Positions 1 through 64,000 of a stretch of 64,000 nucleotides of DNA are shown here, piece after piece. The notes below the pieces were generated by a model that worked only from the letters and a program-made list of their open reading frames with translations, ran no database searches and was not told the origin of the DNA. The position numbers and the translations under genes were made by a program. The stretch comes from Chitinophagales bacterium. GTDB taxonomy: Bacteria > Bacteroidota > Bacteroidia > Chitinophagales > LD1. The DNA is taken from contig JAXLUM010000002.1 in assembly GCA_046329515.1 (NCBI GenBank), forward strand, positions 1,039,113 through 1,103,112, read 5' to 3'. How positions within the stretch are numbered: position 1 is the first letter of the stretch; each line of letters opens with the position of its first letter.

Positions 1-1
1 G

Positions 2-583
2 ACAGGATACGCCTTTATAATAACTGACGGAGGCTCTGAGGACGCTACCTGTAAAATTGCCAAGCAAGCAGGAATACCGGTGCTTGAAAGACCTGGAATG
101 GGCAAGGGTGCTGGTGTTAAACAGGCTATACAGTATGCACACACTAATAATTTTACCCACTTAGTTACAATTGATTGCGATTTGACCTACCCGGTAGACC
201 GCATACACGACCTTGTTGAGGCCGCAAAAGACAAAGACATGGTAATTGCAGCGCGCAACATGCAAAAAATAAAATGGCTTAATAGGCAGGCTAACTATCT
301 TTTTACCTTTGCCATTAACCTGCTTTATGGAGGCTATTTTCATGACACACAATCCGGTATGCGCATTATTAAATTAGAAGCATTCAATGGCCTGGTGACA
401 GTTGACAACTTTGACATTGAAACGGAGTTAAGCTGCAAAGCACTGGCGCTAAAACTTAAGGTAGGCGAAATACAGGTTGGTTATTATGACAGAATCGGAG
501 AAAGCAAGGTTAGCATTACCGATGCCTTTGTGATTCTCTATCGCATATTCTATTGCCTCTTTACTTCGCCGAAAACGAAATAG
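2..583 (+). CDS. Family 2 glycosyltransferase, polyprenyl-phosphate sugar synthase (Dpm1)-like; 5' end cut by window edge
   Basis: The frame stays open from nt 2 (TGYAFIITDGGSEDAT...), so the DxGSxD-type motif lies upstream of the Met at nt 80. Also has DCDLTYP and a general GT-A/GT2 appearance. Confidence 0.7.
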   Translation, partial: TGYAFIITDGGSEDATCKIAKQAGIPVLERPGMGKGAGVKQAIQYAHTNNFTHLVTIDCDLTYPVDRIHDLVEAAKDKDMVIAARNMQKIKWLNRQANYLFTFAINLLYGGYFHDTQSGMRIIKLEAFNGLVTVDNFDIETELSCKALALKLKVGEIQVGYYDRIGESKVSITDAFVILYRIFYCLFTSPKTK

Positions 584-1226
584 GCAAAAAACCTTGAGGA
601 AGCGCTGTTGATTGCCCACCCAGCAATTCCTGCAAAAAGCGCCCGCACATAGGATGGTGTAATTCATCTTTGGAATAAAAGATTTCGGGCGCCGCAACTT
701 TGCCGGTTCTGCTTATAGCCCTTCGTAGCCGTTCAGAAGATTTAAAAAAAGAATACCTGTCAGATTTTAACAGATGTCGGTCATTCTCCAAGGCCGTAAG
801 TGAGTATCCGAAATTTTCGTCAAAAAAATCCGCCACCGTATTCCCGGGAACGGTGGAAGAAGCTGCTGTTTTAAACTGGAGGTAAACAAAAAATAAATCA
901 GAAACAGTAAGGGCTGCATAAACAGGCACAAAAGACGATTGATATTCCGCAGGGCCCATGAAAATATTTGTTTCAAACGAACGCTCGGACCAATCGATAT
1001 TGGTAAGGTAAACAAGTCCGCACTTGATACCGTTCTGCACAACTAGAAAATATAAATTTTGTTCCGATTGAATTTTTTTAAACCAAGCCATTTGTTGTTC
1101 GGCACTGATGTTTTCGGTGGTAAAAAGCCGGTTATTTACCTGTGGGGAGTTACGCCATTGGCGCACCAATTCAATGTCCCGTTCCGACAAAAGTTGTAAC
1201 TGAAGGCCTAATTGGCGGATATACAT
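561..1226 (-). CDS. GNAT-family N-acetyltransferase (PseH/WecD-like sugar N-acetyltransferase candidate)
   Basis: The N-terminal LSERDIELVRQWRNSPQV motif is typical of PseH-like GNATs. It is the last gene of the long minus-strand operon. Its 3' end overlaps the convergent GT2 by 23 nt. Confidence 0.55.
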   Translation of the reverse strand: MYIRQLGLQLQLLSERDIELVRQWRNSPQVNNRLFTTENISAEQQMAWFKKIQSEQNLYFLVVQNGIKCGLVYLTNIDWSERSFETNIFMGPAEYQSSFVPVYAALTVSDLFFVYLQFKTAASSTVPGNTVADFFDENFGYSLTALENDRHLLKSDRYSFFKSSERLRRAISRTGKVAAPEIFYSKDELHHPMCGRFLQELLGGQSTALPQGFLPISFSAK

Positions 1227-1227
1227 G

Positions 1228-2622
1228 CTATTTGAATTTTACCGAGCCGAACGCCAGCGGTAAGTAAAAACGAACAGTGTTTTTCAAAAAACACAGATTC
1301 TTAAATAATGGCAAGTACCCAACTAAGGTGCGCGGCGAAAAATAAAACTTGAAATAAGCTTTACGGTAAATACGATCCAATTGCGCTCGGCTAATATTGC
1401 CCGGAACATAGACAGGTAACTCCACCTCGCTGCGCATGTATTGTTGCCAAACGTCCGACGAAACTTTACCTTCCTGCACTGCTATTTTAAAAACCTCAAC
1501 ATCCGGCAAAGGAATCATTCGCGTAAAAAGAATGTTGAAGGGCCGCAACTTCATAGCTAGGTTTATAGTCGCCTCCATATCCTGTAAGGTTTCGCCGGGG
1601 TGGCCAAAAATGAAATTGGCCATAGTTTTAATTCCCAACTCGCGGCATAGATCAAACACCTCTTTATAGCGATGATTACTTATTTTTTTGCCCGTTAACG
1701 AGCGTACCTTTTCTGAACCACTCTCCACTCCAAAAGTTATTTTACTGCATCCAGCAGCCTTCATTTGTTTCAGTAATTCCGCATCTACTTTATCGGCACG
1801 CGTTTCGCAGCCCCACTCAAAGTAAAGGCCTTCGGCTTTAATAGCAGCGCACAATTCAAGTATGTGTCGCTTATTAACGGTAAAGGTGAGGTCCATAAAT
1901 TCCACCCATCTTACACCTAAATCTTTTACCAAAAAGCGAAGGCGGGCCATAATGTTTTCGATACTTAAATATCTGTAGTTCATTTGAAAGCCTGAGGCAC
2001 AAAAGTTACACTTATAGGGGCACCCCCTAGTAGTAAATAGCATCATGTAACGACTACTAGTACTGGCAGAGTAATACTTTCCAATGGGTAACAAATCGAA
2101 GGCTGGAATAGGCAGCAAGTTAATGTCACGAATGAAGGCGGGCTCATTTATGATTAGTTTTCCCTTCACATTAATAACTAAACCCTCTAAATCCGAAAGC
2201 ACTTCCTTTCCGGCTTTGATATGTTGGAGCAATCGTGTGAAAGAAAAATCGGCATCACCTCTAAAGCCGTAATCAGCATTTAAATGAGAGACTGCCTTAG
2301 GGTCGGCATTCACATAGTATCCTTCTAAAACAATTTTACTTGATGAAATTTCTTTAATAAATTGTATCAACTTATAAGCGTCAGGCAAGGTGGAAGGGAA
2401 AACGCTTATACAAACCACCGCTGGCCGATGTTGCTGAACCATTCGGGCAATTGTGGCATTATCCGTACCTTCTGCAGCGGGCTCAATAATTTTAACCATT
2501 AAACCTGCTGCGCGGGAAACTGCGGCCCATTCAGCAAGCTTTACATATGGCGAAACGCCCACAAGGTCGCGAGGATTAATAAAAAGGCAGTCTAATTGCT
2601 GCATATCAAAATTCATTAACAA
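1228..2622 (-). CDS. B12-binding (class B) radical SAM enzyme
   Basis: CPYKCNFC (CxxxCxxC 4Fe-4S/SAM motif) preceded by an N-terminal Rossmann-like region of about 150 aa, as in cobalamin-binding domains. An alternative ATG at 2604 would sit 1 nt after the upstream stop. Confidence 0.8.
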   Translation of the reverse strand: MLMNFDMQQLDCLFINPRDLVGVSPYVKLAEWAAVSRAAGLMVKIIEPAAEGTDNATIARMVQQHRPAVVCISVFPSTLPDAYKLIQFIKEISSSKIVLEGYYVNADPKAVSHLNADYGFRGDADFSFTRLLQHIKAGKEVLSDLEGLVINVKGKLIINEPAFIRDINLLPIPAFDLLPIGKYYSASTSSRYMMLFTTRGCPYKCNFCASGFQMNYRYLSIENIMARLRFLVKDLGVRWVEFMDLTFTVNKRHILELCAAIKAEGLYFEWGCETRADKVDAELLKQMKAAGCSKITFGVESGSEKVRSLTGKKISNHRYKEVFDLCRELGIKTMANFIFGHPGETLQDMEATINLAMKLRPFNILFTRMIPLPDVEVFKIAVQEGKVSSDVWQQYMRSEVELPVYVPGNISRAQLDRIYRKAYFKFYFSPRTLVGYLPLFKNLCFLKNTVRFYLPLAFGSVKFK

Positions 2623-3346
2623 TAATACTTCCGTCCAAAAGTGAGCGCATTAAACTCATTGTATCGTGCCCGTACGTTCTATTCATGCGCAAGAACAATT
2701 TAATCAATTTTAAGTTGCTGTATTTACTTTTATGGACTGCTGTCGAGCTAACTTTATAAAAAAGAGGTTCTTTCCCGCAGGCTTTTATCAATTCTATATC
2801 CAAATGTTCGGGAAGATAAAGCCTGTACCTTGTTGCCTGCCATAAACCCGACTTTATCAAACGGAAAGAAGAGCCTGAAGCCGCAAGCCTTCGGCCCGTA
2901 GTTCTTTGAATAAGGCGGTGAACTGCGCGGCTGCCTAATCTTCTCAAAGTCCCGTAGGCGGGCTTTTCGAAGCTGCCATAGGACAAAGAAACATGCTTGC
3001 CTGATTCAAAAAACGGAGCAATGAAAGAAGGTGGGGGGTTAAAATCATCATCTATGGTTAACAGGTATTGGCCCCTTGCCTTTTGCAGACCGACGATAGT
3101 GGCTGCATATTGACCCTTGTTGCCGACGAGATTTAAACACCGGAATGATCCGCCAGAGTTAGCATGCATTTCCGCTAAAAGCGGCCAGGTATTATCAACC
3201 GAGGCGTCATTGACAAGAATGAGTTCTGCCCCTTCGGGGATCGTTTTAAGTGAAGCAATGGCTTCTTTTACCCAATGCTGAATACGGTTACCTGCATTAT
3301 AAACTGGCACCACAACACTTAATACCGGGTTAACATTTAGGCTCAT
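2606..3346 (-). CDS. Family 2 glycosyltransferase
   Basis: VVVPVYNAG ... LVNDASVDNT ... TIDDD motifs. The likely start is the ATG at 3346, which overlaps the upstream TAA by 1 nt (TAATG). Confidence 0.8.
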   Translation of the reverse strand: MSLNVNPVLSVVVPVYNAGNRIQHWVKEAIASLKTIPEGAELILVNDASVDNTWPLLAEMHANSGGSFRCLNLVGNKGQYAATIVGLQKARGQYLLTIDDDFNPPPSFIAPFFESGKHVSLSYGSFEKPAYGTLRRLGSRAVHRLIQRTTGRRLAASGSSFRLIKSGLWQATRYRLYLPEHLDIELIKACGKEPLFYKVSSTAVHKSKYSNLKLIKLFLRMNRTYGHDTMSLMRSLLDGSIIVNEF

Positions 3347-4398
3347 TAAATTTCCAATAGGGGGGTACAACAAAGTTTGTCTACGGGGATAATTGCCGAG
3401 GCAGCCGAAAGCCCTACGCCAAAACCTGCCAAAAGCAGGGTACCCTGTAAATCCGACAGATTTGACCGCAAAGCTGTTATCATGGTTAATGGTATGGATG
3501 CAGAGCTGGTGTTGCCAAAATTAGTAAGCGAGTAGGGAAACTTTTCTTCGGGTATTTTGATTTTTTTACGAAGCGATTCGCAGATAATGCGATTCGCCTG
3601 ATGAAAAACAAAATAGTCTATTGCATCAGTAGGCAAGCTGGCAAAGGTCAAAAGGGACTCTATGTTTTTAACAACACTGCGAAGCGAGAATTCCAAAACC
3701 TTTTGCCCGTTCATATGCGCATGAAGCGAGGTCCTTCTTATTCCTTTTGCCTGACTTTCTTCTTCTAACGAAGATGTTGAGGCAGGCTTACGCGCCCCGC
3801 CCTCCGGTATTATAATAGCATCATAACCATCACCAAATGTTTCAAGGTTAAAGTAAACGCTTCCTGCCGAAGATGAGGCTTCTATTGCTGTGGCAGTACC
3901 AGCATCCCCAATAAGAGGGTAAGTAGATTTGTCGCTATAAGAAACAATGTGCGATGTTTCTCCACAAAGTAACAAGGCCTTTTGCCAACCATACAGTTGA
4001 AGGTATGCCTGAATAGCACTTAAACCATAAACAAAGCCCGAACAACCAAGGTGCAGATCAAATGCTGCACATGAATTCGAAAGCCCTAGCTGTTCTTGTA
4101 TGGCAGCAGCGCCAAAAGGTACAAGATAATCTGGCGTTTGGGTAACAAAAATCAGTAATTCAATTTCTGAAAATGACCAATCCAAATCTTTTACTAGTCT
4201 TTTTGCCGCAATAACACACATATCAGAAGCAGTTAGTCCTAGTGGCGCTTTGCGCAGTGATATTACTCCTACATGCTTTTGGAAATCCTTTCTTTCTGCT
4301 TCTGACGAAAAAGGGTACATAGTTGTATCAAACACTTGGGAAGGTACGGCGGCTGCCGCACCGATAATCTGTATTCCCTTTCCGCGCGCCAAAGGCAT
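3346..4398 (-). CDS. 3-oxoacyl-ACP synthase III (FabH/KASIII-like)
   Basis: Cys-His-Asn triad context: HLGCSGFVYGL, FHQANRII, FGNTSSASIP. TAATG overlap with the ACP gene. Confidence 0.85.
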   Translation of the reverse strand: MPLARGKGIQIIGAAAAVPSQVFDTTMYPFSSEAERKDFQKHVGVISLRKAPLGLTASDMCVIAAKRLVKDLDWSFSEIELLIFVTQTPDYLVPFGAAAIQEQLGLSNSCAAFDLHLGCSGFVYGLSAIQAYLQLYGWQKALLLCGETSHIVSYSDKSTYPLIGDAGTATAIEASSSAGSVYFNLETFGDGYDAIIIPEGGARKPASTSSLEEESQAKGIRRTSLHAHMNGQKVLEFSLRSVVKNIESLLTFASLPTDAIDYFVFHQANRIICESLRKKIKIPEEKFPYSLTNFGNTSSASIPLTMITALRSNLSDLQGTLLLAGFGVGLSAASAIIPVDKLCCTPLLEI

Positions 4399-4634
4399 TA
4401 GTCTGAAATTTTATGGTTAATAAGCGCTGTCAGATCGGCAATGGTTTCAGCCGTTTTCATCTCTTCCGGCGATATAAACACGCCAAACTCAAATTCAATC
4501 ATGGTAGTTACCACTACCGCGTTTATAGAGTTCCAGTTTAGCTTGTCCCGAAACTTTGAATCTGTTCTCAAAGAGTTTTTAGGTAAATCGTCAAACTCTA
4601 GTTCAATTTTTTCTATTAATTGCTCGCTATTCAT
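4398..4634 (-). CDS. Acyl carrier protein
   Basis: 78 aa and acidic, four-helix ACP size. The LNWNSINAV motif sits where the DSL phosphopantetheine serine is expected. Sandwiched between the adenylating enzyme and KASIII. Confidence 0.7.
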   Translation of the reverse strand: MNSEQLIEKIELEFDDLPKNSLRTDSKFRDKLNWNSINAVVVTTMIEFEFGVFISPEEMKTAETIADLTALINHKISD

Positions 4635-4635
4635 A

Positions 4636-6126
4636 TCATTCTTTTATGTCTAATCTTTCAGACTCCTTTAACCGCTTCAATAACTCCTCGCGTTTCATCT
4701 TATAGGAAATGGTAAGCGGTATTGAGTCTCTAAAAGGAAAAATGTAAATGCGCTCTATTTTTTCCGCAGCCTGTAAATTTTTATTACATTTAATTACCCA
4801 AGCTGCGGCCTCCTGTTTTTTAGATTCATCTACATTGTTTAACCATAATAAGGCGCTTAACTTTTGCTCCTCATCGCAACAAACAATAGCGCTATTTACC
4901 TCATTACATTCCATTAGTTTATGTTCAATAAGCTCAGGCAAGATATATAAGCCGTGGGGCCCTTTTAGGATGTTTTTTTTTCTGCCGCATATGGTCAGGT
5001 ACCCTTCAGAGTCTAAAGAAACAATATCGCCTGTTCTAAGATAACCATCTTGTGTGAGTAACTCGGTTGTTGCCGGCTCATTATTTTTATATCCTGTTGT
5101 GTTATTTGGAGCCTTGCATAGCAATTCGCCGTCTGCCTCAATCCGGATGTTTACTTCTTTGGCAACTTGGCCAACAGTACCTGTTTTTTTTGTACCGTAG
5201 TCGTTAAAACTAATTAGGGAAGCTGTTTCTGTTAACCCGTAAACCTCGTATATTATAATTCCCTTTTCCTCAAAGAAAGCACTAGTTGAAGGCGCTAGGG
5301 ATGCACCACCACATATAATAGCCTTTAAAAAACTCGGAAAAATCCCTGTCTCCAAAACCTGGTTCTGAATTTTACGCAATAGAAAGGGTGCCACTGCCAT
5401 GACATCTGGCTTGTAGAAGAGCAGAGATTCCAACTCATTTTGTAAAGGGCTTGGATAACAAATGGTGATACCATTTGCTTTGTAACTGTAATTCAATTTT
5501 CGTTCTCCACTAAAGGAAACGGGCAACAAACTTAGTGCTTTATTGCAATCTTGGAAAAAGCGGGCTTTGGAAAATACGTTAATAGCACTCAGCCAGTTAT
5601 TTCTGCTAAGAATGACACCCTTGGAAACACCCGCGCTACCAGATGTATATATTATTGTTTGTGTGCTTTCCCCTGGTAGTGTCGGCAACCTAAAGCTTTT
5701 CGTTAAAAAAAAAGAAGACTGATATAGGCTATTTAGACCATGTGTACTATGGATAAGAAACATCTCTGACTTAATAGCCGCACTCGTTACTATTTTGCCC
5801 ACTATTCGATAAACGAATTCGTAACCTATAAGAATTAGCTGTGGTTTGTTGTCAGAAATTACTATTCGCATCAAGTCCGCCTCTGCCAGAGGAGGTAAGG
5901 AAACATGCACACTTCCGGACCAATAGCACGCCGCATCAATGATATCCCAATCCGGCCCGTTGGGCAAAATAGTAAGAATGCAGGACACTTTCCTTTCCAT
6001 AAACCCTGCAGCCAAGGCCTGAGCATAAAAACGAAACTCATCGTAATGCATAGACTGTGGTTCTGCGTTACGGAAAAAACGCAGCATAGCACTTTGTCCA
6101 TATTCATTAGCGTAAAGCGTGTTCAT
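4636..6126 (-). CDS. AMP-dependent synthetase/ligase (fatty acyl-AMP or acyl-ACP ligase-like)
   Basis: Adenylation motifs IIYTSGSAGVSKGV, EVYGLTET, LRTGDIV and GRKKNILK. Confidence 0.85.
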   Translation of the reverse strand: MNTLYANEYGQSAMLRFFRNAEPQSMHYDEFRFYAQALAAGFMERKVSCILTILPNGPDWDIIDAACYWSGSVHVSLPPLAEADLMRIVISDNKPQLILIGYEFVYRIVGKIVTSAAIKSEMFLIHSTHGLNSLYQSSFFLTKSFRLPTLPGESTQTIIYTSGSAGVSKGVILSRNNWLSAINVFSKARFFQDCNKALSLLPVSFSGERKLNYSYKANGITICYPSPLQNELESLLFYKPDVMAVAPFLLRKIQNQVLETGIFPSFLKAIICGGASLAPSTSAFFEEKGIIIYEVYGLTETASLISFNDYGTKKTGTVGQVAKEVNIRIEADGELLCKAPNNTTGYKNNEPATTELLTQDGYLRTGDIVSLDSEGYLTICGRKKNILKGPHGLYILPELIEHKLMECNEVNSAIVCCDEEQKLSALLWLNNVDESKKQEAAAWVIKCNKNLQAAEKIERIYIFPFRDSIPLTISYKMKREELLKRLKESERLDIKE

Positions 6127-6128
6127 GT

Positions 6129-7856
6129 TTAATTACTATTTAAGTCAGGATGTCTTTTAATAATATAGTAACTATATGCTTGGTTTCCCCACAAAAATGG
6201 ATTTTTGTAAGAGCGCAGAACACTTTTATTATAAACAGGACAAAAGTTAATGGTGTCATTGTAAAAAAAAACATTCCAGCGGTGTAAAAAGGAAATATTG
6301 TAGGTGTTGTAGATAAATACAACCTGATCTGATTTTTCATTAAGACAATTCAAAATTTTATTTGAGTTAGCAGATCCGCATTTATTGGTCCAGTAATCTA
6401 TGTTGGACTTAAAATGCCTGGATATATAATGAAATGGAAGGACGTATTGATTTTCTTTATTTAGATTTGGAACACAAAATGGGCCTGTGTCTACAAAATA
6501 GGCAGTATATAGGTCAAATAAAATTATTTTATGATTAAAAGAATTTAGCTCCGCTATAAATTTTTGTTTCTGAATCTTGTCTGCCATAAGAAGTTCGCTC
6601 ATCTTTATACAAGCCTTTGCGCGATAAGCGGAGAAACAACATAGGGGAATGACCAATACTACTATATAGATGGACTTCCACTTTTTATTGCTCCAGGCGG
6701 CAAACGTATAAAGATTAAAAACTGTAAGAATAAGTAAATAAGGCCCCAATAAACGATCTTCCATCTTTGCAATTAAAGCAATCAGTAATATTAAAACCCC
6801 AGCTAGTAACCATAAAACTGATAATAATACTGTTTTACGCAAGCCCAACAAAATCGGGCCGAATGCCACAATAAGTACTAGATTTATCATGAAAAGAACA
6901 ATCTCCTTATATAACCAGTTAAAGCATGATTGTCTTCCTTGGTACCTGTCCGCGAATTGAATGAGGTTAAGTGTTTTAAAGTATAGAAACTGTTTGACTT
7001 CAAAATTGTGGGGTTGGGCGTAAAGGTTATGCAGCCAATCTTCTGTTAAAATATCGGCATCAAAATGATTCCAGGTAGTGATGGCTTCAAGCTTCAATTG
7101 TGTAGCAGGATCCTTAATGTCCGAAGAAATTGGCAAAATATAGGCATCTTGTATAAGAGATTCATAAAAAGAGAACTTTCCGAAGTCAATAGTTTCAGAT
7201 GTAGGTAAGGCCCATTTTAACACATTGGACATAAATAGCGGGAGGATTACTACGGGTAATAACCTCTGGATAATAGCCTTTTTGTTTTGGAACCATAACG
7301 CTACCAAAGTAAGAGAGGAAGCTAACAATAGAGTTATGACAGCGATTTCCAGACGGGTTAATAGGCCTAGTAATATACATAAACCTATATAAAGCGCAAA
7401 TGCGGGACCCAGTCTAAACACCATGAGCAAAGTAGCACTGCCAGTGAGCAGACACGCAGCAGTAGTGAAGGTGTTACGCATTATAAACTCCTGCATAAAA
7501 CCACAGAACACCAGAACTCCTGGAACCAGTTGCCACAGGCGCTTTGGTTTTAAAAAAACTAAAAAATTATATGTTACATAAACAAGATTGCAATAGGACA
7601 TTGCTAATAATAAGAAAAGGAAAAAACCATACCAAGATACACCGGGGACTGTCTTATAAAGGCCAATTAGAATAAAAGACAATCCTATAAAATAATCGGG
7701 ATTTAGGACATGTTTAGGCTCGTAGATGCCTGCCATCAAATTAGCCATTAAAGTATCGTCCAGCCACCCAACATACAAACCGGTGCGTAATGAGAAGATA
7801 AGCGAAAACAATATACACCCCCCCAAAAAATAGACGTACCTGAATTTTATTGGCAT
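6129..7856 (-). CDS. Large polytopic membrane protein with C-terminal soluble domain (GT-C-like architecture, function unknown)
   Basis: About 400 aa of repeated hydrophobic helices followed by a Cys/Asn-rich soluble tail of about 170 aa. AT-rich codon usage. Confidence 0.4.
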   Translation of the reverse strand: MPIKFRYVYFLGGCILFSLIFSLRTGLYVGWLDDTLMANLMAGIYEPKHVLNPDYFIGLSFILIGLYKTVPGVSWYGFFLFLLLAMSYCNLVYVTYNFLVFLKPKRLWQLVPGVLVFCGFMQEFIMRNTFTTAACLLTGSATLLMVFRLGPAFALYIGLCILLGLLTRLEIAVITLLLASSLTLVALWFQNKKAIIQRLLPVVILPLFMSNVLKWALPTSETIDFGKFSFYESLIQDAYILPISSDIKDPATQLKLEAITTWNHFDADILTEDWLHNLYAQPHNFEVKQFLYFKTLNLIQFADRYQGRQSCFNWLYKEIVLFMINLVLIVAFGPILLGLRKTVLLSVLWLLAGVLILLIALIAKMEDRLLGPYLLILTVFNLYTFAAWSNKKWKSIYIVVLVIPLCCFSAYRAKACIKMSELLMADKIQKQKFIAELNSFNHKIILFDLYTAYFVDTGPFCVPNLNKENQYVLPFHYISRHFKSNIDYWTNKCGSANSNKILNCLNEKSDQVVFIYNTYNISFLHRWNVFFYNDTINFCPVYNKSVLRSYKNPFLWGNQAYSYYIIKRHPDLNSN

Positions 7857-7875
7857 AAAGCCAAAATAGTAAGGT

Positions 7876-9204
7876 TCATGACAAAATGAAACTAGGCAAG
7901 CTGTGATTTGCCCCTCTCAGAAATCTTTTTAACTCAGCTTGCTGAAGTTTAAAACTAAAGATAACAAGAACAAGGGGATAGATGAAATTGAGAAAATAGA
8001 CAAGCGGATGAATATGGCCGCTCATAGATATGCCATCTCTTGTTTGAAGGATATTGTAAACTATCCAGGGTTGACGGCCAGCCTCCGAAACTACGCCGCC
8101 TATAATAGATACTAATTGGACCAGTATATATGAGCCTATTGATAAGGTAAAAACGCGCCTATAATTACCACGCCTCACCAAAACGCAGGACCACGCCCAA
8201 AGTCCTAGCAATACTACCCAGCCCAATAGCATTGCCCTAAAGCAATAAAACACTACTGCCACATTAGGTTTGTCTTCAGATTTAAAGCTGTTTAGGGGTC
8301 TCAGTGGAGTAAAGCTTGCATTCATTTTCTGTTCAATAAAGGCAGGCAGGTGAATACCCAACGTAATCGTCAATGTTTCATCAGTTGTAGCCATTAGATA
8401 ATAATGAGGAGGTTCCGAAGACGAATAATAACCTTCAATAGCACTGGCCTTGGCAGGCTGGTATTGGGCTATAATATCAAACTGTATATGCCCAAGTATT
8501 GGCTGTAAAAATAAGCAAACGAATATAAGGCCGAGGTATGTTCTGATCAGAGTCGATGCGCCTTGAGCACGCACCTCTTTTTGCCCCACCCTTGCCAGTA
8601 CCGTACAATAAAAAGCAAAACCGGCTATCAGCCCACCTGTATACAGATGAGCAAGTTTGGGAATACAGGAGGCATTTAAAATAAAATTCCTTAGGCTGAC
8701 AATATGAACAGAGAGTCCAGCTGGAGTATTCGTAAATACAGTGCCGGCCGGTGTATGCATCCAAGCGTTTACAATAAGAGTCCATGCGCTAAAGCAAATT
8801 GAGAAAATGAAAAGCACTAACACAATAAATATGCTAAGGCCTAGGGGCAATACTGGTTCGCGTAAGAGAAAGAACAACAAAAAAGCCGTTCCGAAAAAGG
8901 AAACAAGGGCAATACGGCCAAACGGGTGGTTAATTAAGGGCCCCAAAACATGCTCAGCTGCCGACCAGTTTTCGCCCAATTGTAAATCAAGTACGATTCC
9001 GGAGAAGGTTGCAATGCAGAATTGAATAGTGTAAAGTTTTACAAAAAGAGAGAATAAACCATGGTGGCCTTCGCCGGGTCTGCGGCGAGTGAAGATGGCA
9101 AGCACCAATAATCCTATTGCGCTGCCCGGTAACGCAGCAGTTAATGCTTGATGAATGGCGAGGCTGCTTCCGAACAGAGAACGAGCCAAAATCTCCTTAT
9201 CCAC
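7876..9204 (-). CDS. Cytochrome bd ubiquinol oxidase subunit I (CydA)-like protein, orphan (no cydB)
   Basis: GRQPWIVY signature, N-terminal His (LAIHQAL), KLAHLYTGG His context, and the QPAKASAIEGYY Q-loop Lys/Glu motif. 442 aa, so a short Q-loop. Confidence 0.7.
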   Translation of the reverse strand: MDKEILARSLFGSSLAIHQALTAALPGSAIGLLVLAIFTRRRPGEGHHGLFSLFVKLYTIQFCIATFSGIVLDLQLGENWSAAEHVLGPLINHPFGRIALVSFFGTAFLLFFLLREPVLPLGLSIFIVLVLFIFSICFSAWTLIVNAWMHTPAGTVFTNTPAGLSVHIVSLRNFILNASCIPKLAHLYTGGLIAGFAFYCTVLARVGQKEVRAQGASTLIRTYLGLIFVCLFLQPILGHIQFDIIAQYQPAKASAIEGYYSSSEPPHYYLMATTDETLTITLGIHLPAFIEQKMNASFTPLRPLNSFKSEDKPNVAVVFYCFRAMLLGWVVLLGLWAWSCVLVRRGNYRRVFTLSIGSYILVQLVSIIGGVVSEAGRQPWIVYNILQTRDGISMSGHIHPLVYFLNFIYPLVLVIFSFKLQQAELKRFLRGANHSLPSFILS

Positions 9205-9421
9205 TTTGTTTATTGAATCTATCGTAAACTATATATACGGCCACAAAAAAAACCGCGCACAACCCCAGTTTCACTATGCGTATGACACCCTCGTTTTGAT
9301 GCTGTAGTATAAAGCGCAATAGAGAAAAAACAAGTGCCAATAAAACGGTGATGCGTAATACAGCATCCGCCAAATTCCTTTCGGCAACCTCACTAAATTC
9401 CCTCAGTAACTTTTTAAGCAT
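9197..9421 (-). CDS. Small two-helix membrane protein
   Basis: The internal ATG at 9421 lies 1 nt after the upstream stop. Two hydrophobic helices. Its end overlaps the CydA-like start by 8 nt. Confidence 0.4.
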   Translation of the reverse strand: MLKKLLREFSEVAERNLADAVLRITVLLALVFSLLRFILQHQNEGVIRIVKLGLCAVFFVAVYIVYDRFNKQSG

Positions 9422-9422
9422 T

Positions 9423-10427
9423 TCAATTGGGTCCCCGTCCTCCGGTGCTCTTGCGCACACCATCGCTATCTTTTATCAGCTTAGCAGAGGGTATGTAATC
9501 TTGGCCGGAGACAAAAACTACGCCTCCCACCATCAATAATGTCAGCTGAAAAAAGAAGTGCAGCAAGGGTACCTGGAGGGCAGCTTCTGTGTTTAGGTTC
9601 ATAAATTTTAAATAAAGGAAAAACGAAGTTTCCATTAAACCAAGCCCCTCGTAACTTATAGGCAAACTGGCACTTAAATAGAAAAAGGGAATGCCCACGA
9701 GAAACTGCCCGGCATTATAAAAATCGAACCCTAAACCACTCAGGGCCAACAAAATAAACACGGTTAGCAGCCCTCCGAGAAAAGACGAAACAGATGACAC
9801 CAATAAGATGCGGCCATTTGAGCGGGCGGATGTTACTTCCTCTAAAACCACATCGAAAGAGGGGATTAGCTTTTGTAGTGGCCGGCGAAAAACTCTCGCT
9901 AAAAATCTTAAAATGCTCTTGTAAAAAGGCAGCGTAAGCAAAAGGAGAAAAAAGAAAAAAAGATAAGCATATAGCGGATGATAATAGTTGGTTACACCTC
10001 CAAGCAGCAAAAGAAAAAATCCCAAAGCAAGAGCAGCCCCTAACCCTAATGTTGCACCAATACGGTCCAGCAAAAGTCCATTAACTGCAACCGCTGCAGG
10101 AATTTCGTGTTTACGCAAAAACAAAAAACGGAAAAGGTCCTCGGAGCCGGGGATAGGTAAAAACAGCATTAAAAACCATGTTCGGTAAGCCATTATTATG
10201 GCGCTTCGCAGCCGGAGTTTATACCCCTGCAAGCGAGCGCAGTAGTACAATCGCAATCCGAGCAAAATATTTTTAAGATGAAACAGCACGAATGCCAATG
10301 CAATAAGGGAAAACCTTATTTGTATTTGTGCCTGGTTTATTTTGCGCAACTGAAAATGATAAATAAGCCAAAGCACAAGCCCAAACAGCAATAGTTTGAT
10401 AAGTATTGAGGAGCATCGGGCATTCAT
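9423..10427 (-). CDS. Polytopic membrane protein, UPF0104 / LPG-synthase-TM (flippase-like) candidate
   Basis: About 8 TM helices at about 330 aa. Size, topology and a GT2-neighbour context are typical of this family. No diagnostic motif was recognised. Confidence 0.4.
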   Translation of the reverse strand: MNARCSSILIKLLLFGLVLWLIYHFQLRKINQAQIQIRFSLIALAFVLFHLKNILLGLRLYYCARLQGYKLRLRSAIIMAYRTWFLMLFLPIPGSEDLFRFLFLRKHEIPAAVAVNGLLLDRIGATLGLGAALALGFFLLLLGGVTNYYHPLYAYLFFFFLLLLTLPFYKSILRFLARVFRRPLQKLIPSFDVVLEEVTSARSNGRILLVSSVSSFLGGLLTVFILLALSGLGFDFYNAGQFLVGIPFFYLSASLPISYEGLGLMETSFFLYLKFMNLNTEAALQVPLLHFFFQLTLLMVGGVVFVSGQDYIPSAKLIKDSDGVRKSTGGRGPN

Positions 10428-10459
10428 AGTCGTACAATAACCTTTCTTTCTAAGTAGCC

Positions 10460-11536
10460 CTATCTCACCTTATTGTGTATCCTTGGTAAGGTTGCCAGAT
10501 AGGCGTAAATAGATAAAACTTCTTTATCGGTGAGTAAATAAAATGGCTGCATGGGGTCGCGGACCGTTTTGCCATCAGGCTTTATTCCGTTTTTAACCGT
10601 CCGTAAAAATTCCGTTTCCGACCATTTCCCTATTCCGGTTTCCTCATCAAAGGTTATGTTCGATGAATATATTTCTCCATGTTCACTATTTGTATGCTTT
10701 GCGCCGCCTGCAAAAAAGTTGTCCGACCTCTCCGGAAAATCATTGTGGTAGTTGCCTACTAAATCATTGGAGTGACACTCGTAACAGGAAAACTTTCGCG
10801 GTGCCAGGTATCTGCCAAATTCTATTGGATTGTTTGTGTCCGGCGGCAAAATAGCTGCCGTTGCATAAGCGTAAGGCCTTAACAGTGTGCGCGCAAAAAT
10901 TTTAACCACAGGGTTAATAGGCTCAGGGGCCACAGGTTTATTTACTGCCCGCACCAATGAATCATCAGAGCGCAGAAAAGCTATAATTGAACCAAGATCG
11001 TCATTACTAAGGCCGGGATACTTAGGCATATCGTAAACATAATAGCCATCGGGCTTTATGCCTGTGCGTAGAAAAAATGCCAGTTGCCCTGTGGACCACC
11101 GCCCTATTCCTGTTGCGGAATCCGCCGTAATATTAGAGGCAAAATTATCCCCTATACTTCCGGGGTTGGCCACATCTCCGCCAGCCAGGGTATTTGTTTG
11201 TGCATCATAATGGCATTTAATACACATCATGAGAACTATCCGGCGGCCTTCTTTTAGATGTGCCGAATCGTTACTGTAAGTAAACACCGGCGATAAAGCC
11301 TCATATTTTGGCAAAGGCAAAATTGCCAAAACAACTAAAACAAGCAGCAACACTGCCACTAAACCCAAAGCCGAAAAGAGAATGATCCTGAACCGGAATT
11401 TCAAAATGCAATGCGTAATATAGCTGCTAAATAAGTGAATAAAATCAGCAGATCCCTGCCTTTGGGCCGGGCCCCAAAAAATGAATTTTCTGCATGCAAA
11501 ATAGGTTTCATGGCTTTGTGGCGCTGGTGGTTTCAA
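10460..11536 (-). CDS. Membrane-anchored diheme c-type cytochrome
   Basis: Two CxxCH motifs (CIKCH, CYECH) and one N-terminal TM helix (IILFSALGLVAVLLLVLVVLAIL). No in-frame ATG lies upstream of the helix. The track start is a TTG, so the start is uncertain. Confidence 0.75.
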   Translation of the reverse strand: MKPPAPQSHETYFACRKFIFWGPAQRQGSADFIHLFSSYITHCILKFRFRIILFSALGLVAVLLLVLVVLAILPLPKYEALSPVFTYSNDSAHLKEGRRIVLMMCIKCHYDAQTNTLAGGDVANPGSIGDNFASNITADSATGIGRWSTGQLAFFLRTGIKPDGYYVYDMPKYPGLSNDDLGSIIAFLRSDDSLVRAVNKPVAPEPINPVVKIFARTLLRPYAYATAAILPPDTNNPIEFGRYLAPRKFSCYECHSNDLVGNYHNDFPERSDNFFAGGAKHTNSEHGEIYSSNITFDEETGIGKWSETEFLRTVKNGIKPDGKTVRDPMQPFYLLTDKEVLSIYAYLATLPRIHNKVR

Positions 11537-13146
11537 TGCTTATGCATGTTGTCGTGCACATAAGCTGCGGGTTTTATTATGAAACCGGCTCTATGACCTA
11601 CCTGAAAAATGTGGTAGCCGGCACCTTTACCAGTACTCCGCAGATAATACCCAGGGCATTTGGCGCCCATACCGGTTTTTCAGATTTATACATATGGCTT
11701 TATCAGCATTGCCCCGGATGGGAATGGCATGACATATTTATGCTGGGTTTTTCAGTTGCTGGCCTTGCTCTTTTAATAATGGCTCTTTACGCCGCCATCA
11801 GGCACTCGCTTAGTGAGCGTAAGAGCAACACAACAATTTTTGTATGGGCACTAATTGCCAGCGTAGCGTTTTATGCTGATAATTTATTGCAAACGGAGCT
11901 TACCCGCTCCTCTATAACCATTGCATTCAGCGCATTCTTCCTGCTGGTTTTTGAGGCCAGAAAATGGTGGCATTACTTGCTGCTGAATGTTATTCTGGTA
12001 TCGGCAACCCTTATCAGGACAGAAGTTTTTGGGTTTTCAGTTATGCTTATCCTTCCGGCTGTTTTAGCGGGAGCAGGACTAAAACGTTTGGTTTACTGCC
12101 TAACGCCTACGTTGATTTTATATGTGGTTTTCCTGGTAGCAATTAATGCGGGACTAACTGCCGAGGAACGCGCTTACCTCGCCTTCAGGCCCTACCAGTT
12201 TATTTTACTGGATTACGAGATCAAAAAAGAAGTTCCGTTTGAAAGCCCACAGGATTCTATGGCAATTTTACTTGCTAAAAACGGCTTTTGGTGCGATGAA
12301 GGAGTAATCGATGAAAAACTATTCCGAAAGTATTATTTACCACTGGATAAAATCCCCTCCAACTTTTTCAACTATCTTAAAGCAGTTGATTGGAAGCCGC
12401 ACACGCTTATTAAAAAAGCCATGCGTGTAAGTACCCGCTATTATATATTGCTGCTTTTGCCCCTGTTGCTGTTATCACTTCAAACCATAGCTAAAAGCAG
12501 GGGGCCGTGGCTTTCGCTTCCGCTCGTACTCTATTACGCAGTTCTACTGGCAGGGTTATTGGTTTTTATTAAAATTGAAGACAGGGTTCTTTATCCTGCG
12601 CTAATCGCCTTCCTGGTTTTATCGCTACGTATTTGCAGTGCCTGTTTTTTACAACTGTATCTGCTTGTAGCCATAGTGGTGTGCTGTATTATTGCCGGCT
12701 TTGGGTATAAGCAAATGCAGGAAACCCGTGACATTGATGATTATATGCGCAGGCTTGAAAAAACTCTTGAAAAACAGCCGGCAGGCAGCGTGGCGGTGTA
12801 CGATTTAAAAGCTGTTACTGATTACGGACTAAAACTTAGTTTGAAGCGCCAATCGCCTGCTATAAAAAAGGCAAGTATAGACAATGGCTTATTGCATCTG
12901 AACACACAACTGCAAAAGGATAATCTGCAAACTTTTGGCAACGATAAGTGCGCGGACATGATAGCCGGAACCGCCACCGACAGTAGTTTTGTTTGGGTTA
13001 GTTGCGAGGGACGCATGAAACTGATTTTAGCCTATATGCGCATTGTGCATGGACTATCAATGCACTATGTGGTGTTGGACAATTTTGGCGCGGTAAAGAA
13101 TGAGAATGTTTATCCCCGCATTATGCGCTTATATTTGGATAATTAA
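11494..13146 (+). CDS. Large polytopic membrane protein with C-terminal soluble domain (GT-C-like architecture)
   Basis: About 11 hydrophobic helices followed by a soluble tail of about 140 aa. The start is uncertain, with alternatives at 11536, 11542 and 11593. The 11494 start would overlap the divergent cytochrome c ORF. Confidence 0.4.
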   Translation: MQNRFHGFVALVVSMLMHVVVHISCGFYYETGSMTYLKNVVAGTFTSTPQIIPRAFGAHTGFSDLYIWLYQHCPGWEWHDIFMLGFSVAGLALLIMALYAAIRHSLSERKSNTTIFVWALIASVAFYADNLLQTELTRSSITIAFSAFFLLVFEARKWWHYLLLNVILVSATLIRTEVFGFSVMLILPAVLAGAGLKRLVYCLTPTLILYVVFLVAINAGLTAEERAYLAFRPYQFILLDYEIKKEVPFESPQDSMAILLAKNGFWCDEGVIDEKLFRKYYLPLDKIPSNFFNYLKAVDWKPHTLIKKAMRVSTRYYILLLLPLLLLSLQTIAKSRGPWLSLPLVLYYAVLLAGLLVFIKIEDRVLYPALIAFLVLSLRICSACFLQLYLLVAIVVCCIIAGFGYKQMQETRDIDDYMRRLEKTLEKQPAGSVAVYDLKAVTDYGLKLSLKRQSPAIKKASIDNGLLHLNTQLQKDNLQTFGNDKCADMIAGTATDSSFVWVSCEGRMKLILAYMRIVHGLSMHYVVLDNFGAVKNENVYPRIMRLYLDN

Positions 13147-13159
13147 GCACGCGGCACCC

Positions 13160-14818
13160 ATGCGTTTCACTGTACCCGAGAAATATAAGCTGCCGGCACT
13201 TTTTATTGCATTCCTTCTGATTTACGGGAGCTACTTCTGCTATTTTGGTATTCATGGGTTACTTCCCGGTCAAATCGATGTGTGGTATAACCTGGGAGTG
13301 TTACGCGAATATGCCAACCACATCAACCATCTGTTTTTTAATACCCCGGTTGGTATGGCCAATTATCCTGAAGGGCACATTTACCTGAATGGAGAGCCCT
13401 CCTTTTTAAGCGGCATGTTGTTTTGGGTGCTGTCTTTACTAATGAACGACCTGTGGGCTTATCTCGCTATGTGCGCTTTATTCTTTACGCTTAACAGTTT
13501 CTTTCTCTCGTTGTATTTAAGGCGTTTGTTGAATAGCCATTTATCAATAACTTTTATAAGCGGCTTAGCTTTTAGTTTAAGCGCGTTTAACCTGGGCCTG
13601 CTCGATAATTTTGTCTACGGCATTTTCTTCCCTTTTTTCGGGGCTTTGTTGTTACTGGAAAAATGGTGCACCGACAGAAAAACGGCTCAACTGCTGATAG
13701 CAGTGCTATTGCTCAATCTTGAAATCTACTTTTCGGTTTATAATTTTTTTATGGGCTATTTAGTGCTGGCGGTGTGGCTGGTGGTTTATTTCCCTCGCGA
13801 GCGTAAAACATTTGCTGTGCTGGCGCTGTCATTTATTTCGCTGCCGCTTATTTTTCCCTATGTATATCTTTTCATTCTTCATCCAAGTATCCTCCCGGAA
13901 TACCGTGATTTTTTTACCCCCCAAATAATCGCCGGTTTTAGCTTTAAGGGAGCGGACCTTCTGCGCTCTTTTCAAAGCAACCCCATCTATGGTGGCATGG
14001 TAAACGGTGGTGATCGATTACAGAACTACTGGCACATGGGCAACATAGGCCTTGTTTCATTTGCATTTGCTTTAGCAGGCTGGGCACTTGCCGATAAAAA
14101 ATTAAAGTGGTTAACCGGGTCTCTTATAATAACGGGTATGCTGTTTTGTATCGGGCCCTATTGGGGCAGTAGCCAGGTAAAAGCTCCCTTTTATTATTTG
14201 CACCAATGGTTACCCTTGCTGGCAGGCTTTAAAATGATATTCAAGTTTTATTACCTGGTGTTGCTTTGCCTGGTGATATGCCTTACGGTTTTCGTAAACC
14301 GCGTGGTAAAATTGATGCACCATAAATTCAGGGTACCTGTATCGTTGCTATGCGCAATAGTGTTTTTATCAGAGAACCTGCCTCTTAATTTTTCGGAATA
14401 CGTATTACCCTACAGCCAGCTTCAGCTAAATAAAGCGTTAAGAGAAAATGAAAGCGGAAGCATATTGATTTTGCCCTCTTTTGCTCCCGTAAGTAGTAAT
14501 ACCGAGTGTTTTGTTAAAGGCAGAGGCTATGAGTACCGCTATTACTACCTGGCATATCACTCGCACATTAACCTTTTAAATGGTTCTAGTTCCTTTGTGC
14601 CCGCCTCCCGAAAAACTGTAGATAGCCTTCTTTATCAATTACCTATGAATGAATCCCTTTTCATCCTTCGTAAACAATTCGGATTAACGGCAATTGTATT
14701 CGATAAAAGCAGCACCTTAAGTTGCAGCCCCTACTCTCTTGAGGAATTAAAAACCTTGCTTAACACAACCTATGAAGACAGCGCTTTTGCGTTATTTGAT
14801 TTAACGGCTCAACCGTAA
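13160..14818 (+). CDS. Large polytopic membrane protein with C-terminal soluble domain (YfhO/GT-C-like architecture)
   Basis: Many TM helices plus a soluble C-terminus. The ATG at 13160 avoids the 47-nt overlap that the track start at 13100 creates. Confidence 0.4.
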   Translation: MRFTVPEKYKLPALFIAFLLIYGSYFCYFGIHGLLPGQIDVWYNLGVLREYANHINHLFFNTPVGMANYPEGHIYLNGEPSFLSGMLFWVLSLLMNDLWAYLAMCALFFTLNSFFLSLYLRRLLNSHLSITFISGLAFSLSAFNLGLLDNFVYGIFFPFFGALLLLEKWCTDRKTAQLLIAVLLLNLEIYFSVYNFFMGYLVLAVWLVVYFPRERKTFAVLALSFISLPLIFPYVYLFILHPSILPEYRDFFTPQIIAGFSFKGADLLRSFQSNPIYGGMVNGGDRLQNYWHMGNIGLVSFAFALAGWALADKKLKWLTGSLIITGMLFCIGPYWGSSQVKAPFYYLHQWLPLLAGFKMIFKFYYLVLLCLVICLTVFVNRVVKLMHHKFRVPVSLLCAIVFLSENLPLNFSEYVLPYSQLQLNKALRENESGSILILPSFAPVSSNTECFVKGRGYEYRYYYLAYHSHINLLNGSSSFVPASRKTVDSLLYQLPMNESLFILRKQFGLTAIVFDKSSTLSCSPYSLEELKTLLNTTYEDSAFALFDLTAQP

Positions 14819-14865
14819 TTGCTAATTTTACAAAACACAAAAATTACGATACATTCATATCAACT

Positions 14866-16467
14866 ATGAATATCACTTTTGCTGCTATAGGATCTGAGCA
14901 GTTGGCTATCAGCTTGCTTTCCGGTATCGCTAAACGCGAAGGCCATGCAGTAAGCCTCGTGTATACTCCTTCACTTTTTCATGACCGCTGGAACCTGGAA
15001 GTCCCTCTTCTGAATCGCTTTTTTGATGAAACAGACGAGGTAATTCAACAAATAGTTAAGTCTGAGCCTGATGTTCTGGCCTTTTCTGTTCTAACGGCCA
15101 CATATCAATGGGCCTTGCACATTGCCACCGAGGTAAAAAAGAAAAGGCCGCGCGTTAAAACCATTTTCGGTGGAGTGCATATCTCGGCAGTTCCCGACAG
15201 GGTAATAAAAAAAGAAGTAGTGGACTACCTTGTTGTTGGCGAGGGCGAAGAAGCATTTCCGGCAATATTAAGCGCCATACAGAATAAGAGTTTCACCGAT
15301 GCCATAGCCAACACATGGTTTAAAGCCGAGGATGGCCGGATTATTAAAGGCCCCCAAAAAGGGTTTTACCAGGAGCTGGACACCCTGCCGGCCTTTGACA
15401 AGATACTTTGGGAAAATGACATTAAGGTTACGGATAAGTATATGACGATGGCATCGCGCGGCTGCCCGTACCGTTGTTCGTTTTGCTTTAATAATTTTTT
15501 TGCCCGCCTGCCCGAAGAAAAGTCCGGCAAGTATGTTCGGTTCAGAAGCCCCGACCATATGCTGGCGGAGTTAAGTTTTGCCAAAGAAAGATATGGCAAC
15601 ATACGCCTGATAGATTTTCAGGATGATGTTTTTACAGCGGATAAAAAGTGGTTAAAAGAGTTTTTACCACGCTATAAAAATGAAATAGACATACCATTTC
15701 AGTGCCTTACGCACCCTAAATACCTGGATGAAGAAATTGCCGCCCTGCTGAGTGATGCAGGTTGCAAGTGGATACAGATGGGAGTGCAGAGCATGGACGA
15801 AGACTTTAAGAAAAACAACCTGCAACGTTTTGAACGCAGCGACCAGATTGCTGAAGCCTGCCGCATTATGGCTAAGTACGGCATTAAAGCCAAACTGGAC
15901 CATATGTTCGGCCTGCCCGAGGAGCCGGTAAGCGCACAGGAAAAAGCGCTTGCGCTTTATAAGCAGTATGTGCCCGAACGCATACAAACCTTTTGGACCT
16001 GTTACCTGCCCGGCACCGATTTATTGAAAGAAGGTCTGGCTAAAGGAGTAGTTACTCCGGAGGCTGCCGAGCGTTTATATGAGGGTATAGACTTTTTCTT
16101 TTACCGTAACGAAGACAACATCAAAAATCCGGAGCTGGTTAAAACCTACAAGCGTTACGAGTTTATTTTTAAAATATTGCCTATCGTGCCGGGCTTTATT
16201 GGTCAGCGCCTGCGCCCGGAAAATATTAAATGGATCCCTCTGTTTGTTATGGGGCCGGTAGCCTATACCGCCGATGTTATTACGGGCTTTATGTTCGGCA
16301 ATCCGGATTTTGCCACCTACGCACGCCATTATATGCTTCATATCAGGCGGCACATTGCAGGTTGGTTTACCTCTACCAAATCGGACGCTACTAAAAACGT
16401 TCAGAAAAAAGTTAAGCTGCCGGTGTTTATTCCTAAACGCAATATGCAGTTGAATAAAACATTTTAG
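14866..16467 (+). CDS. B12-binding (class B) radical SAM enzyme
   Basis: CPYRCSFC at nt 15463-15486. The N-terminal region (DVLAFSVLTATY ... IFGGVHISA) resembles a cobalamin-binding Rossmann domain. Confidence 0.8.
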   Translation: MNITFAAIGSEQLAISLLSGIAKREGHAVSLVYTPSLFHDRWNLEVPLLNRFFDETDEVIQQIVKSEPDVLAFSVLTATYQWALHIATEVKKKRPRVKTIFGGVHISAVPDRVIKKEVVDYLVVGEGEEAFPAILSAIQNKSFTDAIANTWFKAEDGRIIKGPQKGFYQELDTLPAFDKILWENDIKVTDKYMTMASRGCPYRCSFCFNNFFARLPEEKSGKYVRFRSPDHMLAELSFAKERYGNIRLIDFQDDVFTADKKWLKEFLPRYKNEIDIPFQCLTHPKYLDEEIAALLSDAGCKWIQMGVQSMDEDFKKNNLQRFERSDQIAEACRIMAKYGIKAKLDHMFGLPEEPVSAQEKALALYKQYVPERIQTFWTCYLPGTDLLKEGLAKGVVTPEAAERLYEGIDFFFYRNEDNIKNPELVKTYKRYEFIFKILPIVPGFIGQRLRPENIKWIPLFVMGPVAYTADVITGFMFGNPDFATYARHYMLHIRRHIAGWFTSTKSDATKNVQKKVKLPVFIPKRNMQLNKTF

Positions 16468-17339
16468 GCCTGCCCGAAAAGGCGTAACAGCTTTTGTTTA
16501 AATCCCTCCGGCTCAGGTTCCAGCTGAAGGTCTTTCATGCTTATCTGGCCGAAGGAATAATCCCACTCCTGCACCGGTTGCATATTTACAGGTAACTTAC
16601 CATCGTTGTTTTTCATCAGGTAGTCCAGTTCAATCTGAAAGCCCTGTATTTTTTTCCGGTTTTCATTCCAAAAATAAACCATCATAGGGGCACCTGCCGA
16701 AGTTAACGCACAGGAGGTCGCAATGCGGGGCTCGGTAGAATGATTTTCGCGTGAGCAATGAACTGCCCGGTGGTCATACAACAATGCATCGCCGGCATTC
16801 AGCAACAATTCGGTGCACTCTTTCCAGAAATATTCACGCAAGTCCACGGTTTGATCCGGAATGTTAGGCCCGCGGAAAATATTACGAATGTTGTGGCTGC
16901 CTTTTAAAACCTGCAAAGGTCCGTTTTCCTTAGTAAGCTTAACAAGCGGTATCCATAAATTAAACGAGCGGAATTCGTCTTCGTTTACAATGCCATAATC
17001 AATATGCGGTTGAGAAGCCCCTTTGCCCAAAGGCGGTTTAATTACAAACGAGCCCCCGAAAATCTGGTAGTTAGCGAACACCTCGCTGCAGGGGGGGGTA
17101 TATACCTCTATGATCTTGGCAATCGTGCGCACTTTATAGTCCTCATCGCGGGTATGCCACACCGAATTAATAATATGCTCCGCATGAAACTCGGGCTGAT
17201 TGTTGCGGTTATATTCAAGTAACTCAGCCACGCGTTCAGGCGAAAGAAATTTTTTCAATACCAGATAGCCATCGTCCAGCAACTGTTTTTCCAGTCGCTT
17301 GTCCTTCATTATTGGCGGAAACTGTTTTTTAACCTTCAT
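16464..17339 (-). CDS. PhyH-family Fe(II)/2-oxoglutarate dioxygenase (paralog A)
   Basis: PHIDYG (HxD) ... NGPLQVLKGSH ... AVHCS ... PRIA. N-terminal DDGYLVLKKFL motif. Confidence 0.8.
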   Translation of the reverse strand: MKVKKQFPPIMKDKRLEKQLLDDGYLVLKKFLSPERVAELLEYNRNNQPEFHAEHIINSVWHTRDEDYKVRTIAKIIEVYTPPCSEVFANYQIFGGSFVIKPPLGKGASQPHIDYGIVNEDEFRSFNLWIPLVKLTKENGPLQVLKGSHNIRNIFRGPNIPDQTVDLREYFWKECTELLLNAGDALLYDHRAVHCSRENHSTEPRIATSCALTSAGAPMMVYFWNENRKKIQGFQIELDYLMKNNDGKLPVNMQPVQEWDYSFGQISMKDLQLEPEPEGFKQKLLRLFGQA

Positions 17340-18360
17340 GAACCTTACTTGTCAGTTTTCTAAAATAGCCGGCTACTGATTGCAAAAAGCCCTTGCCGGG
17401 TGTGTAGTGTTGCACAATAGTATTCATACCATCTTTTGACAGCATTTCGGGTAAGTCGTTTTCCGGAAGCCCCACTTCCTTAACAAACTGCATAAACTGT
17501 TCTTCGGTTACTACCAAGGGCGTCAACTCCACTTTTCGCGCAGTTTTACCGGGGGGCCGGCCTACCTTTTCGCTAACAAAATCTTCAAATTCCAAGAACA
17601 CATCATCTGCCATTTCAATCATTTCAAACTCTTTGCCTGTATCTGCAGGATCCTTGTAAGGCATTTCAACCTTGGCTGTGTCTGGAAAAAAGCTGGCTGC
17701 TATTGCAACCCGGTTGCGGGCAGTTGTATTTAAAAGCGAGTTATGAAACACGCGTGAATCAAAAATTAAAAGGTCGCCTGCCTTCAAAAGTAAAGGCTTC
17801 ATATACTTATAAACCAAAGGATAGATGTCGCTAAAAGGTAGCTTATTGTATAGGTTTCGGTATGGCGGTATAAGATAGTGCGACTTTGGCAGCACACACA
17901 TAGGACCGTTTTCTATGTTCAAATTCTCTAAGGGCGACCAAATGCTGATAGGCGAAAACAGATTTTCATCCGTTAATGCCATGTCCTGGTGAATGAATAA
18001 AGCACTTTTGGGGCCGGGCGCCTTTACAATAAAGTTGTAACAACTAACCTTAAAGTTTGTAAGAAATTGTAACAGAAGTGGCTCTATTACCTGCCTTATA
18101 TCCGCATGAATTTTTTTGCGGTATTCCGTATTTGCCGAGTAGATACTCACAAACAAACCACCATCCTGCTGTTCAATTTTATGCGTTTGGGCATAAATTT
18201 TTTTTAAGGCGTTAACACGGTCGGCATCAAAAAAATTTTCGAGAATAACGTATCCATTCTCTTTTAAACCCCTGCGGATGTTTTCATCAGTTAAATGAAT
18301 ATACTCTGCCGGCCGCCAGGCTGTAGAAGCAAAAGGTGCTATAGGAGCCATGTTGCTCAT
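17329..18360 (-). CDS. PhyH-family Fe(II)/2-oxoglutarate dioxygenase (paralog B)
   Basis: FIHQDMAL (HxD), NGPMCVLPKSH, VFHNS, NRVA. Confidence 0.8.
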   Translation of the reverse strand: MSNMAPIAPFASTAWRPAEYIHLTDENIRRGLKENGYVILENFFDADRVNALKKIYAQTHKIEQQDGGLFVSIYSANTEYRKKIHADIRQVIEPLLLQFLTNFKVSCYNFIVKAPGPKSALFIHQDMALTDENLFSPISIWSPLENLNIENGPMCVLPKSHYLIPPYRNLYNKLPFSDIYPLVYKYMKPLLLKAGDLLIFDSRVFHNSLLNTTARNRVAIAASFFPDTAKVEMPYKDPADTGKEFEMIEMADDVFLEFEDFVSEKVGRPPGKTARKVELTPLVVTEEQFMQFVKEVGLPENDLPEMLSKDGMNTIVQHYTPGKGFLQSVAGYFRKLTSKVHEG

Positions 18361-19253
18361 AACGAAAACATTTCTTTTACCCTATTACTGAAGTTCCGCC
18401 ATTGGGAAACTTCAAATAAAGCGGGCAGCATTTCTTCGGTTAATTGCGGATCAGGCTGGGCATGCGTGCCCGCATATTGTGCAAAGGATGGAGGCTGCAT
18501 AAACTCGCTCTTGAAATCATCATACAACATAAAAAAAGACGGAGGCACTTTGTAAGCGTCTACCTTTACCACCTTACCGTTCTCCTTACCGAAATAAAGC
18601 ATAAAATCAGCGTCCTTATGGCTGAGGTTGGTCATAACACAAACGCGGATAGAATTTGTGTTGTTTGGAGGAGAATAATGAGCAAGGGCAGAATCGAAAA
18701 CCAGCGCCTCGCCGGCGCTTACATTTTGAGGTTCCATATATTTACGTATAGCCCGCTGCACGTTATCAAAAGCTGCATTAATGCCAGCTCCGCGAATGTG
18801 ATTTAGTTTAAGATGCGAACCCTTAATTGCATGAATGGTGCCATTCTCAGCGAAACAATCCATTAAAGGCAGCCAAAAAGTATAGGTTCTGAATTGCTTC
18901 TCATCTGTAAAGCTCCAATCCTGGTGCACGTACAGTTCCGATTGCGGCCCCAACCCCTTAATCTGATAGGTAAAGGACGACTGCTGCACATCTTTGAAGT
19001 GTTTCGCAAAGTAAGGCTTCAGCAGTTCGCCTATTTGCGTATTCATTTCATTCCGGAAGTTACTGTCAGGGTTATGGAGGCAGGTATATAAGATATCATA
19101 TGGGATATCCGTTCGCGGGGTAACCAGTTGATGATAACGCCCCAACAACTTTTCAATACCATCCTCATCCAAAAAGCGGAACTTTACAATGCCGTCTTTG
19201 TTCAGCATTTTTTGGTACTGTTCGTTTAGGAGGATATCTCTATTCATTTTCAA
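18357..19253 (-). CDS. PhyH-family Fe(II)/2-oxoglutarate dioxygenase (paralog C)
   Basis: YVHQDWSF, NGTIHAIKGSH, LAHYSPPN. ATGA overlap with paralog B. Confidence 0.8.
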   Translation of the reverse strand: MKMNRDILLNEQYQKMLNKDGIVKFRFLDEDGIEKLLGRYHQLVTPRTDIPYDILYTCLHNPDSNFRNEMNTQIGELLKPYFAKHFKDVQQSSFTYQIKGLGPQSELYVHQDWSFTDEKQFRTYTFWLPLMDCFAENGTIHAIKGSHLKLNHIRGAGINAAFDNVQRAIRKYMEPQNVSAGEALVFDSALAHYSPPNNTNSIRVCVMTNLSHKDADFMLYFGKENGKVVKVDAYKVPPSFFMLYDDFKSEFMQPPSFAQYAGTHAQPDPQLTEEMLPALFEVSQWRNFSNRVKEMFSL

Positions 19254-20100
19254 TCAGCTTACGGTAGGCATCAACAAATTCCACAGGCTCATATTCCTTC
19301 TTAAAGGCATTGTTCACTTTGCGGTTAAGGCTGCCAAAAGCAGGCCGTTGCTCGCGCTCGGCATTAAAATCATTATACAGATACCAAAAGTTTTCAGGCA
19401 CGGAATAAACTTCAATTTCTTCTACCCCGTTTTGTTTATCGAAATACCCAAGTTCAATAGGCGCTTCCTTATTAACTACAGAAACTGCTAACGACATGCG
19501 CGGCATACCCGAGTAGTTTTTACCCGAAAAATGTATGGTGCCGGGATCGAAGGCAAGCGCCTCTCCCTGTTTAACGGGGTACGTGTCCGACATTTCCCGT
19601 ATGTAATCCTGTACTTTACCAAACTGGTAATCCATAGTATGCGTACGGAACCCCCTGAATATGCGCTGGCTGCCTTTAAGGGCACGAATAGCGCCATTAT
19701 GCAGGGTGCTTTCCATCATGGGTATCCAAAAGGTGCAGGCTGCATAACGGCTTTCATCCACCACTGTAAGGTCCTGGTGGATGGTTACCGCAGAATCGTT
19801 ACTTATTCCTTTTATCTGGGCAATAATGGCAAGCACTTTGTAATCTGCGAAAATGTTTTCAAGCTTCGGCTGAATAAGCGGATAGAAGGTGTCGAAAATC
19901 CTTTGACGGTATTTTATATCGCCGCCAAAAATAGAGAAGTAGTAGCCGGGGGCGTTAGGTTCGTTCCAATGCGGGTGTAGCGAAATAAAAAGTTCGCGTA
20001 GGGTATCAATAAAGGCGGCATCGGAAAAAAACACCTTCGCTATACCTTCTTTATCGAAATCTCTTTGTAATTCTGCACTCCTGAATAACGGCGCTCTCAT
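19240..20100 (-). CDS. PhyH-family Fe(II)/2-oxoglutarate dioxygenase (paralog D)
   Basis: TIHQDLTV, NGAIRALKGSQ, TIHFSGKN, PRMS. Confidence 0.75.
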   Translation of the reverse strand: MRAPLFRSAELQRDFDKEGIAKVFFSDAAFIDTLRELFISLHPHWNEPNAPGYYFSIFGGDIKYRQRIFDTFYPLIQPKLENIFADYKVLAIIAQIKGISNDSAVTIHQDLTVVDESRYAACTFWIPMMESTLHNGAIRALKGSQRIFRGFRTHTMDYQFGKVQDYIREMSDTYPVKQGEALAFDPGTIHFSGKNYSGMPRMSLAVSVVNKEAPIELGYFDKQNGVEEIEVYSVPENFWYLYNDFNAEREQRPAFGSLNRKVNNAFKKEYEPVEFVDAYRKLIENE

Positions 20101-20136
20101 AATACAATATTGCAGGCAGCCACTGAAGAAATAAGC

Positions 20137-20907
20137 ATGTTAACCATTACTCCATCTGCTGCTGTAAAGGTAACCAAAAATGATTTGCTGAACGGGCCTG
20201 TAGTAATACGAAGTTTTTTCGGGCCGGATGAAGTGCAGGCCATACTGGAGGTTATTAAAAGCAATTATGATAACGGCGTCAATAATTTCGTGCCTTACCG
20301 TTTTCCGAATATTGACTGGAACCGGCGGGCTGACTTTAGTGCCGAAACGGAAAAATTCAACCACCTGTTTAGCGCAGTATTGTTGCAGCCGTTTCGGGAA
20401 AAACTGAAGAGCCATCTGGCCGACCTTGCCATTGAGCCTGTAGTAAATGACGAAGAATTAGTGTTTAACCAGTTAACGGTGCGTATTCTGCAACCCGGGC
20501 AAATGGACATTAACCAGCATTGCGAAAACCAAACCGTTAGTTATTGTAAAAGGTTTTTCGGTTTGCTTGACAAGCAAATGGAAATTTGGGACCAGCGGAG
20601 CCTGTTACTGATGTTGCAAAAACCCGAAACCGGTGGCGATGTAGTTATTTATAAGCAGAAGTGGACAGGCGAAACGGATGCCGAAGGGCAGCGCGATTAC
20701 CTGATTAATTATGATAAGGAGCACGGGCTACCAAACGATAATGTGTCACAAATCATTAGCCTTAATCCGGGCGACCTATTAACATTTGAGGCCGGTAATA
20801 CCTGGCATAAAGTTTCAGAAGCCTATGGTGCAGTACCGCGCATAACAGTGGGTGGTTTTATGGGGCTTGCTAAAAACAGCGCCGATAAATATTTATACTT
20901 TTCCTGA
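20137..20907 (+). CDS. 2OG-Fe(II) oxygenase superfamily protein (P4H-like fold candidate)
   Basis: NQHCEN (HxE) ... GGDVVIY ... NTWHKVSE ... PRITVGGF spacing resembles the double-stranded beta-helix facial triad plus Arg. The ATG at 20137 is preferred over the TTG at 20110. Confidence 0.5.
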   Translation: MLTITPSAAVKVTKNDLLNGPVVIRSFFGPDEVQAILEVIKSNYDNGVNNFVPYRFPNIDWNRRADFSAETEKFNHLFSAVLLQPFREKLKSHLADLAIEPVVNDEELVFNQLTVRILQPGQMDINQHCENQTVSYCKRFFGLLDKQMEIWDQRSLLLMLQKPETGGDVVIYKQKWTGETDAEGQRDYLINYDKEHGLPNDNVSQIISLNPGDLLTFEAGNTWHKVSEAYGAVPRITVGGFMGLAKNSADKYLYFS

Positions 20908-20912
20908 GGCTG

Positions 20913-22208
20913 TTATTCCACTGAAGTAATGGTCCAGTTAAGGTTGGGCCTGATAACAGCCGGTATAGTTTCTGTATAATGGCTGATAAACTCAAAGTTG
21001 GGGTGCTTACGAAACTCCGGGTTTAAGCCGAGATTGAAAGAGACAATTCGAAAATATTCCGCCACTACTTCCATGGTGTTTTGCAGCACTATTACGTGTA
21101 AAGAATAAACGCCTCGATTAAGCAAATTTGCAGGCACCACCGTAGATAAGCGATAACGCCCCTGGGCAACAGGGCTTTCTATGCCATCTAACCTGAACAA
21201 CAGACAATCGGTAAGCACATTTACCATCGTAGAGTTCTGGATATTGAGTACAAAATCAAGTTTTGCATCGCTGGAAAACTTAGTATAGTCCAACGAAATT
21301 TCTATGGCCTCTTCCAGGTAAATTTCCTCGCCTTTCTTTTTGCCAACAGCTTTCACTTCCACGCCATTCAACTCAAAAATGCCTTCTATTCTGCGGGGAC
21401 TGTTTTGTTTTCTGCCGGCATCGGCATTCTCCTTTTGTTCTTTCGGTGTCCTTGCTTCAGGTTCATCTAAGTGATAGACCTTCCTGTAATATTGTTCCAA
21501 CACATCGGCCACGTTGCCTTCAGCTACAATTGCGCCTTCCTCTATCCATATCACGCGGTCGCAAATAGCTTTTATACCTTCCAGGTTATGGCTTACTAAA
21601 ATTACTCCCCGGCCATCGGAGGAAAGCCTTCGTATGGCCTCCGAACTTTTCAAACTAAACTCTGCATCCCCAACCGAAAAAATTTCATCCAGCAGCAAAA
21701 TGTCTGTGCGCAAAACAGACATCGTAGAAAAGGCTAGGCGCGTATACATGCCACTGCTGTAATATTTCACCGGCACATCTATAAAATCCGCAATGCCACT
21801 GAATGAAACAATTTCATCCATGCAGCTTTGCGCATCCGGCTTAGCGATGCCCAATATCTGTGCCGTTAAAAAAACATTATCACGGCCGGTTAAGTCAGGG
21901 CTAAAGCCAGCGCCGATTTCCAGCAAGCTGCCCAGGGTACCCGTAATAGAAATTTTACCCTCGGATGGTTTGCTTACTCCGCTAATCATTTTCAGCAAGG
22001 TTGATTTACCCGCACCGTTGCTGCCGATTATTCCCAGCACCTCTCCCTTTTTAAGGGAGAAGCTTACATCCTTTACAGCCAGAAACTTACCCTTACCGGC
22101 CACTGCCACAGCAGCAGGGTTAACCGGCTCTGTATCCAGGTGGTACCACTTGGATACATGCTCAAGCTGTAAAACAGTTTGGCCGCTTTTATTTTTAAAG
22201 CTTTCCAT
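20913..22208 (-). CDS. wzt: Polysaccharide ABC exporter ATP-binding protein (Wzt/TagH-like) with C-terminal extension
   Basis: Walker A GSNGAGKST, signature YSSGMYTRLAF, Walker B ILLLDE. A non-NBD C-terminal domain of about 170 aa follows. The ATG at 22208 (MESFKNK) is preferred and overlaps the methyltransferase stop by 14 nt. Confidence 0.85.
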   Translation of the reverse strand: MESFKNKSGQTVLQLEHVSKWYHLDTEPVNPAAVAVAGKGKFLAVKDVSFSLKKGEVLGIIGSNGAGKSTLLKMISGVSKPSEGKISITGTLGSLLEIGAGFSPDLTGRDNVFLTAQILGIAKPDAQSCMDEIVSFSGIADFIDVPVKYYSSGMYTRLAFSTMSVLRTDILLLDEIFSVGDAEFSLKSSEAIRRLSSDGRGVILVSHNLEGIKAICDRVIWIEEGAIVAEGNVADVLEQYYRKVYHLDEPEARTPKEQKENADAGRKQNSPRRIEGIFELNGVEVKAVGKKKGEEIYLEEAIEISLDYTKFSSDAKLDFVLNIQNSTMVNVLTDCLLFRLDGIESPVAQGRYRLSTVVPANLLNRGVYSLHVIVLQNTMEVVAEYFRIVSFNLGLNPEFRKHPNFEFISHYTETIPAVIRPNLNWTITSVE

Positions 22209-23139
22209 AGTCCAGTTCCTGTTGCTGCTTTTTGTGTACCTGCATCCAATAAAGGTTTTGCAGAAAATATTTATCGGTACCGTATAGCAAATCGTAAACG
22301 GGCTTGTAGCATTTAATTTCAAAAAAGTCTACCGGAAAAATATACTCCTCCCAATTCTCAATTTTGGCAATGCCTGTAAGCTCCTGAAAATCGTTACTGA
22401 CGGTAAGGTTCTCAAACTCCTCCAGTTTCAGGTCAATGGTTTTTACAAACATAATGGCAAAACCCTGTACCCGCAGGGCATTTAAAACAGTGTTTAACTC
22501 TGCAACATTGTAACGGTAAGCCTCATTAATCCGGCCTATTTCATAATCAATCTTTGCCTGATGCTCGGGGTAAAAAGCCAGCTTGCGGAAAAGGTCCTTT
22601 ATATAAAGTGTGCCACCGGGTTTTAGCACTTCCCATACCGATTGTATGGCCTTTGCATGATCATGTGAGTGGCCAAAAGATTCGAGAAAATATACTACAT
22701 CAAACACCTCTTTGCCAAAATGTGAAGGCAGTTCATGGTAGTCCTGCTTACTTACTTTTACTTTATCGGCTATCCGCGCCGATTCAATTTTTTTGTTCGC
22801 TGCATTGCACTGTACTTCGGAAACGGTTACTCCTTCAACCTGCACTCCATACTTCGTTGCAAAATATATAGCCGGACCCGCAACCCCACAGCCGGCGTCA
22901 CAAACTTTCATGCCTTCAGCAAGCCCCATACTCACGGCTTCGTAATCCAACAGTTTGGTTACATCAGTGGTACGGTATGCCTGAATTATTTCACCATACA
23001 CCTGCACAAACTTATCGTTGTAGGTATCATAAAACTTGCCCACCTGTTGGGGCTTTACAGTTTGCGATACAGCAGCTACCTGTTCTTCTGCTGAAGAGGG
23101 GTGCAAAAAAAACTTGCGGATGAGCGACAACAAACCCAT
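22195..23139 (-). CDS. Class I SAM-dependent methyltransferase
   Basis: Motif I VCDAGCGVAGPAIYFA and post-I/II spacing. N-terminal amphipathic segment MGLLSLIRKFFL. Confidence 0.8.
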   Translation of the reverse strand: MGLLSLIRKFFLHPSSAEEQVAAVSQTVKPQQVGKFYDTYNDKFVQVYGEIIQAYRTTDVTKLLDYEAVSMGLAEGMKVCDAGCGVAGPAIYFATKYGVQVEGVTVSEVQCNAANKKIESARIADKVKVSKQDYHELPSHFGKEVFDVVYFLESFGHSHDHAKAIQSVWEVLKPGGTLYIKDLFRKLAFYPEHQAKIDYEIGRINEAYRYNVAELNTVLNALRVQGFAIMFVKTIDLKLEEFENLTVSNDFQELTGIAKIENWEEYIFPVDFFEIKCYKPVYDLLYGTDKYFLQNLYWMQVHKKQQQELDYGKL

Positions 23140-23148
23140 GGCGGCAAA

Positions 23149-24060
23149 TTACAGACCTATTTTTTCAATCCATCTTTTCAGCAAAGATTTTTGCGGTTGC
23201 GGCTCTGCAAGCTTAATAACCGGCGGTTTATTGGCGTTTTGCTGTTGTTGGTATAGGGTTTCAAATTGCTGCTGGTTTAAAGGCTCGCCTAAGGGGCCAA
23301 TATCGCGGAACTTTTTTAAGCCTTGCGGGCCTTTCAATATGTCATGCTTAAAGAAAAAGTCCACACTGTTTTCATACTCCTCTATTATACCGTTAGTCAA
23401 GTAATAGTAACGCATCTCCGCCTTCTCGGGTATAATACCAAACACAACCGCCAAGCGCGGCTCTTCGGTTTCGTTAACTGCTGAGGCATGTAGCAGGCGA
23501 TGGTCGTATATCAGAGCCTCACCGGCCTTCATGGCCACGGTAGTGTGATAGTTCCAGGTATGGGCGTTTACTTTATAAAAAGGATCGGGAACATTTACGC
23601 CCCTGTAACTTTTAAGCAGTTTGTGGCTTTGCGGCAGCACTGCCAGTGCACCGTTTTTTTCATTGGTATCCACCAGCGGTACCCATATATTAAAGGAGCG
23701 GTAATAATCTTCGTCAACAATATTCCAGTCCTGGTGAGGATAAAGCACTCCTCTTTTGCCTTTATACTTTACGATATACGAACCACCAAGGGGGCGGCAG
23801 TTTAAAAACGTTTGCGACAAGGCCCGGCCAAAGGTTTTTAATATGATGTCATTCAGTTTTTTTTTAAAGTCGTAATTATCGGAATGGGCCGTAGCATACA
23901 GGCCTTCCTTGTTCTGAGGATGGTTTTCGTAGAAAATATCCACCAGCGTTTTTACTTCCTCCGTGTTAAGAAATGGGACAACTACATAACCCTGTTGTTC
24001 CAAAAACTTGTCCTGCTCAATGTTCTGCAATAATTGCATAGGCTTATATGCCAACGGCAT
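23149..24060 (-). CDS. PhyH-family Fe(II)/2-oxoglutarate dioxygenase (paralog E)
   Basis: YPHQDWNI, NGALAVLPQSH, LLHASAVN, PRLA. Confidence 0.8.
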   Translation of the reverse strand: MPLAYKPMQLLQNIEQDKFLEQQGYVVVPFLNTEEVKTLVDIFYENHPQNKEGLYATAHSDNYDFKKKLNDIILKTFGRALSQTFLNCRPLGGSYIVKYKGKRGVLYPHQDWNIVDEDYYRSFNIWVPLVDTNEKNGALAVLPQSHKLLKSYRGVNVPDPFYKVNAHTWNYHTTVAMKAGEALIYDHRLLHASAVNETEEPRLAVVFGIIPEKAEMRYYYLTNGIIEEYENSVDFFFKHDILKGPQGLKKFRDIGPLGEPLNQQQFETLYQQQQNANKPPVIKLAEPQPQKSLLKRWIEKIGL

Positions 24061-25864
24061 CTAAAATTTTTCTGAACAAAGATTTTTTCTCCGGGGTCAA
24101 CGTCTTCTCCGGCTTTGGCTTAGGAGTTTCGGCTTTAGGCACGGGCTTCAGGTAACCTGCTTTCTGTTTCATTTGTTCAACTAAGCCCCCCAACTCCTCT
24201 TTAGTATAAACGGGCGCGGTATATGTTTTAGTACCTATTGAGGTTCCCATCTTAGGGCGCGCATAAATATCCTGCATAAAATTCTCGAAGCTGATAAGGA
24301 AGTTATCTTCCATTTTTATCATCTCCACTTCATTCTGCATTTCAGGCGTTTTGTAATGAAACACCATAGGCGGCTCTACGCTCATAATACCGCTGGTAAT
24401 AGCAATGCGTATTTTATCGGTTTTGTTGGGCGGCGAGTAATGCACCAGGCTTTGATTAAGCACCACCGCTTCTCCGGCTTTTACATTCATTGGCACGCAA
24501 TGGCCAATCATTAACTGCTCGTTTCCTTCAAAAAACATGGGCAGGGTGGGGCAGCGTATGGCTTTTACAATACCATACTGCGAACCCGGCAATACATACA
24601 GCGTTCCGTTTTGCTCGTCTGTATCAACGAGAGGCACCCATATATTAAGCGCTACATATTTATCCTCGTCCACAATAGTCCAATCCTGATGCACCGGCAA
24701 CTCTGAATACGCATCCGGTTGTTTGAACAGAAAGGCAGACCCGAAAGCGCGATAGTTTTGAAACATTTCTTCAAAATGCCCTTTGAATATTCCGGTGATA
24801 CTATCGCTGCAGGATTTTTTGTATTTGTAATCAGAAGAGTAACTGCTGGATTGAAAGCCGGCAGCTGAAAGGCCCGGATGTTTTTCCCAAAATAGTTTTG
24901 TCAGTTCTTCAATCTCCTGCGGTGTAAGGAACGGCACTTTTACAAAGCCCTGTTTATCGAACAAGTCCTGCAAGGCGGCGTCTTTAAAAAGTGCTTTAGG
25001 GTTTTCAATTTTTTTTGGCGGGGGACCGTACAGCTGCACTAACCATGCAGGGGTCAGCTTGGGGAAGTTATAATCCACCAGCCCTAGACTTTTGCCGATT
25101 TTGGGCCTGTCAAAAATATTCTCGCCAAACTGCTGAAAGTCCGTCATAAAGGAGTCGTCCTCTTCAAACACTTCCACTTTATTACCGAAATCCCTGTTCC
25201 AATAGCAAATGCGGAACTCCGAATCTTTATGCGTGAAATAGATATTAGTAACAATGCGAACGCCGCCCGAGAGGTTCGGCGGTGAATAATGGATAATACT
25301 CTGGTCAAAAATTACCGCCTGGCCCGCCTTTAGGTACAGCGGCTGCATGTAATCCAGTATTTCCTGTTGCACATCGTCGTACAAAGCAGGTATAGTGCTG
25401 CCTCTATAGGTAGGCGTAATACGGTGCGAGCCCGGTATTAAATACAATACGCCGTTAGTGTCGGTAAGGTCAATCAAAGGGCACCAGATATTAATGCCGG
25501 TAAAGCGCGTTTCATCCACCAACGTCATATCCTGATGGGTTTGCATGATAGAATCCTCGCCGGGCGACTTTACGATAAATGCGCCGAACATTAATTTGGT
25601 ATCTATCAGTTGCGTACTTAACCATGGGTCGGCAATGCGCTTTATCTCGTCATTAACGGTTTCGCGATAATGCTTATCCGAAGAAAAAGTGCTGGGGAAA
25701 AATCCTTTTTCATCTTTTGGATGCAGCCGGTGGTAAAGCTCATTTAGTTCCTTTACCTGTGCAGCATTATAAAAATCAACCACCACATAACCGTTTTTTT
25801 CAAACTGCTGCTGCATGGCCTCGTCGGCAAACACCCTTTTCATTTTATCAGGGAAAGAAAACAT
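24044..25864 (-). CDS. Tandem di-domain PhyH-family dioxygenase (paralog F1-F2)
   Basis: Two complete sets: QTHQDMTL/IIHYSPPN and PVHQDWTI/LVHYSPPN. Each follows its own (Q/D)KxGYVVV N-terminal motif. Confidence 0.8.
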   Translation of the reverse strand: MFSFPDKMKRVFADEAMQQQFEKNGYVVVDFYNAAQVKELNELYHRLHPKDEKGFFPSTFSSDKHYRETVNDEIKRIADPWLSTQLIDTKLMFGAFIVKSPGEDSIMQTHQDMTLVDETRFTGINIWCPLIDLTDTNGVLYLIPGSHRITPTYRGSTIPALYDDVQQEILDYMQPLYLKAGQAVIFDQSIIHYSPPNLSGGVRIVTNIYFTHKDSEFRICYWNRDFGNKVEVFEEDDSFMTDFQQFGENIFDRPKIGKSLGLVDYNFPKLTPAWLVQLYGPPPKKIENPKALFKDAALQDLFDKQGFVKVPFLTPQEIEELTKLFWEKHPGLSAAGFQSSSYSSDYKYKKSCSDSITGIFKGHFEEMFQNYRAFGSAFLFKQPDAYSELPVHQDWTIVDEDKYVALNIWVPLVDTDEQNGTLYVLPGSQYGIVKAIRCPTLPMFFEGNEQLMIGHCVPMNVKAGEAVVLNQSLVHYSPPNKTDKIRIAITSGIMSVEPPMVFHYKTPEMQNEVEMIKMEDNFLISFENFMQDIYARPKMGTSIGTKTYTAPVYTKEELGGLVEQMKQKAGYLKPVPKAETPKPKPEKTLTPEKKSLFRKILDAVGI

Positions 25865-25873
25865 AGCTGCGGG

Positions 25874-27838
25874 TTATGGATTATCAGAGGTTACGCGGTG
25901 TTTTATTTCGCGCAGTATATTAAGCGGAGTATACTTCTGAAAAAAGCTGCGGCCGTCTACGGTCGGGCCTTGTTGCACAACAGGGTCCTGTTGCACCAAC
26001 ACCTGTTCTTCAGGCTCCTCCAACATTGGTCGTTCGGCAGGCTGTTCTTCCACAACAGTAACCTCTTCCTGTATTATCTCGGGCGTGGGTTCCTGTTTTT
26101 GCGAACCGTCCATATTGTAATTAAAGAGCTTCGCCAAATGCTCGCACATTTCAATATTAAAGGTATTGCCGGCTTCCTTAATTTTTGCCAGCAGTTCGTC
26201 AGCGCTTATATACTGCACGCGGTTGTCAACCACCTCTAAAAGGTTTAAATCTTCCGGCAGTTTACCGCTGTTATACATTTCGGATAGGCGAGCGTTGTTG
26301 TAATGCGTAAAAAAGAAATCGTCTACTTCGTATTTGTTCAGCTTCTTACAATCGCTGCCGGGCACCAAATAATAATGCCGCAACGGCGCATCCTTCTGGG
26401 TAACCCCAAACCCCACGGCTAAGCGTACGCCGTCTGAAACATTAGGAGGCGAAGCGTGCACCGTACGGTTATCGAACACCAATGCTTGCCCCGGCTTCAT
26501 GGGTATTAGTTTCAGGTAAGGGAAAATAGAAAACACATGCGTATCGAGCGGGGTTTTAAACTGGGGCGCCGGTGAACAGCGGTGGTGATTGAAAAATTTA
26601 TGAGAGCCTACAATCACGCCCATTTCGCCGTTATACATATCGGTATCAACCAGTGCAGTCCAAATGGTGGCTGAGTTATAACCTTCATCTTCCTCGGTAA
26701 AACTCCAATCCTGGTGTGGCGGAACCACGCCAATGGGGTTCTTTTCTTTTACCACATAACTGCTGGTAAAAATTTTATAATCCGTGAAATACTTATCTGC
26801 CGGGCCGCTGATTACTGTTTTGATTTTATCCATTACTCCCATTACAAAATCGGGCTTCCTGTTATCCAGGCTAACGTGAAACCCATAATCGGGTATATGG
26901 TCGTTGTTTAGCGTATTGTAATAATCCTTCAGCTCTTTTACTTCCATTTCGTTCAGCATATCCAGCAAAACATAACCGTCGCGCTCGTATTGCTGTTGTA
27001 GTGCCGAGTCTTTAAATAAAGGCTTCATAATTTCACTTTTATATCGTTGCAAAAACAGGTTGAAGTGTTGTGCGCTTAAAGAGGTAAAGTCTTCCTTTAG
27101 TTTACGCGCAGGTTGTACAAAGGTAGGGCGTTCGCCATGGTTATCGTACTTCAGAAAAAAATCATCTTCCACTTCGTAACAATCAACATCTCCGGCTTCA
27201 TCTAAATGATAAAAAAAGAGTTGCGCCTGCTGCGGCACTAAGCCATAGGTAACTGCAATACGGTTATTGGCGGTACTGTTAAGATGCGAGGCGTGAACAA
27301 GCGCCTGATTAAACACAAATGCTTCGCCGGATTTCATCCGGAGGGTTTTCATTTGCTTCCGTATGTGCGGTTCAATATCCTTGATAACAACCGGCAAAGA
27401 AGGAGCGCGCAGGATAGGCGTTAAACGATGGCTGCCATCCAGCACCATTAGCGCTCCTTTATTTTCATCCACATCCTGTAAGGGCACCCAAATAGTGCAC
27501 GAGACGAATCGAGATTCGTCAACAATTGTCCAGTCCTGATGCACAGGCATAAAACCGCCCTGTCCACCGGGTTTGGTTAAAAAACTGGCTCCTAAAAATT
27601 TATGCGGCGTCAATAGCTTTCCGGCTTCAGGTGCAAACACCTGCTTTACCTCATTAAAAAGCTGTTGTTTTAAGGCAATGTCTTTAAAAAAAGTGGTGGA
27701 ATGAAAATATGGCGATTGGCTCTCGAAACCCGCGTATACGGCACGCAGCTTCTCTACCTCCTCTTCGGAAAGAAGCGGAACAATAACATAACCACGCGAA
27801 GCTAATTGCAGGTTAAGGGCCTCGTCCTTAAAAATCAT
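25874..27838 (-). CDS. Tandem di-domain PhyH-family dioxygenase (paralog G1-G2) with acidic Pro/Gln-rich tail
   Basis: PVHQDWTI/LVHASHLN and PPHQDWSF/TVHASPPN. C-terminal low-complexity segment EPTPEIIQEEVTVVEEQPAERPMLEEPEEQ. Confidence 0.8.
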   Translation of the reverse strand: MIFKDEALNLQLASRGYVIVPLLSEEEVEKLRAVYAGFESQSPYFHSTTFFKDIALKQQLFNEVKQVFAPEAGKLLTPHKFLGASFLTKPGGQGGFMPVHQDWTIVDESRFVSCTIWVPLQDVDENKGALMVLDGSHRLTPILRAPSLPVVIKDIEPHIRKQMKTLRMKSGEAFVFNQALVHASHLNSTANNRIAVTYGLVPQQAQLFFYHLDEAGDVDCYEVEDDFFLKYDNHGERPTFVQPARKLKEDFTSLSAQHFNLFLQRYKSEIMKPLFKDSALQQQYERDGYVLLDMLNEMEVKELKDYYNTLNNDHIPDYGFHVSLDNRKPDFVMGVMDKIKTVISGPADKYFTDYKIFTSSYVVKEKNPIGVVPPHQDWSFTEEDEGYNSATIWTALVDTDMYNGEMGVIVGSHKFFNHHRCSPAPQFKTPLDTHVFSIFPYLKLIPMKPGQALVFDNRTVHASPPNVSDGVRLAVGFGVTQKDAPLRHYYLVPGSDCKKLNKYEVDDFFFTHYNNARLSEMYNSGKLPEDLNLLEVVDNRVQYISADELLAKIKEAGNTFNIEMCEHLAKLFNYNMDGSQKQEPTPEIIQEEVTVVEEQPAERPMLEEPEEQVLVQQDPVVQQGPTVDGRSFFQKYTPLNILREIKHRVTSDNP

Positions 27839-27849
27839 ACACCCTTATT

Positions 27850-28767
27850 TTATGCAGAAATTAAACCAAGTATCCTTTTCAAAAAACCTTTCTCTTCATC
27901 AAACCTCGGCGCTTTTAATCCGGCTTCAAATTGCTGCACTGTAAGCGGATGCTGCTGATAAGGAATAGTGTTGACAGTTTTAGTGCCCACAGCCTTCATC
28001 CAGGGATTAAACTGCATGTAAAATTCGTGATCTACCTCCCACACTTTTATTTCAGTAGGCTGAGACGGATCTAAGTGATAGTGCACGGAAGGCACCTCGC
28101 CAGGAATTAAAATCAACTGTATAGCCAAGCGTAAATCCGGGGTGCGATTGGGACGGGTGTAGTGCACGATACTGTCATCCAGTATTACTGCGTTGCCCGC
28201 TTTGGTATCAATAGGCACCATATATTTACCAATCAACTCCTGCTTAATGTTATCCAACTCCCAGGGTATCATGGGCCCACGGAACTCGCCAAAACGCTTA
28301 TGACTGCCGGGTATTACTTCCAGTGTGCCGTTCTCGCGAGTGCTGTTTACCAAGGGGCACCAAATTGAAACGGAAGTATAGCGGCGCTCCTCCACAAAGG
28401 CCCAGTTCTGGTGTATGGGAACTTCGCCGGCATCGGTCTTTTTGCGGATGTAGTTTGCGATGATAGGTTTATAGTCGGCAAGGTAGTGTTTAACCTGTTC
28501 GGCAAACTCCTCCGTAATGATATCGAATACCTTCTTCTTGTATTCTGGGTTCTTATCAATAAACGTAAAGTCGTAAGTAATATCCGGCACATCCAGCGAG
28601 CTGATATCTTCCGGCTTTATCTGGCCACCGCTTTCGGGTAATGTTTCGAAGAACATTTTTTGCAGGCGCTGCACTTTATCAGCAACGATAAACGGCACCT
28701 GCACATAACCGTCTTTATCAAATTTTTTCTGGAGTTCAGCGGAGTTAAAAACCTTTCTCATACACAC
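27850..28767 (-). CDS. PhyH-family dioxygenase-like protein with H-x-N in place of H-x-D (paralog H)
   Basis: PIHQNWAF: the codons at 28405-28413 read CAC CAG AAC on the minus strand. NGTLEVIPGSH, IVHYTRPN and LRLA are retained. Confidence 0.7.
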   Translation of the reverse strand: MCMRKVFNSAELQKKFDKDGYVQVPFIVADKVQRLQKMFFETLPESGGQIKPEDISSLDVPDITYDFTFIDKNPEYKKKVFDIITEEFAEQVKHYLADYKPIIANYIRKKTDAGEVPIHQNWAFVEERRYTSVSIWCPLVNSTRENGTLEVIPGSHKRFGEFRGPMIPWELDNIKQELIGKYMVPIDTKAGNAVILDDSIVHYTRPNRTPDLRLAIQLILIPGEVPSVHYHLDPSQPTEIKVWEVDHEFYMQFNPWMKAVGTKTVNTIPYQQHPLTVQQFEAGLKAPRFDEEKGFLKRILGLISA

Positions 28768-28772
28768 ACATT

Positions 28773-29591
28773 TTAAATGTAATCGGCAATCTCATCTTCA
28801 ACTCTTCTAAAATACCACAAACCCGCGACAAACAAAAACAGCACAGGCAGCGCCGAGTAGAGATATTGAAGCGAGGGGCCCTGCCCGCCCACCAGCGCAA
28901 ACCTATAACCTTCTACCACAAATGCCAAGGGGTTGAAATACATAACATATGCAAGATTTGGAGGCAAAACGGTGCTTGGATAAAAAACAGGGGTTAACCA
29001 GATGGCAAAGTTGATGATGTAGGGAACAAAATGCTGAAAATCGCGGTAGCGGTAAGTAAGTGCGCTTATCCAGATACCTGCCGTTAATCCGCACAAAATA
29101 TGAAGCGCTAAAAACATGGGGAAATAAAAAATACTGATGCCGGGGTGCAAACGATAAAAGAACATAGCGCCTACAATAAGCACAAAGGAAAGCAGGAAGT
29201 CAACCCCTGCGGACAACACCTTGGCTAAAGGCAGAATGAGCTTAGGGAAGTATATTTTTTTCAGGATACTTTGCGATTCGATTAGGGAGTTACCGGCGCC
29301 AAAAGCCAGGTTGGTAAAGTAAGTCCAGCCAATCATGCCGGTTAAAGCGAAAATAGGATAGGGCAACGGGCGGGTATCTACACTAATAAGCCTGCCGAAA
29401 AAGAAAGTGAATATGATAACGGAAGGAAGGGGTTGCAGCAATAACCAGAACACGCCAAACAGGGTTTGGGCATATTTTATTTTGAGGTCGCGTTTTGCAA
29501 AGGTGATTACCAGATTTTTATAGCGAAAAACCTTCCTGAAATACTCTCGCGCGCCATCTCTTTCTTTGGTTATTACATGCGTATTTTCCAA
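28773..29591 (-). CDS. wzm: ABC-2 type polysaccharide exporter permease (Wzm-like)
   Basis: 272 aa with six TM helices. N-terminal RDLKIKYAQTLFGVFW motif typical of ABC-2/Wzm permeases. Confidence 0.8.
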   Translation of the reverse strand: MENTHVITKERDGAREYFRKVFRYKNLVITFAKRDLKIKYAQTLFGVFWLLLQPLPSVIIFTFFFGRLISVDTRPLPYPIFALTGMIGWTYFTNLAFGAGNSLIESQSILKKIYFPKLILPLAKVLSAGVDFLLSFVLIVGAMFFYRLHPGISIFYFPMFLALHILCGLTAGIWISALTYRYRDFQHFVPYIINFAIWLTPVFYPSTVLPPNLAYVMYFNPLAFVVEGYRFALVGGQGPSLQYLYSALPVLFLFVAGLWYFRRVEDEIADYI

Positions 29592-29686
29592 TACAGGAGA
29601 TTTACGGGCTAAGTTAAAAAAAACACCTCTAATAGGCGCCTTTTGTTTATACTCGCTTAACCTTTGCGGACGGTAAGCTACAGGGT

Positions 29687-30859
29687 ATGAAAGTTACAGA
29701 ATTAACCGATGTTATGATACCTCACCATATCCCGACCTTTACGGGACGAGAGTTTGATGTACTGAAAGAAGAATCGAAGAACGACCCCTCTTTTTTTGCA
29801 GCCAAAAAATTCGAGAAAAAATGTGCCGCCTTTTTTGCCGAGCAGTTTAAGGGCAGTAAGTTGTTATTTACAAGCAGCTGCGCACGTGCGCTCGAGCTTT
29901 CGGTAATGCTGGCGGGCATTAAACCGGGCGATGAAGTAATAATGCCCTCCTACACTTTTGTGGCCAGTGCCAACGCGGTAGCGCAATTTGGCGGGGTGCC
30001 GGTTTTTATAGATATGCGCCCGGACACGCTGAATATTAACGAAGAACTGATAGAGGCGGCTATAACCCCGCGCACCAAAGCCATTATGCCGGTGCATTAT
30101 GGCGGAGTAGGCTGCGAGATGGATGCTATTGTGCAGATAGCAGAAAAACACGGTCTGTACATAATTGAAGATGCTGCGCACGGCATACAGGCCGCATACA
30201 AAAACCGGCCACTTGGCAGTATTGGCCATTTGAACTGTTTGAGTTTTGACAGTATGAAAAATATTTCGTGCGGCGAGGGAGGACTGCTGATAATTACCCG
30301 GCCAGAGTTATTTGCACGGGCCGAAATTTGCTACGACCAGGGTACCGATCGCTTCCAATTTAATCGTGGAGAGGTTCCTTTCTTTCAATGGGTGGACGTT
30401 GGCAGCAATTTTAAAATGCACGATTACAATGCCGGCATACTTTGGGCGCAACTACAGGAAGCGGAGCGTATAACCCAAAAAAGGCTGGACGACTGGAATT
30501 ACTACTACCTGGCCCTTTTGCCTTTAAATAAGGAAGGGGAATTTGAGCTGCCTAGGGTGCCAGCACAATGCCAGCACAATGCGCACATCTTTTTTGTGCG
30601 GTTGCGTGATGAGAATGCTCGTAATCAACTGTTAAATTATTTGCGTGAAAGAAAAATATTTGCCACGCACCACTATTTACCTTTGCACCGTAGTGTTTAT
30701 GGCAAAATTGTCGGCCGCTTTAATGGCGAAGACCGCTACACTACTTCCGAAAGTTTACGTTTACTGCGCCTGCCATTATATTATGACATTGACCGTGCTG
30801 CGCAAAAACGAGTGATAGAAACTATTGCAGAATTTTGGGACAATAAACTGGCGAACTAA
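29687..30859 (+). CDS. DegT/DnrJ/EryC1-family sugar aminotransferase (WecE-like dTDP-4-keto-6-deoxyhexose 4-aminotransferase)
   Basis: PLP-lysine context LSFDSMKNISCGEGG. The MPSYTFVASANA and IIEDAAHG motifs resemble WecE. Confidence 0.8.
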   Translation: MKVTELTDVMIPHHIPTFTGREFDVLKEESKNDPSFFAAKKFEKKCAAFFAEQFKGSKLLFTSSCARALELSVMLAGIKPGDEVIMPSYTFVASANAVAQFGGVPVFIDMRPDTLNINEELIEAAITPRTKAIMPVHYGGVGCEMDAIVQIAEKHGLYIIEDAAHGIQAAYKNRPLGSIGHLNCLSFDSMKNISCGEGGLLIITRPELFARAEICYDQGTDRFQFNRGEVPFFQWVDVGSNFKMHDYNAGILWAQLQEAERITQKRLDDWNYYYLALLPLNKEGEFELPRVPAQCQHNAHIFFVRLRDENARNQLLNYLRERKIFATHHYLPLHRSVYGKIVGRFNGEDRYTTSESLRLLRLPLYYDIDRAAQKRVIETIAEFWDNKLAN

Positions 30860-32489
30860 ATTGAACCACTTGAGCGAATTCCTTTTCGACTTCGTCTAAC
30901 AGTTGTTGTTTTTCTTTTGTGCTGACATATAACCTTTCGGCAATAATATCCGCCAATCTTGGTAGATGATTTATGGTCTCATTGCGGCTAAAGAATATTT
31001 TGCTAGTACGGCGTATAGCAAAATCCGTCAGACGTGTGGTCATCTCATTCTCTATGGAGTATCCCAATTCTGCACCTAATAGATTCTCAATGGAAGACGA
31101 AGAGTTAGTAGGTAGCCTTTCTAAAATAAAACTAGTATTACACCCATAGCGGTAAAACCACTGCGAAACGATATTAGCAGATATGCCTGCTTGTTCTGCC
31201 TGCTTTAAAATTTGCTGACGTGTATAGTTGAAGTCTTCCTCGCTCTTAAACTCACCGCCACTAAGTCGGTAATGTTTTGTAAAGGAAGGGACATGCTTCT
31301 TTCCCAGTTTTTTTTCAGCAAGGTCAACAATTTTTTCAGCCATCAGGCGGTAGCCGGTAAGCTTACCACCCGCAATAGATATTAAACCTGAAGTGGAAAT
31401 CATTATTTCATCTTTACGCGAAAGCTCAGAGGCCGATTTGCCGTCTTCGTGAATTAAAGGGCGTAAACCTGCCCAACTTGATTGAATGTCGGCTAACTTA
31501 AGCTTAGCCTCGGGGAACATGTGGTTAGCTGCTTTCAACAGGTAGTCAGCATCAGCCTTAGTGCAGTTAGGGTTGTCGATAGTTTCATTATAAACAGTAT
31601 CGGTAGTGCCTACATAGGTTATGTTATCGCGCGGTATAGCGAATATCATTCGGCCATCGCCCACATCAAAATAAGCCGCCTGTTTAAGTGGTAAGCGTTC
31701 ATAAGGAAAAACCAGGTGCACGCCTTTAGTTAGCTGCAGGCGTTTGCCTTTAAGCGAGTTGTCTTCCTTGCGCAATAAATCAACCCAGGGGCCGCAGGCA
31801 TTTACAATTACTTTGGCTCTAATTTCAAATTCATTACCGGTGTTGTGGTCCTTTACAATAGCGGCTGTAATCTTACCCGCACTGTCGTACACAAATTTTT
31901 GTGACTCGGCATAGTTGAGCAATAATGCGCCATTGGCAAATGCACTTTTTGCCAGTTCAATAACAAGGCGCGAATCATCAGTACGATATTCAAAATACAA
32001 ACCGCCGCCCAGCAGGCCGCTGGTGTTTAGTAAGGGTTCGGCCTTATAGGTTTCGTGGCGGTCAAGCATTTTACGCCTTTCTTCTGCCTTAACACCGGCT
32101 AAAAGGTCGTAAACCAATAAGCCTACGGAAGTAGGTAATTTACCTAATGAGCCGCCCTCGACAATGGGCAGCAACATTTTTTCGGGTATAACCACGTGGC
32201 GCGCATTGCGGTGTACTACCGCCCGTTCGCTACCAACATCGCGCACCAGTTTAAACTCCATTTGCTTAAGGTAACGCAGGCCACCGTGTATTAATTTGGT
32301 AGAGCGCGAGCTGGTGCCGGAAGCAAAATCATTCTTTTCAATTAAGGCTACTTTCATGCCGCGCAGGGCAGCATCCAGCGCAATGCCACAACCGGTAATG
32401 CCACCGCCAATAACCAACAGGTCAAACTGTTGCGATGACATTTCCTGTATAAACTGCTCTCTGTAAAGGTTTGAAAAACTACGGGCCAC
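30822..32489 (-). CDS. glpD: FAD-dependent glycerol-3-phosphate dehydrogenase
   Basis: DLLVIGGGITGCGIALDAALRG dinucleotide fold, SSRSTKLIHGGLRYL motif, and length about 555 aa with a GlpD-type C-terminal domain. Confidence 0.85.
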   Translation of the reverse strand: MARSFSNLYREQFIQEMSSQQFDLLVIGGGITGCGIALDAALRGMKVALIEKNDFASGTSSRSTKLIHGGLRYLKQMEFKLVRDVGSERAVVHRNARHVVIPEKMLLPIVEGGSLGKLPTSVGLLVYDLLAGVKAEERRKMLDRHETYKAEPLLNTSGLLGGGLYFEYRTDDSRLVIELAKSAFANGALLLNYAESQKFVYDSAGKITAAIVKDHNTGNEFEIRAKVIVNACGPWVDLLRKEDNSLKGKRLQLTKGVHLVFPYERLPLKQAAYFDVGDGRMIFAIPRDNITYVGTTDTVYNETIDNPNCTKADADYLLKAANHMFPEAKLKLADIQSSWAGLRPLIHEDGKSASELSRKDEIMISTSGLISIAGGKLTGYRLMAEKIVDLAEKKLGKKHVPSFTKHYRLSGGEFKSEEDFNYTRQQILKQAEQAGISANIVSQWFYRYGCNTSFILERLPTNSSSSIENLLGAELGYSIENEMTTRLTDFAIRRTSKIFFSRNETINHLPRLADIIAERLYVSTKEKQQLLDEVEKEFAQVVQFSSPVYCPKILQ

Positions 32490-33154
32490 TACTTGCTATC
32501 CTCTTTTGGCGAGGATTTATCTCCTTTCTTCTTTTTTAATGTAAACAGCGGTATGCCAGCTGTTTTAATTTTTTCATAATCATCAGCCACTATGCGCAGG
32601 CGCTCGAAGCCGTTGCGCTTAAACAGTGAACCGGCAGTTATAGCGTCTAAAGCGGTGCTGCCGTAAACATAATAACTGTTGGTTGTTTCAAGGTTAGGCA
32701 GGGTAAGGGCAAGGTCGGCCAAGGGAATGTTTTCGGCATCCTCTAAACGTTCTTCTGCAAATTCTTCAGCGCTGCGTGTATCTATTAAATAAAACTCGTC
32801 AAACTGGTAGTCCATCTTTAGCTCGTCTGCCTCAATAAAAATCAGCATATCAATGGCATTGCCTGCTGCCTGCCATGCCTGAACGCCGCCCTGCAAATAC
32901 CCTTTTACATTAGCAAGGTTGGCGGCCCGAACAGCCTTTTGCAGTGCTGCCAGTTGGTTGTCATCTGCGATTAAAAGCAGTTGGTCGTCATCTTCAGTAA
33001 CATCAGCTAAACGAGCGGGGAATGATTCGTTAAAAAAAACAGCAAGCGAGCCGGGTATTTGCCCCAGCGAAAGCTCCTCTGCGCTACGTACATCAACTAT
33101 GGTATGGCCGGAATCAGCCAGTTTTTTAAACTCTTCTACTTCAAATGCCTGCAT
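32489..33154 (-). CDS. Tandem rhodanese-homology domain protein, cysteine-free (catalytically inactive type)
   Basis: Two IVDVRSAEE / LIDTRSAEEF rhodanese openings. The whole 221-aa translation contains no Cys. The positions where the active-site loop is expected, as far as I can place them by eye, read IADDN and VYGST. Confidence 0.65.
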   Translation of the reverse strand: MQAFEVEEFKKLADSGHTIVDVRSAEELSLGQIPGSLAVFFNESFPARLADVTEDDDQLLLIADDNQLAALQKAVRAANLANVKGYLQGGVQAWQAAGNAIDMLIFIEADELKMDYQFDEFYLIDTRSAEEFAEERLEDAENIPLADLALTLPNLETTNSYYVYGSTALDAITAGSLFKRNGFERLRIVADDYEKIKTAGIPLFTLKKKKGDKSSPKEDSK

Positions 33155-33189
33155 TGCCCGTATTTGGGCGCGAAATTACCGTAAGCTTA

Positions 33190-33498
33190 TCAGCTAGCCA
33201 AAAACTCGTTAACCGATTTTTCGATTGTGGCTAAAAGAATGTAGTTAACAGAATAGAAAATGAACTTTCCCTTACGTTCGGTTACCACCAGGCCGGCATC
33301 GCGCAAGATTTTAAGGTGCTGAGAGGTAACAGATTGCTCCAGCTTTAAGGTATTGTAAATTTTGTTGACGTTGGTGCCCGGGTTATGGGCAATAAACTCT
33401 ATCAACTGCATCCTGAGGGGATGAGCCACTGCTCTTAGTATTGAAACCGCTAGAGCCAAGTCCTTTTCGCTGAATAACTCTGATGCCGCGGACAGCAT
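33190..33498 (-). CDS. ArsR/SmtB-family transcriptional regulator
   Basis: 102 aa winged helix: LRAVAHPLRMQLIEFI ... SQHLKILRDAGLV. Confidence 0.8.
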   Translation of the reverse strand: MLSAASELFSEKDLALAVSILRAVAHPLRMQLIEFIAHNPGTNVNKIYNTLKLEQSVTSQHLKILRDAGLVVTERKGKFIFYSVNYILLATIEKSVNEFLAS

Positions 33499-33515
33499 TG
33501 ATAGGGGTATTAATT

Positions 33516-33569
33516 ATACTGTAAAGGTAATTCTTAAATCGCTAATTGTCAAGGTGAAGATACTGTAAA
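33516..33569. promoter_or_regulatory. Candidate operator: 10-bp direct repeat ATACTGTAAA x2 upstream of the arsR-like gene
   Basis: Exact copies at 33516-33525 and 33560-33569, in the AT-rich divergent intergenic region. A role is not demonstrated. Confidence 0.2.
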
Positions 33570-33797
33570 TTTTTGTTGTTTGTATGTAATAGTCAATCAA
33601 TTATCTTATTTAAATTCATTTAATATGTTATTATATTGTATGTTACAACATCTACTGTGTAAACGTTGTTTTGAGATATACAGAAATGCCGTAAAAAGCT
33701 ACAAAATCTACGTTTTTGAACCTTCTTTTTTAACGCGCCATTTTTTCGTTGGCGGTAAACTTTTAAATACATTAGGACAAGAAAAATTGAACCCTGC

Positions 33798-35060
33798 ATG
33801 AAAAAACATGTACTTACCGCAAGCTTTTTACTTTTTATAAGCGCAGCATTACTGGCCCAATGCCCCAATGGGCGGTACTACAACAAAATTTTTGGCGTTA
33901 CTACACACAGCAATGTGCAGTTTGGCAATGCCATGAAGTTTGACAGCACCTACCAAGACCTGTTTATGAATATTTACGAACCTGATGCCGATAACTTTGC
34001 GCACAGGCCCTTGATTATACTTGCCTTTGGCGGAAGCTTTACCGCAGGCATTAAAGAAAGCCCGGATATTGTGAACCTGTGTAATGAATTTACACGACGT
34101 GGTTATGTGTGTTCTTCTATTGATTACCGGTTGGGTTTTGAAGATGGCAACGATAGCGACACCAATCAGTTCCGCGCATTAATGCGTGGCGTGCAGGATA
34201 TGAAAGCTGCTGTGCGATTTTTCTATAAAGATGCTCTAACATCGAATACTTATCGCATTGATACCAGCCAGATATTTATTGGCGGCGTTTCAGCCGGTGC
34301 GTTTATAGGGTTGAACTATGCTTACGGCAAAATTGACACCTTCTCCATTATTCCACCGGTGTGGGCTTTCCCTACCGTTTTAGCCCTGGGCGGGCCCGAA
34401 GGTAACAGCGGCAACCCCGGTTACGGCACCAAAGTAAAAGGCGTAATTGATTTGTGCGGGGCGTTGGCTGATAGCGTTTGGATAATGCCGAACGACCCTA
34501 TACTTGTTGGGGTACACGGTTATGCTGATAGTTTGGTGCGCTGTCAGTTTGATAGCGCGTATGCTGCACAAGCAGTAGAGTCGCGCTTGTTTGGTACCTG
34601 CGATATAGAAACAAGAGCAACGAACGTTGGTTTGCCACACTCGCTTTACTTTTTTGAAGGTATGGGCCACGTTCCTTTTATACTGCCCACTGATCCATTA
34701 CATAATCCGTTGCCTTACATGGATACTACGGTATGGACCATCCGCGATTTTTTAGCGCCGAACACAGTGTGCGATAGCACCCAGTTTATTTCGGGCTTTG
34801 AGCCGGTGGAGGAAGGTGTGGCTGTTTCGGTTTTTCCTAACCCAAGTAGCGAGGGCATATTCGTTTCTTCCTCGCAAAGCAATGCGGTAATAGCGCGGGT
34901 GTTAAGTGTGGAAGGCAAGTTGTTAATGGAAGAAACCATTGCGCCTGACGAAACTATTTACATCAGCAAAAACCGTTTAAGTGAAGGCGTTTACCTTTTG
35001 CAGTTAACCGACAGGGTTCACCCGGAAAAGAAAAAGGTGGAGCGTTTGGTGTTTCAGTAA
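33798..35060 (+). CDS. Secreted alpha/beta-hydrolase (esterase/lipase-like) with T9SS C-terminal sorting domain
   Basis: Signal peptide, nucleophile elbow GGVSAGA, MGHVPF His region, and C-terminal VFPNPSSEGIFV ... GVYLLQL type A CTD. Confidence 0.7.
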   Translation: MKKHVLTASFLLFISAALLAQCPNGRYYNKIFGVTTHSNVQFGNAMKFDSTYQDLFMNIYEPDADNFAHRPLIILAFGGSFTAGIKESPDIVNLCNEFTRRGYVCSSIDYRLGFEDGNDSDTNQFRALMRGVQDMKAAVRFFYKDALTSNTYRIDTSQIFIGGVSAGAFIGLNYAYGKIDTFSIIPPVWAFPTVLALGGPEGNSGNPGYGTKVKGVIDLCGALADSVWIMPNDPILVGVHGYADSLVRCQFDSAYAAQAVESRLFGTCDIETRATNVGLPHSLYFFEGMGHVPFILPTDPLHNPLPYMDTTVWTIRDFLAPNTVCDSTQFISGFEPVEEGVAVSVFPNPSSEGIFVSSSQSNAVIARVLSVEGKLLMEETIAPDETIYISKNRLSEGVYLLQLTDRVHPEKKKVERLVFQ

Positions 35061-35230
35061 CTGCCGCCCCTATGGGGCTTACTCTACCTTTGTAAGCTTG
35101 TAACTACCAAACTAACGTCCCTACGGGACTATCCCCGGCATGACTTTTAAAACGGCCTCGTAGAGGCCCCGGTTTGGTAGGTTTTAGTTAGCAATGAAAA
35201 TAGAATCCCGTAGGGATGATACGCTATGAA
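35061..35230. repeat. Cluster of four REP-like mini-hairpins plus a 9-bp outer inverted repeat between convergent genes
   Basis: GCCCC-TAT-GGGGC (35066-78), GTCCC-TAC-GGGAC (35117-29), GGCCTC-GTA-GAGGCC (35154-68), ATCCC-GTA-GGGAT (35205-17). CTACCAAAC (35104-12) pairs with GTTTGGTAG (35172-80). Confidence 0.6.
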
Positions 35231-36337
35231 TTACTCTTTCAAAAAGCGGGAAGTTGAAAAAGGGGCACCATTTTGTAAAACGGTAAAGCTATACACACCC
35301 GCAGGCCAGGTAGCGACATTTAACTGTTGTGCGCCAATAACTCTATCTCTATAAACAAGCTGCCCTAGGGCATTATAAACCTGAAGAAGCAAATGTTCAC
35401 CTGCCGCGCTGCTGCATTTAAGTAGTACCACGTCCTTTGCGGGGTTGGGGTAAATGGAGAAGGACGGATGGTTTTGCACGGAAGGCTTAATGCCGGTTGC
35501 GGTATCTAACACTGTTATGTTCAGAGTGTCGTAGCTCCACTTATAACCGGCGCAGTCGGGCACACTATCGCGCATGGCTATAAGGTATGTAATACTGCTA
35601 TCAGGGCAAAGCAGGGTGTTCCATTGTCCGTTGGCGAAGCTTGCCCCCGTGTTGGTATTTATCCAATACAGGCTATCGTAAGTGGTGATGTTGGTTTGAG
35701 CCTGGGCATATATGCACTCTCCCAAGTTAAGGGTGGTATCACTATTAGTTATGTGTGCTTCGTTAGCATTCACTAAATAAATAGGGGAGAGGGCGTCAAC
35801 GGCGATGTCTACAAAGGGGATGGAATCGTATTGCGGCCAAAGAATAAACCAGGAATAATTCTGATTAGGTGTAAAGGTTATTGTTTCATGCTTCCAAACG
35901 GTGTCTAACAATTCACTTTGCCAAAGTAATTGGTGACGATCACAACTGTCGCTCCCACCATATATTTGCAAATAGCCAAATGCTTCTGAATTAGCAGAAT
36001 CGGACCAACAAGTTGCATCGTGAAGTTGAAATAGATAAGTATGGCCATTTTTTAATGGACATTGTAAATATTGAGCCAAACTCCCTACGTCCAAAGGAGG
36101 TTGATTTTCCAAAAAAACATAAGCTATTCCATCCACCGGATTTGCTGGTTTCTTATCTGCCAAAACAGTTACTGATGAATCAAGCACTCCACATAATGTT
36201 TCACAATAAGTCCATTCATTTGGATAGCAATATCCAAGACAAGGCGTACCCTCCATAGAAGGATTCTGCAATTGAATTTGCGCCCGGCTGTTTATGGCAA
36301 ATGCAGTAAACAGTAAAAAGCAAAGTAAGGAGCGCAT
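35231..36337 (-). CDS. Secreted protein of unknown function with T9SS C-terminal sorting domain
   Basis: Signal peptide MRSLLCFLLFTAFAINSRAQ. C-terminal IYPNPAKDVVLL ... GVYSFTV CTD. Confidence 0.6.
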   Translation of the reverse strand: MRSLLCFLLFTAFAINSRAQIQLQNPSMEGTPCLGYCYPNEWTYCETLCGVLDSSVTVLADKKPANPVDGIAYVFLENQPPLDVGSLAQYLQCPLKNGHTYLFQLHDATCWSDSANSEAFGYLQIYGGSDSCDRHQLLWQSELLDTVWKHETITFTPNQNYSWFILWPQYDSIPFVDIAVDALSPIYLVNANEAHITNSDTTLNLGECIYAQAQTNITTYDSLYWINTNTGASFANGQWNTLLCPDSSITYLIAMRDSVPDCAGYKWSYDTLNITVLDTATGIKPSVQNHPSFSIYPNPAKDVVLLKCSSAAGEHLLLQVYNALGQLVYRDRVIGAQQLNVATWPAGVYSFTVLQNGAPFSTSRFLKE

Positions 36338-36423
36338 AGGGTAAAATTAAACCTTCCGGGCTTGTTGCTTGTTATTGTTTTCGGCATTTGTTTCTGTTAT
36401 ACATTCGCGCTCAAAATTTGGTT

Positions 36424-37497
36424 ATGAGTCCGCAGGCAAGAAAAGCAGTTGGTGCATGGTTATTTATCGGCTGCGTGATGGTGTTTTTTCAGGTAGTGTT
36501 AGGCGGCATAACGCGCTTAACGGAGTCGGGCCTTTCTATTACCGAATGGAAACCTTTATACGGCACCATACCCCCACTTAATGAACAGCAATGGACGGAA
36601 GAGTTCAGCCTGTATAAGCAAAAGGTGCAGTATCAAATTATTAATGAGGGCATGACGCTGCAGGAATTCAAATGGATTTTCTTTTGGGAATATTTCCATC
36701 GCTTGTGGGCGCGCTTAATGGGGGTGGTGTTCGCCATAGGCTTCATATATTTTCTGCTGAAAAAATATTTTGATAAAGAACTGGTGTGGCCGCTGGTTGG
36801 TTTGTTCTTTTTAGGTGGTATACAGGGTTTTGTAGGTTGGATAATGGTGCGCGGCGGTTTAGATTCTATGTTTGTTCCGCCCCTGCGTTTAACCACGCAC
36901 TTAATACTGGCTTTTATTCTGCTGTGCTATTTAATTTGGATAACGCTAAAGGTATATAGAAGTGGTTCACGGTTCACTGTAATCAGTTCGCAGTTAGTTG
37001 GCCTTAAGTTCTTTTCTGTTGGCCTTGTTGTATTGGTGTTTCTGCAATTGTTTTTCGGCGGGCTGCTATCAGGTATGAAAGCCGGTTTAGCTTACCCTAC
37101 CTGGCCTGATATGAATGGTCAGTTTGTACCCTCTGCTTTGTTTAGCGAGCAACCTACGTTTGCCGGCTTTGTAAAATATGTACCGCAGGATTACTGGGGC
37201 CGCACCTTAATACAATTCGTACACCGCATGACGGCCTACACGCTAATAGTAGTAATTGCTATTTTCTGGTGGAAGAGCCGCAACATAACAACGGATAGCT
37301 TTTTCAAAAAGGGTTTAACAGCTCTGCCGATACTGGTTTTAGCGCAGGCTATACTGGGCATTATTACCGTGTTGAATTGCGTAGGCAAAATACCTGTTGG
37401 CCTTGGGGTGTTGCACCAGGCAGGTGGCATGCTGTTGTTAGCAAATACAGTTTTTATAACTTTCCATCTTTATAACGCAGAGCTTAAACGCGAATGA
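36424..37497 (+). CDS. ctaA: Heme A synthase (COX15/CtaA family)
   Basis: GGITRLTESGLSITEWKP motif. Conserved His-containing helices (FHRLWARLMG, VHRMTAY, LHQAGG). Confidence 0.85.
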   Translation: MSPQARKAVGAWLFIGCVMVFFQVVLGGITRLTESGLSITEWKPLYGTIPPLNEQQWTEEFSLYKQKVQYQIINEGMTLQEFKWIFFWEYFHRLWARLMGVVFAIGFIYFLLKKYFDKELVWPLVGLFFLGGIQGFVGWIMVRGGLDSMFVPPLRLTTHLILAFILLCYLIWITLKVYRSGSRFTVISSQLVGLKFFSVGLVVLVFLQLFFGGLLSGMKAGLAYPTWPDMNGQFVPSALFSEQPTFAGFVKYVPQDYWGRTLIQFVHRMTAYTLIVVIAIFWWKSRNITTDSFFKKGLTALPILVLAQAILGIITVLNCVGKIPVGLGVLHQAGGMLLLANTVFITFHLYNAELKRE

Positions 37498-38774
37498 CGG
37501 AAAAGAAAGGTGGCTGGCTGGCCTACGGAATTATTGTTGTTGCAGCCCTCGGTTACTTCGTAGATATCTACGACCTCATCCTTTTTAATGTAGTAAAGAA
37601 AGAAAGCCTTGAAGCCATAATGAGCGGGGCTACTGAAGAGGCGCGTAACAGCACGGCCCTGTTTCTCTTTAATATGCAAATGACCGGCATGCTGCTGGGC
37701 GGCATAATCTGGGGTATATGGGGAGATAAGAAAGGAAGGCTATCTGTTTTGTTTGGCTCTATCCTTTTATACAGCGCGGCCAACGTGGCTAATGCCTTTG
37801 TGCACGATATAAATACCTACGCTGTTATACGCCTTATTGCGGGCATTGGCCTGGCGGGCGAGTTAGGTGCAGGCATTACGCTTATAACCGAAACCATGGA
37901 TAAGCATAAACGCGGTTACGGCACCATGATAGTGGTAACCTTTGGCGCGTTGGGGGCCGTAGTGGCAGCTATGGTAAATGCCAAGGGCGCGGTTATTACG
38001 CAATGGCTTTCGGGCGTGTTGAATACGCAACTGGCCAACTGGCAAGTGGCTTATATTATTGGTGGTGTAATGGGCTTGCTGTTGTTACTGCTGCGGGTTG
38101 GCACTATTGAAAGCGGCATGTTTAAGAGTATACAACATACCGAAGTGCAGCGCGGCAACATATTGATGCTGTTTAACAGTAAGGAGCGATTTATAAAATA
38201 CTTGTATTGCATTTTTGTTGGCGTGCCCGTTTGGTTTTTAATAGGGCTCATTATTGCCAATTCGCAAAGTACCTGGGCGACTGAGTTAAAGGTGCAGGGC
38301 AAGGTAATTAACGGCGATGCCCTGATGTATGCCTACCTTGGGCTAAGTGCAGGCGATTTGGTTTGCGGCGTGTTAAGCCAGGTTTTAAAAAGCAGGCGCA
38401 AGGTGGTGTTGCTTTACATTTGTAGCAGCGGTTTATTACTGACCTACTATTTGTTTTTTGCACGGAATATTTCGTTGGATAGTTTTTACCTGCTTTGCTT
38501 TTTAATTGGCGCGGGCACCGGCTACTGGGCCATATTCGTAACTATTGCTGCCGAGCAGTTCGGCACCAATATACGCTCAACAGTAACTACTACTGTTCCC
38601 AACTTTGTTAGAGGAAGCGTGCCTATAATTACGTTGCTGTTTACACAATTAAAGCCCGTAACCGGCAATGTGGTGAGCGCTTACATAACCGGACTTATTT
38701 GCCTGGGCTTAGCCTTATGGGCAATATGGCAAATGCCCGAAAGCTTCTCAAAAGATTTAGACTACGCGGAGTAG
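37494..38774 (+). CDS. MFS transporter
   Basis: 12 TM helices and a GDKKGRL loop 2-3 motif. ATGA overlap with ctaA. Confidence 0.75.
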   Translation: MTEKKGGWLAYGIIVVAALGYFVDIYDLILFNVVKKESLEAIMSGATEEARNSTALFLFNMQMTGMLLGGIIWGIWGDKKGRLSVLFGSILLYSAANVANAFVHDINTYAVIRLIAGIGLAGELGAGITLITETMDKHKRGYGTMIVVTFGALGAVVAAMVNAKGAVITQWLSGVLNTQLANWQVAYIIGGVMGLLLLLLRVGTIESGMFKSIQHTEVQRGNILMLFNSKERFIKYLYCIFVGVPVWFLIGLIIANSQSTWATELKVQGKVINGDALMYAYLGLSAGDLVCGVLSQVLKSRRKVVLLYICSSGLLLTYYLFFARNISLDSFYLLCFLIGAGTGYWAIFVTIAAEQFGTNIRSTVTTTVPNFVRGSVPIITLLFTQLKPVTGNVVSAYITGLICLGLALWAIWQMPESFSKDLDYAE

Positions 38775-38782
38775 TTTTTTAA

Positions 38783-38987
38783 CCACATAGAAACAAAGAA
38801 ACATAGGTGGGTATAAAACTATGTATTGTATATGTATTACCGGCACTACTATACTGCAGGTATGCTAAGCGCACATTTATAATAAGGGATGCGAGTGTAA
38901 TTACAACTATATAGCAACAAAGAAACATAGGTAGCTATAAAGACCGGTGTTGAAAGCTTTAAGCTATGTACCTACGGTTCTATGTGG
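38783..38987. repeat. Intergenic repeat element of about 205 bp (10-bp terminal inverted repeat, 17-bp internal direct repeat)
   Basis: CCACATAGAA (38783-92) pairs with TTCTATGTGG (38978-87). AACAAAGAAACATAGGT occurs at 38792-38808 and 38916-38932. Confidence 0.45.
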
Positions 38988-38994
38988 TGGTGAT

Positions 38995-40074
38995 TTATAA
39001 AAACGGCGTTTTTACTACAGTTGCTTTAATGGGTTGGTTGCGGATATCAATGTAAATCTCGCTGCCGATAGCTGAGAATTCTGTTTTTATATAACCTAAG
39101 CCAATAGCTTTACCTAAGGACGGCGATTGCGTGCCTGAAGTTACTTCGCCTATTTCATTGCCTGCGGCATCTTTAATTTTAAAATGCTGACGTGGTATTT
39201 TACCCTTCTCGCCAATTTCAAAACCTACCAGTTTTTTCTTCGGGCCTTCGTCCTTAATTTTTTTGTGGTAGTCGCTCATGGTAAAGCTCTTGGTAAACTT
39301 GGTTATCCAGCCAAGGCCAGCTTCAATAGGCGAAGTGTTGTCATCAATATCATGGCCGTATAAACAGAAGGCTTTTTCTAGGCGCAATGTATCGCGGCAG
39401 CCGAGTCCGGCAGGCACAATGTCAAATTCTTTACCGGCTTCAAACACGGCATCCCACAATTTACGGGCATCGCCGTTCATTACATACAACTCAAAACCGC
39501 CGGCACCGGTGTAGCCGGTGTTCGATATAATTACATTTTGTATGCCGGCCATTTCGCCCACAGTAAAGGCGTAGTATGGTATAGCATCTAAATTAACGCC
39601 TGTAAGTTTTTGCAGCGTTTTAATGGCGTTAGGGCCCTGCACAGCCAGCAACGAAAAATCATTGCTCATATCTACCAACTCAGCACCAAAGCTATTGTGG
39701 TCTTTAATCCAGTTCCAGTCTTTTTCAATATTGCCGGCGTTTACTACTAAGTAATATTCATCGGCCTTAAAGCGGTAAACCAGCAAATCATCTACAATAC
39801 CGCCTTGGTCGTTAGGCATGCAGCTGTACTGCACTTTGCCATCTGTAAGTTTAGCGGCGTCGTTAGTGGTTATTGCTTGTATAAGGTCTAAGGCCTTTTC
39901 GCCCTTTACACGAAACTCGCCCATATGGCTTACATCAAACACGCCAACGCTGTTGCGCACGGCTTTGTGTTCTTCATTAATGCTGCTGTAAACAATAGGC
40001 ATATTAAAGCCGGCAAACTCGGCCATTTTAGCGCCAAGGGAAATGTGTAACTGGGTTAAGGCGGTTTCTTTCAT
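38995..40074 (-). CDS. gcvT: Glycine cleavage system aminomethyltransferase (T protein)
   Basis: [21 protein letters not shown] ... [12 protein letters not shown] ... [11 protein letters not shown] motifs. Confidence 0.9.
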
Positions 40075-40186
40075 GAATACAGTATAAAGTAGTTAGTAGT
40101 AAGTATATAGATTTAAGGAAGGCGAATGTAATGAGAAAAGGGAATTATGGTTATTGGCGCTTTAGTTATGTATTTATATTCACCCC

Positions 40187-41122
40187 ATGAAGTTTAAAGA
40201 ACCCATTGCGGTTAAGCAGATAGCAGAATGGACCGGCTGCGAGATAATTGGTGATGCCACCACTTTTGTAGAGGGCCTAAATGAGATACACAATGTACAG
40301 GCCGGTGATATAACTTTTGTTGACCACGAAAAGTACTATGACTTTACTTTAAAGAGCGCAGCCAGTTTTATCATCATCAACAAAAAGGTGGAAGCTCCTG
40401 CGGGTAAAACATTACTGTTTACGGAAAATCCTTTTGCGGCTTACAATCATTTGGCAGAAAAATTCAGGCCTTACTTATGGCAGGAGAAACCTATTGCCGC
40501 CAGCGCCGAAATTGCAGCAGGTTGCACCATTTACCCCAGTGTGTTTATAGGCGAAAAGGTAAAAATGGGCAAAGGTTGTATTATACACCCCAACGTTACT
40601 ATTTACGCTTATACCGAAATTGGCGAGAACGTAATTATACATGCCAACAGCACTATAGGGGCTGATGCATTTTACTACAAGCGGCATAAAACGCACTACG
40701 AAAAAATGCATAGTGCAGGGAAGGTGGTTCTGTGCGACAATGTTGAAATTGGCGCAGGCACCACTATTGATGCTGGCGTTTCAGAGGATACCATTATTGG
40801 CAAGGGCACTAAAATTGACGACCAGGTGCATATTGGTCATGATGTAAAAGTGGGAGAGAATTGCATTATAGCAGGGCAGGTAGGCATAGCCGGTAATACC
40901 AAAATAGGCAATCGCGTTACCTTATACGGTAAGGCGGCAATAAATAAAAACATTGAAATTGGAGACGATGCAGTGATAATGGCTACTACGGCAGTACCTA
41001 ATAATCTGGAAGGCGGTAAAACATACCTTGGCATACCGGCGGTAGAAGCAAGAGTGTTTGCGCGCCAGGCGGCTATTATTAAAAAGCTGCCTGAATTGTG
41101 GGAGAAACTGAAGAAATTGTAA
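40187..41122 (+). CDS. lpxD: UDP-3-O-acylglucosamine N-acyltransferase
   Basis: N-terminal LpxD domain ([12 protein letters not shown]...) followed by left-handed beta-helix hexapeptide repeats. Confidence 0.8.
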
Positions 41123-41125
41123 AGC

Positions 41126-41752
41126 ATGGCAACAAAAAAGAAAGCAGCTGCAAAAGCGGTGGTTAAAGAAAAATATGCGGGCCCTAAAGACGGTAAGGTG
41201 CGCTGCGGCTGGTGTTTAAGTGACCCTATTTATGTGGAGTACCACGACAAGGAATGGGGTACCCCGGTGCATGACGATAAAATGCTGTTTGAGTTTTTGG
41301 TGCTGGAAAGTTTTCAGGCAGGGTTAAGCTGGCTGACGATTTTAAAAAAGCGCGAAAACTTCCGCAAGGCCTTTGCCAACTTTGATGTAAAGAAAGTGGC
41401 GAAGTTTGACCAAAAGAAATTCGACAGCCTGATGAACGATGCAGGTATAGTGCGCAATCGCCTGAAAATTGAAGCCGCCATAAACAATGCACAACGCTTT
41501 ATGGAAGTGCAGAAGGAGTTTGGCAGCTTTGATAAATACGTATGGAGCTTTGTGGGCGGCAAACCACTGGCAAACAAACTAAAAACCCTACGCGATATTC
41601 AACCCCGTACGGAAATAAGCGATGCCATGAGCAAGGATATGGGCAAGCGTGGCTTTAAATTTCGCGGCAGCACTATTTGTTATGCCTTTATGCAGGCTGT
41701 AGGTATGGTAGACGACCACCTGGAAGATTGCTGGAGAAGGAAGAAGAAATAA
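41126..41752 (+). CDS. tag: DNA-3-methyladenine glycosylase I
   Basis: RCGWC ... YHDKEWGTPVHDD ... FEFLVLESFQAGLSW motifs. Confidence 0.9.
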   Translation: MATKKKAAAKAVVKEKYAGPKDGKVRCGWCLSDPIYVEYHDKEWGTPVHDDKMLFEFLVLESFQAGLSWLTILKKRENFRKAFANFDVKKVAKFDQKKFDSLMNDAGIVRNRLKIEAAINNAQRFMEVQKEFGSFDKYVWSFVGGKPLANKLKTLRDIQPRTEISDAMSKDMGKRGFKFRGSTICYAFMQAVGMVDDHLEDCWRRKKK

Positions 41753-41813
41753 TGCCGAAGCACTAAACCCTAAACTTCGTAACGTTTGTTATTTGGTGTT
41801 TGATTCTTGGGGT

Positions 41814-42401
41814 TTAGAAAATATACGGCACCAGCATTTTCACTTTTTTCTTGTACTCGCTGTAATCACTACCGAATATCTTTTCCAGTTTACGCTCTTC
41901 AAGCAAAGCGCCTATGTAGGTGTACAGATACAAAAACCCAACGCTAAGCAGGTTAATAGCGGTAGGCCAAAGCAAAAACAAGCCCAACACAAACGTAAAC
42001 GTGCCAAAGTACAGCGGGTGCCGTACATATTTATAGAGACCATCCGTGCGTAGGGTTTCCACCTGCTTATTTGGTTGCGGGTTTAAATAACTCCACCCTA
42101 AAAACTCTCCCATATCGAACTTTGCCATGGAGGCCGCCATTAGGCCAAAGCCCACAACAGCTATTAGGGCGGCAGCTACAGTACTGATGGTAGAGGTGGC
42201 AAATAACAGCGCTTCAGCCGGTTGGGTAAGCAGCAGCCAGCTTATTACCCCCAGTAAACTCACAAACAGCATATTATAGGCTATACGGTAAAAACCAAAA
42301 GCCTTACCCAGCTTCCCCTGAAACCATGCCTTTACCTTTAAATCTGCTAACAGGCTGTGCAACAGGCCAAAAACTACCCACAATACCGTTATCCCTATCA
42401 T
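41814..42401 (-). CDS. Membrane methyltransferase family protein (ICMT/PEMT-like)
   Basis: Five TM helices and a GLYKYVRHPLYFG motif. Confidence 0.6.
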   Translation of the reverse strand: MIGITVLWVVFGLLHSLLADLKVKAWFQGKLGKAFGFYRIAYNMLFVSLLGVISWLLLTQPAEALLFATSTISTVAAALIAVVGFGLMAASMAKFDMGEFLGWSYLNPQPNKQVETLRTDGLYKYVRHPLYFGTFTFVLGLFLLWPTAINLLSVGFLYLYTYIGALLEERKLEKIFGSDYSEYKKKVKMLVPYIF

Positions 42402-42483
42402 TCCGCCAAAGGTAGTGCATCATTTTAAAATCAGCCATTTATAAGTTAAAACCGGCTTAATTAGGGGTTCTGCCTTCTTATTT

Positions 42484-42491
42484 TATATTTG
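42484..42491 (+). promoter_or_regulatory. Candidate Bacteroidota -7 promoter box (TATATTTG, fits TAnnTTTG) upstream of hppA
   Basis: Exact match to TAnnTTTG 36 nt upstream of the ATG at 42527. No clear -33 TTTG was seen. Confidence 0.3.
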
Positions 42492-42526
42492 CGCTCCGTT
42501 TTTAAAAACAGTATATAATAAAGAAC

Positions 42527-44818
42527 ATGGAGAATTTAATTTACATCCTTCCACTATTCGGTGTTATAGCCCTGGTTTACATGGCTATTCTTTCCAGCTG
42601 GGTATCTAAGCAAGATGCCGGTGATGACAAAATGAAAGGTATTGCAGGCAACATAGCCGATGGCGCTATGGCTTTCTTAAAAGCCGAGTACCGCATATTG
42701 GCCATTTACGTGGTATTGGCAGGCATTGGCCTGGGCGTTCTGTCTCAGGTGCCTAAAGTGGCGGTTCACTCCAGCTTACTAATAGTAGTTGCTTTTGTTA
42801 TCGGTTGCTTCTTCTCTGCACTGGCAGGTTTCCTGGGTATGCGCATAGCTACCAAGGCAAACGTTCGTACTACACAAGCGGCTAAAACATCTTTAGCGAA
42901 AGCGTTGAAAGTTTCTTTCGGTGGTGGCACTGTAATGGGTTTAGGCGTTGCCGGTTTAGCGGTGTTAGGCTTAAGCAGCTTGTTTGTGTTTTTCTTCTTC
43001 CAGTTTATGGGTGGCAACTTTAGCAGCGGTGGCGGTTACGAAGGCATGACCAAAGTGCTTGAAGTACTGGCCGGTTTCTCATTAGGTGCTGAATCAATTG
43101 CATTGTTTGCGCGTGTAGGCGGTGGTATATATACCAAGGCTGCTGACGTAGGTGCGGACCTTGTAGGTAAAGTAGAAGCAGGTATACCTGAAGATGACCC
43201 TCGTAACCCGGCTACTATTGCCGATAACGTGGGCGATAACGTAGGCGACGTTGCCGGTATGGGTGCTGACCTTTTCGGTTCATACGTAGCAACCGTTCTG
43301 GCTTCAATGGTGTTAGGCAACTACATCATTCGTGATAACGGCGGCAGCATTGCTGACAACTTTGGCGGCATTGGCCCTATTCTTTTACCTATTGCCATTG
43401 CAGGTGTAGGTATCGTTTGCTCTATCATCGGTAGTTTCTTCGTAAGCGTTGGCGAAAATGCAAAGGCTGACACTAACACTGTGCAGAGCGCCCTTAACCG
43501 TGGCAACAACTTCTCTATGCTATTGGCTTTAGCTGCATCATTCGGTTTAATAAAACTGATGTTGCCTGAAACCATTTCTATGAGCGCTTTCAATGCAGGC
43601 GAATTCACCACTATTACCACCAGCAGCTTAAATGTGTTTTTTGCGGTATGTATCGGTATGGTGGTTGGTTACCTTATCTCCATGATAACTGAATTCTACA
43701 CCGGCCTTGGCGGCAAACCTGTTTTAGGCATTGTGCAGAAATCTGCCACTGGTGCAGCTACTAACATCATCGCCGGTTTAGGTACAGGTATGTTGTCAAC
43801 CGCTCTTCCTGTTATCATCTTCGCTGCAGCTATTTGGGGTGCATATGCACTGGCCGGTTTCTACGGTGTAGGTATTGCCGCTTCGGCTATGATGGCTACT
43901 ACGGCTATGCAGTTGGCTATTGATGCCTTCGGCCCTATTGCCGATAACGCAGGTGGTATTGCTGAAATGAGCGAGCTGCCTAAAGAGGTTCGCGAAAAAA
44001 CCGACGTGTTGGATTCAGTAGGTAACACTACTGCTGCCGTAGGTAAAGGTTTTGCAATTGCTTCTGCTGCTTTAACTGCATTGGCTCTGTTTGCCGCTTA
44101 CGTAACACTAACAGGTATCCACGGCATCAACATTTTCGACGCTAAAGTATTAGCAGCATTATTTATAGGTGGTATGATACCGGTGGTATTCAGCGCCCTT
44201 GCTATGAACAGCGTGGGTAGAGCAGCCATGGATATGGTGAATGAAGTTCGCCGCCAGTTCCGCGAAATACCGGGCATTTTAGAAGGCACCGGCAAGCCGG
44301 AGTATGGCAAGTGCGTAGAGATTTCTACCAAAGCCGCCCTGCGCGAAATGTTATTGCCCGGTGTTATTACCATTGTTACCCCGGTAATTATTGGTATTGG
44401 CATGGGTGCTGAAGCCCTTGGTGCATATATGGCCGGTGTAACCGTTAGTGGTGTGTTGTGGGCTATATTCCAAAACAACGCCGGTGGCGCATGGGACAAT
44501 GCCAAGAAGAGCTTTGAAAAAGGTGTTGAGATTGAAGTGAACGGCAAAAAAGAAATCTTCTACAAAAAGAGCGAACCGCACAAAGCTGCTGTAGTAGGCG
44601 ATACTGTGGGCGACCCTTTCAAAGATACTTCAGGCCCATCTATGAACATCTTAATCAAGTTGTCATCACTGGTAGGTTTAACCATTGCCCCGCTAATTGC
44701 GGTGCATACTGCTGAACCTGCTTCAATGAACAACAACAAAGAAGAAAAGCGTATTGAAGTTAAGCAGGAGCCCGTTAAGCCACAGGCTAACGTTGCTAAC
44801 TATACTGACCACATCTAA
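42527..44818 (+). CDS. hppA: Membrane-bound ion-translocating pyrophosphatase (K+-dependent type by GNTTAA motif)
   Basis: About 16 TM helices with [22 protein letters not shown] and [14 protein letters not shown] motifs. Confidence 0.9.
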
Positions 44819-44837
44819 TCACTATAAACTGTAACAG

Positions 44838-44866
44838 AAAAGGCCTCCCATGGGGGCCTTTTTTAT
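44838..44866 (+). terminator. Rho-independent terminator after hppA
   Basis: GGCCTCC-CAT-GGGGGCC stem-loop flanked by an A-run and a T-run. Confidence 0.7.
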
Positions 44867-44972
44867 TTGCCTTTTAACAATTAAAGGGTTTACACAAGTT
44901 GACACTTTTAAAATGTCAACTTTACTAAAATATTGATTATCAACACTTTAATTTTTTGAAAGTTGACACGCC

Positions 44973-45503
44973 CTAAAATTTAACCATCGGCAGCGGGTTC
45001 AGCGGATGCTGCAAACTGTTCTTCAAAATTCTGCCGAAAATAACGCGGTGGAAGCCTTTACCGGGCAAGGCCGCATTCAGCTCTTTCAGGTAAGCGCCCT
45101 TTACCCCAAAGCGAAAAACGTTGAACGATAAATCAATCAGGTCTGCCTTGCGGAAGGCCTCTGTTAACCCATCGGCCGTAAAGCGGCTAAGCTTATGATG
45201 GTTGTCAATAATAGCGGCAATGCGTTCTGCCTGGGTGCCTAATCCCTTTTCAACGGCGTAAGCCCTGGCCAAGGCAATGCTGGGCGGCAGGTAATCAAAG
45301 GTGTTGGCAGCCCAAATGCCTATATCATGAAAAGCCGCTGCCACAGCCAGCGCCGCCTCTTCGGCTCCGCTAACCGGGCACAACTGCAGGCTTAAATTAA
45401 ACACCCGGTAAACATGGTTGCGGTAGGCCTCGTAATACGGGCCAAGCGCCTGCCGGTGCCGGGCCAGTATATCCTCAATATAGGCGTTGTTGTGGTAAAG
45501 CAC
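44973..45503 (-). CDS. HD-domain metal-dependent phosphohydrolase
   Basis: AAAFHDIG (HD motif) and a downstream DNHH motif. Confidence 0.6.
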   Translation of the reverse strand: MLYHNNAYIEDILARHRQALGPYYEAYRNHVYRVFNLSLQLCPVSGAEEAALAVAAAFHDIGIWAANTFDYLPPSIALARAYAVEKGLGTQAERIAAIIDNHHKLSRFTADGLTEAFRKADLIDLSFNVFRFGVKGAYLKELNAALPGKGFHRVIFGRILKNSLQHPLNPLPMVKF

Positions 45504-45730
45504 GCCGCCAAGGTAAACAACTATAAGGGGCCTGTGGCACGATATACATCAGCCGGCGGCAAGCAGCCGCTAATTTTTCCCGCCCCCTTTTTTGTAAAAA
45601 ACCGGAAAGAATTTACATTTGCCGTCCCTCACGCAAGGATGCAACACCAAACAACAGGTGGGCATAACCGGTAAGAGCAAAAAAGGATGTTTTCCGGCTT
45701 AGTTGCCTGAAACAATAAGGCGGAAAACAT

Positions 45731-45804
45731 TCCTCGATAGCTCAGTTGGTTAGAGCACAAGACTGTTAATCTTGGGGTCCCTGGTTCGAGCCCAGGTCGG
45801 GGAG
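45731..45804 (+). tRNA. tRNA-Asn (anticodon GTT)
   Basis: Cloverleaf: acceptor TCCTCGA/TCGGGGA, D-arm AGCTCAGTTGGTTAGAGC, anticodon loop CTGTTAA, T-arm CCTGGTTCGAGCCCAGG. CCA is not encoded. Confidence 0.9.
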
Positions 45805-45807
45805 CTG

Positions 45808-45835
45808 AAGGCGATACGCAAGTATCGCCTTTTTG
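45808..45835 (+). terminator. Rho-independent terminator after tRNA-Asn
   Basis: AAGGCGATAC-GCAA-GTATCGCCTT stem-loop followed by TTT. Confidence 0.7.
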
Positions 45836-46063
45836 CGTTTATGCCTGGGTGAGAAGAGTCCCGAAATGGGTGGAGACCTCTTTGTTTTACAGCGCTTTAC
45901 GGTTCTCGACGCCTCATTCTGCGTAATTTGTATGCAGGATTTTTCTGCACTATCTGATCCCGTTGTTGAAATAGCTTAAGTATTAAATAAATATTAAAAT
46001 TTTTAAAAATTGAATATTTCTGATATAAATTTCACTTGAAACCAGTTTAAACAGATTGAAATA

Positions 46064-47056
46064 ATGAGAAACATTCTTTACTATCCATACATCAACATAC
46101 CCCGCACCGAATGGGCATTACGCACTCTGCTGTATTATGATAATATTGGCGCAATAGTCCCGCAAGAATACTTCTATAATCAAGAAGAACATTATGAACC
46201 CTTTATGCTTGAACTGGTTCGTAACCGACTTGTCACGCCAATTAATCCGATCGAGATATTGGAAAATCCTTGGCAAGTCACAAGACCTTTTATCCAAATG
46301 ATTGAAAGCAACGCCGAAAGGTTGAGACAATATCGGTCTGGTTTCCAACGTAGTAACAAGTGGGACGTTCATGGCGATAAATTTGCAGGCGCCAAAATTC
46401 ATGCTGATAAATTTGATGAAAATGTTTTTTACGGATTAATAGAATTAGGACTAGCGGAAAGAGGGTCTGGGGGTTGGTATACTGTTGAGAAAAGAACAGC
46501 AAGTAATTTAATGAAATTCCTTGCAAGCGTCATTAGTATTAAAACCAACAGGCTTCCTACTACAGACTACGTAAGGCCGTTTTACAATCGTTCCTCTTTT
46601 CATAGTCCGAACTATAAAAGAGAAACAATTCTTACACATCTTATTCCTTTTCCAGAAGATATAGACCTGAACAAGCTTACGCGATTTAAAGAGCAACATT
46701 CAAATCTTCTATCAGCCTTTCAAACAAGAATCGAGTTAATTGCGCTTGACCCAAATATAATTGAGGGCACACCGTTGTTTCAACAACATCTATTGGAATT
46801 AACCCAAAGGAAAGAAGAGCTTGTAGCTAAAATGAATGAAAGTAGATTCAGTCGAATTTTGTTTGGCACGGTTTGCGGATTGATTGGAGCTGGTGTTGGT
46901 GTCGCAATCACTACAACACCAGCTGCCTTTATTGCTGCTTTGCCGGGTTTCGCAAATGCTGTGTATTCAGCACTACAAATCGAACGAGCAGAGGCTGTTT
47001 TTGATCAAAGTGGATTAAAGTATCTAGCCTTGGCAGATAAAAGATTGAGGCGATGA
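46064..47056 (+). CDS. Hypothetical protein with C-terminal glycine-zipper-like hydrophobic segment
   Basis: ORF in an AT-rich islet. N-terminus is ILYYPYINIPRTEW. The C-terminal ILFGTVCGLIGAGVGVAITTTPAAFIAALPGF is hydrophobic and rich in small residues. I recognised no family. Confidence 0.5.
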   Translation: MRNILYYPYINIPRTEWALRTLLYYDNIGAIVPQEYFYNQEEHYEPFMLELVRNRLVTPINPIEILENPWQVTRPFIQMIESNAERLRQYRSGFQRSNKWDVHGDKFAGAKIHADKFDENVFYGLIELGLAERGSGGWYTVEKRTASNLMKFLASVISIKTNRLPTTDYVRPFYNRSSFHSPNYKRETILTHLIPFPEDIDLNKLTRFKEQHSNLLSAFQTRIELIALDPNIIEGTPLFQQHLLELTQRKEELVAKMNESRFSRILFGTVCGLIGAGVGVAITTTPAAFIAALPGFANAVYSALQIERAEAVFDQSGLKYLALADKRLRR

Positions 47057-47264
47057 AATTGTAAGTTATTACTTTTGTTTATTCGAAGTGTTCCGTGAAG
47101 CACCCTTTATCCGGAGGGGCGCCAAAAGAGGCCATTAGATAGCAACTTTTGAGTTGTTCGATTTAAACAATCTCTGAGAAACTTATTAAGTGTGTAAAGT
47201 AGTAAGAACTGGTATCTAAATCTATTTTACCGAAAAATATACAACATAAAAACAATATTTATAA

Positions 47265-48740
47265 ATGAATGCATTAGCCTTAATTGTTGGGAACGCCGAA
47301 TATGCACTAGCAAAAAACAAGCTAATCAATGCGGTCAATGATGCGGAAGATTTTGGTAAAAAATTACTGAGTCTTGGATTTATTGTAAAAACGGTGACTA
47401 ATACGACCGTGGAGGAATTTGATAGAGCGATTCATGATTTTGGTGAAGAGCTAAAAAAATTTGACGTTGGCCTATTCTACTTTTCGGGTCATGGCCTGCA
47501 AATTGATGGCAAAAATTTCTTAACAGCAATAAACTCAAACTTTACTGATGCCATCTCTGCAAAACACACATCTATACCGTTGGACGAGATTATTGATTAC
47601 ATGCAAAAGGCAAATCCGATTATTAAAATAATCATTCTTGACGCCTGTAGGGACAACCCCTTGCCTAATCAATATAGAAGCACGCAAATACAGGGATTGG
47701 CTCCAATTCACGCACCGAAGGGCACTATTATTGCCTTCTCAACTTCTCCTGGTGAAAAAGCACTTGATTACGGGTCTGGAAGAAATAGTATTTACACTGG
47801 ATCTTTGCTTAATCACATTGACGACACAAATATACCAATTGAAGATTTTTTTAAACGCGTTAGAACGTCTGTTTTTGCTATGTCGAATGGCAAGCAAACA
47901 AGTTGGGAGCACACTTCACTAATTGGAGATTTTTACTTTAACTCAGGTCAGCTTATACACTCTATAGATTTACCTTATAGCCATGAATATGTAGCAGATC
48001 AAAAGTTTCAATCATCTGGTAGTGATATACATACCGTTATTCAGAATTTAAAATCGCATAACTATTATGAGCAAAAAGCCGGCATAGAAAAATTGAAAAA
48101 TATTGATCCTAATAACGTAGATGATAATTCGTTGTTTTTACTCGGCCGAAACATTCTTCAATCAGCTATCGGAGGGGAGTTTTCGGCAAATGCTATTATC
48201 AAACGATTAGATACTTGGCTACAGCGTTACTCTATCGGGGGAGTTAATCATGTTTTAAATGGGATTCTTTACGAAATCTATTTTAACTCCAAAGGACAGT
48301 TTCGGCAATCAGATTTTAAAAGTCAATTAATTGATGAAATTTTTAAACTTCAAACCGATAATAGGTATACGTCTTCCTTTGCCTTTATCCAAAAGCAATT
48401 AGAACCATTTAAGGATTTACTTTTCTATATACCGTCTAATCCTCCAACAGCATTACCAATTGAAGTAACCTTTGAGTGTTTGGAAATAGTAGATTGGGAG
48501 GATGAAAAGCAGACTATTCATCAATTGAGATCTATAAAATATAAGGGAAACGATTTGATTAAAACAGAAGGTGATGATAGGTTAGGAAATATTACCTTAG
48601 ACATGAAGGAGTTTGAAGATAAAATTTGTAATGCATTAATTGTTCCTAATAATATGTTACGGTTAACAATAAATGCCGACCTCAAAGACATTAAAACGAT
48701 ATCATTGCCTTGGAGGCTAAAGTTGTCAAGGCAAAAGTAG
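47265..48740 (+). CDS. Caspase-family (peptidase C14) protease with unknown C-terminal domain of about 250 aa
   Basis: Catalytic dyad contexts FYFSGHG (His76, nt 47490-92) and IIILDACRDNP (Cys128, nt 47646-48). Confidence 0.8.
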   Translation: MNALALIVGNAEYALAKNKLINAVNDAEDFGKKLLSLGFIVKTVTNTTVEEFDRAIHDFGEELKKFDVGLFYFSGHGLQIDGKNFLTAINSNFTDAISAKHTSIPLDEIIDYMQKANPIIKIIILDACRDNPLPNQYRSTQIQGLAPIHAPKGTIIAFSTSPGEKALDYGSGRNSIYTGSLLNHIDDTNIPIEDFFKRVRTSVFAMSNGKQTSWEHTSLIGDFYFNSGQLIHSIDLPYSHEYVADQKFQSSGSDIHTVIQNLKSHNYYEQKAGIEKLKNIDPNNVDDNSLFLLGRNILQSAIGGEFSANAIIKRLDTWLQRYSIGGVNHVLNGILYEIYFNSKGQFRQSDFKSQLIDEIFKLQTDNRYTSSFAFIQKQLEPFKDLLFYIPSNPPTALPIEVTFECLEIVDWEDEKQTIHQLRSIKYKGNDLIKTEGDDRLGNITLDMKEFEDKICNALIVPNNMLRLTINADLKDIKTISLPWRLKLSRQK

Positions 48741-48907
48741 TAACCTCCTTGGCGCGCGCCTCCGCTCGTGCCCAATAATAATTTTCCACTCCTCACACCG
48801 CTCCTCTGCGGAAAACCTGCCACAGAGTTCTTCCTTCTTTAACAATGCGATAACATAATCTATAAGGTTCGCTTTTTGCTGCCTGCCATTGTGGTAAACT
48901 ATGAGTT

Positions 48908-49588
48908 ATGGCAGCAGATAAAATGTTAACAGATACGAAGAAGAGAAGAAAATACAGCAGAAATAAATTTCTGCGCTTCTTTCCCAAAGGCTATGCAGAT
49001 AACAAATACCTGCAATGGGAAAGAAACTACAAATGGAATGCGCACATGCTGTGGGAAGAACAACTGAATGGAGATACCTATAAAGAGTTGTTACAAAAGC
49101 ACCGCTACAGCGAAATTTGCAAACGCGCGGTTAATATAGAATCCAAAACAAACCTGCTTTTCTCTTTCGAAAAAATGGCCCTTCGCGATGCCGTAAAAAC
49201 ACCGGCAGCGGCAAAGGCATTCGCCATTGGCTTATACAACTACATATACGGCCAGGATGACTTTAAAACGCGCTTCGAAAACTTTGTTGAAGTAATAGCG
49301 CACCTGCCGCGCAAGCAAACGCGCGTGCTAACCTGGCCACTGCTTACCGTGTTTGGCTTTATCGCCAACCCTAAAGAGAATATCTTCCTTAAACCAAAGG
49401 TTACGCAATTAGCTGCGCGCAACTTTGGCTACGATTTTCATTACACCTCTAAACCCAACTGGGACACCTACAAAAGCCTGCTGGACTTTGCTAAAGAAGC
49501 AAAGAAGGAAACAAAGGACTTAAAGCCCAAGGATATGATGGACCTGCAATCCTTCATTTGGGTGTTGGGCTCCGATGAGTATTTGTAG
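48908..49588 (+). CDS. Hypothetical protein
   Basis: 226-aa ORF with host-like GC content. No motif recognised. Confidence 0.4.
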   Translation: MAADKMLTDTKKRRKYSRNKFLRFFPKGYADNKYLQWERNYKWNAHMLWEEQLNGDTYKELLQKHRYSEICKRAVNIESKTNLLFSFEKMALRDAVKTPAAAKAFAIGLYNYIYGQDDFKTRFENFVEVIAHLPRKQTRVLTWPLLTVFGFIANPKENIFLKPKVTQLAARNFGYDFHYTSKPNWDTYKSLLDFAKEAKKETKDLKPKDMMDLQSFIWVLGSDEYL

Positions 49589-49691
49589 GGCCTAATTTCT
49601 TTCGGTTAAACGGATTGCCACTCGCTTTGTGATTAGTTCCAATGCCCCTACAAATAAATCCCTTTTCGTACATTTGGTAAAACTGCCATAC

Positions 49692-50159
49692 ATGAGGGCT
49701 CTTCCACTTTTAATAGCAAGCTTGCTGATTATTTTAAGCGGTTGTCAAACGCACGCTGCTAACAATAGCGTGGCCGATGCTTATACCCGCGCCATTACCG
49801 ACTTTATAAAGGCGGCCAATGAAAAAAACAAGACGGCTTTCGATACCCTCTACATTATAAAGCGCCATAACGGCCAGCCCGATGATTTCCCTGATATTGA
49901 ATTGCCCCAAACAATTGCCAATACCCACATAGTGCTGCTTGGTGCTGCACAGGCAGAGAAGGAAGCCAAAGAATTTAAAACCCGCGTTTACATTAACCTT
50001 ATGGGCTGGGTAGAGAAGGAAACAGCGGAATTCATTTTCGTGGTGTTCTCTAACGGCTTCGCCCACCAGTACGACTATAACATTAACTATACGGTTAATG
50101 TTTCCTCAAAGCAACTGGAGCTTAGTAAGCTGGAGTTCAAAGGTCCGCCTTTTCATTAA
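49692..50159 (+). CDS. Hypothetical lipoprotein
   Basis: MRALPLLIASLLIILSGC lipobox from the ATG at 49692. The track start at 49629 is a GTG. Confidence 0.5.
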   Translation: MRALPLLIASLLIILSGCQTHAANNSVADAYTRAITDFIKAANEKNKTAFDTLYIIKRHNGQPDDFPDIELPQTIANTHIVLLGAAQAEKEAKEFKTRVYINLMGWVEKETAEFIFVVFSNGFAHQYDYNINYTVNVSSKQLELSKLEFKGPPFH

Positions 50160-50198
50160 AGGCTATCTTATATGCTCGCTATGGTGTAAGTTTGTTCC

Positions 50199-51917
50199 AT
50201 GCGCAGCTTGTTTTTCTTTCTTTTCATCCTAACACTTTCAGCCTGCCGTCATCAGAACGATGCACAACAAGATGAGCATAAACCTGTGCGGGCAATTACT
50301 TCTTATTTCGATACAAAGTTCTTTCTATATCAATTACCCGACACATTTTATAACGGCAAAAAAACGGAGCAAACCTTTAACGGTTTAACTGATTCCATTC
50401 TATGGAATAATGCAGTGAAAATTAAGTTAGAGCCGCTGGGCCACCCTGCTAAGCTGCATCTGCAATACACGCACATTTATAGTAACAACTGTGTTTACAC
50501 TAAAGATAGTAAATGGAAATACGCTGAAATTTGTTTCCCTAATAGTTGTTTAACAAAGGATACCCTATATGCTTTGGCGCATGTAACTAACAACGCTAAT
50601 ACCGCACAAAATTTTACCCTCCGCCTGTTCTATCAAAACACTTCGTATTGGTATTCTACGGCTGATACTGCAGTTAACCCGCAGAAACAACTGGATAACT
50701 TCTACGGCTGCTCACGGGTTTATGAAGTGAAGCTCAACCCCGGCGAAAACAAAATCATTAAGCTGCCTTACAGTATTGGCCTAGACCCTAAGCACGAAAA
50801 CGAAGCCGAACCCTATAAAGTACCTGCCCGCGCCGGCAATTACGAATTTGCTTTACTGTGCGACCGGCGGAAAGGCAATTCCCTGCTTGCTGACGATTTG
50901 AACCTTAAAGAGGTAAATCCTTTTGCTGTAATGAAACTAGATGAGGGAGAGTTAACTGGCCGGTTGGCTTATGTTGGTCCGCAGCATTTCAAGTTTGTTG
51001 TTCACGAGGAATTTTTTGACGGCACAAACGATTTACAATTGGAGCATGTTTATCTTACTAAAAACGATGTTCAGAAAAAGCTTTGCGATACCTGCACCGG
51101 CTGGCACAGAAAAATAATTGATGAAGATTGGGTGGCCGATGATTTCTTTAACGGACGCATTCATAAAAGCGGCTTTGTACTAACTGACTATGGAAACCGC
51201 AGCAGCAATGTACATATTGATTCTGCCGGGGTAACGCTTACCGTGCCTGCCAGTACGGAAGAGCATTATCAAAAAACCTGGGGCGAAATGGTGTTCGGCC
51301 CGTCTTTTAAATACGGCCATGTAACCGTACGCGCAAAGTTTGCTGATATGTTTAACCGCAAAGGCGTATCAAACGGCTTAATTCATAACCTGTGGTTATA
51401 TGAAACTGACCCTCCTGAAAAACCAACAGGCCCCTATAAGCATCTAACCAATCCAAACGGTCAGCAGCCTTTTGAAATTGATATGGAGTTTTGGCCCGCC
51501 AACAATACAGAAGGAATATGGGACGATCAGTTTTATATTAACTGCTCTATAATAGATTACATGCGCGATGAAAATGTGATTATGAAACCGGGCATGCGTA
51601 AAATAATTGATGGGGAGGATATAGACCGTGTAAATAATCCTTGGCAACTACTCATTATTCCGCATCAATACCCGCGCAGTTTCTTTAGTAACTTTCACAC
51701 CTACGAAATTTTTTGGACACCGGAACAGGTAGAATATTTTGTAGATGGCAAAAGGCTTTCGCACATCTCTAAGGAGTGGGCAAAAATTCCTGATAGCAAT
51801 ATGTTTTTGTGGATTGGCACGCCAATTTACCAGGAGGGCAACTACTATACGGTTTCTTACCTGCCTTTCTTCGATACACCGAAGTATAGCTATATAGATT
51901 ACATTAAAATAGAATAA
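50199..51917 (+). CDS. Lipoprotein with C-terminal glycoside hydrolase family 16 domain
   Basis: LTLSAC lipobox. GH16 catalytic motif EIDMEF (ExDxE) within a beta-jelly-roll-like C-terminal half. The N-terminal 350 aa are unassigned. Confidence 0.65.
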   Translation: MRSLFFFLFILTLSACRHQNDAQQDEHKPVRAITSYFDTKFFLYQLPDTFYNGKKTEQTFNGLTDSILWNNAVKIKLEPLGHPAKLHLQYTHIYSNNCVYTKDSKWKYAEICFPNSCLTKDTLYALAHVTNNANTAQNFTLRLFYQNTSYWYSTADTAVNPQKQLDNFYGCSRVYEVKLNPGENKIIKLPYSIGLDPKHENEAEPYKVPARAGNYEFALLCDRRKGNSLLADDLNLKEVNPFAVMKLDEGELTGRLAYVGPQHFKFVVHEEFFDGTNDLQLEHVYLTKNDVQKKLCDTCTGWHRKIIDEDWVADDFFNGRIHKSGFVLTDYGNRSSNVHIDSAGVTLTVPASTEEHYQKTWGEMVFGPSFKYGHVTVRAKFADMFNRKGVSNGLIHNLWLYETDPPEKPTGPYKHLTNPNGQQPFEIDMEFWPANNTEGIWDDQFYINCSIIDYMRDENVIMKPGMRKIIDGEDIDRVNNPWQLLIIPHQYPRSFFSNFHTYEIFWTPEQVEYFVDGKRLSHISKEWAKIPDSNMFLWIGTPIYQEGNYYTVSYLPFFDTPKYSYIDYIKIE

Positions 51918-52023
51918 TGTTCGGGCAATTTTATTTTAACGGAACGTGAACGCCCTGGTTTTGCTTGGGGTAATTAATTAGCGTATCTTTAATAAGTATC
52001 ACGGGCTGGTATCCATATAGGCT

Positions 52024-52584
52024 ATGTTGCGCACTGCTTTACTTCTGCTTTTTTTAATTAAGGCTTGCCTTTTAACCGCGCAAACATCAATTGATACGGC
52101 AGCCATTAAACAACAGTTAGCCATTATCCGCGACCGCGACCAGAAAACACGCACCGGCCGCGATTCTGTTGCTTTCAGAGATTACATAGATAGCACTAAC
52201 CTTGTGCAAATAGAGGAATTGATAAGTAGGTATGGTTGGCTGAATAGAAGTTTTGTGGGCCCTGAAGGTAACATCACCTGCTTCATGGTCATTCAGCATT
52301 CTGATAGCGCTACACAGGAAAAATATTTCCCCTTGTTGTTGCAATCGGTTCAACAGGGCGAATCCAGCCCCTCCAATCTGGCCTTGCTTACTGATAGAAT
52401 TTTGCTGCATCAGGGTAAAAAGCAAATGTTCGGCTCGCAGGTGGTTCCCGATAAAAACGGTAACAATGTGTTTTACCCTATAGATGACGAGAAGAATGTA
52501 AACACACGCCGCGCCAATTTTGGTATGCAGCCCATTGAAGATTATGCTAAACTGTTTGGCATTAATTATATACCGCCCGAATAG
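52024..52584 (+). CDS. Hypothetical secreted protein
   Basis: Signal peptide MLRTALLLLFLIKACLLTAQ. No motif recognised. Confidence 0.4.
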   Translation: MLRTALLLLFLIKACLLTAQTSIDTAAIKQQLAIIRDRDQKTRTGRDSVAFRDYIDSTNLVQIEELISRYGWLNRSFVGPEGNITCFMVIQHSDSATQEKYFPLLLQSVQQGESSPSNLALLTDRILLHQGKKQMFGSQVVPDKNGNNVFYPIDDEKNVNTRRANFGMQPIEDYAKLFGINYIPPE

Positions 52585-52616
52585 CGGCATTTGGCCTGTA
52601 TTACTATCTTGCCTTT

Positions 52617-53207
52617 ATGAAGAAAGGACGCTTAGAGGCTTTTAGTGATGGAGTGATAGCTATCATTATTACTATTATGGTGTTGGAAATAAAAGTGCCG
52701 CATGGTACCGAATTTTCTGACCTCTTCGGTTTAGTACCCATATTTCTTAGCTATGTACTTAGCTTTATTTACCTGGGTATTTACTGGAATAATCACCACC
52801 ACATGATGCATACCGTTAACCGTGTTACCGGCGATGTACTATGGGCTAACCTGCATCTGTTGTTCTGGCTATCGCTGGTGCCTTTTGCTACGGGCTGGGT
52901 TGGCGAAAACCATTTTGCCGCTGCACCTATGGCCTTGTACGGTGTAGTCTTACTAATGTCTGCTATGGCCTACTACATTTTGCAACTGCGCATAATTAAA
53001 AACGATGGAGGACCTCAGTCCATTTTAGCAAAAGCCATTGGTTCCGATTTAAAGGGCAAGGGCTCTCTGGTAATTTATATAGCAGCCATTACTGCCTGTT
53101 GGTTTAGTGTTTGGATAGCAGGGGCGCTGTATATCCTGGTAGCATTTATTTGGCTTATACCCGACAAACGCATTGAGCGTATTGCCGATGAACTGGAAAA
53201 AGAGTAA
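52617..53207 (+). CDS. TMEM175-family potassium channel (DUF1211)
   Basis: RLEAFSDGVIAIIITIMVLE signature helix and six TM helices. Confidence 0.75.
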   Translation: MKKGRLEAFSDGVIAIIITIMVLEIKVPHGTEFSDLFGLVPIFLSYVLSFIYLGIYWNNHHHMMHTVNRVTGDVLWANLHLLFWLSLVPFATGWVGENHFAAAPMALYGVVLLMSAMAYYILQLRIIKNDGGPQSILAKAIGSDLKGKGSLVIYIAAITACWFSVWIAGALYILVAFIWLIPDKRIERIADELEKE

Positions 53208-53228
53208 AGGAACATTACCTTTGAGATA

Positions 53229-54326
53229 GTGAAATTCTCTGTCGCCTTTTTCATTGCCCTCTCCCTCTTGTTTTTCACCTCCTGCAAAACCACATCCGTT
53301 GGTTATAGGTTACTGCATTACGGCGATTCAGATATTAATGATTTTAAGCGCTTCCCCGCACACTCACTAACAGCATCCACCAAACCGCAGGCGATTAAAA
53401 CGGATACCGGTGTTTTTACTTATAACAAGGCAGAGTTGCATAATTTCCTTGGCAAGAAAAACACACTTGCCTTTTTAGTAATGCAAGGCAACACCATAGT
53501 ACACGAAGACTATTTCGATGGATATACTTCTAAAGATTTAATACAGGCCTTCTCTGTTACAAAATCTGTTACCAATCTGCTTACCGGCTGCGCCATTGAC
53601 GATAAGCTGATTAGCAGTGAAAACGATTTTGTAGTAAAATATATACCGGAACTTAAGGGCCGAGGTTTTGATAGTATACCAATTTTGCAATTACTACAAA
53701 TGACGGCCCCGCTTAAATACATAGAGAACGGAAACCCCTTTGGCCGCCATGCGCGTTTTTATTACACAGCCCACATTGAAGATGAAGTGTTAAAGTTAAA
53801 AGCCCGCCCTAATGGCAAAAGGAAATTTGTTTACCGTTCCGGCGACTTGCAACTTCTGGGACTCATTTTAAAACGGGCACTAAACGGCAAGTCGTTAAGC
53901 CAATACTTGCAGGAAAAAGTTCGGGAGCCACTTGGAATGGAAAGCCCCGCATTGTGGACAGCTGATAATGATTCAACAGGACTTGAAAAAACGTTTTGCT
54001 GCCTTGCCACAACCGTGCGCGACTTAGCCAAAATAGGCAGGCTTTACCTTAATAATGGCCAGTGGAACGGCAAACAAATTGTTTCAGAAAACTGGATAAG
54101 GAAAACCCTGCAGCCTTTGCAGAATAAAAATGCAGACATGGTATACAACTACAACTGGTGGTTGTATCCTAAACGCAATGCCTTTGTGGCTATAGGTAAA
54201 GATGGCCAATTCATTTATGTGCGCCCCGATAAGGACCTTGTAATTGTGCGGATGGGCAAAAACATAGGTCACATTAACCGCTATAAGTGGTTTGATTTGT
54301 TTGACAATATCGCTTCTAAATTTTAG
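53229..54326 (+). CDS. Serine hydrolase (beta-lactamase/PBP4-like family), lipoprotein
   Basis: SxxK motif FSVTKSV, a YRSG region, and an FFTSC lipobox. GTG start. Confidence 0.65.
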   Translation: MKFSVAFFIALSLLFFTSCKTTSVGYRLLHYGDSDINDFKRFPAHSLTASTKPQAIKTDTGVFTYNKAELHNFLGKKNTLAFLVMQGNTIVHEDYFDGYTSKDLIQAFSVTKSVTNLLTGCAIDDKLISSENDFVVKYIPELKGRGFDSIPILQLLQMTAPLKYIENGNPFGRHARFYYTAHIEDEVLKLKARPNGKRKFVYRSGDLQLLGLILKRALNGKSLSQYLQEKVREPLGMESPALWTADNDSTGLEKTFCCLATTVRDLAKIGRLYLNNGQWNGKQIVSENWIRKTLQPLQNKNADMVYNYNWWLYPKRNAFVAIGKDGQFIYVRPDKDLVIVRMGKNIGHINRYKWFDLFDNIASKF

Positions 54327-54328
54327 CA

Positions 54329-54700
54329 ATGACACCTGAAGAGTTCATTGAACGATACAAAACGGCATTAGCTACGCAACAATGGCAGCAAGTAGCGCCT
54401 TTAATATGTAGTGATGCCTGTGTCACATTTTCTACCGGGGCAGTTCATAAAGGCATAGCCGCTATTGAGCAGGCTTACAGGCATAATTTCTCTGTCATAA
54501 AAAATGAGGAGTATAAAGTTTCAGATGTTGAATGGCTGCATAAGGAAGTTGATATTGCTGTATACGTTTTCCTGTTTGAGTGGAAGGGCTTAATTGGCGG
54601 CAAGCCTGCTTCAGGCGCCGGAAGGGGAACTTGTGTTATAAGAAAAGAAGCCGATGGATGGAAGTTATTGGCAGAGCATTTAGGGCCGGCCCAAAATTAA
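54329..54700 (+). CDS. NTF2-like (SnoaL/DUF4440) protein
   Basis: 123 aa with the GRGTCVIRKEADGWKLLAEHL C-terminal beta-sheet pattern typical of this family. Confidence 0.5.
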   Translation: MTPEEFIERYKTALATQQWQQVAPLICSDACVTFSTGAVHKGIAAIEQAYRHNFSVIKNEEYKVSDVEWLHKEVDIAVYVFLFEWKGLIGGKPASGAGRGTCVIRKEADGWKLLAEHLGPAQN

Positions 54701-54715
54701 GTTCATCTTTATACT

Positions 54716-55249
54716 ATGCTGCCAACACTTACTACTGAACACCTTATTCTTCGCCCTCTTCATGAAAGCGATGACGCACTATTGTTTGAATTGCGCGGTA
54801 ATCCCGTAATGTCAGAATATATTAACCGTAAGGTGTACGAAAGCATAGAAGAAGTTCGCACATGGCGAGAGCGAATAATGGTAAGTATTAACGGTGAAAC
54901 GGTTTACTACTGGGCTATTACCCTGAAAGATAAAGATGCTTTAATTGGTACGGCCCTTGTGTTTAATATTTCACAAGAGAATCAGCGCGCTGAAATCGGA
55001 TACGAAATGCTGCCTCCTTTTCAGGGTAAAGGCCTAACAGCTGAAGCGGTAAAGGCTGTTGCAGATTTTTGTTTTAATACACTTAACCTCCATTCGCTTG
55101 AAGCTGTAGTAGTTCCTGAAAACGTTGCCTCCATTAAACTGTTGGAGCGAAATGGTTTTGTGCGTGAAGGCCTTTTTAAGGAAAAAGAATTTTGCAAGGG
55201 CAAATTCTGCGACCTTGCCTACTATTCCAAACTCAATCCACAACACTAA
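54716..55249 (+). CDS. GNAT-family N-acetyltransferase (RimJ/RimL-like)
   Basis: LILRPLHESD opening and the acetyl-CoA motif QGKGLTAEAVKAV. Confidence 0.75.
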   Translation: MLPTLTTEHLILRPLHESDDALLFELRGNPVMSEYINRKVYESIEEVRTWRERIMVSINGETVYYWAITLKDKDALIGTALVFNISQENQRAEIGYEMLPPFQGKGLTAEAVKAVADFCFNTLNLHSLEAVVVPENVASIKLLERNGFVREGLFKEKEFCKGKFCDLAYYSKLNPQH

Positions 55250-55252
55250 TGG

Positions 55253-55801
55253 CTACGATTGCCTGGGCGATATCAGCCTGCGGTTTCCGCCTTTGCGGTT
55301 AACCAGGTTTTTCATGCGTTGCTGTTCCTGCTGGTAAGCTATCTGTTGGTTATGCTGAAAGGTTTTTTCCACCTGCTTACTTGCTTCTTTACTTATCTCA
55401 TGTTGTTCTCCTTTAGCAGGTATTAAGTGCTGGTCCTGGTGGGCATCTAACTTAGTTAATAGCTCCTCGCCCTTAGGCCCCCTTTTCAGTAATGGCAATC
55501 GTTTTACTTTTTTCTTAACTGCCTGCACCGCTTTTTTAACGGGTTTTTCCAAAGCCTTTGTTTTTGAGGCAATGGCCTTTTTAACCGGTTCTGCTAATTT
55601 TTTAGCTTTTGATACCACCACCTTTTTTACAGCAGCGCCCTTGGCTTTTATCGGGCTGTTGCTTTTAGTAATAACTTTTCCCTTCTGTTGTTTAGTAGCC
55701 GCTTTACCTACCGGCTTGCCCTTGGCACCCGTGCTTTTGGCAACGGCTTTTTTGGCGGGTTGCTTTGCAGCAGCTTTCTTGCTCTTCTTAAATAGTGCCA
55801 T
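55253..55801 (-). CDS. Lys/Ala-rich histone H1-like protein
   Basis: From the ATG at 55801: MALFKKSKKAAAKQPAKKAVAK... with repeated (A/P)KKA and PVKKA units and a Gln-rich C-terminus. Confidence 0.6.
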   Translation of the reverse strand: MALFKKSKKAAAKQPAKKAVAKSTGAKGKPVGKAATKQQKGKVITKSNSPIKAKGAAVKKVVVSKAKKLAEPVKKAIASKTKALEKPVKKAVQAVKKKVKRLPLLKRGPKGEELLTKLDAHQDQHLIPAKGEQHEISKEASKQVEKTFQHNQQIAYQQEQQRMKNLVNRKGGNRRLISPRQS

Positions 55802-55911
55802 ATACAATTCTTTATTATAGAAACGTTGCAGTCGGCCACTTAGTATTATTAACCAAAAACAGCAAGGCCGCACTTTGCAGGCGGCCTTGCGTAATTTAAA
55901 CCTTGCTTTAT

Positions 55912-58900
55912 TTATGGATTTACAAACACTCTGTCCAATCCTACCCAGTCCTTATGCTCATTGGTATAATATAGGTAGGCCGATGAGGCGGGTGCATCAT
56001 ACTCACCGGCAATTTCTGCTTTCAGGTCAAAGTTTATTTGCTTTTCCTCACCGGGGGCAAGGTCGCGATAGTAACAGGCTACGTTGTTGCCTATTATCTC
56101 GTAGAAGTCAATTACTCCTTTTTCCTGCATTTCTTTCAACTGCCATGGCTGTGCACTAAACCCTGCAGGCAACCCTATTATTGCCATGGTCATTGGCTGG
56201 CCCTCGTTGGTTTTGTTTTTAAGGGTGGCACTCAATCTTAAAGTTTCACCAACACGTACTTGCTTAGCTCCCAATTTAGTAGTAAGGCTAACAGCGCATT
56301 GCTTACTGCTTTCAGGCAAAGTGGTATTGTAGCTTACATTCATACTATAAGGCAAGGCGTTTTTACAGCCTTTAAAGCGAACTTCAATTTGTTGCTTGCC
56401 TTGTGCCAGGTATTTTTCCAGCCCTGCTATCTCCACATTGTTGCGTTCGCCTTTGGCAAAATCTTTTGTTGCCACCACTACGCCGTTTATTAGTACCTCA
56501 ATAGTACCGGCTTCGTCGGTTTTTTTGCTGAACTCAGCATACTTGCTTAAAGCTTTAAGGGCAAGTATGGTGCTTTGTGTACTGCCAAACATGCCATAGC
56601 CTGAACGTTGGCCCACTAAAAACTTTATAGCGCCGGTTAAGGTATTCATGTCTGTTTCGTTGCTCTTCATCATAGCAAGTACCACTAAGCTTGTGGTTTC
56701 AATCTTTAAAGCATCTCCGGTGCTGCGCGTAATGCTGTGCCTTTTACCGGTCCAAAAACCTGCTTCCTGTCTGCCGTTGGTTAGTATATCCAGTAGTTCC
56801 TCACCGCGTTGTTTGTCGTTAATGTTAAACATGGTGTTAGCCATTAATGCAAGCATATATGGGTCGTTGCTTTTCTTAGCTTCTTTATAAGCTGCATTAA
56901 TTTCCTTTTCAATTAAACTGCCTTTGCCGGCTTCGCTCATGGCATATACTATATAGCAGTTAGTTATATCGGCATCTGCAGCGCCAAAACTATCCAGCGC
57001 ACGTGGGTTCTTTTTAAAGCCGCCATTACCATCTCGCTTTTCCAATAACAGCTTAACAGTGCGCTCAATCATTTTATCATCCACTTGCGCATACACTTTC
57101 TTCATGTCCACAAACTCCATCAGCCCGTAGGCGCTTAGTGCCTCATGCGCAGGTGCTGCGCCAAACCATTCATAACCGTTCTCCTTGGTTTCAAACGCTA
57201 CAAGCTTGTTATAACCACTCGCCAGTAACTGCTTTGCCTTTGCTTCAATTGCAGGGTCACTTGTTTTGGTGTTTTGCAGGTACGAAAGCGCCATTATGTT
57301 CGGATAGTTAGAAGAAGAGGTTTGCTCAAAACATCCGTAAGGCTCGCGCAGTATAGCGTCAATACCGCTCATTAAATCGCTCATTACATTAGGGTAGGCG
57401 GTAAATGTTGCTTTTAAGGAACCGGGCACCACGTTTGTTGTACTTATTACAAACTGCTTATCCAAATCCTGGCCGCTTAAACTTACGTTGGCGGGAAAGC
57501 CTTTTGCCACAACGCTCACTTCGCGATTAAAAGCATCATTGTAGCGTGCGCTTTCAAATTTTATCTCCAAGCGGCCTGTGCCAATTTCACTGCTTGCAGT
57601 GGCTTGCAGGTAAATCAATTTCGAATCTTTCGCCGGTATTACTATATCCTTGGTTTTTAAGTCCACCAACAATTGCTTTGGCGACACCACTATCATTTTA
57701 CCGTTTATCTCTTCATCAGTAGTGTTTTTCAAAAACACCGGTATCATCATTTTATCACCTGCTACCACTTCAACCGGCAATTTCACATCCATGCTAAATG
57801 GCAGTTCGGTGGAGAAGGTCTGCTCAGCGTGGCCAATAGAGCCATCATCACCAAAACCCTCAATGGTTGATTTAAAGGTGGAGATTAAATCATTCGTAAC
57901 AAATTCTACTTTGGCCCTGCCCCAACGGTCCGTTTCAATATTGCCGTTCCAATAAACGGTGCTGGCAAAGTCATTGCGTACAGTATCAGTAGCCTGGTAT
58001 TTCTTCTTTGGAAATTCTTTAGCGCGGTAAAACACAATCTGGTTGCCGGCCTCTGCATCTTTATCTGCTTTTAGCAAACCGGCCAACCGTATATCGCCAA
58101 TCTTACTTTCATCCGTAACTACTCCCGTTGCGTTTGGGTCGTTCTGCTGGTCAATTGGCTTGTCAATTACATCAGGTGGGGCAGGTAATTTTTCCAGGTC
58201 CTTTATTTCTCCTTGTGCCTGTAGTCCGTTTTCATTGCGGTCTACCTCTCCATTTTTGGCGCCCTTAAATTTTTTCTGTTCTACTTTGTTATTGGCAACG
58301 GTACGTCGCTCTTCTGCCATTCCACCTGCGGCCACCTCAACCGCGCCCATAGGGGCCATCATTACATCATCAGCCATAAACATTTCTTCCCGCACATTCT
58401 TATACCGGCCATCATATAAATAGTAGTAATTGTCCTTACCATAGGCTACAACTGTTTGCAGTTGCGTATCAAAACCGTTAGCGTCAATCTCCAACTGGTT
58501 ATCCTTGGTTATATCAAAGCGGCTCAACAAAAACTTTCCATCCTTGTCGGTCCATGCTGTTTTGTTGGTGTTTTTAAATTTCAATAAGGCGCCTGATACA
58601 GGCTTACCGGTATAGGCATCCAGTACCGTTCCTCCAAGGGTAGCCTTCTCCGCCATATATTTTACGGCAGGTAAATCCTGGTTCTGAATTTGTTTCCAGG
58701 TGTAATGGCGCCAACCGCTGGTCATTAGTAAATAGTCAAGTGCTTGCGTGGCTTTTTCTTCTTTACTGTTAAAGTAGAAGTTTGCTTCCTCTACTTTCTC
58801 TTTTAAATCTGGTTCTAACAATATCTTAGAAAGAATGTTGCCTTGCTTATCATCAGCAAAGGTTAGTTGGTTGTCATCAACCACACTCATTGAAAAATTT

Positions 58901-60324
58901 CCGGGAATAGGCAATCCATTCTGGTCGGTAACCGCAATGGTCATGTTAACCTTCTCACGTGGCTGATACTGTTTTTTATCTGTGGTAACAGAAATTTTCA
59001 GTTGCTTGTTATTGCTTACAAAAGCCAAACGCTCGCAACGGGCAATCCCTTTACTGTCAAATAAAGTTAGCTGCGAAACGCCAATAGGAAAATCTTTGGT
59101 GCTAAGCGAAAGCAGGTTGTTTCCTTTCTGCGCCTTAAACGATTTGGCGAAATAAATTTTACCGCGCGTTTGTGCTACTAACGATAACTCTTCTTGCTGC
59201 CAGCTATTTACTTTTAGTTGAATGTTGCCTGCGCTGTTTTCCTTTACACCTAAGGTATAACCTACAGTAAGCGCCTCTGGTAATTCAAATTCATCCAGTA
59301 TGCCAACCGGCTTTGTTATGCGCACCTTATATTTTTCACCACTGGCAGGTGTAAGGTTAAAGGAACCCATTCCGAAATGATAGCTGCTTAAATCAGTTAC
59401 AAACTGGCCCTTACTGTTTACTACTATACCTTCTATATCTGCAGGCTTGTCAAATTCGTTAGTGGCTCTAAAGGCAACTTTTCCTTCAATACTACTTACC
59501 ATGTCGCCGCCCTCAGGAAAGAACTCTACCTTAATTTTATTCAGCACAATGGGCACTGAGCGCGAAATGCTCTCCGTGCTGCCTTCAAAATCTATCATGG
59601 CGTTTACAAGGCCATCAATAGTGTTAAGGTCTTTGGGCAGAACAAATTTCAACTGCGCCTTGCCTTCCGCATCGGTAGTTATTGATTTTACTTCCAGCTC
59701 TTTACCCGCCAGCATTGAGGAGAACTTCACTTTAGTATTTGCCAATGGCTGGTTGGCGTTGGTGTTTAATTCCAGTTTGGCAACCACCTCATCGCCTTTG
59801 CCATAAACCTTTTTCTCAAAATCAAGTTTCATTTTAAGGCGGGGCATTACCACGCTTTGCACAGTAATCTCTTTTTCAAACAATAGCGCACTGTCGGCAT
59901 TTTGCTGCCATTGGGTGTAGGCTTTTATTTTATAAATGCCGCCTACCATGCCGCTTAAATCAAAATCGCCCTGGGCGGCTCCGTTTTTAGCCACCAGCTT
60001 ATAGTGTTTGGCGGTAGTGCCTTTAGGCGTAATAAATTCTACGTGTAGTATGTCTGAGTTTTCAGATGGTTTCAGGGTTTGTTCATCGCGCACGTAGGCG
60101 GTAAACCAAATAGTTTCGCCGGGGCTGTAAAGTGTTTTGTCGGTTTGCAGGTAAAGCCGGTCCTGTTTGGCTTGTTCGTTAAAGGATGTAAATTTTTTTC
60201 GCAGGCTTGTTACAAATTCTGATTCATAAACTTCTACAAAGTAATTGGTGGTTATAGCGGCCACCACCATTCCTACGGCAAGCAGGGCAAATGCCGTAAG
60301 GCTAAGCTTTTGATATTTTCTCAT
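55912..60324 (-). CDS. Alpha-2-macroglobulin family protein with thioester motif
   Basis: GCFEQ (CxEQ thioester) at nt 57322-57336. MG-domain-like repeats, a CarboxypepD_reg-like insert (GTVLDAYTGKPVSGALLKF) and an N-terminal anchor helix. The ATG at 60324 is preferred. Confidence 0.8.
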   Translation of the reverse strand: MRKYQKLSLTAFALLAVGMVVAAITTNYFVEVYESEFVTSLRKKFTSFNEQAKQDRLYLQTDKTLYSPGETIWFTAYVRDEQTLKPSENSDILHVEFITPKGTTAKHYKLVAKNGAAQGDFDLSGMVGGIYKIKAYTQWQQNADSALLFEKEITVQSVVMPRLKMKLDFEKKVYGKGDEVVAKLELNTNANQPLANTKVKFSSMLAGKELEVKSITTDAEGKAQLKFVLPKDLNTIDGLVNAMIDFEGSTESISRSVPIVLNKIKVEFFPEGGDMVSSIEGKVAFRATNEFDKPADIEGIVVNSKGQFVTDLSSYHFGMGSFNLTPASGEKYKVRITKPVGILDEFELPEALTVGYTLGVKENSAGNIQLKVNSWQQEELSLVAQTRGKIYFAKSFKAQKGNNLLSLSTKDFPIGVSQLTLFDSKGIARCERLAFVSNNKQLKISVTTDKKQYQPREKVNMTIAVTDQNGLPIPGNFSMSVVDDNQLTFADDKQGNILSKILLEPDLKEKVEEANFYFNSKEEKATQALDYLLMTSGWRHYTWKQIQNQDLPAVKYMAEKATLGGTVLDAYTGKPVSGALLKFKNTNKTAWTDKDGKFLLSRFDITKDNQLEIDANGFDTQLQTVVAYGKDNYYYLYDGRYKNVREEMFMADDVMMAPMGAVEVAAGGMAEERRTVANNKVEQKKFKGAKNGEVDRNENGLQAQGEIKDLEKLPAPPDVIDKPIDQQNDPNATGVVTDESKIGDIRLAGLLKADKDAEAGNQIVFYRAKEFPKKKYQATDTVRNDFASTVYWNGNIETDRWGRAKVEFVTNDLISTFKSTIEGFGDDGSIGHAEQTFSTELPFSMDVKLPVEVVAGDKMMIPVFLKNTTDEEINGKMIVVSPKQLLVDLKTKDIVIPAKDSKLIYLQATASSEIGTGRLEIKFESARYNDAFNREVSVVAKGFPANVSLSGQDLDKQFVISTTNVVPGSLKATFTAYPNVMSDLMSGIDAILREPYGCFEQTSSSNYPNIMALSYLQNTKTSDPAIEAKAKQLLASGYNKLVAFETKENGYEWFGAAPAHEALSAYGLMEFVDMKKVYAQVDDKMIERTVKLLLEKRDGNGGFKKNPRALDSFGAADADITNCYIVYAMSEAGKGSLIEKEINAAYKEAKKSNDPYMLALMANTMFNINDKQRGEELLDILTNGRQEAGFWTGKRHSITRSTGDALKIETTSLVVLAMMKSNETDMNTLTGAIKFLVGQRSGYGMFGSTQSTILALKALSKYAEFSKKTDEAGTIEVLINGVVVATKDFAKGERNNVEIAGLEKYLAQGKQQIEVRFKGCKNALPYSMNVSYNTTLPESSKQCAVSLTTKLGAKQVRVGETLRLSATLKNKTNEGQPMTMAIIGLPAGFSAQPWQLKEMQEKGVIDFYEIIGNNVACYYRDLAPGEEKQINFDLKAEIAGEYDAPASSAYLYYTNEHKDWVGLDRVFVNP

Positions 60325-60543
60325 TGCATTCGGGTTTGTGGGAAAAGGATGGAAAGGGCAACCAAATTCCACAAAACCCGTTTGCATTATTATTAGAAGA
60401 TGCCTTTGCTGCTATGAGAATGTACCGGTGGAAACACCGGTTTTTAGCCCGGTTGACCTATTTACTAAACTTATGATTATCAACTGTTAAAACTCATTCG
60501 GCCGGGGCTTGGTCAAATGCTATTAAATACCAAACTTTAGGCG

Positions 60544-61137
60544 TTGGCAAAAGAAACCTTCACCGGCATTTCAGACGAGGAGTTGGTACACCGTTACCGT
60601 AACTCCTTTGATACCGCTTACATAGGTGAGCTGTATCAGCGTTATACCCACCTCGTGTTCGGTGTTTGCATGAAATATTTCAAAAATGAAATGGAAAGCG
60701 AAGATGCTACCATGCAGATTTTTGAAAAATTAATTACTGATTTAAAAAAGCATCATATAACCGCTTTTAAGCCCTGGTTACATACAGTAGTCAAAAACCA
60801 CTGTATGATGCACTTCCGCAAAGAAAGCAGCGAGAGTAAAAAGAAGACCGAACTGAAGTTTGAGAAGGGTGAGGTTGTGGAAAATCCGGAAGTCAATCAT
60901 CTACAGGAAGCTGAAGACAAGGAATTCATTTTGCAGTATTTGAAAGAGGGCATTGATGAATTGAAAGATGAACAGCGAACATGTATAGAGTTGTTTTACC
61001 TTAAAGACTGCAGTTATGCGGAAATAACCAACATAACGGGTTTTTCAATAAATGAGGTAAAGAGCTATATACAGAACGGAAAACGAAATTTGAAAAATTA
61101 TATAACCGCCAGAAATGAGCAACTTAAAAAAGAGTGA
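60544..61137 (+). CDS. ECF-type RNA polymerase sigma-70 factor
   Basis: Region 2 (FKPWLHTVVKNHCMMHFRK) and region 4 HTH (CSYAEITNITGFSINEVKSYIQNGKRNLK). TTG start in the track. Confidence 0.75.
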   Translation: MAKETFTGISDEELVHRYRNSFDTAYIGELYQRYTHLVFGVCMKYFKNEMESEDATMQIFEKLITDLKKHHITAFKPWLHTVVKNHCMMHFRKESSESKKKTELKFEKGEVVENPEVNHLQEAEDKEFILQYLKEGIDELKDEQRTCIELFYLKDCSYAEITNITGFSINEVKSYIQNGKRNLKNYITARNEQLKKE

Positions 61138-62383
61138 CGATTTTCTGAAGGACGGGGTAATAAGCGAAGAGGCAATGATTGCCTACCTCAACAACACCCT
61201 AAGTTCTGATGAAAAACAGCAGTTTGAAAAATTGCTGGCGGAGGACCCTTTTGCCCAGGATGCACTGGAGGGTTTGCAGGCAGCACAAAATAAAGCTGCC
61301 GTTACAGCATCTATTGCTAATGTGCGTAACAAAGTGCGCGAACGTAGCGGCGCCCGCGAGCGTAAGCTGGTAAAATTACACTGGACCAACTATGCGTGGG
61401 CCGCTGCTGTATTTGGTTTACTTATAGGCATTGGCTTTTTAATGGTAAACTACGTAGGTAAGAATAACACCACCGGTATTGCACAAAACAAAACTGCTGA
61501 ACAAAGCGAAACATCAAAACCTATTTTTGAAGAAAAGGCTGCGGAAACACAAATTCAACCGCAGGGGGGTGTTACAACAACCGATTCAACTATTGTAAAC
61601 ATGGCACCCGGCACTTATACAGTAACGGTACAGGATGCTAACGGTTCTACAAGTTATCCTTTGCAGCAAAAAATGGAGAGCAAGAAAGAAGGCGACAATG
61701 CAAATACCAAGAGCCTTGCTGCCAACAAACAAACTGCCTTTGCGCCTGACACTACAAGATATATGTACAACTCGGGCCGCACTATGAACTCTACCATTAC
61801 GGCCAATGGTACCGGTGGAGCAGCGCCAGCTGCAGCCAATACCTATAACTGGACCACCGATAAAAGTGTGGCCCAGGATGATGCTCCCAAGGCCGATGAA
61901 GTAGTGGTTACAGGCAGTAAGATGGAAAAAGATGCTGGGCTTAAAAAGAATTTTAAAGCAAAGGTTCCGGTAGCTAATGAAGAGCAGAGTAAAATGCGTG
62001 AGGCTAATACAGAAACCTTAGCCGAACGAAAAGAAGGCGAAAGCACCATTGACGATGCCATGAAAAGCTTTAACAGTGGCGACTACAAAAAATCGTCTGA
62101 CCAGTTTGATGCTGTATTAAAGCAACAACCTGAAAATCCTGATGCACTTTACTTCGGAGGCATAAGCGATTACATTAATGGCAAAAGCAATAAGAGCGAA
62201 AAGAATTTTGATAAACTGCTGAAAGACGGCAAGCGCTACATTGATGGCAGCAAATGGTATAAAGCCAATATACTTTTAAAGAAAGGTAAAACAGAAGAAG
62301 CCAAAAAGTTACTTCAGGAGTTAGCCAACACTAATGGCTCTTACAAGGAACGTGCCCTTAAGAAAATGGAGGAGGTGAAGTAA
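61115..62383 (+). CDS. Anti-sigma-like single-pass membrane protein with C-terminal TPR-like region
   Basis: Overlaps the sigma gene by 23 nt. One TM helix (YAWAAAVFGLLIGIGFLMVNYV). The C-terminus has TPR-like helices. Confidence 0.5.
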   Translation: MSNLKKSDDFLKDGVISEEAMIAYLNNTLSSDEKQQFEKLLAEDPFAQDALEGLQAAQNKAAVTASIANVRNKVRERSGARERKLVKLHWTNYAWAAAVFGLLIGIGFLMVNYVGKNNTTGIAQNKTAEQSETSKPIFEEKAAETQIQPQGGVTTTDSTIVNMAPGTYTVTVQDANGSTSYPLQQKMESKKEGDNANTKSLAANKQTAFAPDTTRYMYNSGRTMNSTITANGTGGAAPAAANTYNWTTDKSVAQDDAPKADEVVVTGSKMEKDAGLKKNFKAKVPVANEEQSKMREANTETLAERKEGESTIDDAMKSFNSGDYKKSSDQFDAVLKQQPENPDALYFGGISDYINGKSNKSEKNFDKLLKDGKRYIDGSKWYKANILLKKGKTEEAKKLLQELANTNGSYKERALKKMEEVK

Positions 62384-62388
62384 ACTAC

Positions 62389-62824
62389 ACCCCTAAATCC
62401 CCTAAAGGGGACTTGAATACAATGGGCAAGGATAGCATGTTTTATGGGGCTGATGTCATTCTCTTTGAAAAGGCCAAGCACTTGCGTAACAACATGACAC
62501 CGTCAGAAAAACTGTTATGGCAAAGGTTATCCAACAATCAATTATCAGTAAGATTTAAACCGCAACACCCGCTTTTTCAATATATAGTAGACTTTTATTG
62601 CCATCCCGCCAAACTTGTAATTGAAGTTGATGGTGATGTCCACTTTAACGAAGCTCAACAGCAAGAAGATGTAAAGACGACGGAGGAAATAGAAGCCTTA
62701 GGTCTCTTGCTTATTCGCTTTACTAACAAGGAAGTTTTTGCAGATTTGGATAGTGTAATTAAACAAATTAAGTCTGTAGTAGGTACAAGACTTTCTCAAA
62801 GTCCCCTTTAGGGGATTTAGGGGT
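62389..62824. mobile_element. DUF559 gene bracketed by a perfect 26-bp inverted repeat (candidate selfish or insertion module)
   Basis: ACCCCTAAATCCCCTAAAGGGGACTT at 62389-62414 is the exact reverse complement of 62799-62824. Confidence 0.45.
62422..62811 (+). CDS. DUF559 (Vsr/restriction-endonuclease-like fold) domain protein
   Basis: MTPSEKLLWQRL ... FKPQHPLFQYIVDFYCHPAKLVIEVDGDVH ... LIRFTN pattern is typical of DUF559. Confidence 0.75.
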   Translation: MGKDSMFYGADVILFEKAKHLRNNMTPSEKLLWQRLSNNQLSVRFKPQHPLFQYIVDFYCHPAKLVIEVDGDVHFNEAQQQEDVKTTEEIEALGLLLIRFTNKEVFADLDSVIKQIKSVVGTRLSQSPL

Positions 62825-63950
62825 TTAATTTCAGCCTCGTCCAGTAGATGTAGGTTTTTCCCAGCTGCCCGCTTATCCAGTTTTTCTTCCTGCCTTTAAT
62901 ATCGCTGCTATAATTCATTAGCAGATAAGTGTTGTCATCTATCTTACTTATACCTGCATAAGAGCAATCACCCGTACTCGGAAAATCAGCCACCACTGAA
63001 AGGGTAAGCGAGTCTTTATCCAACTTATATAAGGCAGTAGTTTTTTTAGTAAAGGAGTAACGCAACAGGTTTCTGAACTTTCCTTGCTTCTCACTTTTGC
63101 GGCGCTTTACTTTATCCATTTCACCGTCTGCGTTTTTCCGGGCCACCACATAAACTTCGTCCTTATGTAAAAACATCAAGGCGCTGTCGTACTTATATTT
63201 TGTGCGTTTGTAATTCCATTGTTGCATTGCGCCTTTCTTAGCCTTGCATACCAGCGCTCCTGTTCCTTCCAAGCGAACCGTGGAGTACATATCGCCTTTG
63301 CTGTCAAAAATAAACTCACCTTCTTCTGCGCTCAGTACATCTATTTGCGGCTCTTTTGAAACAGCCTGCCAGTTAAAACCTGTTGTGCTGCTGAACAATC
63401 GCAAATCGCTGTGGTGGCTTTTCTTATATAAACCACGCCCGTAATAGGCTGATAGATACAGGGTGTCGTTCAATACCCGCATTCGCCAGGGCACATAACC
63501 ATCAAGGTTTACGCTTTTGGGCGTACTCCAGTTCTTATTGCCCGCGCTTTGGCATAATAAAACCAACTTCGGTTCAAACTTAAACATATGCGTTCCGCCC
63601 GTAAAAAATATCAGGCTAAGCGTATCATGATATACCACAAAACGCGGCTCGCGTAAATCGCAGCCATAACTAAGTTCGGTTTCATACGTCCAATTCTCCA
63701 GGTCCGCCGAACTTACAATGTACAATACTGTTTTCTTTGAGGCAAAATGCGTGGGTGCCGTGCGAAAGGCTAAATAATACCGGTCTTTATAGCGCGCTAT
63801 ATCAAGGTTGTTATTGCTATGCTGTATTTTGCATTCGTGTGGTAGCTTACCGCTGGTTGTAAGGTTCTTCCACTCATCGTATTTTACTTCCTGTGAAAAA
63901 AGGGGAGAAGAAATTAAAAGCAGGATGAGAACCTTAAAGCAGCGGAGCAT
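62817..63950 (-). CDS. Hypothetical secreted protein (possible beta-propeller with degenerate Asp-box-like motifs)
   Basis: Signal peptide MLRCFKVLILLLISSPLFSQ. SADLENWT and STTGFNW weakly resemble Asp-boxes. Confidence 0.3.
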   Translation of the reverse strand: MLRCFKVLILLLISSPLFSQEVKYDEWKNLTTSGKLPHECKIQHSNNNLDIARYKDRYYLAFRTAPTHFASKKTVLYIVSSADLENWTYETELSYGCDLREPRFVVYHDTLSLIFFTGGTHMFKFEPKLVLLCQSAGNKNWSTPKSVNLDGYVPWRMRVLNDTLYLSAYYGRGLYKKSHHSDLRLFSSTTGFNWQAVSKEPQIDVLSAEEGEFIFDSKGDMYSTVRLEGTGALVCKAKKGAMQQWNYKRTKYKYDSALMFLHKDEVYVVARKNADGEMDKVKRRKSEKQGKFRNLLRYSFTKKTTALYKLDKDSLTLSVVADFPSTGDCSYAGISKIDDNTYLLMNYSSDIKGRKKNWISGQLGKTYIYWTRLKLNP

Positions 63951-64000
63951 GGGAATAAAATTTTATGCGGGTATAATCGTAATATGAATGTAATGGCAGA

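Follow-up and report, generated by a model that had tools for sequence, protein, structure and literature searches.

Among the closest described counterparts of the locus analysed here are the Wzm/Wzt O-antigen transporters with a methyl-type chain cap (Escherichia coli O8/O9a with WbdD; Aquifex aeolicus WzmWzt), which share with it an ABC-2 permease and an ATPase bearing a beta-sandwich domain. Wzt proteins known to bear a carbohydrate-binding domain (CBD) handle capped polymers, and to our knowledge the known Wzm/Wzt O-antigen systems contain no oxygenases. The O-antigen of Vibrio cholerae O1, an N-acylated perosamine homopolymer with a terminal O-methyl group in Ogawa, is likewise exported by Wzm/Wzt; a DegT-family transaminase makes the 4-amino-4,6-dideoxyhexose, and dedicated acyl-activating enzymes build the hydroxylated N-acyl group. 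That Fe/2-oxoglutarate (2OG) enzymes oxidise envelope glycolipids at the inner membrane is well established, as illustrated by LpxO and KdoO, whose targets are the acyl chains of lipid A and Kdo (lipid A-core). These enzymes belong to other families (Asp/Arg hydroxylase-like, KdoO) than PhyH and are encoded by single genes unlinked to wzm/wzt.

Sugar-acting PhyH-like enzymes also occur in antibiotic pathways (EvdO1/EvdO2, AviO, HygX, SnoK/SnoN, KanJ). EvdO1/EvdO2, AviO and HygX catalyse orthoester and methylenedioxy formation, SnoK/SnoN carbocyclisation and epimerisation, and the bicyclomycin cluster is an example of a known cluster with five 2OG oxygenases. The antibiotic-pathway PhyH-like enzymes are soluble, take free antibiotics as substrates and are encoded in Actinomycetota clusters without Wzm/Wzt. 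The BXO8-type LPS cassette of Xanthomonas combines wzm/wzt with one or two "phytanoyl-CoA dioxygenase family" genes, and also carries UbiA, FAD-binding, oxidoreductase, GtrA and flippase-like genes (bioRxiv 10.1101/2022.03.02.482478). Its dioxygenases, likened to those described below by annotation only, are few and are mentioned in passing without a function (bioRxiv 10.1101/2022.03.02.482478); similar accessory genes are present in loci related to ours.

Here we describe a Chitinophagales locus built around a surface-sugar export operon, with ten built-in Fe/2OG oxygenase domains of the PhyH type and an eleventh Fe/2OG enzyme of a non-PhyH, WelO5-like family. No description of such an oxygenase/glycan-export module was found in the literature searched.

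Results

The window, the whole stretch of 64,000 nucleotides that was analysed, contains eight PhyH genes, all on the minus strand (Table 1). All eight scored above the PF05721 gathering score in Pfam, with E-values from 1e-14 to 9e-42, and B2 and B3 each contain two PF05721 stretches, which gives the ten domains counted in the first-pass annotation. An HMM built from these ten detected no further PhyH copy in the rest of the 64-kb window. The motif succession proposed for each domain was found in part: His, Asp, His and Arg are kept in nine of the ten domains, H-Q-D is absent from B4 and A1 (the latter has H-I-D), and Gln replaces the His of "GSH" in A4 and B2c.

Table 1. Genes of the window, with positions counted from its first letter
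Gene	Position	Strand	Product	Supporting matches and details
wzm	28773..29591	-	ABC-2 type permease, first B operon gene	PF01061 ABC2_membrane, E 1.2e-15
B4	27850..28767	-	single PhyH domain, non-canonical H-Q-N...H...R	PF05721, E 1.4e-18
B3	25874..27838	-	two PhyH domains	PF05721, two stretches, E 9.4e-36; B3n, ~aa 1-268 (nt 27838-27035); B3c, ~aa 269-654 (nt 27034-25877)
B2	24044..25864	-	two PhyH domains	PF05721, two stretches, E 8.6e-42; B2n, aa 1-285 (nt 25864-25010); B2c, aa 286-606 (nt 25009-24047)
B1	23149..24060	-	single PhyH domain	PF05721, E 2e-20
MT	22195..23139	-	class I SAM methyltransferase	Pfam CMAS, Methyltransf_11/25
wzt	20913..22208	-	ABC ATPase with C-terminal beta-sandwich CBD (aa ~278-431)	PF00005
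WelO5-like	20110..20907	+	Fe/2OG enzyme	PF22814, E 1.3e-31
A4	19240..20100	-	single PhyH domain, first gene of accessory A array	PF05721, E 9.7e-15
A3	18357..19253	-	single PhyH domain	PF05721, E 5e-16
A2	17329..18360	-	single PhyH domain	PF05721, E 2.4e-19
A1	16464..17339	-	single PhyH domain, H-I-D	PF05721, E 1.2e-20
B12-radical SAM	14866..16467	+	B12-binding radical SAM enzyme, convergent with A1	PF02310 + PF04055; NCBIfam matches of B12-radical-SAM methyltransferase type, all below cutoff
DegT	29687..30859	+	WecE-like sugar 4-aminotransferase (dTDP-4-amino-4,6-dideoxyhexose synthesis), divergent from wzm	PF01041, E 1.6e-85; dTDP-4-amino-4,6-dideoxygalactose transaminase 4piw, E 1.4e-119
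KAS III	3346..4398	-	FabH-like	PF08545/PF08541; PDB FabH matches, E 6e-56
GT2	2606..3373	-	best named match ArnC (polyprenyl-phosphate glycosyltransferase type)	PF00535; top NCBIfam undecaprenyl-phosphate 4-deoxy-4-formamido-L-arabinose transferase, E 2e-19 (69.8 vs cutoff 529 bits)
B12-radical SAM 2	1228..2622	-	second B12-binding radical SAM enzyme, between GT2 and GNAT	PF04055 + PF02310
GNAT	561..1226	-	N-acyltransferase, best named match PseH	PF13302; NCBIfam PseH, E 1.2e-15, below cutoff

The PhyH fold was supported by HMM and by predicted structure, for which B2 was modelled. The AF2 model (mean pLDDT 83.4) gave MysH, SyrB2, SnoK/N, HygX and EvdO2 as top Foldseek matches, KanJ was also among the fold matches, and the best PDB folds were all PhyH-type Fe/2OG enzymes; the best PDB sequence match of B1 is SnoN (E 8e-6). 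The window domains thus belong to the same fold subfamily as the antibiotic-pathway enzymes, but identity to these is only 13-21%, and the match to MysH, SyrB2 and meroterpenoid oxygenases is just as good. The closest relatives of solved structure have very different small molecules as substrates and so give no clue to the substrate here.

With regard to gene organisation, the domain map placed six PhyH domains between wzm and wzt, as had been noted, and the B operon is as tightly packed as first described. Its order is wzm, 5-nt gap, B4, 11-nt gap, B3, 9-nt gap, B2, 17-nt overlap, B1, 9-nt gap, methyltransferase, 14-nt overlap, wzt, so that about 6.4 kb encoding six oxygenase domains and the methyltransferase splits the two transporter genes. 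Such a split by oxygenases is not known from other Wzm/Wzt systems; polymerising glycosyltransferases are missing from the window, and neither a kinase nor a coiled-coil terminator of the WbdD type is present. As in the known systems, the operon includes a methyltransferase gene, and the PDB matches of its product are 3bus (E 1.5e-21), MitM and a D-glucose O-methyltransferase (E 1.4e-15).

Wzt most likely starts at ATG 22208 (432 aa) rather than at TTG 22322. Its nucleotide-binding domain matches that of A. aeolicus Wzt (E 5e-50), and its AF2 model aligns with full-length WzmWzt (7k2t/8dku), CBD included, over ~390 columns (E 1e-32), a whole-protein fold match. The C-terminal domain itself falls below the Pfam Wzt_C threshold; the protein is nevertheless collinear with Wzt_C-bearing homologues, and Wzt_C was matched in 20 of 34 collinear homologues.

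At the end of every oxygenase polypeptide, a flexible linker leads into a short, basic amphipathic helix that is similar to the membrane-targeting tail of MinD (B4, EEKGFLKRILGLISA; B3, LNILREIKHRV; B2, KSLFRKILDAVGI; B1, KSLLKRWIEKIGL). The mean maximal hydrophobic moment is 0.563 for the tails versus 0.415 for internal control segments, and the last 20 residues contain on average 4.1 K/R and 1.7 D/E (n=457). In the B2 model, a terminal helix (596-604) follows a disordered linker (576-594). Judging from these sequences, the helix most likely holds the oxygenases at the inner membrane, on its cytoplasmic side.

We gathered 80 related loci from species-representative genomes by similarity to B2; the hosts are more than 80 species, mostly uncultured and mostly Bacteroidota MAGs. 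The Wzm-B4-B3-B2-B1-MT-Wzt order was found again in most of six tabulated loci, wzm homologues are present in 55 of 85 loci and the methyltransferase in 50-53, with a median identity (56%) that is the highest among the non-PhyH genes compared. The association with wzm/wzt is conserved: at least four PhyH domains intervene in 30 of the 42 loci with both genes. The core domains form single-copy orthogroups, found in the following numbers of loci (out of 85): B1, 74; B3c, 72; B4, 65; B3n, 37-40; and B2n, 82, and B2c, 80, whose universality is true by construction given the sampling via B2. The H-x-D...H...N...R pattern is invariant in every orthogroup but B4, and the triad and Arg residues of the ungrouped accessory domains are kept in 154-158 of 159 aligned.

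The window domains are 21-33% identical pairwise, as against 35-75% between window domains and their orthologues in the six tabulated loci. The paralogy is therefore ancient, which agrees with the first-pass view of strong divergence without recent duplication. The "extreme" expansion also claimed there is only relative: related loci carry 5-14 PhyH domains within at most 22 kb, so the window, with ten, is not the most extreme case, and the core paralogues, being single-copy across about 80 genomes, are not an expansion of this genome.

The overlapping A array (A4, 14-nt overlap, A3, 4-nt overlap, A2, 11-nt overlap, A1) was confirmed, and the same order recurs in one related locus (L018), with orthologue identities of 41% for A4, 39% for A3, 36-39% for A2 and 57% for A1. 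It is not part of the wzm-wzt operon but a rare, separate accessory cassette. The plus-strand WelO5-like gene between the A and B arrays divides them into different transcription units. Aligned to WelO5 H164-V-G166 and H259, the WelO5-like enzyme shows H-C-E, a hydroxylase-type triad rather than the halogenase H-x-G, whereas its homologues in relatives have H-C-G in 19 of 23 cases.

B4 stands apart in its catalytic site. The Asn of its H-Q-N is invariant in 63 of 63 orthologues, and the group has its own set of conserved residues; B4, without the carboxylate ligand, may not be a conventional oxygenase. One could extend this to PhyH-fold proteins (at least B4) that are largely non-catalytic and support the transporter as scaffolds, as regulators of chain length or as adaptors that bind the substrate. 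The loss of the facial-triad carboxylate in all 63 orthologues would fit, and a scaffold would also suit the tandem fusions and terminal helices. We nevertheless regard this as very improbable, given that nine of ten window domains retain His, Asp, His and the 2OG-binding Arg, and that B4 itself retains both His, the Asn of H-x-x-x-x-N and the Arg under strong constraint, a pattern that fits a working cofactor site.

The flanking genes include the WecE-like aminotransferase, whose family occurs in 19 related loci, and KAS III, whose GCSG, HQAN and GNTS motifs are consistent with a Cys-His-Asn triad. KAS III adjoins GT2 and GNAT upstream of wzm in 24-25 related loci; GNAT is found beside these two in 24-25 loci, GT2 is present in 26-28, and homologues of the 14866..16467 radical SAM enzyme in 6-8. 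The window also encodes an AMP-binding ligase. Three unannotated polytopic membrane proteins and one flippase-like LPG_synthase_TM protein were observed as well. One glycosyltransferase was recognisable in the window, and neither an initiating phosphoglycosyl transferase nor a polymerising glycosyltransferase was found there; any polymer made by this genome is thus putative. Related loci also bear glycan genes (GT4, GT87, PMT_2, Bac_transf, explicit Wzt_C, sugar epimerases), and most of their accessory genes are glycosyltransferases and nucleotide-sugar enzymes.

Discussion

We consider it somewhat more probable than its negation that the PhyH battery is built into an ABC-transporter surface-glycan (O-antigen/capsule-like) assembly locus, where it would tailor a lipid-linked glycan before methylation and export. 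By analogy, the gene set may recall that of V. cholerae O1, as it comprises a WecE-like transaminase, GNAT, KAS III, AMP-ligase, methyltransferase and Wzm/Wzt; the V. cholerae locus, however, has no Fe/2OG oxygenases and makes GDP-perosamine, whereas a dTDP-type sugar is suggested here.

The same flanking genes could instead feed an Arn-like glycolipid route without a polymer, in which the transaminase, GNAT, KAS III and ArnC-like GT2 make a polyprenyl-phosphate-linked N-acyl-4-amino-4,6-dideoxyhexose. PhyH enzymes tethered to the membrane would add several hydroxyl groups to its acyl chain or sugar, and the methyltransferase would complete it. The resulting single-sugar lipid would be flipped by Wzm/Wzt and attached in the periplasm, by membrane enzymes of the GT-C type, to LPS or another acceptor. 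The window shares a DegT-type transaminase and a GT2 nearest ArnC with the Arn pathway (ArnB/ArnC/ArnT; undecaprenyl-phosphate-Ara4N), the best named GNAT match is PseH, and relatives have GT-C enzymes (PMT_2, GT87); the window lacks a polymerising glycosyltransferase but has the polytopic and flippase-like membrane proteins, and unactivated C-H bonds, the usual substrate of PhyH-type enzymes, are abundant in an acyl chain. In L086 and in 14 of 42 full-length loci, wzm is immediately preceded by KAS III, GT2 and GNAT, with or without DegT; yet the KAS III/GNAT/DegT set was found in only about one third of loci (±10 kb searched), orthologues of ArnA, ArnD, ArnE/F and ArnT are absent, and a motif search of its first 36 kb found no acyl carrier protein. 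Furthermore, the window Wzt shares the fold of CBD-bearing Wzt proteins that export capped polymers, and one locus (L087) has an initiating Bac_transf enzyme typical of polyprenyl-PP-linked polymers. On balance, this route appears unlikely, although it is worth serious consideration.

A natural-product-type cluster seems to us quite doubtful. In such a cluster, a small secreted molecule, be it a lipid, a polyketide-like metabolite or a modified peptide, would be decorated by the methyltransferase, the oxygenases and the radical SAM enzymes, joined in relatives by halogenase-type and sulfate-activating enzymes; the ABC-2 pump would provide export or self-protection. The toolkit does resemble secondary metabolism (B12-radical SAM, radical SAM-SPASM, WelO5-like enzymes with the halogenase motif in relatives, cysC/D/N within the L075 operon, KAS III with the AMP-binding ligase), and almost all of the closest solved structures of PhyH type come from natural-product enzymes. 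Nevertheless, PKS and NRPS are absent, the motif search of the first 36 kb found no carrier protein, the tightly packed core operon leaves no precursor-peptide-sized gap, the transporter resembles Wzm/Wzt in particular and has a domain for glycan binding, and the accessory genes are predominantly of the glycan type.

Returning to the glycan-assembly reading, the MinD-like tails and the Wzt CBD lend further, indirect weight to the earlier proposal that the exported polymer or its lipid-linked precursor is what the oxygenases act on, while the substrate is something that we infer, as are the tethering, the kind of chemistry and the sequence of events. The tails would place the oxygenases where lipid-linked intermediates are built and where Wzm/Wzt sits. 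There they may carry out successive site-specific oxidations on a polyprenyl-linked glycan, possibly a glycolipid, by hydroxylation or by related radical reactions, for example epimerisation or oxidative cyclisation, at deoxy positions, N-acyl substituents or a terminal cap. The product would then be methylated by the sugar-O-methyltransferase-like enzyme, and its finished end recognised by the C-terminal CBD of Wzt for export. We regard the genes of the A1-A4 array, of the WelO5-like hydroxylase and of the B12-radical-SAM enzymes as variable accessory tailoring genes.

As a counterpoint, at least six C-H oxidations are chemically hard to place on one carbohydrate, and we know of no precedent for six or more in O-antigens.

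The antibiotic-pathway enzymes illustrate that the members of a paralogous PhyH set can each modify a defined position of one oligosaccharide. That the six core domains are distinct single-copy orthologues implies six separate functions and not just a higher gene dosage. The oxygenase battery in the export operon is an old, inherited and widely shared module and not a local expansion.

Results

The PhyH expansion, called extreme in the first-pass annotation, proved to be part of a conserved gene module and not an expansion local to this genome; related loci contain up to 14 such domains. The ORF listing and Pfam both bore out ten PhyH domains in eight minus-strand genes, namely A1 to A4 (the A array) and B1 to B4 (between wzm and wzt). 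The N- and C-terminal domains of the two-domain proteins B2 and B3 are referred to as B2n, B2c, B3n and B3c. The flanking ABC-2 permease, class I methyltransferase and ABC ATPase were also recovered by Pfam as first annotated. PF05721 matched all eight proteins, over ten stretches, with scores of 56-144 bits (gathering cutoff, 22 bits) and E-values of 1e-14 to 9e-42, and an HMM built from the ten domains found no further PhyH copy in the 64 kb window. From wzm to wzt, the genes of the B operon are spaced by 5, 11, 9, -17, 9 and -14 nt, and those of the A array by -14, -4 and -11 nt; wzm and wzt are 6451 nt apart. As the gene of a WelO5-like Fe/2OG protein lies on the plus strand between the two arrays, A and B constitute separate transcription units. 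The addition of this protein brings the locus to eleven Fe/2OG domains.

Coordinates of the features discussed, in the window unless a related locus (L number) is named
Feature	Position	Strand	Assignment or remark
A1	16464-17339	-	one PhyH (PF05721) domain
A2	17329-18360	-	one PhyH domain
A3	18357-19253	-	one PhyH domain
A4	19240-20100	-	one PhyH domain
WelO5-like Fe/2OG protein	20110-20907	+	PF22814, E 1e-31; between wzt and A4
ABC ATPase (wzt)	likeliest start ATG 22208		PF00005
Class I methyltransferase	22195-23139		Pfam
B1	23149-24060	-	one PhyH domain
B2	24044-25864	-	two PhyH domains
B3	25874-27838	-	two PhyH domains
B4	27850-28767	-	one PhyH domain
ABC-2 permease (wzm)	28773-29591		PF01061
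KAS III, GT2, GNAT	561-4398		best named matches ArnC (GT2) and PseH (GNAT)
Polytopic membrane protein 1	6129-7856	-	about 10 predicted TM segments
CydA-like protein, LPG_synthase_TM "flippase-like" protein, membrane-anchored c-type cytochrome	7876-11536		in that order
Polytopic membrane protein 2	11494-13146	+	about 10 predicted TM segments
Polytopic membrane protein 3	13100-14818	+	at least 6 predicted TM segments
GlpD-like FAD glycerol-3-phosphate dehydrogenase and tandem-rhodanese protein	30822-33154		DAO + DAO_C (GlpD-like); beside the WecE-like gene
Unannotated 330-aa ORF	46064-47056
Caspase-domain protein	47265-48740
APS kinase, CysD-like and CysN-like genes	L075:13480-16378		between methyltransferase and wzt
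Polyprenyl synthetase	L085:6476-7555
Polyprenyl synthetase	L087:8116-9078
Radical SAM family	L075:20936-22222
Radical SAM family	L081:16845-18131
Radical SAM family	L085:17763-19019
Radical SAM family	L087:18290-19549
WelO5-like genes of related loci	L003, L006, L024, L025, L027, L028, L045, L046, L057, L069, L071, L075, L076, L078, L082, L083

With regard to distribution, B2 has 230 homologues at E <1e-5, found mostly in Bacteroidota MAGs and in some Xanthomonadales. When one genome per species was scanned, 119 related loci emerged, of which the best 80 (L005-L084) were taken; all 80 are from MAGs, none from an isolate, and all but L067, L070, L081 and L083 are labelled Bacteroidota. According to the window-domain HMM, each related locus (up to 22 kb) holds 5-14 PhyH domains. 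The richest are L018 (14), L054 (12) and L019 (11), together with L088, where 12 domains are spread over 11 genes. The order Wzm-B4-B3-B2-B1-methyltransferase-Wzt recurs in most of the tabulated loci. One locus, L081, is labelled Henriciella pelagia (Alphaproteobacteria) and resembles the Crocinitomicaceae locus L075 gene for gene, which may reflect mis-binning or transfer.

Clustering of 545 domains yielded six core groups, each comprising a single window domain and roughly one member from each locus, and about 45 rarer groups. B1 is represented in 74 loci, B3c in 72, B4 in 65 and B3n in 37-40; the counts for B2n (82) and B2c (80) are true by construction, because similarity to B2 was the criterion by which loci were selected. 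The A1-A4 cassette is accessory and rare; L018 has it in the same internal order. The ten window domains share 21-33% pairwise identity, which, with the single-copy orthogroups, rules out a recent local duplication, as the first annotation had concluded from their strong divergence. Given that window-to-orthologue identity in six tabulated loci is 35-75%, the duplications are older than the spread of the module. Judging by this orthology, five or six of the oxygenases have separate, conserved tasks. The window pair wzm and wzt is indeed split, yet the accompanying claim that the two are normally adjacent does not extend to the related loci: among the 42 that have both genes, they are adjacent in nine, with the PhyH genes elsewhere in the locus, and separated by at least four PhyH domains in 30.

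The oxygenase assignment was upheld at the level of fold, with PF05721 in all eight proteins and a PhyH-type Fe/2OG fold, not a non-oxygenase one, in the AlphaFold2 model of B2 (mean pLDDT 83.4). In a Foldseek search with B2 alone, the top 50 matches were mostly Fe/2OG oxygenases of double-stranded beta-helix fold; those in the PDB include MysH, SyrB2, TlxIJ, SnoK/SnoN, AndA, HygX, EvdO2 and KanJ, with a probability of 1.00 and target-normalised TM-scores of 0.45-0.58. Sequence matches in the PDB are weak, the best for B1 being SnoN (E 8e-6), and a profile of B2 orthologues retrieved PhyH (2e-9), PHYHD1 (2e-7) and EvdO2 (5e-5). A specific kinship with the orthosomycin-type enzymes EvdO/AviO/HygX was considered and rejected: EvdO2 improves from E 0.019 by single sequence to 4.9e-5 by profile, but PhyH, PHYHD1 and MysH score better, and the fold scores are no higher than those of unrelated members. 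The fold matches of the model point to no particular substrate.

The 2-His-1-carboxylate facial triad is present in nine of the ten window domains. The H-Q-D motif first described for every domain therefore needs amending in two of them, as A1 reads H-I-D, with the Asp retained, and B4 reads H-Q-N. The 2OG-binding Arg downstream of the second His is found in all ten, and no fewer than 98% of the 545 domains from the loci have it. H-x-D...H...N...R is invariant in orthogroups B1, B2n, B2c, B3n and B3c and nearly so in the accessory domains. In all 63 B4 orthologues, the carboxylate position is taken by Asn, while both His, the Asn of the motif and the Arg are retained. With clustering at 50% identity, an exhaustive B4 search returned 2824 clusters at E <=1e-3, 228 of them at E <=1e-30; H-x-N domains occur in 57 of 141 B4-related cluster representatives and are often fused to H-x-D domains. 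Of 261 family proteins retrieved, 143 are two-domain and 13 three-domain proteins. The H-x-N group has an Asp four residues before the second His in 98% of cases, versus 0% of the H-x-D domains, and also conserves a YDFTFID motif and Arg107. These features are more in keeping with a working protein whose metal site has changed than with a decaying pseudo-enzyme, and no description of such a facial-triad variant was found in the literature. A weak NCBIfam "chlorinating enzyme" match of B4, with 24.8 bits where the model requires 226, is confined to the generic NG..PGSH region and was set aside. At the position of the Gly/Ala of Fe/2OG halogenases, B4 has Asn.

All eight PhyH polypeptides of the window end in a short basic amphipathic segment, for example KSLLKRWIEKIGL, KSLFRKILDAVGI, LNILREIKHRV and EEKGFLKRILGLISA, which is lacking in the N-terminal domains of both fusion proteins. 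Across 457 proteins, the mean hydrophobic moment of the tail is 0.563 versus 0.415 for the control, with 40% of the tails above the control's 90th percentile. In the B2 model, a helix (596-604) follows a disordered linker (576-594). Like membrane-targeting sequences of the MinD/FtsA type, the tails are short basic amphipathic helices at the extreme C-terminus after a flexible linker; that of B4 resembles the E. coli MinD sequence closely. The tails suggest that the oxygenases would work on the membrane.

The transporter genes encode an ABC-2 permease and a Wzt/TagH-type NBD, the combination expected of Wzm/Wzt; the NBD is closest to A. aeolicus Wzt (E 5e-50) and to TagH/TarH. The window Wzt's own sequence falls below the Pfam Wzt_C threshold, and its C-terminal 160 residues alone found nothing among PDB sequences. 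PF14524 (Wzt_C) is matched by 20 of 34 homologues collinear with it, and the alignment of its AlphaFold2 model (mean pLDDT 84.9) with full-length WzmWzt spans ~390 columns (7k2t/8dku, E 1e-32), so that Wzt is of the carbohydrate-binding-domain kind, an assignment settled by homologue profiles and fold search only. The methyltransferase resembles 3bus, which we take to be the sugar O-methyltransferase RebM, as well as MitM and a D-glucose O-methyltransferase, and the aminotransferase gene diverging from wzm is WecE-like (E 1e-119). Together, this evidence places the oxygenases in a surface-glycoconjugate pathway ending in Wzm/Wzt export. The glycan-type character of the transporter and of most accessory genes makes a small-molecule natural-product cluster less likely; a RiPP or PKS reading was rejected, there being no carrier-protein motif in the first 36 kb and no space for a precursor ORF in the core operon.

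The KAS III/GT2/GNAT trio lies about 18-22 kb from the operon in the window; in L086 and 14 of the 42 full-length loci, it is found directly upstream of wzm. No initiating phosphoglycosyl transferase or polymerising GT was recognised in the 64 kb window, where the ArnC-like GT2 is the only recognisable glycosyltransferase; Bac_transf, GT4 and GT2 genes occur in some related loci. The main rival explanation is an Arn-like route, in which the transporter would flip a tailored single-sugar lipid. Recurrent partners of the module are one 290-aa protein, which has no Pfam match and occurs in 26-27 loci, a UbiA-like protein, a second GT2, a GT4, rSAM-SPASM and B12-rSAM proteins and a GDSL protein. 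Single-locus additions comprise PMT_2 or GT87 GT-C enzymes, DprE1/E2-like pairs, Bac_transf, a polyprenyl synthase and cysC/D/N within the operon.

Polyprenyl synthase was dismissed as a core partner, being present in only four loci (L067, L070, L085 and L087), where it adjoins the PhyH/Wzt genes. L067, L070 and L085 are proteobacterial; all three have GT87, and L067 and L085 an amine-oxidase-like flavoprotein. A radical SAM family recurs in 12 loci, and Pfam places SPASM (residues ~25-93) before the radical SAM core (~135-290) in the L075 and L081 members, an unusual order.

In the window WelO5-like protein, H-C-E aligns to the H-V-G of WelO5, which indicates a hydroxylase type and rules out a halogenase. 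H-C-E occurs in only three WelO5-like proteins, the window copy included, while 19 of 23 in related loci have H-C-G, a halogenase signature (compare WelO5 H-V-G), so that some relatives may halogenate the product. Both types occur in tandem in L025 and L082. In L075, a complete Crocinitomicaceae chromosome (OZ252050.1), the insertion of an APS kinase, a CysD-like PAPS_reduct-domain protein and a CysN-like GTPase points to a product that is probably sulfated in that lineage.

Three polytopic membrane proteins of the window, all of which end in a soluble part, are matched by neither Pfam nor NCBIfam, and resemble neither each other nor any protein of the first 84 loci searched; their shape suggests putative GT-C-type glycosyltransferases. 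The CydA-like/LPG_synthase_TM/cytochrome trio, located between the KAS III/GT2/GNAT genes and the PhyH arrays, is missing from all related loci. Its CydA-like protein matches Pfam at E 4e-58, but the NCBIfam cytochrome bd models score it at no more than about 60 bits, and no recognisable CydB adjoins its gene. The GlpD-like and tandem-rhodanese genes overlap by one base, and neither is conserved in related loci. G+C falls to 0.36-0.375 at 6001-8000 and 46001-48000, versus about 0.44 elsewhere; the first dip covers the first polytopic protein and the second the unannotated 330-aa ORF, the caspase-domain gene starting inside this second dip. T9SS sorting domains lie nearby (Pfam), and the other genes of the window have unrelated housekeeping roles or lack annotation.

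Discussion

Five to six distinct oxygenases make up the invariant core, together with the methyltransferase and a Wzm/Wzt transporter that has a carbohydrate-binding domain. Given that the oxygenases, the methyltransferase and a transporter with a recognition domain are invariant while the GTs vary by locus, we favour a conserved lipid-linked feature as the probable target, on which the oxygenases would act before export. This target could be a terminal cap or a conserved N-acyl-aminosugar. A bolder reading, which we consider rather unlikely, is that the core would be a machine for cap building and gate keeping. Its oxygenase cascade, with a new H-x-N subclass of altered iron chemistry, would make a heavily oxidised, methylated end or side group of a lipid-linked glycan, also chlorinated or sulfated in relatives, which would serve as the export signal read by Wzt. 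If this is true, bacterial surface glycoconjugates would gain a new, oxidatively tailored class that is widespread among uncultured Bacteroidota.

How glycans are assembled in ABC-transporter-dependent pathways is well understood, and Fe/2OG hydroxylation of LPS is known from LpxO and KdoO. These are single enzymes of other families. The described ABC-transporter-dependent systems are, to our knowledge, modified by glycosyl, methyl, phosphate, acetyl or Kdo groups. Full-text literature searches found no description of the oxygenase-wzm/wzt module; the sole related item mentions phytanoyl-CoA dioxygenase genes in passing in Xanthomonas wzm/wzt LPS cassettes (bioRxiv 10.1101/2022.03.02.482478).

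The locus suggests a widespread, unstudied oxidative tailoring of lipid-linked envelope glycans, mainly in uncultured Bacteroidota MAGs, with halogen or sulfate additions possible in relatives. A defined seven-gene operon, five to six orthologous oxygenases and a natural H-x-N variant fixed across a large clade provide testable material. The product, if found, may account for surface traits that bear on resistance to phages and grazers, and would enlarge the repertoire of C-H functionalising enzymes on membrane-bound substrates.

Follow-up and report, generated by a model that had tools for sequence, protein, structure and literature searches.

By sequence, the closest described counterparts of the peptides reported here are the targeting sequences of MinD rather than WbdD. 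The MinD targeting sequence is KGFLKRLFGG in Escherichia coli (PMC5471200) and KGMMAKIKSFFG in Bacillus subtilis (PMC13537761). [quoted passage not shown] The C-terminal helix of FtsA and the N-terminal helix of MreB fall into the same class of in-plane anchors, used at either terminus and defined by function, not by common descent; we compare them with our peptides by class and not by sequence, and they belong to other protein families and other cellular processes. The C-terminal region of WbdD, the E. coli O9a terminator, tethers a soluble modifying enzyme to the membrane, and the N-terminal helix of LpxK and helices of PimA and LpxB are basic, amphipathic and needed for activity on lipid-linked substrates (PMC6286764). 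In the literature, PhyH proteins of Wzm/Wzt loci were found only as passing mentions, in Xanthomonas LPS cassettes, and a search on amphipathic anchors of bacterial 2-oxoglutarate oxygenases found no such tails.

The window analyzed here is a stretch of 64,000 nucleotides from a Chitinophagales bacterium (GCA_046329515.1 JAXLUM010000002.1:1039113-1103112). It contains an operon of a Wzm-like ABC-2 permease, eight PhyH proteins (A to H), a methyltransferase and a Wzt-like ABC ATPase. Open reading frames and coordinates proposed earlier by a model that was given only the DNA (the sequence-only reading) were correct; A stops at 16464 and H starts at 28767. All eight PhyH proteins match PF05721 above the gathering score (E 1e-14 to 9e-42), and F and G have two domains each, which brings the total to ten PhyH domains. 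At the putative iron-binding triad (His-x-Asp/Glu...His) the translations read HQD in B to G and HID in A, and H119-Q-N121 and H202 are invariant in H and all 57 aligned orthologues. The modeled fold of H matches SnoK/SnoN, EctD, EvdO2, PHYHD1 and SyrB2; in the search for a specific characterized relative of H these were generic PhyH-fold matches only (TM ~0.5, 16-20% identity). The permease (28773..29591, (-)) is the first gene of the operon and has weak NCBIfam matches to galactan Wzm and KpsM; its orthologues are annotated PF01061. The ATPase (20913..22208, (-)) matches Pfam ABC_tran and carries an extra C-terminal domain of ~180 residues, and its best solved relatives are the Aquifex O-antigen Wzt (E=5e-50) and TarH/TagH. 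An ABC-2 permease and a Wzt/TagH-type ATPase are both present within this one operon. The enzyme set is widespread, with 3596 profile matches at E<=0.001, and operon synteny spans Chitinophagales, Flavobacteriales and other Bacteroidota.

For at least six of the eight PhyH proteins, a short C-terminal peptide of basic, amphipathic character had been proposed. We found such a peptide in seven (A, B, C, E, F, G and H, not D), in each case within the last 13-25 residues, and the tails are of two types, a MinD-like type 1 and a type 2 represented by G. Eisenberg-scale moments calculated on 30-residue ends failed to set the tails apart from other protein ends, the Wzm N-terminus for example being higher, and we therefore adopted a rule that combines moment with charge and hydrophobicity, and added controls. 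Under this rule the best 11-mer of the last 16 residues must be intermediate in hydrophobicity and have a helical hydrophobic moment of >=0.55 (Fauchere-Pliska) and a net charge of >=+2. It was passed by seven of the eight PhyH proteins, compared to one of the 43 other window ORFs of >=150 amino acids (Fisher p = 5e-7, a value qualified by thresholds picked after inspection of the data). The predicted amphipathicity was borne out, with hydrophobic moments of 0.55-0.76 and charges of +2 to +3; the MinD targeting sequences gave moments of 0.52-0.55 and a charge of +3 in the same computation, so that tail moments are equal or higher. When the residues of each tail are shuffled as a control, neither A (p=0.13) nor G (p=0.19) reaches significance by itself. 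The tail sequences quoted in the sequence-only reading translate correctly, although two of them were truncated: B really ends in ...KLTSKVHEG and G in ...KHRVTSDNP. A Pro/Glu/Lys/Gln-rich linker was also described. Pro and Gln are indeed enriched ~2.5-3 fold before the tails of A, E, F and G (26 residues before the last 14, a window which in G overlaps the start of the tail), whereas H has no such linker. A DNA repeat was considered as a source of the tail similarity and rejected, as direct repeats in the region lie only over catalytic motifs.

The tail of H, KGFLKRILGLISA (27853..27891, (-); translation verified), has the hexapeptide KGFLKR in common with E. coli MinD. In the AlphaFold2 model it forms a helix (residues 295-304, pLDDT 65-68) after a coil and is the least confident part of an otherwise confident model, in which the core exceeds a pLDDT of 90. 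Type 1 tails are also present on F, E, C, B and A. F ends in KKSLFRKILDAVGI (24047..24088, (-)), preceded by a Pro/Lys-rich linker (24089-24154), and its orthologues end in SFFRRLLSGLGIEG, TLFKKILDAIGV or KKSFFKRLFETIAN. E ends in KSLLKRWIEKIGL (23152..23190, (-)) after a Gln/Pro-rich linker (23191-23250), and orthologous tails are KSIFKKFIDWLAN, KSIFRRILEAVGI and GIWGKLKRLFS. The tail of C, WRNFSNRVKEMFSL (18360..18401, (-)), was absent from the earlier list; its hydrophobic moment is 0.73, its charge +2 and its shuffle p 0.018. B has a longer type 1 tail, GKGFLQSVAGYFRKLTSKVHEG (17332..17397, (-)), and its orthologues in loci L004 and L005 end in VGFLDKLKRIFSA and VGFLEKLKKIFAA. The tail of A is GFKQKLLRLFGQA (16467..16505, (-)).

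D is the only PhyH protein of the operon without an anchor. Its C-terminus, VEFVDAYRKLIENE (19243..19284, (-)), is acidic, with a charge of -1 in the best 11-mer and -2 over the whole 14-mer, and a lipid-binding discriminant of -0.19. The stop codon of D and the start of C overlap by 8 nt, and P0314 is a D+C fusion with a single tail at its end, NLFSFFKRLIKTK. We explain the missing tail of D by this relationship, since D and C occur elsewhere as one protein with one tail. Similarly, P0349 is a fusion of B and A with the C-terminal end GLFHKLKSIFNR. In L004 and L005, F is split in two and a tail is found on each half. As read from these arrangements, the pattern is one anchor per polypeptide.

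The sequence-only reading also noted a similar segment at the start of the methyltransferase. Translation confirms this segment, MGLLSLIRKFFL (23104..23139, (-)). It begins at the sole ATG that precedes the conserved core, 9 nt past the stop of E, and the amphipathic peptide occupies the first 12 residues. The methyltransferase has 314 residues and a single class I domain with a predicted N-terminal anchor. Among solved structures it comes closest to sugar O-methyltransferases, namely RebM (3bus) and a D-glucose O-methyltransferase (6uv6). We also considered it as a relative of WbdD and rejected this, there being no WbdD chain among 36 PDB matches. Among 120 orthologues, which like the other orthologue sets are not independent samples, the N-terminus is short, basic and amphipathic in ~87 and hydrophobic and transmembrane-like in 23-25 (including the syntenic L004 and L005); two (P0153 and P0234) carry an N-terminal type 2 motif and four are without an anchor.

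Loss of the tail in orthologues was named earlier as one of the outcomes that would refute the proposal, and the orthologues do not show it. A terminal anchor is kept in 117 of 120 H orthologues and in 120 of 120 G orthologues, again as non-independent sequences. In the 117 H orthologues the tail takes the form [GN]-hydrophobic-hydrophobic-x-[KR]-[LI]-[KR]-x-hydrophobic-[FL]-[SA], as in GFFSKIKKLFA. The median moment of the H set (n=120) is 0.65 vs 0.37 for random internal 16-mers, and 89% are net positive. P0017, P0086 and P0087 have no tail, and the existence of such orthologues indicates that the PhyH fold is independent of it. In type 1 the amphipathic character is conserved while the sequence drifts; in type 2 the sequence is conserved too. 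Types 1 and 2 are swapped among orthologues, and either end of the protein is used; the WelO5-like proteins of L001 and L009, for instance, have amphipathic peptides at the N-terminus.

Amphipathic tails also interchange with hydrophobic segments. A hydrophobic C-terminal segment replaces the peptide in the PhyH proteins P0241, P0257 (where an E-like domain ends in it) and P0285 and in one protein of L009, an operon in which every soluble enzyme has an anchor and in which type 1, type 2 and hydrophobic anchors occur side by side. Such segments resemble single-pass signal-anchor or tail-anchor segments, which are integral and not peripheral; they stand at the same position in orthologues, and none is present within the window. 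From their shared position the two kinds of terminus appear functionally equivalent, and this evolutionary substitution is the strongest support for reading the tails as anchors. Counting against that reading, the last residues of the hydrophobic segments at C-termini are RKK or PRR, which makes their topology ambiguous.

Taken with the conservation, the use of either protein end and the tails on split halves, these substitutions support the earlier proposal of a shared membrane-surface anchor on otherwise soluble tailoring enzymes, and the sequence patterns make it likely that the tails function as membrane anchors. Each would be a peripheral anchor, a short terminal helix joined by a flexible linker to the catalytic domain. 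The tails of H and G are modeled as separate helices after a coil or disordered linker, which predicts tails that stand apart from the folded domains. The helix would lie flat in the inner membrane, within its cytoplasmic leaflet, with a Phe/Leu/Ile face buried and Lys/Arg on the lipid head groups. Such anchoring would concentrate the ten PhyH dioxygenase domains together with the sugar-type O-methyltransferase at the membrane surface, where a lipid-linked glycan would presumably be built and handed to the Wzm/Wzt exporter. We infer the lipid binding, its cytoplasmic side and the lipid-linked glycan substrate from this arrangement. By analogy with monomeric MinD, a single tail helix probably binds weakly, in which case oligomers or enzyme-enzyme contacts would be required for stable association. 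The anchor device itself is already familiar and would surprise a cell biologist little.

Likeness to MinD extends to terminal position, a length of 10-14 residues, basic and amphipathic nature, identical hydrophobic spacing and conservation of character over sequence; the MinD sequence is in principle also transplantable to either end. In contrast to MinD, a ParA-type ATPase, the tails are on PhyH dioxygenases, a class I methyltransferase and WelO5-like proteins, we saw no sign of a nucleotide-dependent dimerization switch, and membrane binding is predicted. The analogy to WbdD drawn in the sequence-only reading holds for role and for kind of pathway, Wzm/Wzt-dependent glycan assembly; MinD is the better match by sequence, and the methyltransferase has no significant WbdD match. 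WbdD further differs in its build, a kinase/methyltransferase catalytic part followed by a coiled coil of ~200 A and a C-terminal membrane-binding domain, which has the additional task of recruiting the polymerase WbdA; our tails measure 12-25 residues and follow disordered linkers. LpxK, PimA and LpxB are similar as peripheral enzymes with anchors and lipid-linked substrates, yet their helices are integrated beside the active-site face, and here the tethers are flexible and 10-40 residues long.

The tail of G, a two-domain PhyH protein, is RSFFQKYTPLNILREIKHRVTSDNP (25877..25951, (-)) and contains the strongly conserved type 2 motif R-S-F-F-x-K-Y-T-P-L-N-I-x-R-E-I-K-K-R. AlphaFold2 predicts helices at residues 632-635 and 638-650 (pLDDT ~81) following a disordered Glu/Gln/Pro/Val-rich linker (25961..26080, (-); residues 587-626, pLDDT <50) that varies among orthologues in length and sequence. 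In 115 of 120 G orthologues the motif lies at a constant spacing to the C-terminus, with Y, N and E invariant in all 115; the remaining five have type 1 (three), a hydrophobic segment (one) or a degenerate type 2 (one). Up to four paralogues within a single operon share it. Such constancy, together with the pLDDT of ~81 and a Wzt whose extra ~180-residue domain lacks an assigned function, speaks for a rival reading in which the tails dock a protein partner and not lipid. A common motif would then recruit all enzymes to the exporter, the partner being a scaffold, the C-terminal domain of Wzt or Wzm at its cytoplasmic face. We regard docking instead of lipid binding as clearly unlikely, given that type 1 sequences vary freely while keeping the amphipathic pattern, that hydrophobic segments replace both tail types in orthologues and that L006 retains its tails with no Wzt gene within 10 kb. 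Furthermore, the type 2 motif of P0241 immediately precedes a hydrophobic segment, which places it, by prediction, at the membrane.

Docking and lipid binding are compatible and not mutually exclusive. By helical-wheel count the invariant Asn and Glu of type 2 are on the polar face, and plain lipid binding leaves this invariance unexplained. One speculative possibility, which we think rather unlikely, is that the G-type tail goes beyond a generic lipid-binding helix and is an undescribed juxtamembrane recognition motif. Its hydrophobic face would be in the membrane while an invariant Asn-Glu-Arg ladder binds a common partner (Wzm/Wzt or a neighboring enzyme), so that up to ten dioxygenase domains and the methyltransferase would be lined up in order on the membrane and tailor a lipid-linked glycan before export. 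If true, the tailoring would belong to an uncharacterized pathway conserved across Bacteroidota and beyond.

Another possibility is that the tail is a part of the enzyme, a lid or an autoinhibitory or dimerization element packed on the catalytic domain. C-terminal helices near the active site occur in some 2-oxoglutarate oxygenases, and the pLDDT of the G tail is moderately high. This seems very unlikely in view of the linkers, which vary in length and in G comprise ~40 residues predicted to be disordered, and of the H tail, which has the lowest confidence of its model. Orthologues without a tail exist, the peptide can be replaced by hydrophobic segments, and the same peptide is found N-terminally in WelO5-like proteins and in a methyltransferase whose fold is unrelated. 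C-terminal signals for export or degradation, such as a secretion signal or a ClpXP-type degron, are extremely improbable; Fe(II)/2-oxoglutarate enzymes require cytoplasmic cofactors, which speaks against secretion. Many tails do end in small, non-polar residues (..VFA, ..VFS, ..AEA, ..ISA), and MinD is itself reported to be a ClpXP substrate (PMC7857489), yet a degron does not fit the N-terminal peptides of the methyltransferase or their hydrophobic replacements. Chance, composition or a legacy of duplication without present function is hardly credible either: the paralogues clearly arose by duplication, DNA repeats remain over the catalytic motifs and short amphipathic 11-mers are frequent in proteins, but neither the enrichment of seven of eight vs one of 43, nor the retention of tails in hundreds of orthologues (43-73% identity) while adjacent linkers diverge, nor the repeated independent replacement by other anchor types is expected from it.

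Anchoring by the tails predicts the working site of an uncharacterized, widespread set of enzymes. A location at the membrane surface implies a substrate that is lipid-linked or membrane-embedded rather than soluble, which suggests membranes or detergent for reconstitution of the oxygenases; in expression constructs the tails are best kept or replaced. The oxygenase array may be a multi-enzyme assembly. Exchanges of a MinD-like helix, a second motif and a hydrophobic segment at one orthologous position also offer a clean comparative data set on substitution between peripheral and integral anchors.

Other genes near the operon were profiled as well. No glycosyltransferase was recognized between 11 and 31 kb of the window, and neither two large membrane proteins (11494-13146 and 13100-14818) nor an ORF at 6129-7856 has a Pfam or NCBIfam family match. 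GT2 genes are present in the locus L007, and a WecE-like dTDP-4-amino-4,6-dideoxy-sugar transaminase is encoded nearby, with a score above the curated cut-off.

The PhyH proteins A to H (Fe(II)/2-oxoglutarate dioxygenase family, PF05721) are encoded in a compact minus-strand operon (16464-29591). In operon order, a Wzm-like ABC-2 permease (28773-29591) precedes four PhyH proteins, H, G, F and E. Next come the methyltransferase, of class I (22195-23139), and a Wzt-like ATPase (20913-22208); beyond a WelO5-like 2-oxoglutarate oxygenase gene on the opposite, plus strand (20110-20907; Pfam E=1e-31), the operon ends with the other PhyH proteins, in the order D, C, B, A. Pfam identifies these eight PhyH proteins, with two domains each in F and G, giving ten domains in total. 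The nearest relatives of the Wzt are Aquifex O-antigen Wzt and TarH/TagH, and the adjoining aminotransferase scores above the curated cut-off for WecE-type dTDP-4-amino-4,6-dideoxy-sugar transaminases. Both G and the methyltransferase have 100% identical counterparts that NCBI assigns to a Chitinophagales metagenome-assembled genome.

The tail sequences quoted in the sequence-only reading match the translations, except that those of B (which ends in ...KLTSKVHEG) and G (...KHRVTSDNP) had been shortened. A tail was scored when the last 16 residues had a best 11-mer hydrophobic moment of at least 0.55, a net charge of at least +2 and intermediate hydrophobicity. Seven of the eight PhyH proteins (A, B, C, E, F, G and H) carry such a tail, while D does not because its C-terminus is acidic. 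Only one of 43 other window ORFs of at least 150 aa does so, an enrichment (Fisher p = 5e-7) calculated with cut-offs set after the data had been seen. Tail moments of 0.55-0.76 equal or exceed those of two MinD targeting sequences (0.52-0.55), all computed here. Shuffling each peptide's own residues gave p<0.05 for six tails and the methyltransferase N-terminus, but not for the tails of A (p=0.13) and G (p=0.19). Proline and glutamine are enriched 2.5-3 fold in the stretches preceding the tails of A, E, F and G.

Related loci comprised five syntenic ones from Chitinophagales, located by a genome scan with the methyltransferase, and four from Flavobacteriales and other Bacteroidota, obtained by contig look-ups. 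Loss of the tails among orthologues, which would refute a shared anchor or docking peptide, was looked for and is rare. Among 120 orthologues of H (56-73% identity), 117 retain a tail matching [GN]-hydrophobic-hydrophobic-x-[KR]-[LI]-[KR]-x-hydrophobic-[FL]-[SA], and the other three terminate immediately ahead of it. The sequence drifts (GFLKRILGLISA, GLFARLKQVFSKAG, NFVEKLKAVFS) around this constant pattern; the median moment is 0.65, whereas internal 16-mers drawn at random from these proteins give 0.37 and only 3% of them attain 0.65. Of 120 orthologues of G (43-88% identity), 115 carry a different motif, R-[ST]-F-F-[QE]-K-Y-T-P-L-N-I-x-R-E-I-K-K-R-[LV], at constant spacing to the C-terminus and with invariant Y, N and E. 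The remaining five have an H-like tail (3), a hydrophobic segment (1) or a degenerate motif (1). The tails are thus conserved in two types, a MinD-like type 1 and the type 2 motif of G.

Comparison of loci indicates what these peptides may do. In about 87 of 120 methyltransferase orthologues the N-terminus is a peptide that is short, basic and amphipathic (MFKKLFSKK, MKRLIDFFKK, MSILAKLKNIF), and in 23-25 it is a hydrophobic, transmembrane-like helix (e.g. MIYLLITIFFIAVSAVTFLMLQQ), as in the copies from the syntenic loci L004 and L005. Two others have the type 2 motif there, and four have no terminal peptide. Hydrophobic C-terminal segments also occur on the PhyH relatives P0241, P0257 and P0285. 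In locus L009, every soluble operon enzyme bears a predicted anchor, of differing types: the PhyH proteins include four with type 1 tails and one with a hydrophobic C-terminus, in the fused H+G protein a hydrophobic segment immediately follows the type 2 motif, the methyltransferase has a hydrophobic N-terminus and the WelO5-like protein an amphipathic one. F is split into two proteins in L004 and L005, each with a tail, and P0314 is a D+C fusion with a single tail. This fusion, together with the 8-nt overlap of the D stop and C start in the window, explains why D has no tail of its own, and these arrangements point to one anchor per polypeptide. In the AlphaFold2 model of H, a core with pLDDT >90 is followed by coil and then by a tail helix (295-304, pLDDT 65-68); in that of G, two confident domains are followed by 40 disordered residues and helices 632-635 and 638-650. 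Such detached models, and the existence of tail-less H orthologues, point to tails independent of the enzyme fold. Because of the hydrophobic substitutions, the mixed anchors of L009, the single anchor per polypeptide and this independence, the tails are probably membrane anchors, in agreement with the sequence-only reading.

The conservation of type 2 exceeds the need of a plain lipid-binding helix. On a helical wheel of G residues 639-650 (counted by hand), the invariant Asn and Glu and also Arg648 lie on the polar face, which could be read by a partner protein. A specific juxtamembrane recognition motif is therefore a tentative reading of type 2, and on balance an unlikely one. The same conservation and polar face favor docking as the sole function of the tails, which we consider still more doubtful given the replacement of tails by hydrophobic segments. 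A nucleotide repeat as the origin of the likeness among tails was rejected, as direct repeats in the region are confined to catalytic motifs.

Membrane anchoring by such peptides has known parallels. The hexapeptide KGFLKR is common to the H tail and the Escherichia coli MinD targeting sequence, KGFLKRLFGG (PMC5471200), and the H-orthologue consensus resembles that of Bacillus subtilis MinD, KGMMAKIKSFFG (PMC13537761). The MinD helix anchors weakly in single copy (PMC8155659), and by analogy stable binding of the tailed enzymes may depend on oligomerization or on contacts between them. WbdD, earlier proposed as an analogy, associates with the membrane through its C-terminal domain within a Wzm/Wzt pathway (PMC6286764). 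Unlike the short tails here, its membrane part is a larger domain after a coiled coil, and the methyltransferase was ruled out as a WbdD relative. Among solved structures it is closest to sugar O-methyltransferases (RebM 3bus, MitM and D-glucose O-methyltransferase 6uv6). The analogy therefore holds for role and not for family. In the literature searched, bacterial PhyH enzymes are nowhere described as bearing such tails. The device itself, a terminal amphipathic helix of the MinD/FtsA type, is already known; new here are the enzyme set bearing it and the type 2 motif, which has no earlier description.

Other anchor-like termini were also observed. The WelO5-like protein of the window lacks a terminal peptide; amphipathic ones are present at the N-terminus of the relatives from L001 (MFSKIRQLLGIEEKK) and L009 (MLINKIKKILGSRLL). 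Arg/Leu-rich amphipathic tails (e.g. GLLRRLLRRLSGG, RRVARRVRRLVRR) occur on the distant PhyH relatives P0266, P0280, P0318, P0336, P0379 and P0386, whose Ala/Arg/Gly/Pro-rich composition probably reflects high-GC hosts; this suggests use of the device beyond Bacteroidota. A PhyH paralogue in L007 (15796-16695) ends in a Trp-rich peptide, SIWDWMRKWMFFWINAHP, which looks like a third, interfacial anchor style.

The fold model of H matched only generic PhyH folds, including those of enzymes acting on sugars, e.g. SnoK/SnoN and, as orthoester synthases, EvdO2, AviO1 and HygX. In H (27850-28767), His-Gln-Asn at residues 119-121 replaces the usual His-x-Asp iron-binding motif, with the distal His202 present; both are invariant in H and 57/57 aligned orthologues, and the other seven PhyH proteins of the window keep HQD or HID. 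PhyH domains (16464-20100, 23149-28767) form pairs that are joined or separate depending on the genome. In addition to D+C in P0314, fusions include B+A in P0349, the second domain of F with E in P0257, and H+G in P0241 (three domains, 984 residues); a profile search retrieved proteins of up to 1259 residues and with as many as three stretches that match PhyH. P0384 (642 residues) appears, from its C-terminal sequence alone, to fuse PhyH to the C-terminal region of the methyltransferase. Several annotation sources call the window methyltransferase cyclopropane-fatty-acid-synthase-like.

Across loci L001-L009, the operon core common to many Bacteroidota comprises Wzm, then 5-10 PhyH domains and the methyltransferase, with Wzt and the WelO5-like gene as frequent extra members. 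Repeated neighbors are WecE-like transaminase, KAS III, ACP, GT2, B12-radical SAM, LPG_synthase_TM, UbiA and Cupin_8. Three large predicted proteins (11494-13146, 13100-14818 and 6129-7856; 550, 572 and 575 residues), the first two strongly hydrophobic, have no Pfam or NCBIfam match and could be missing glycan-assembly or periplasmic transfer enzymes. Genes for a cytochrome bd subunit I-like protein and a c-type cytochrome (7876-9204 and 10460-11536) lie between KAS III/AMP-ligase genes and membrane-protein genes, with an LPG_synthase_TM gene adjoining.
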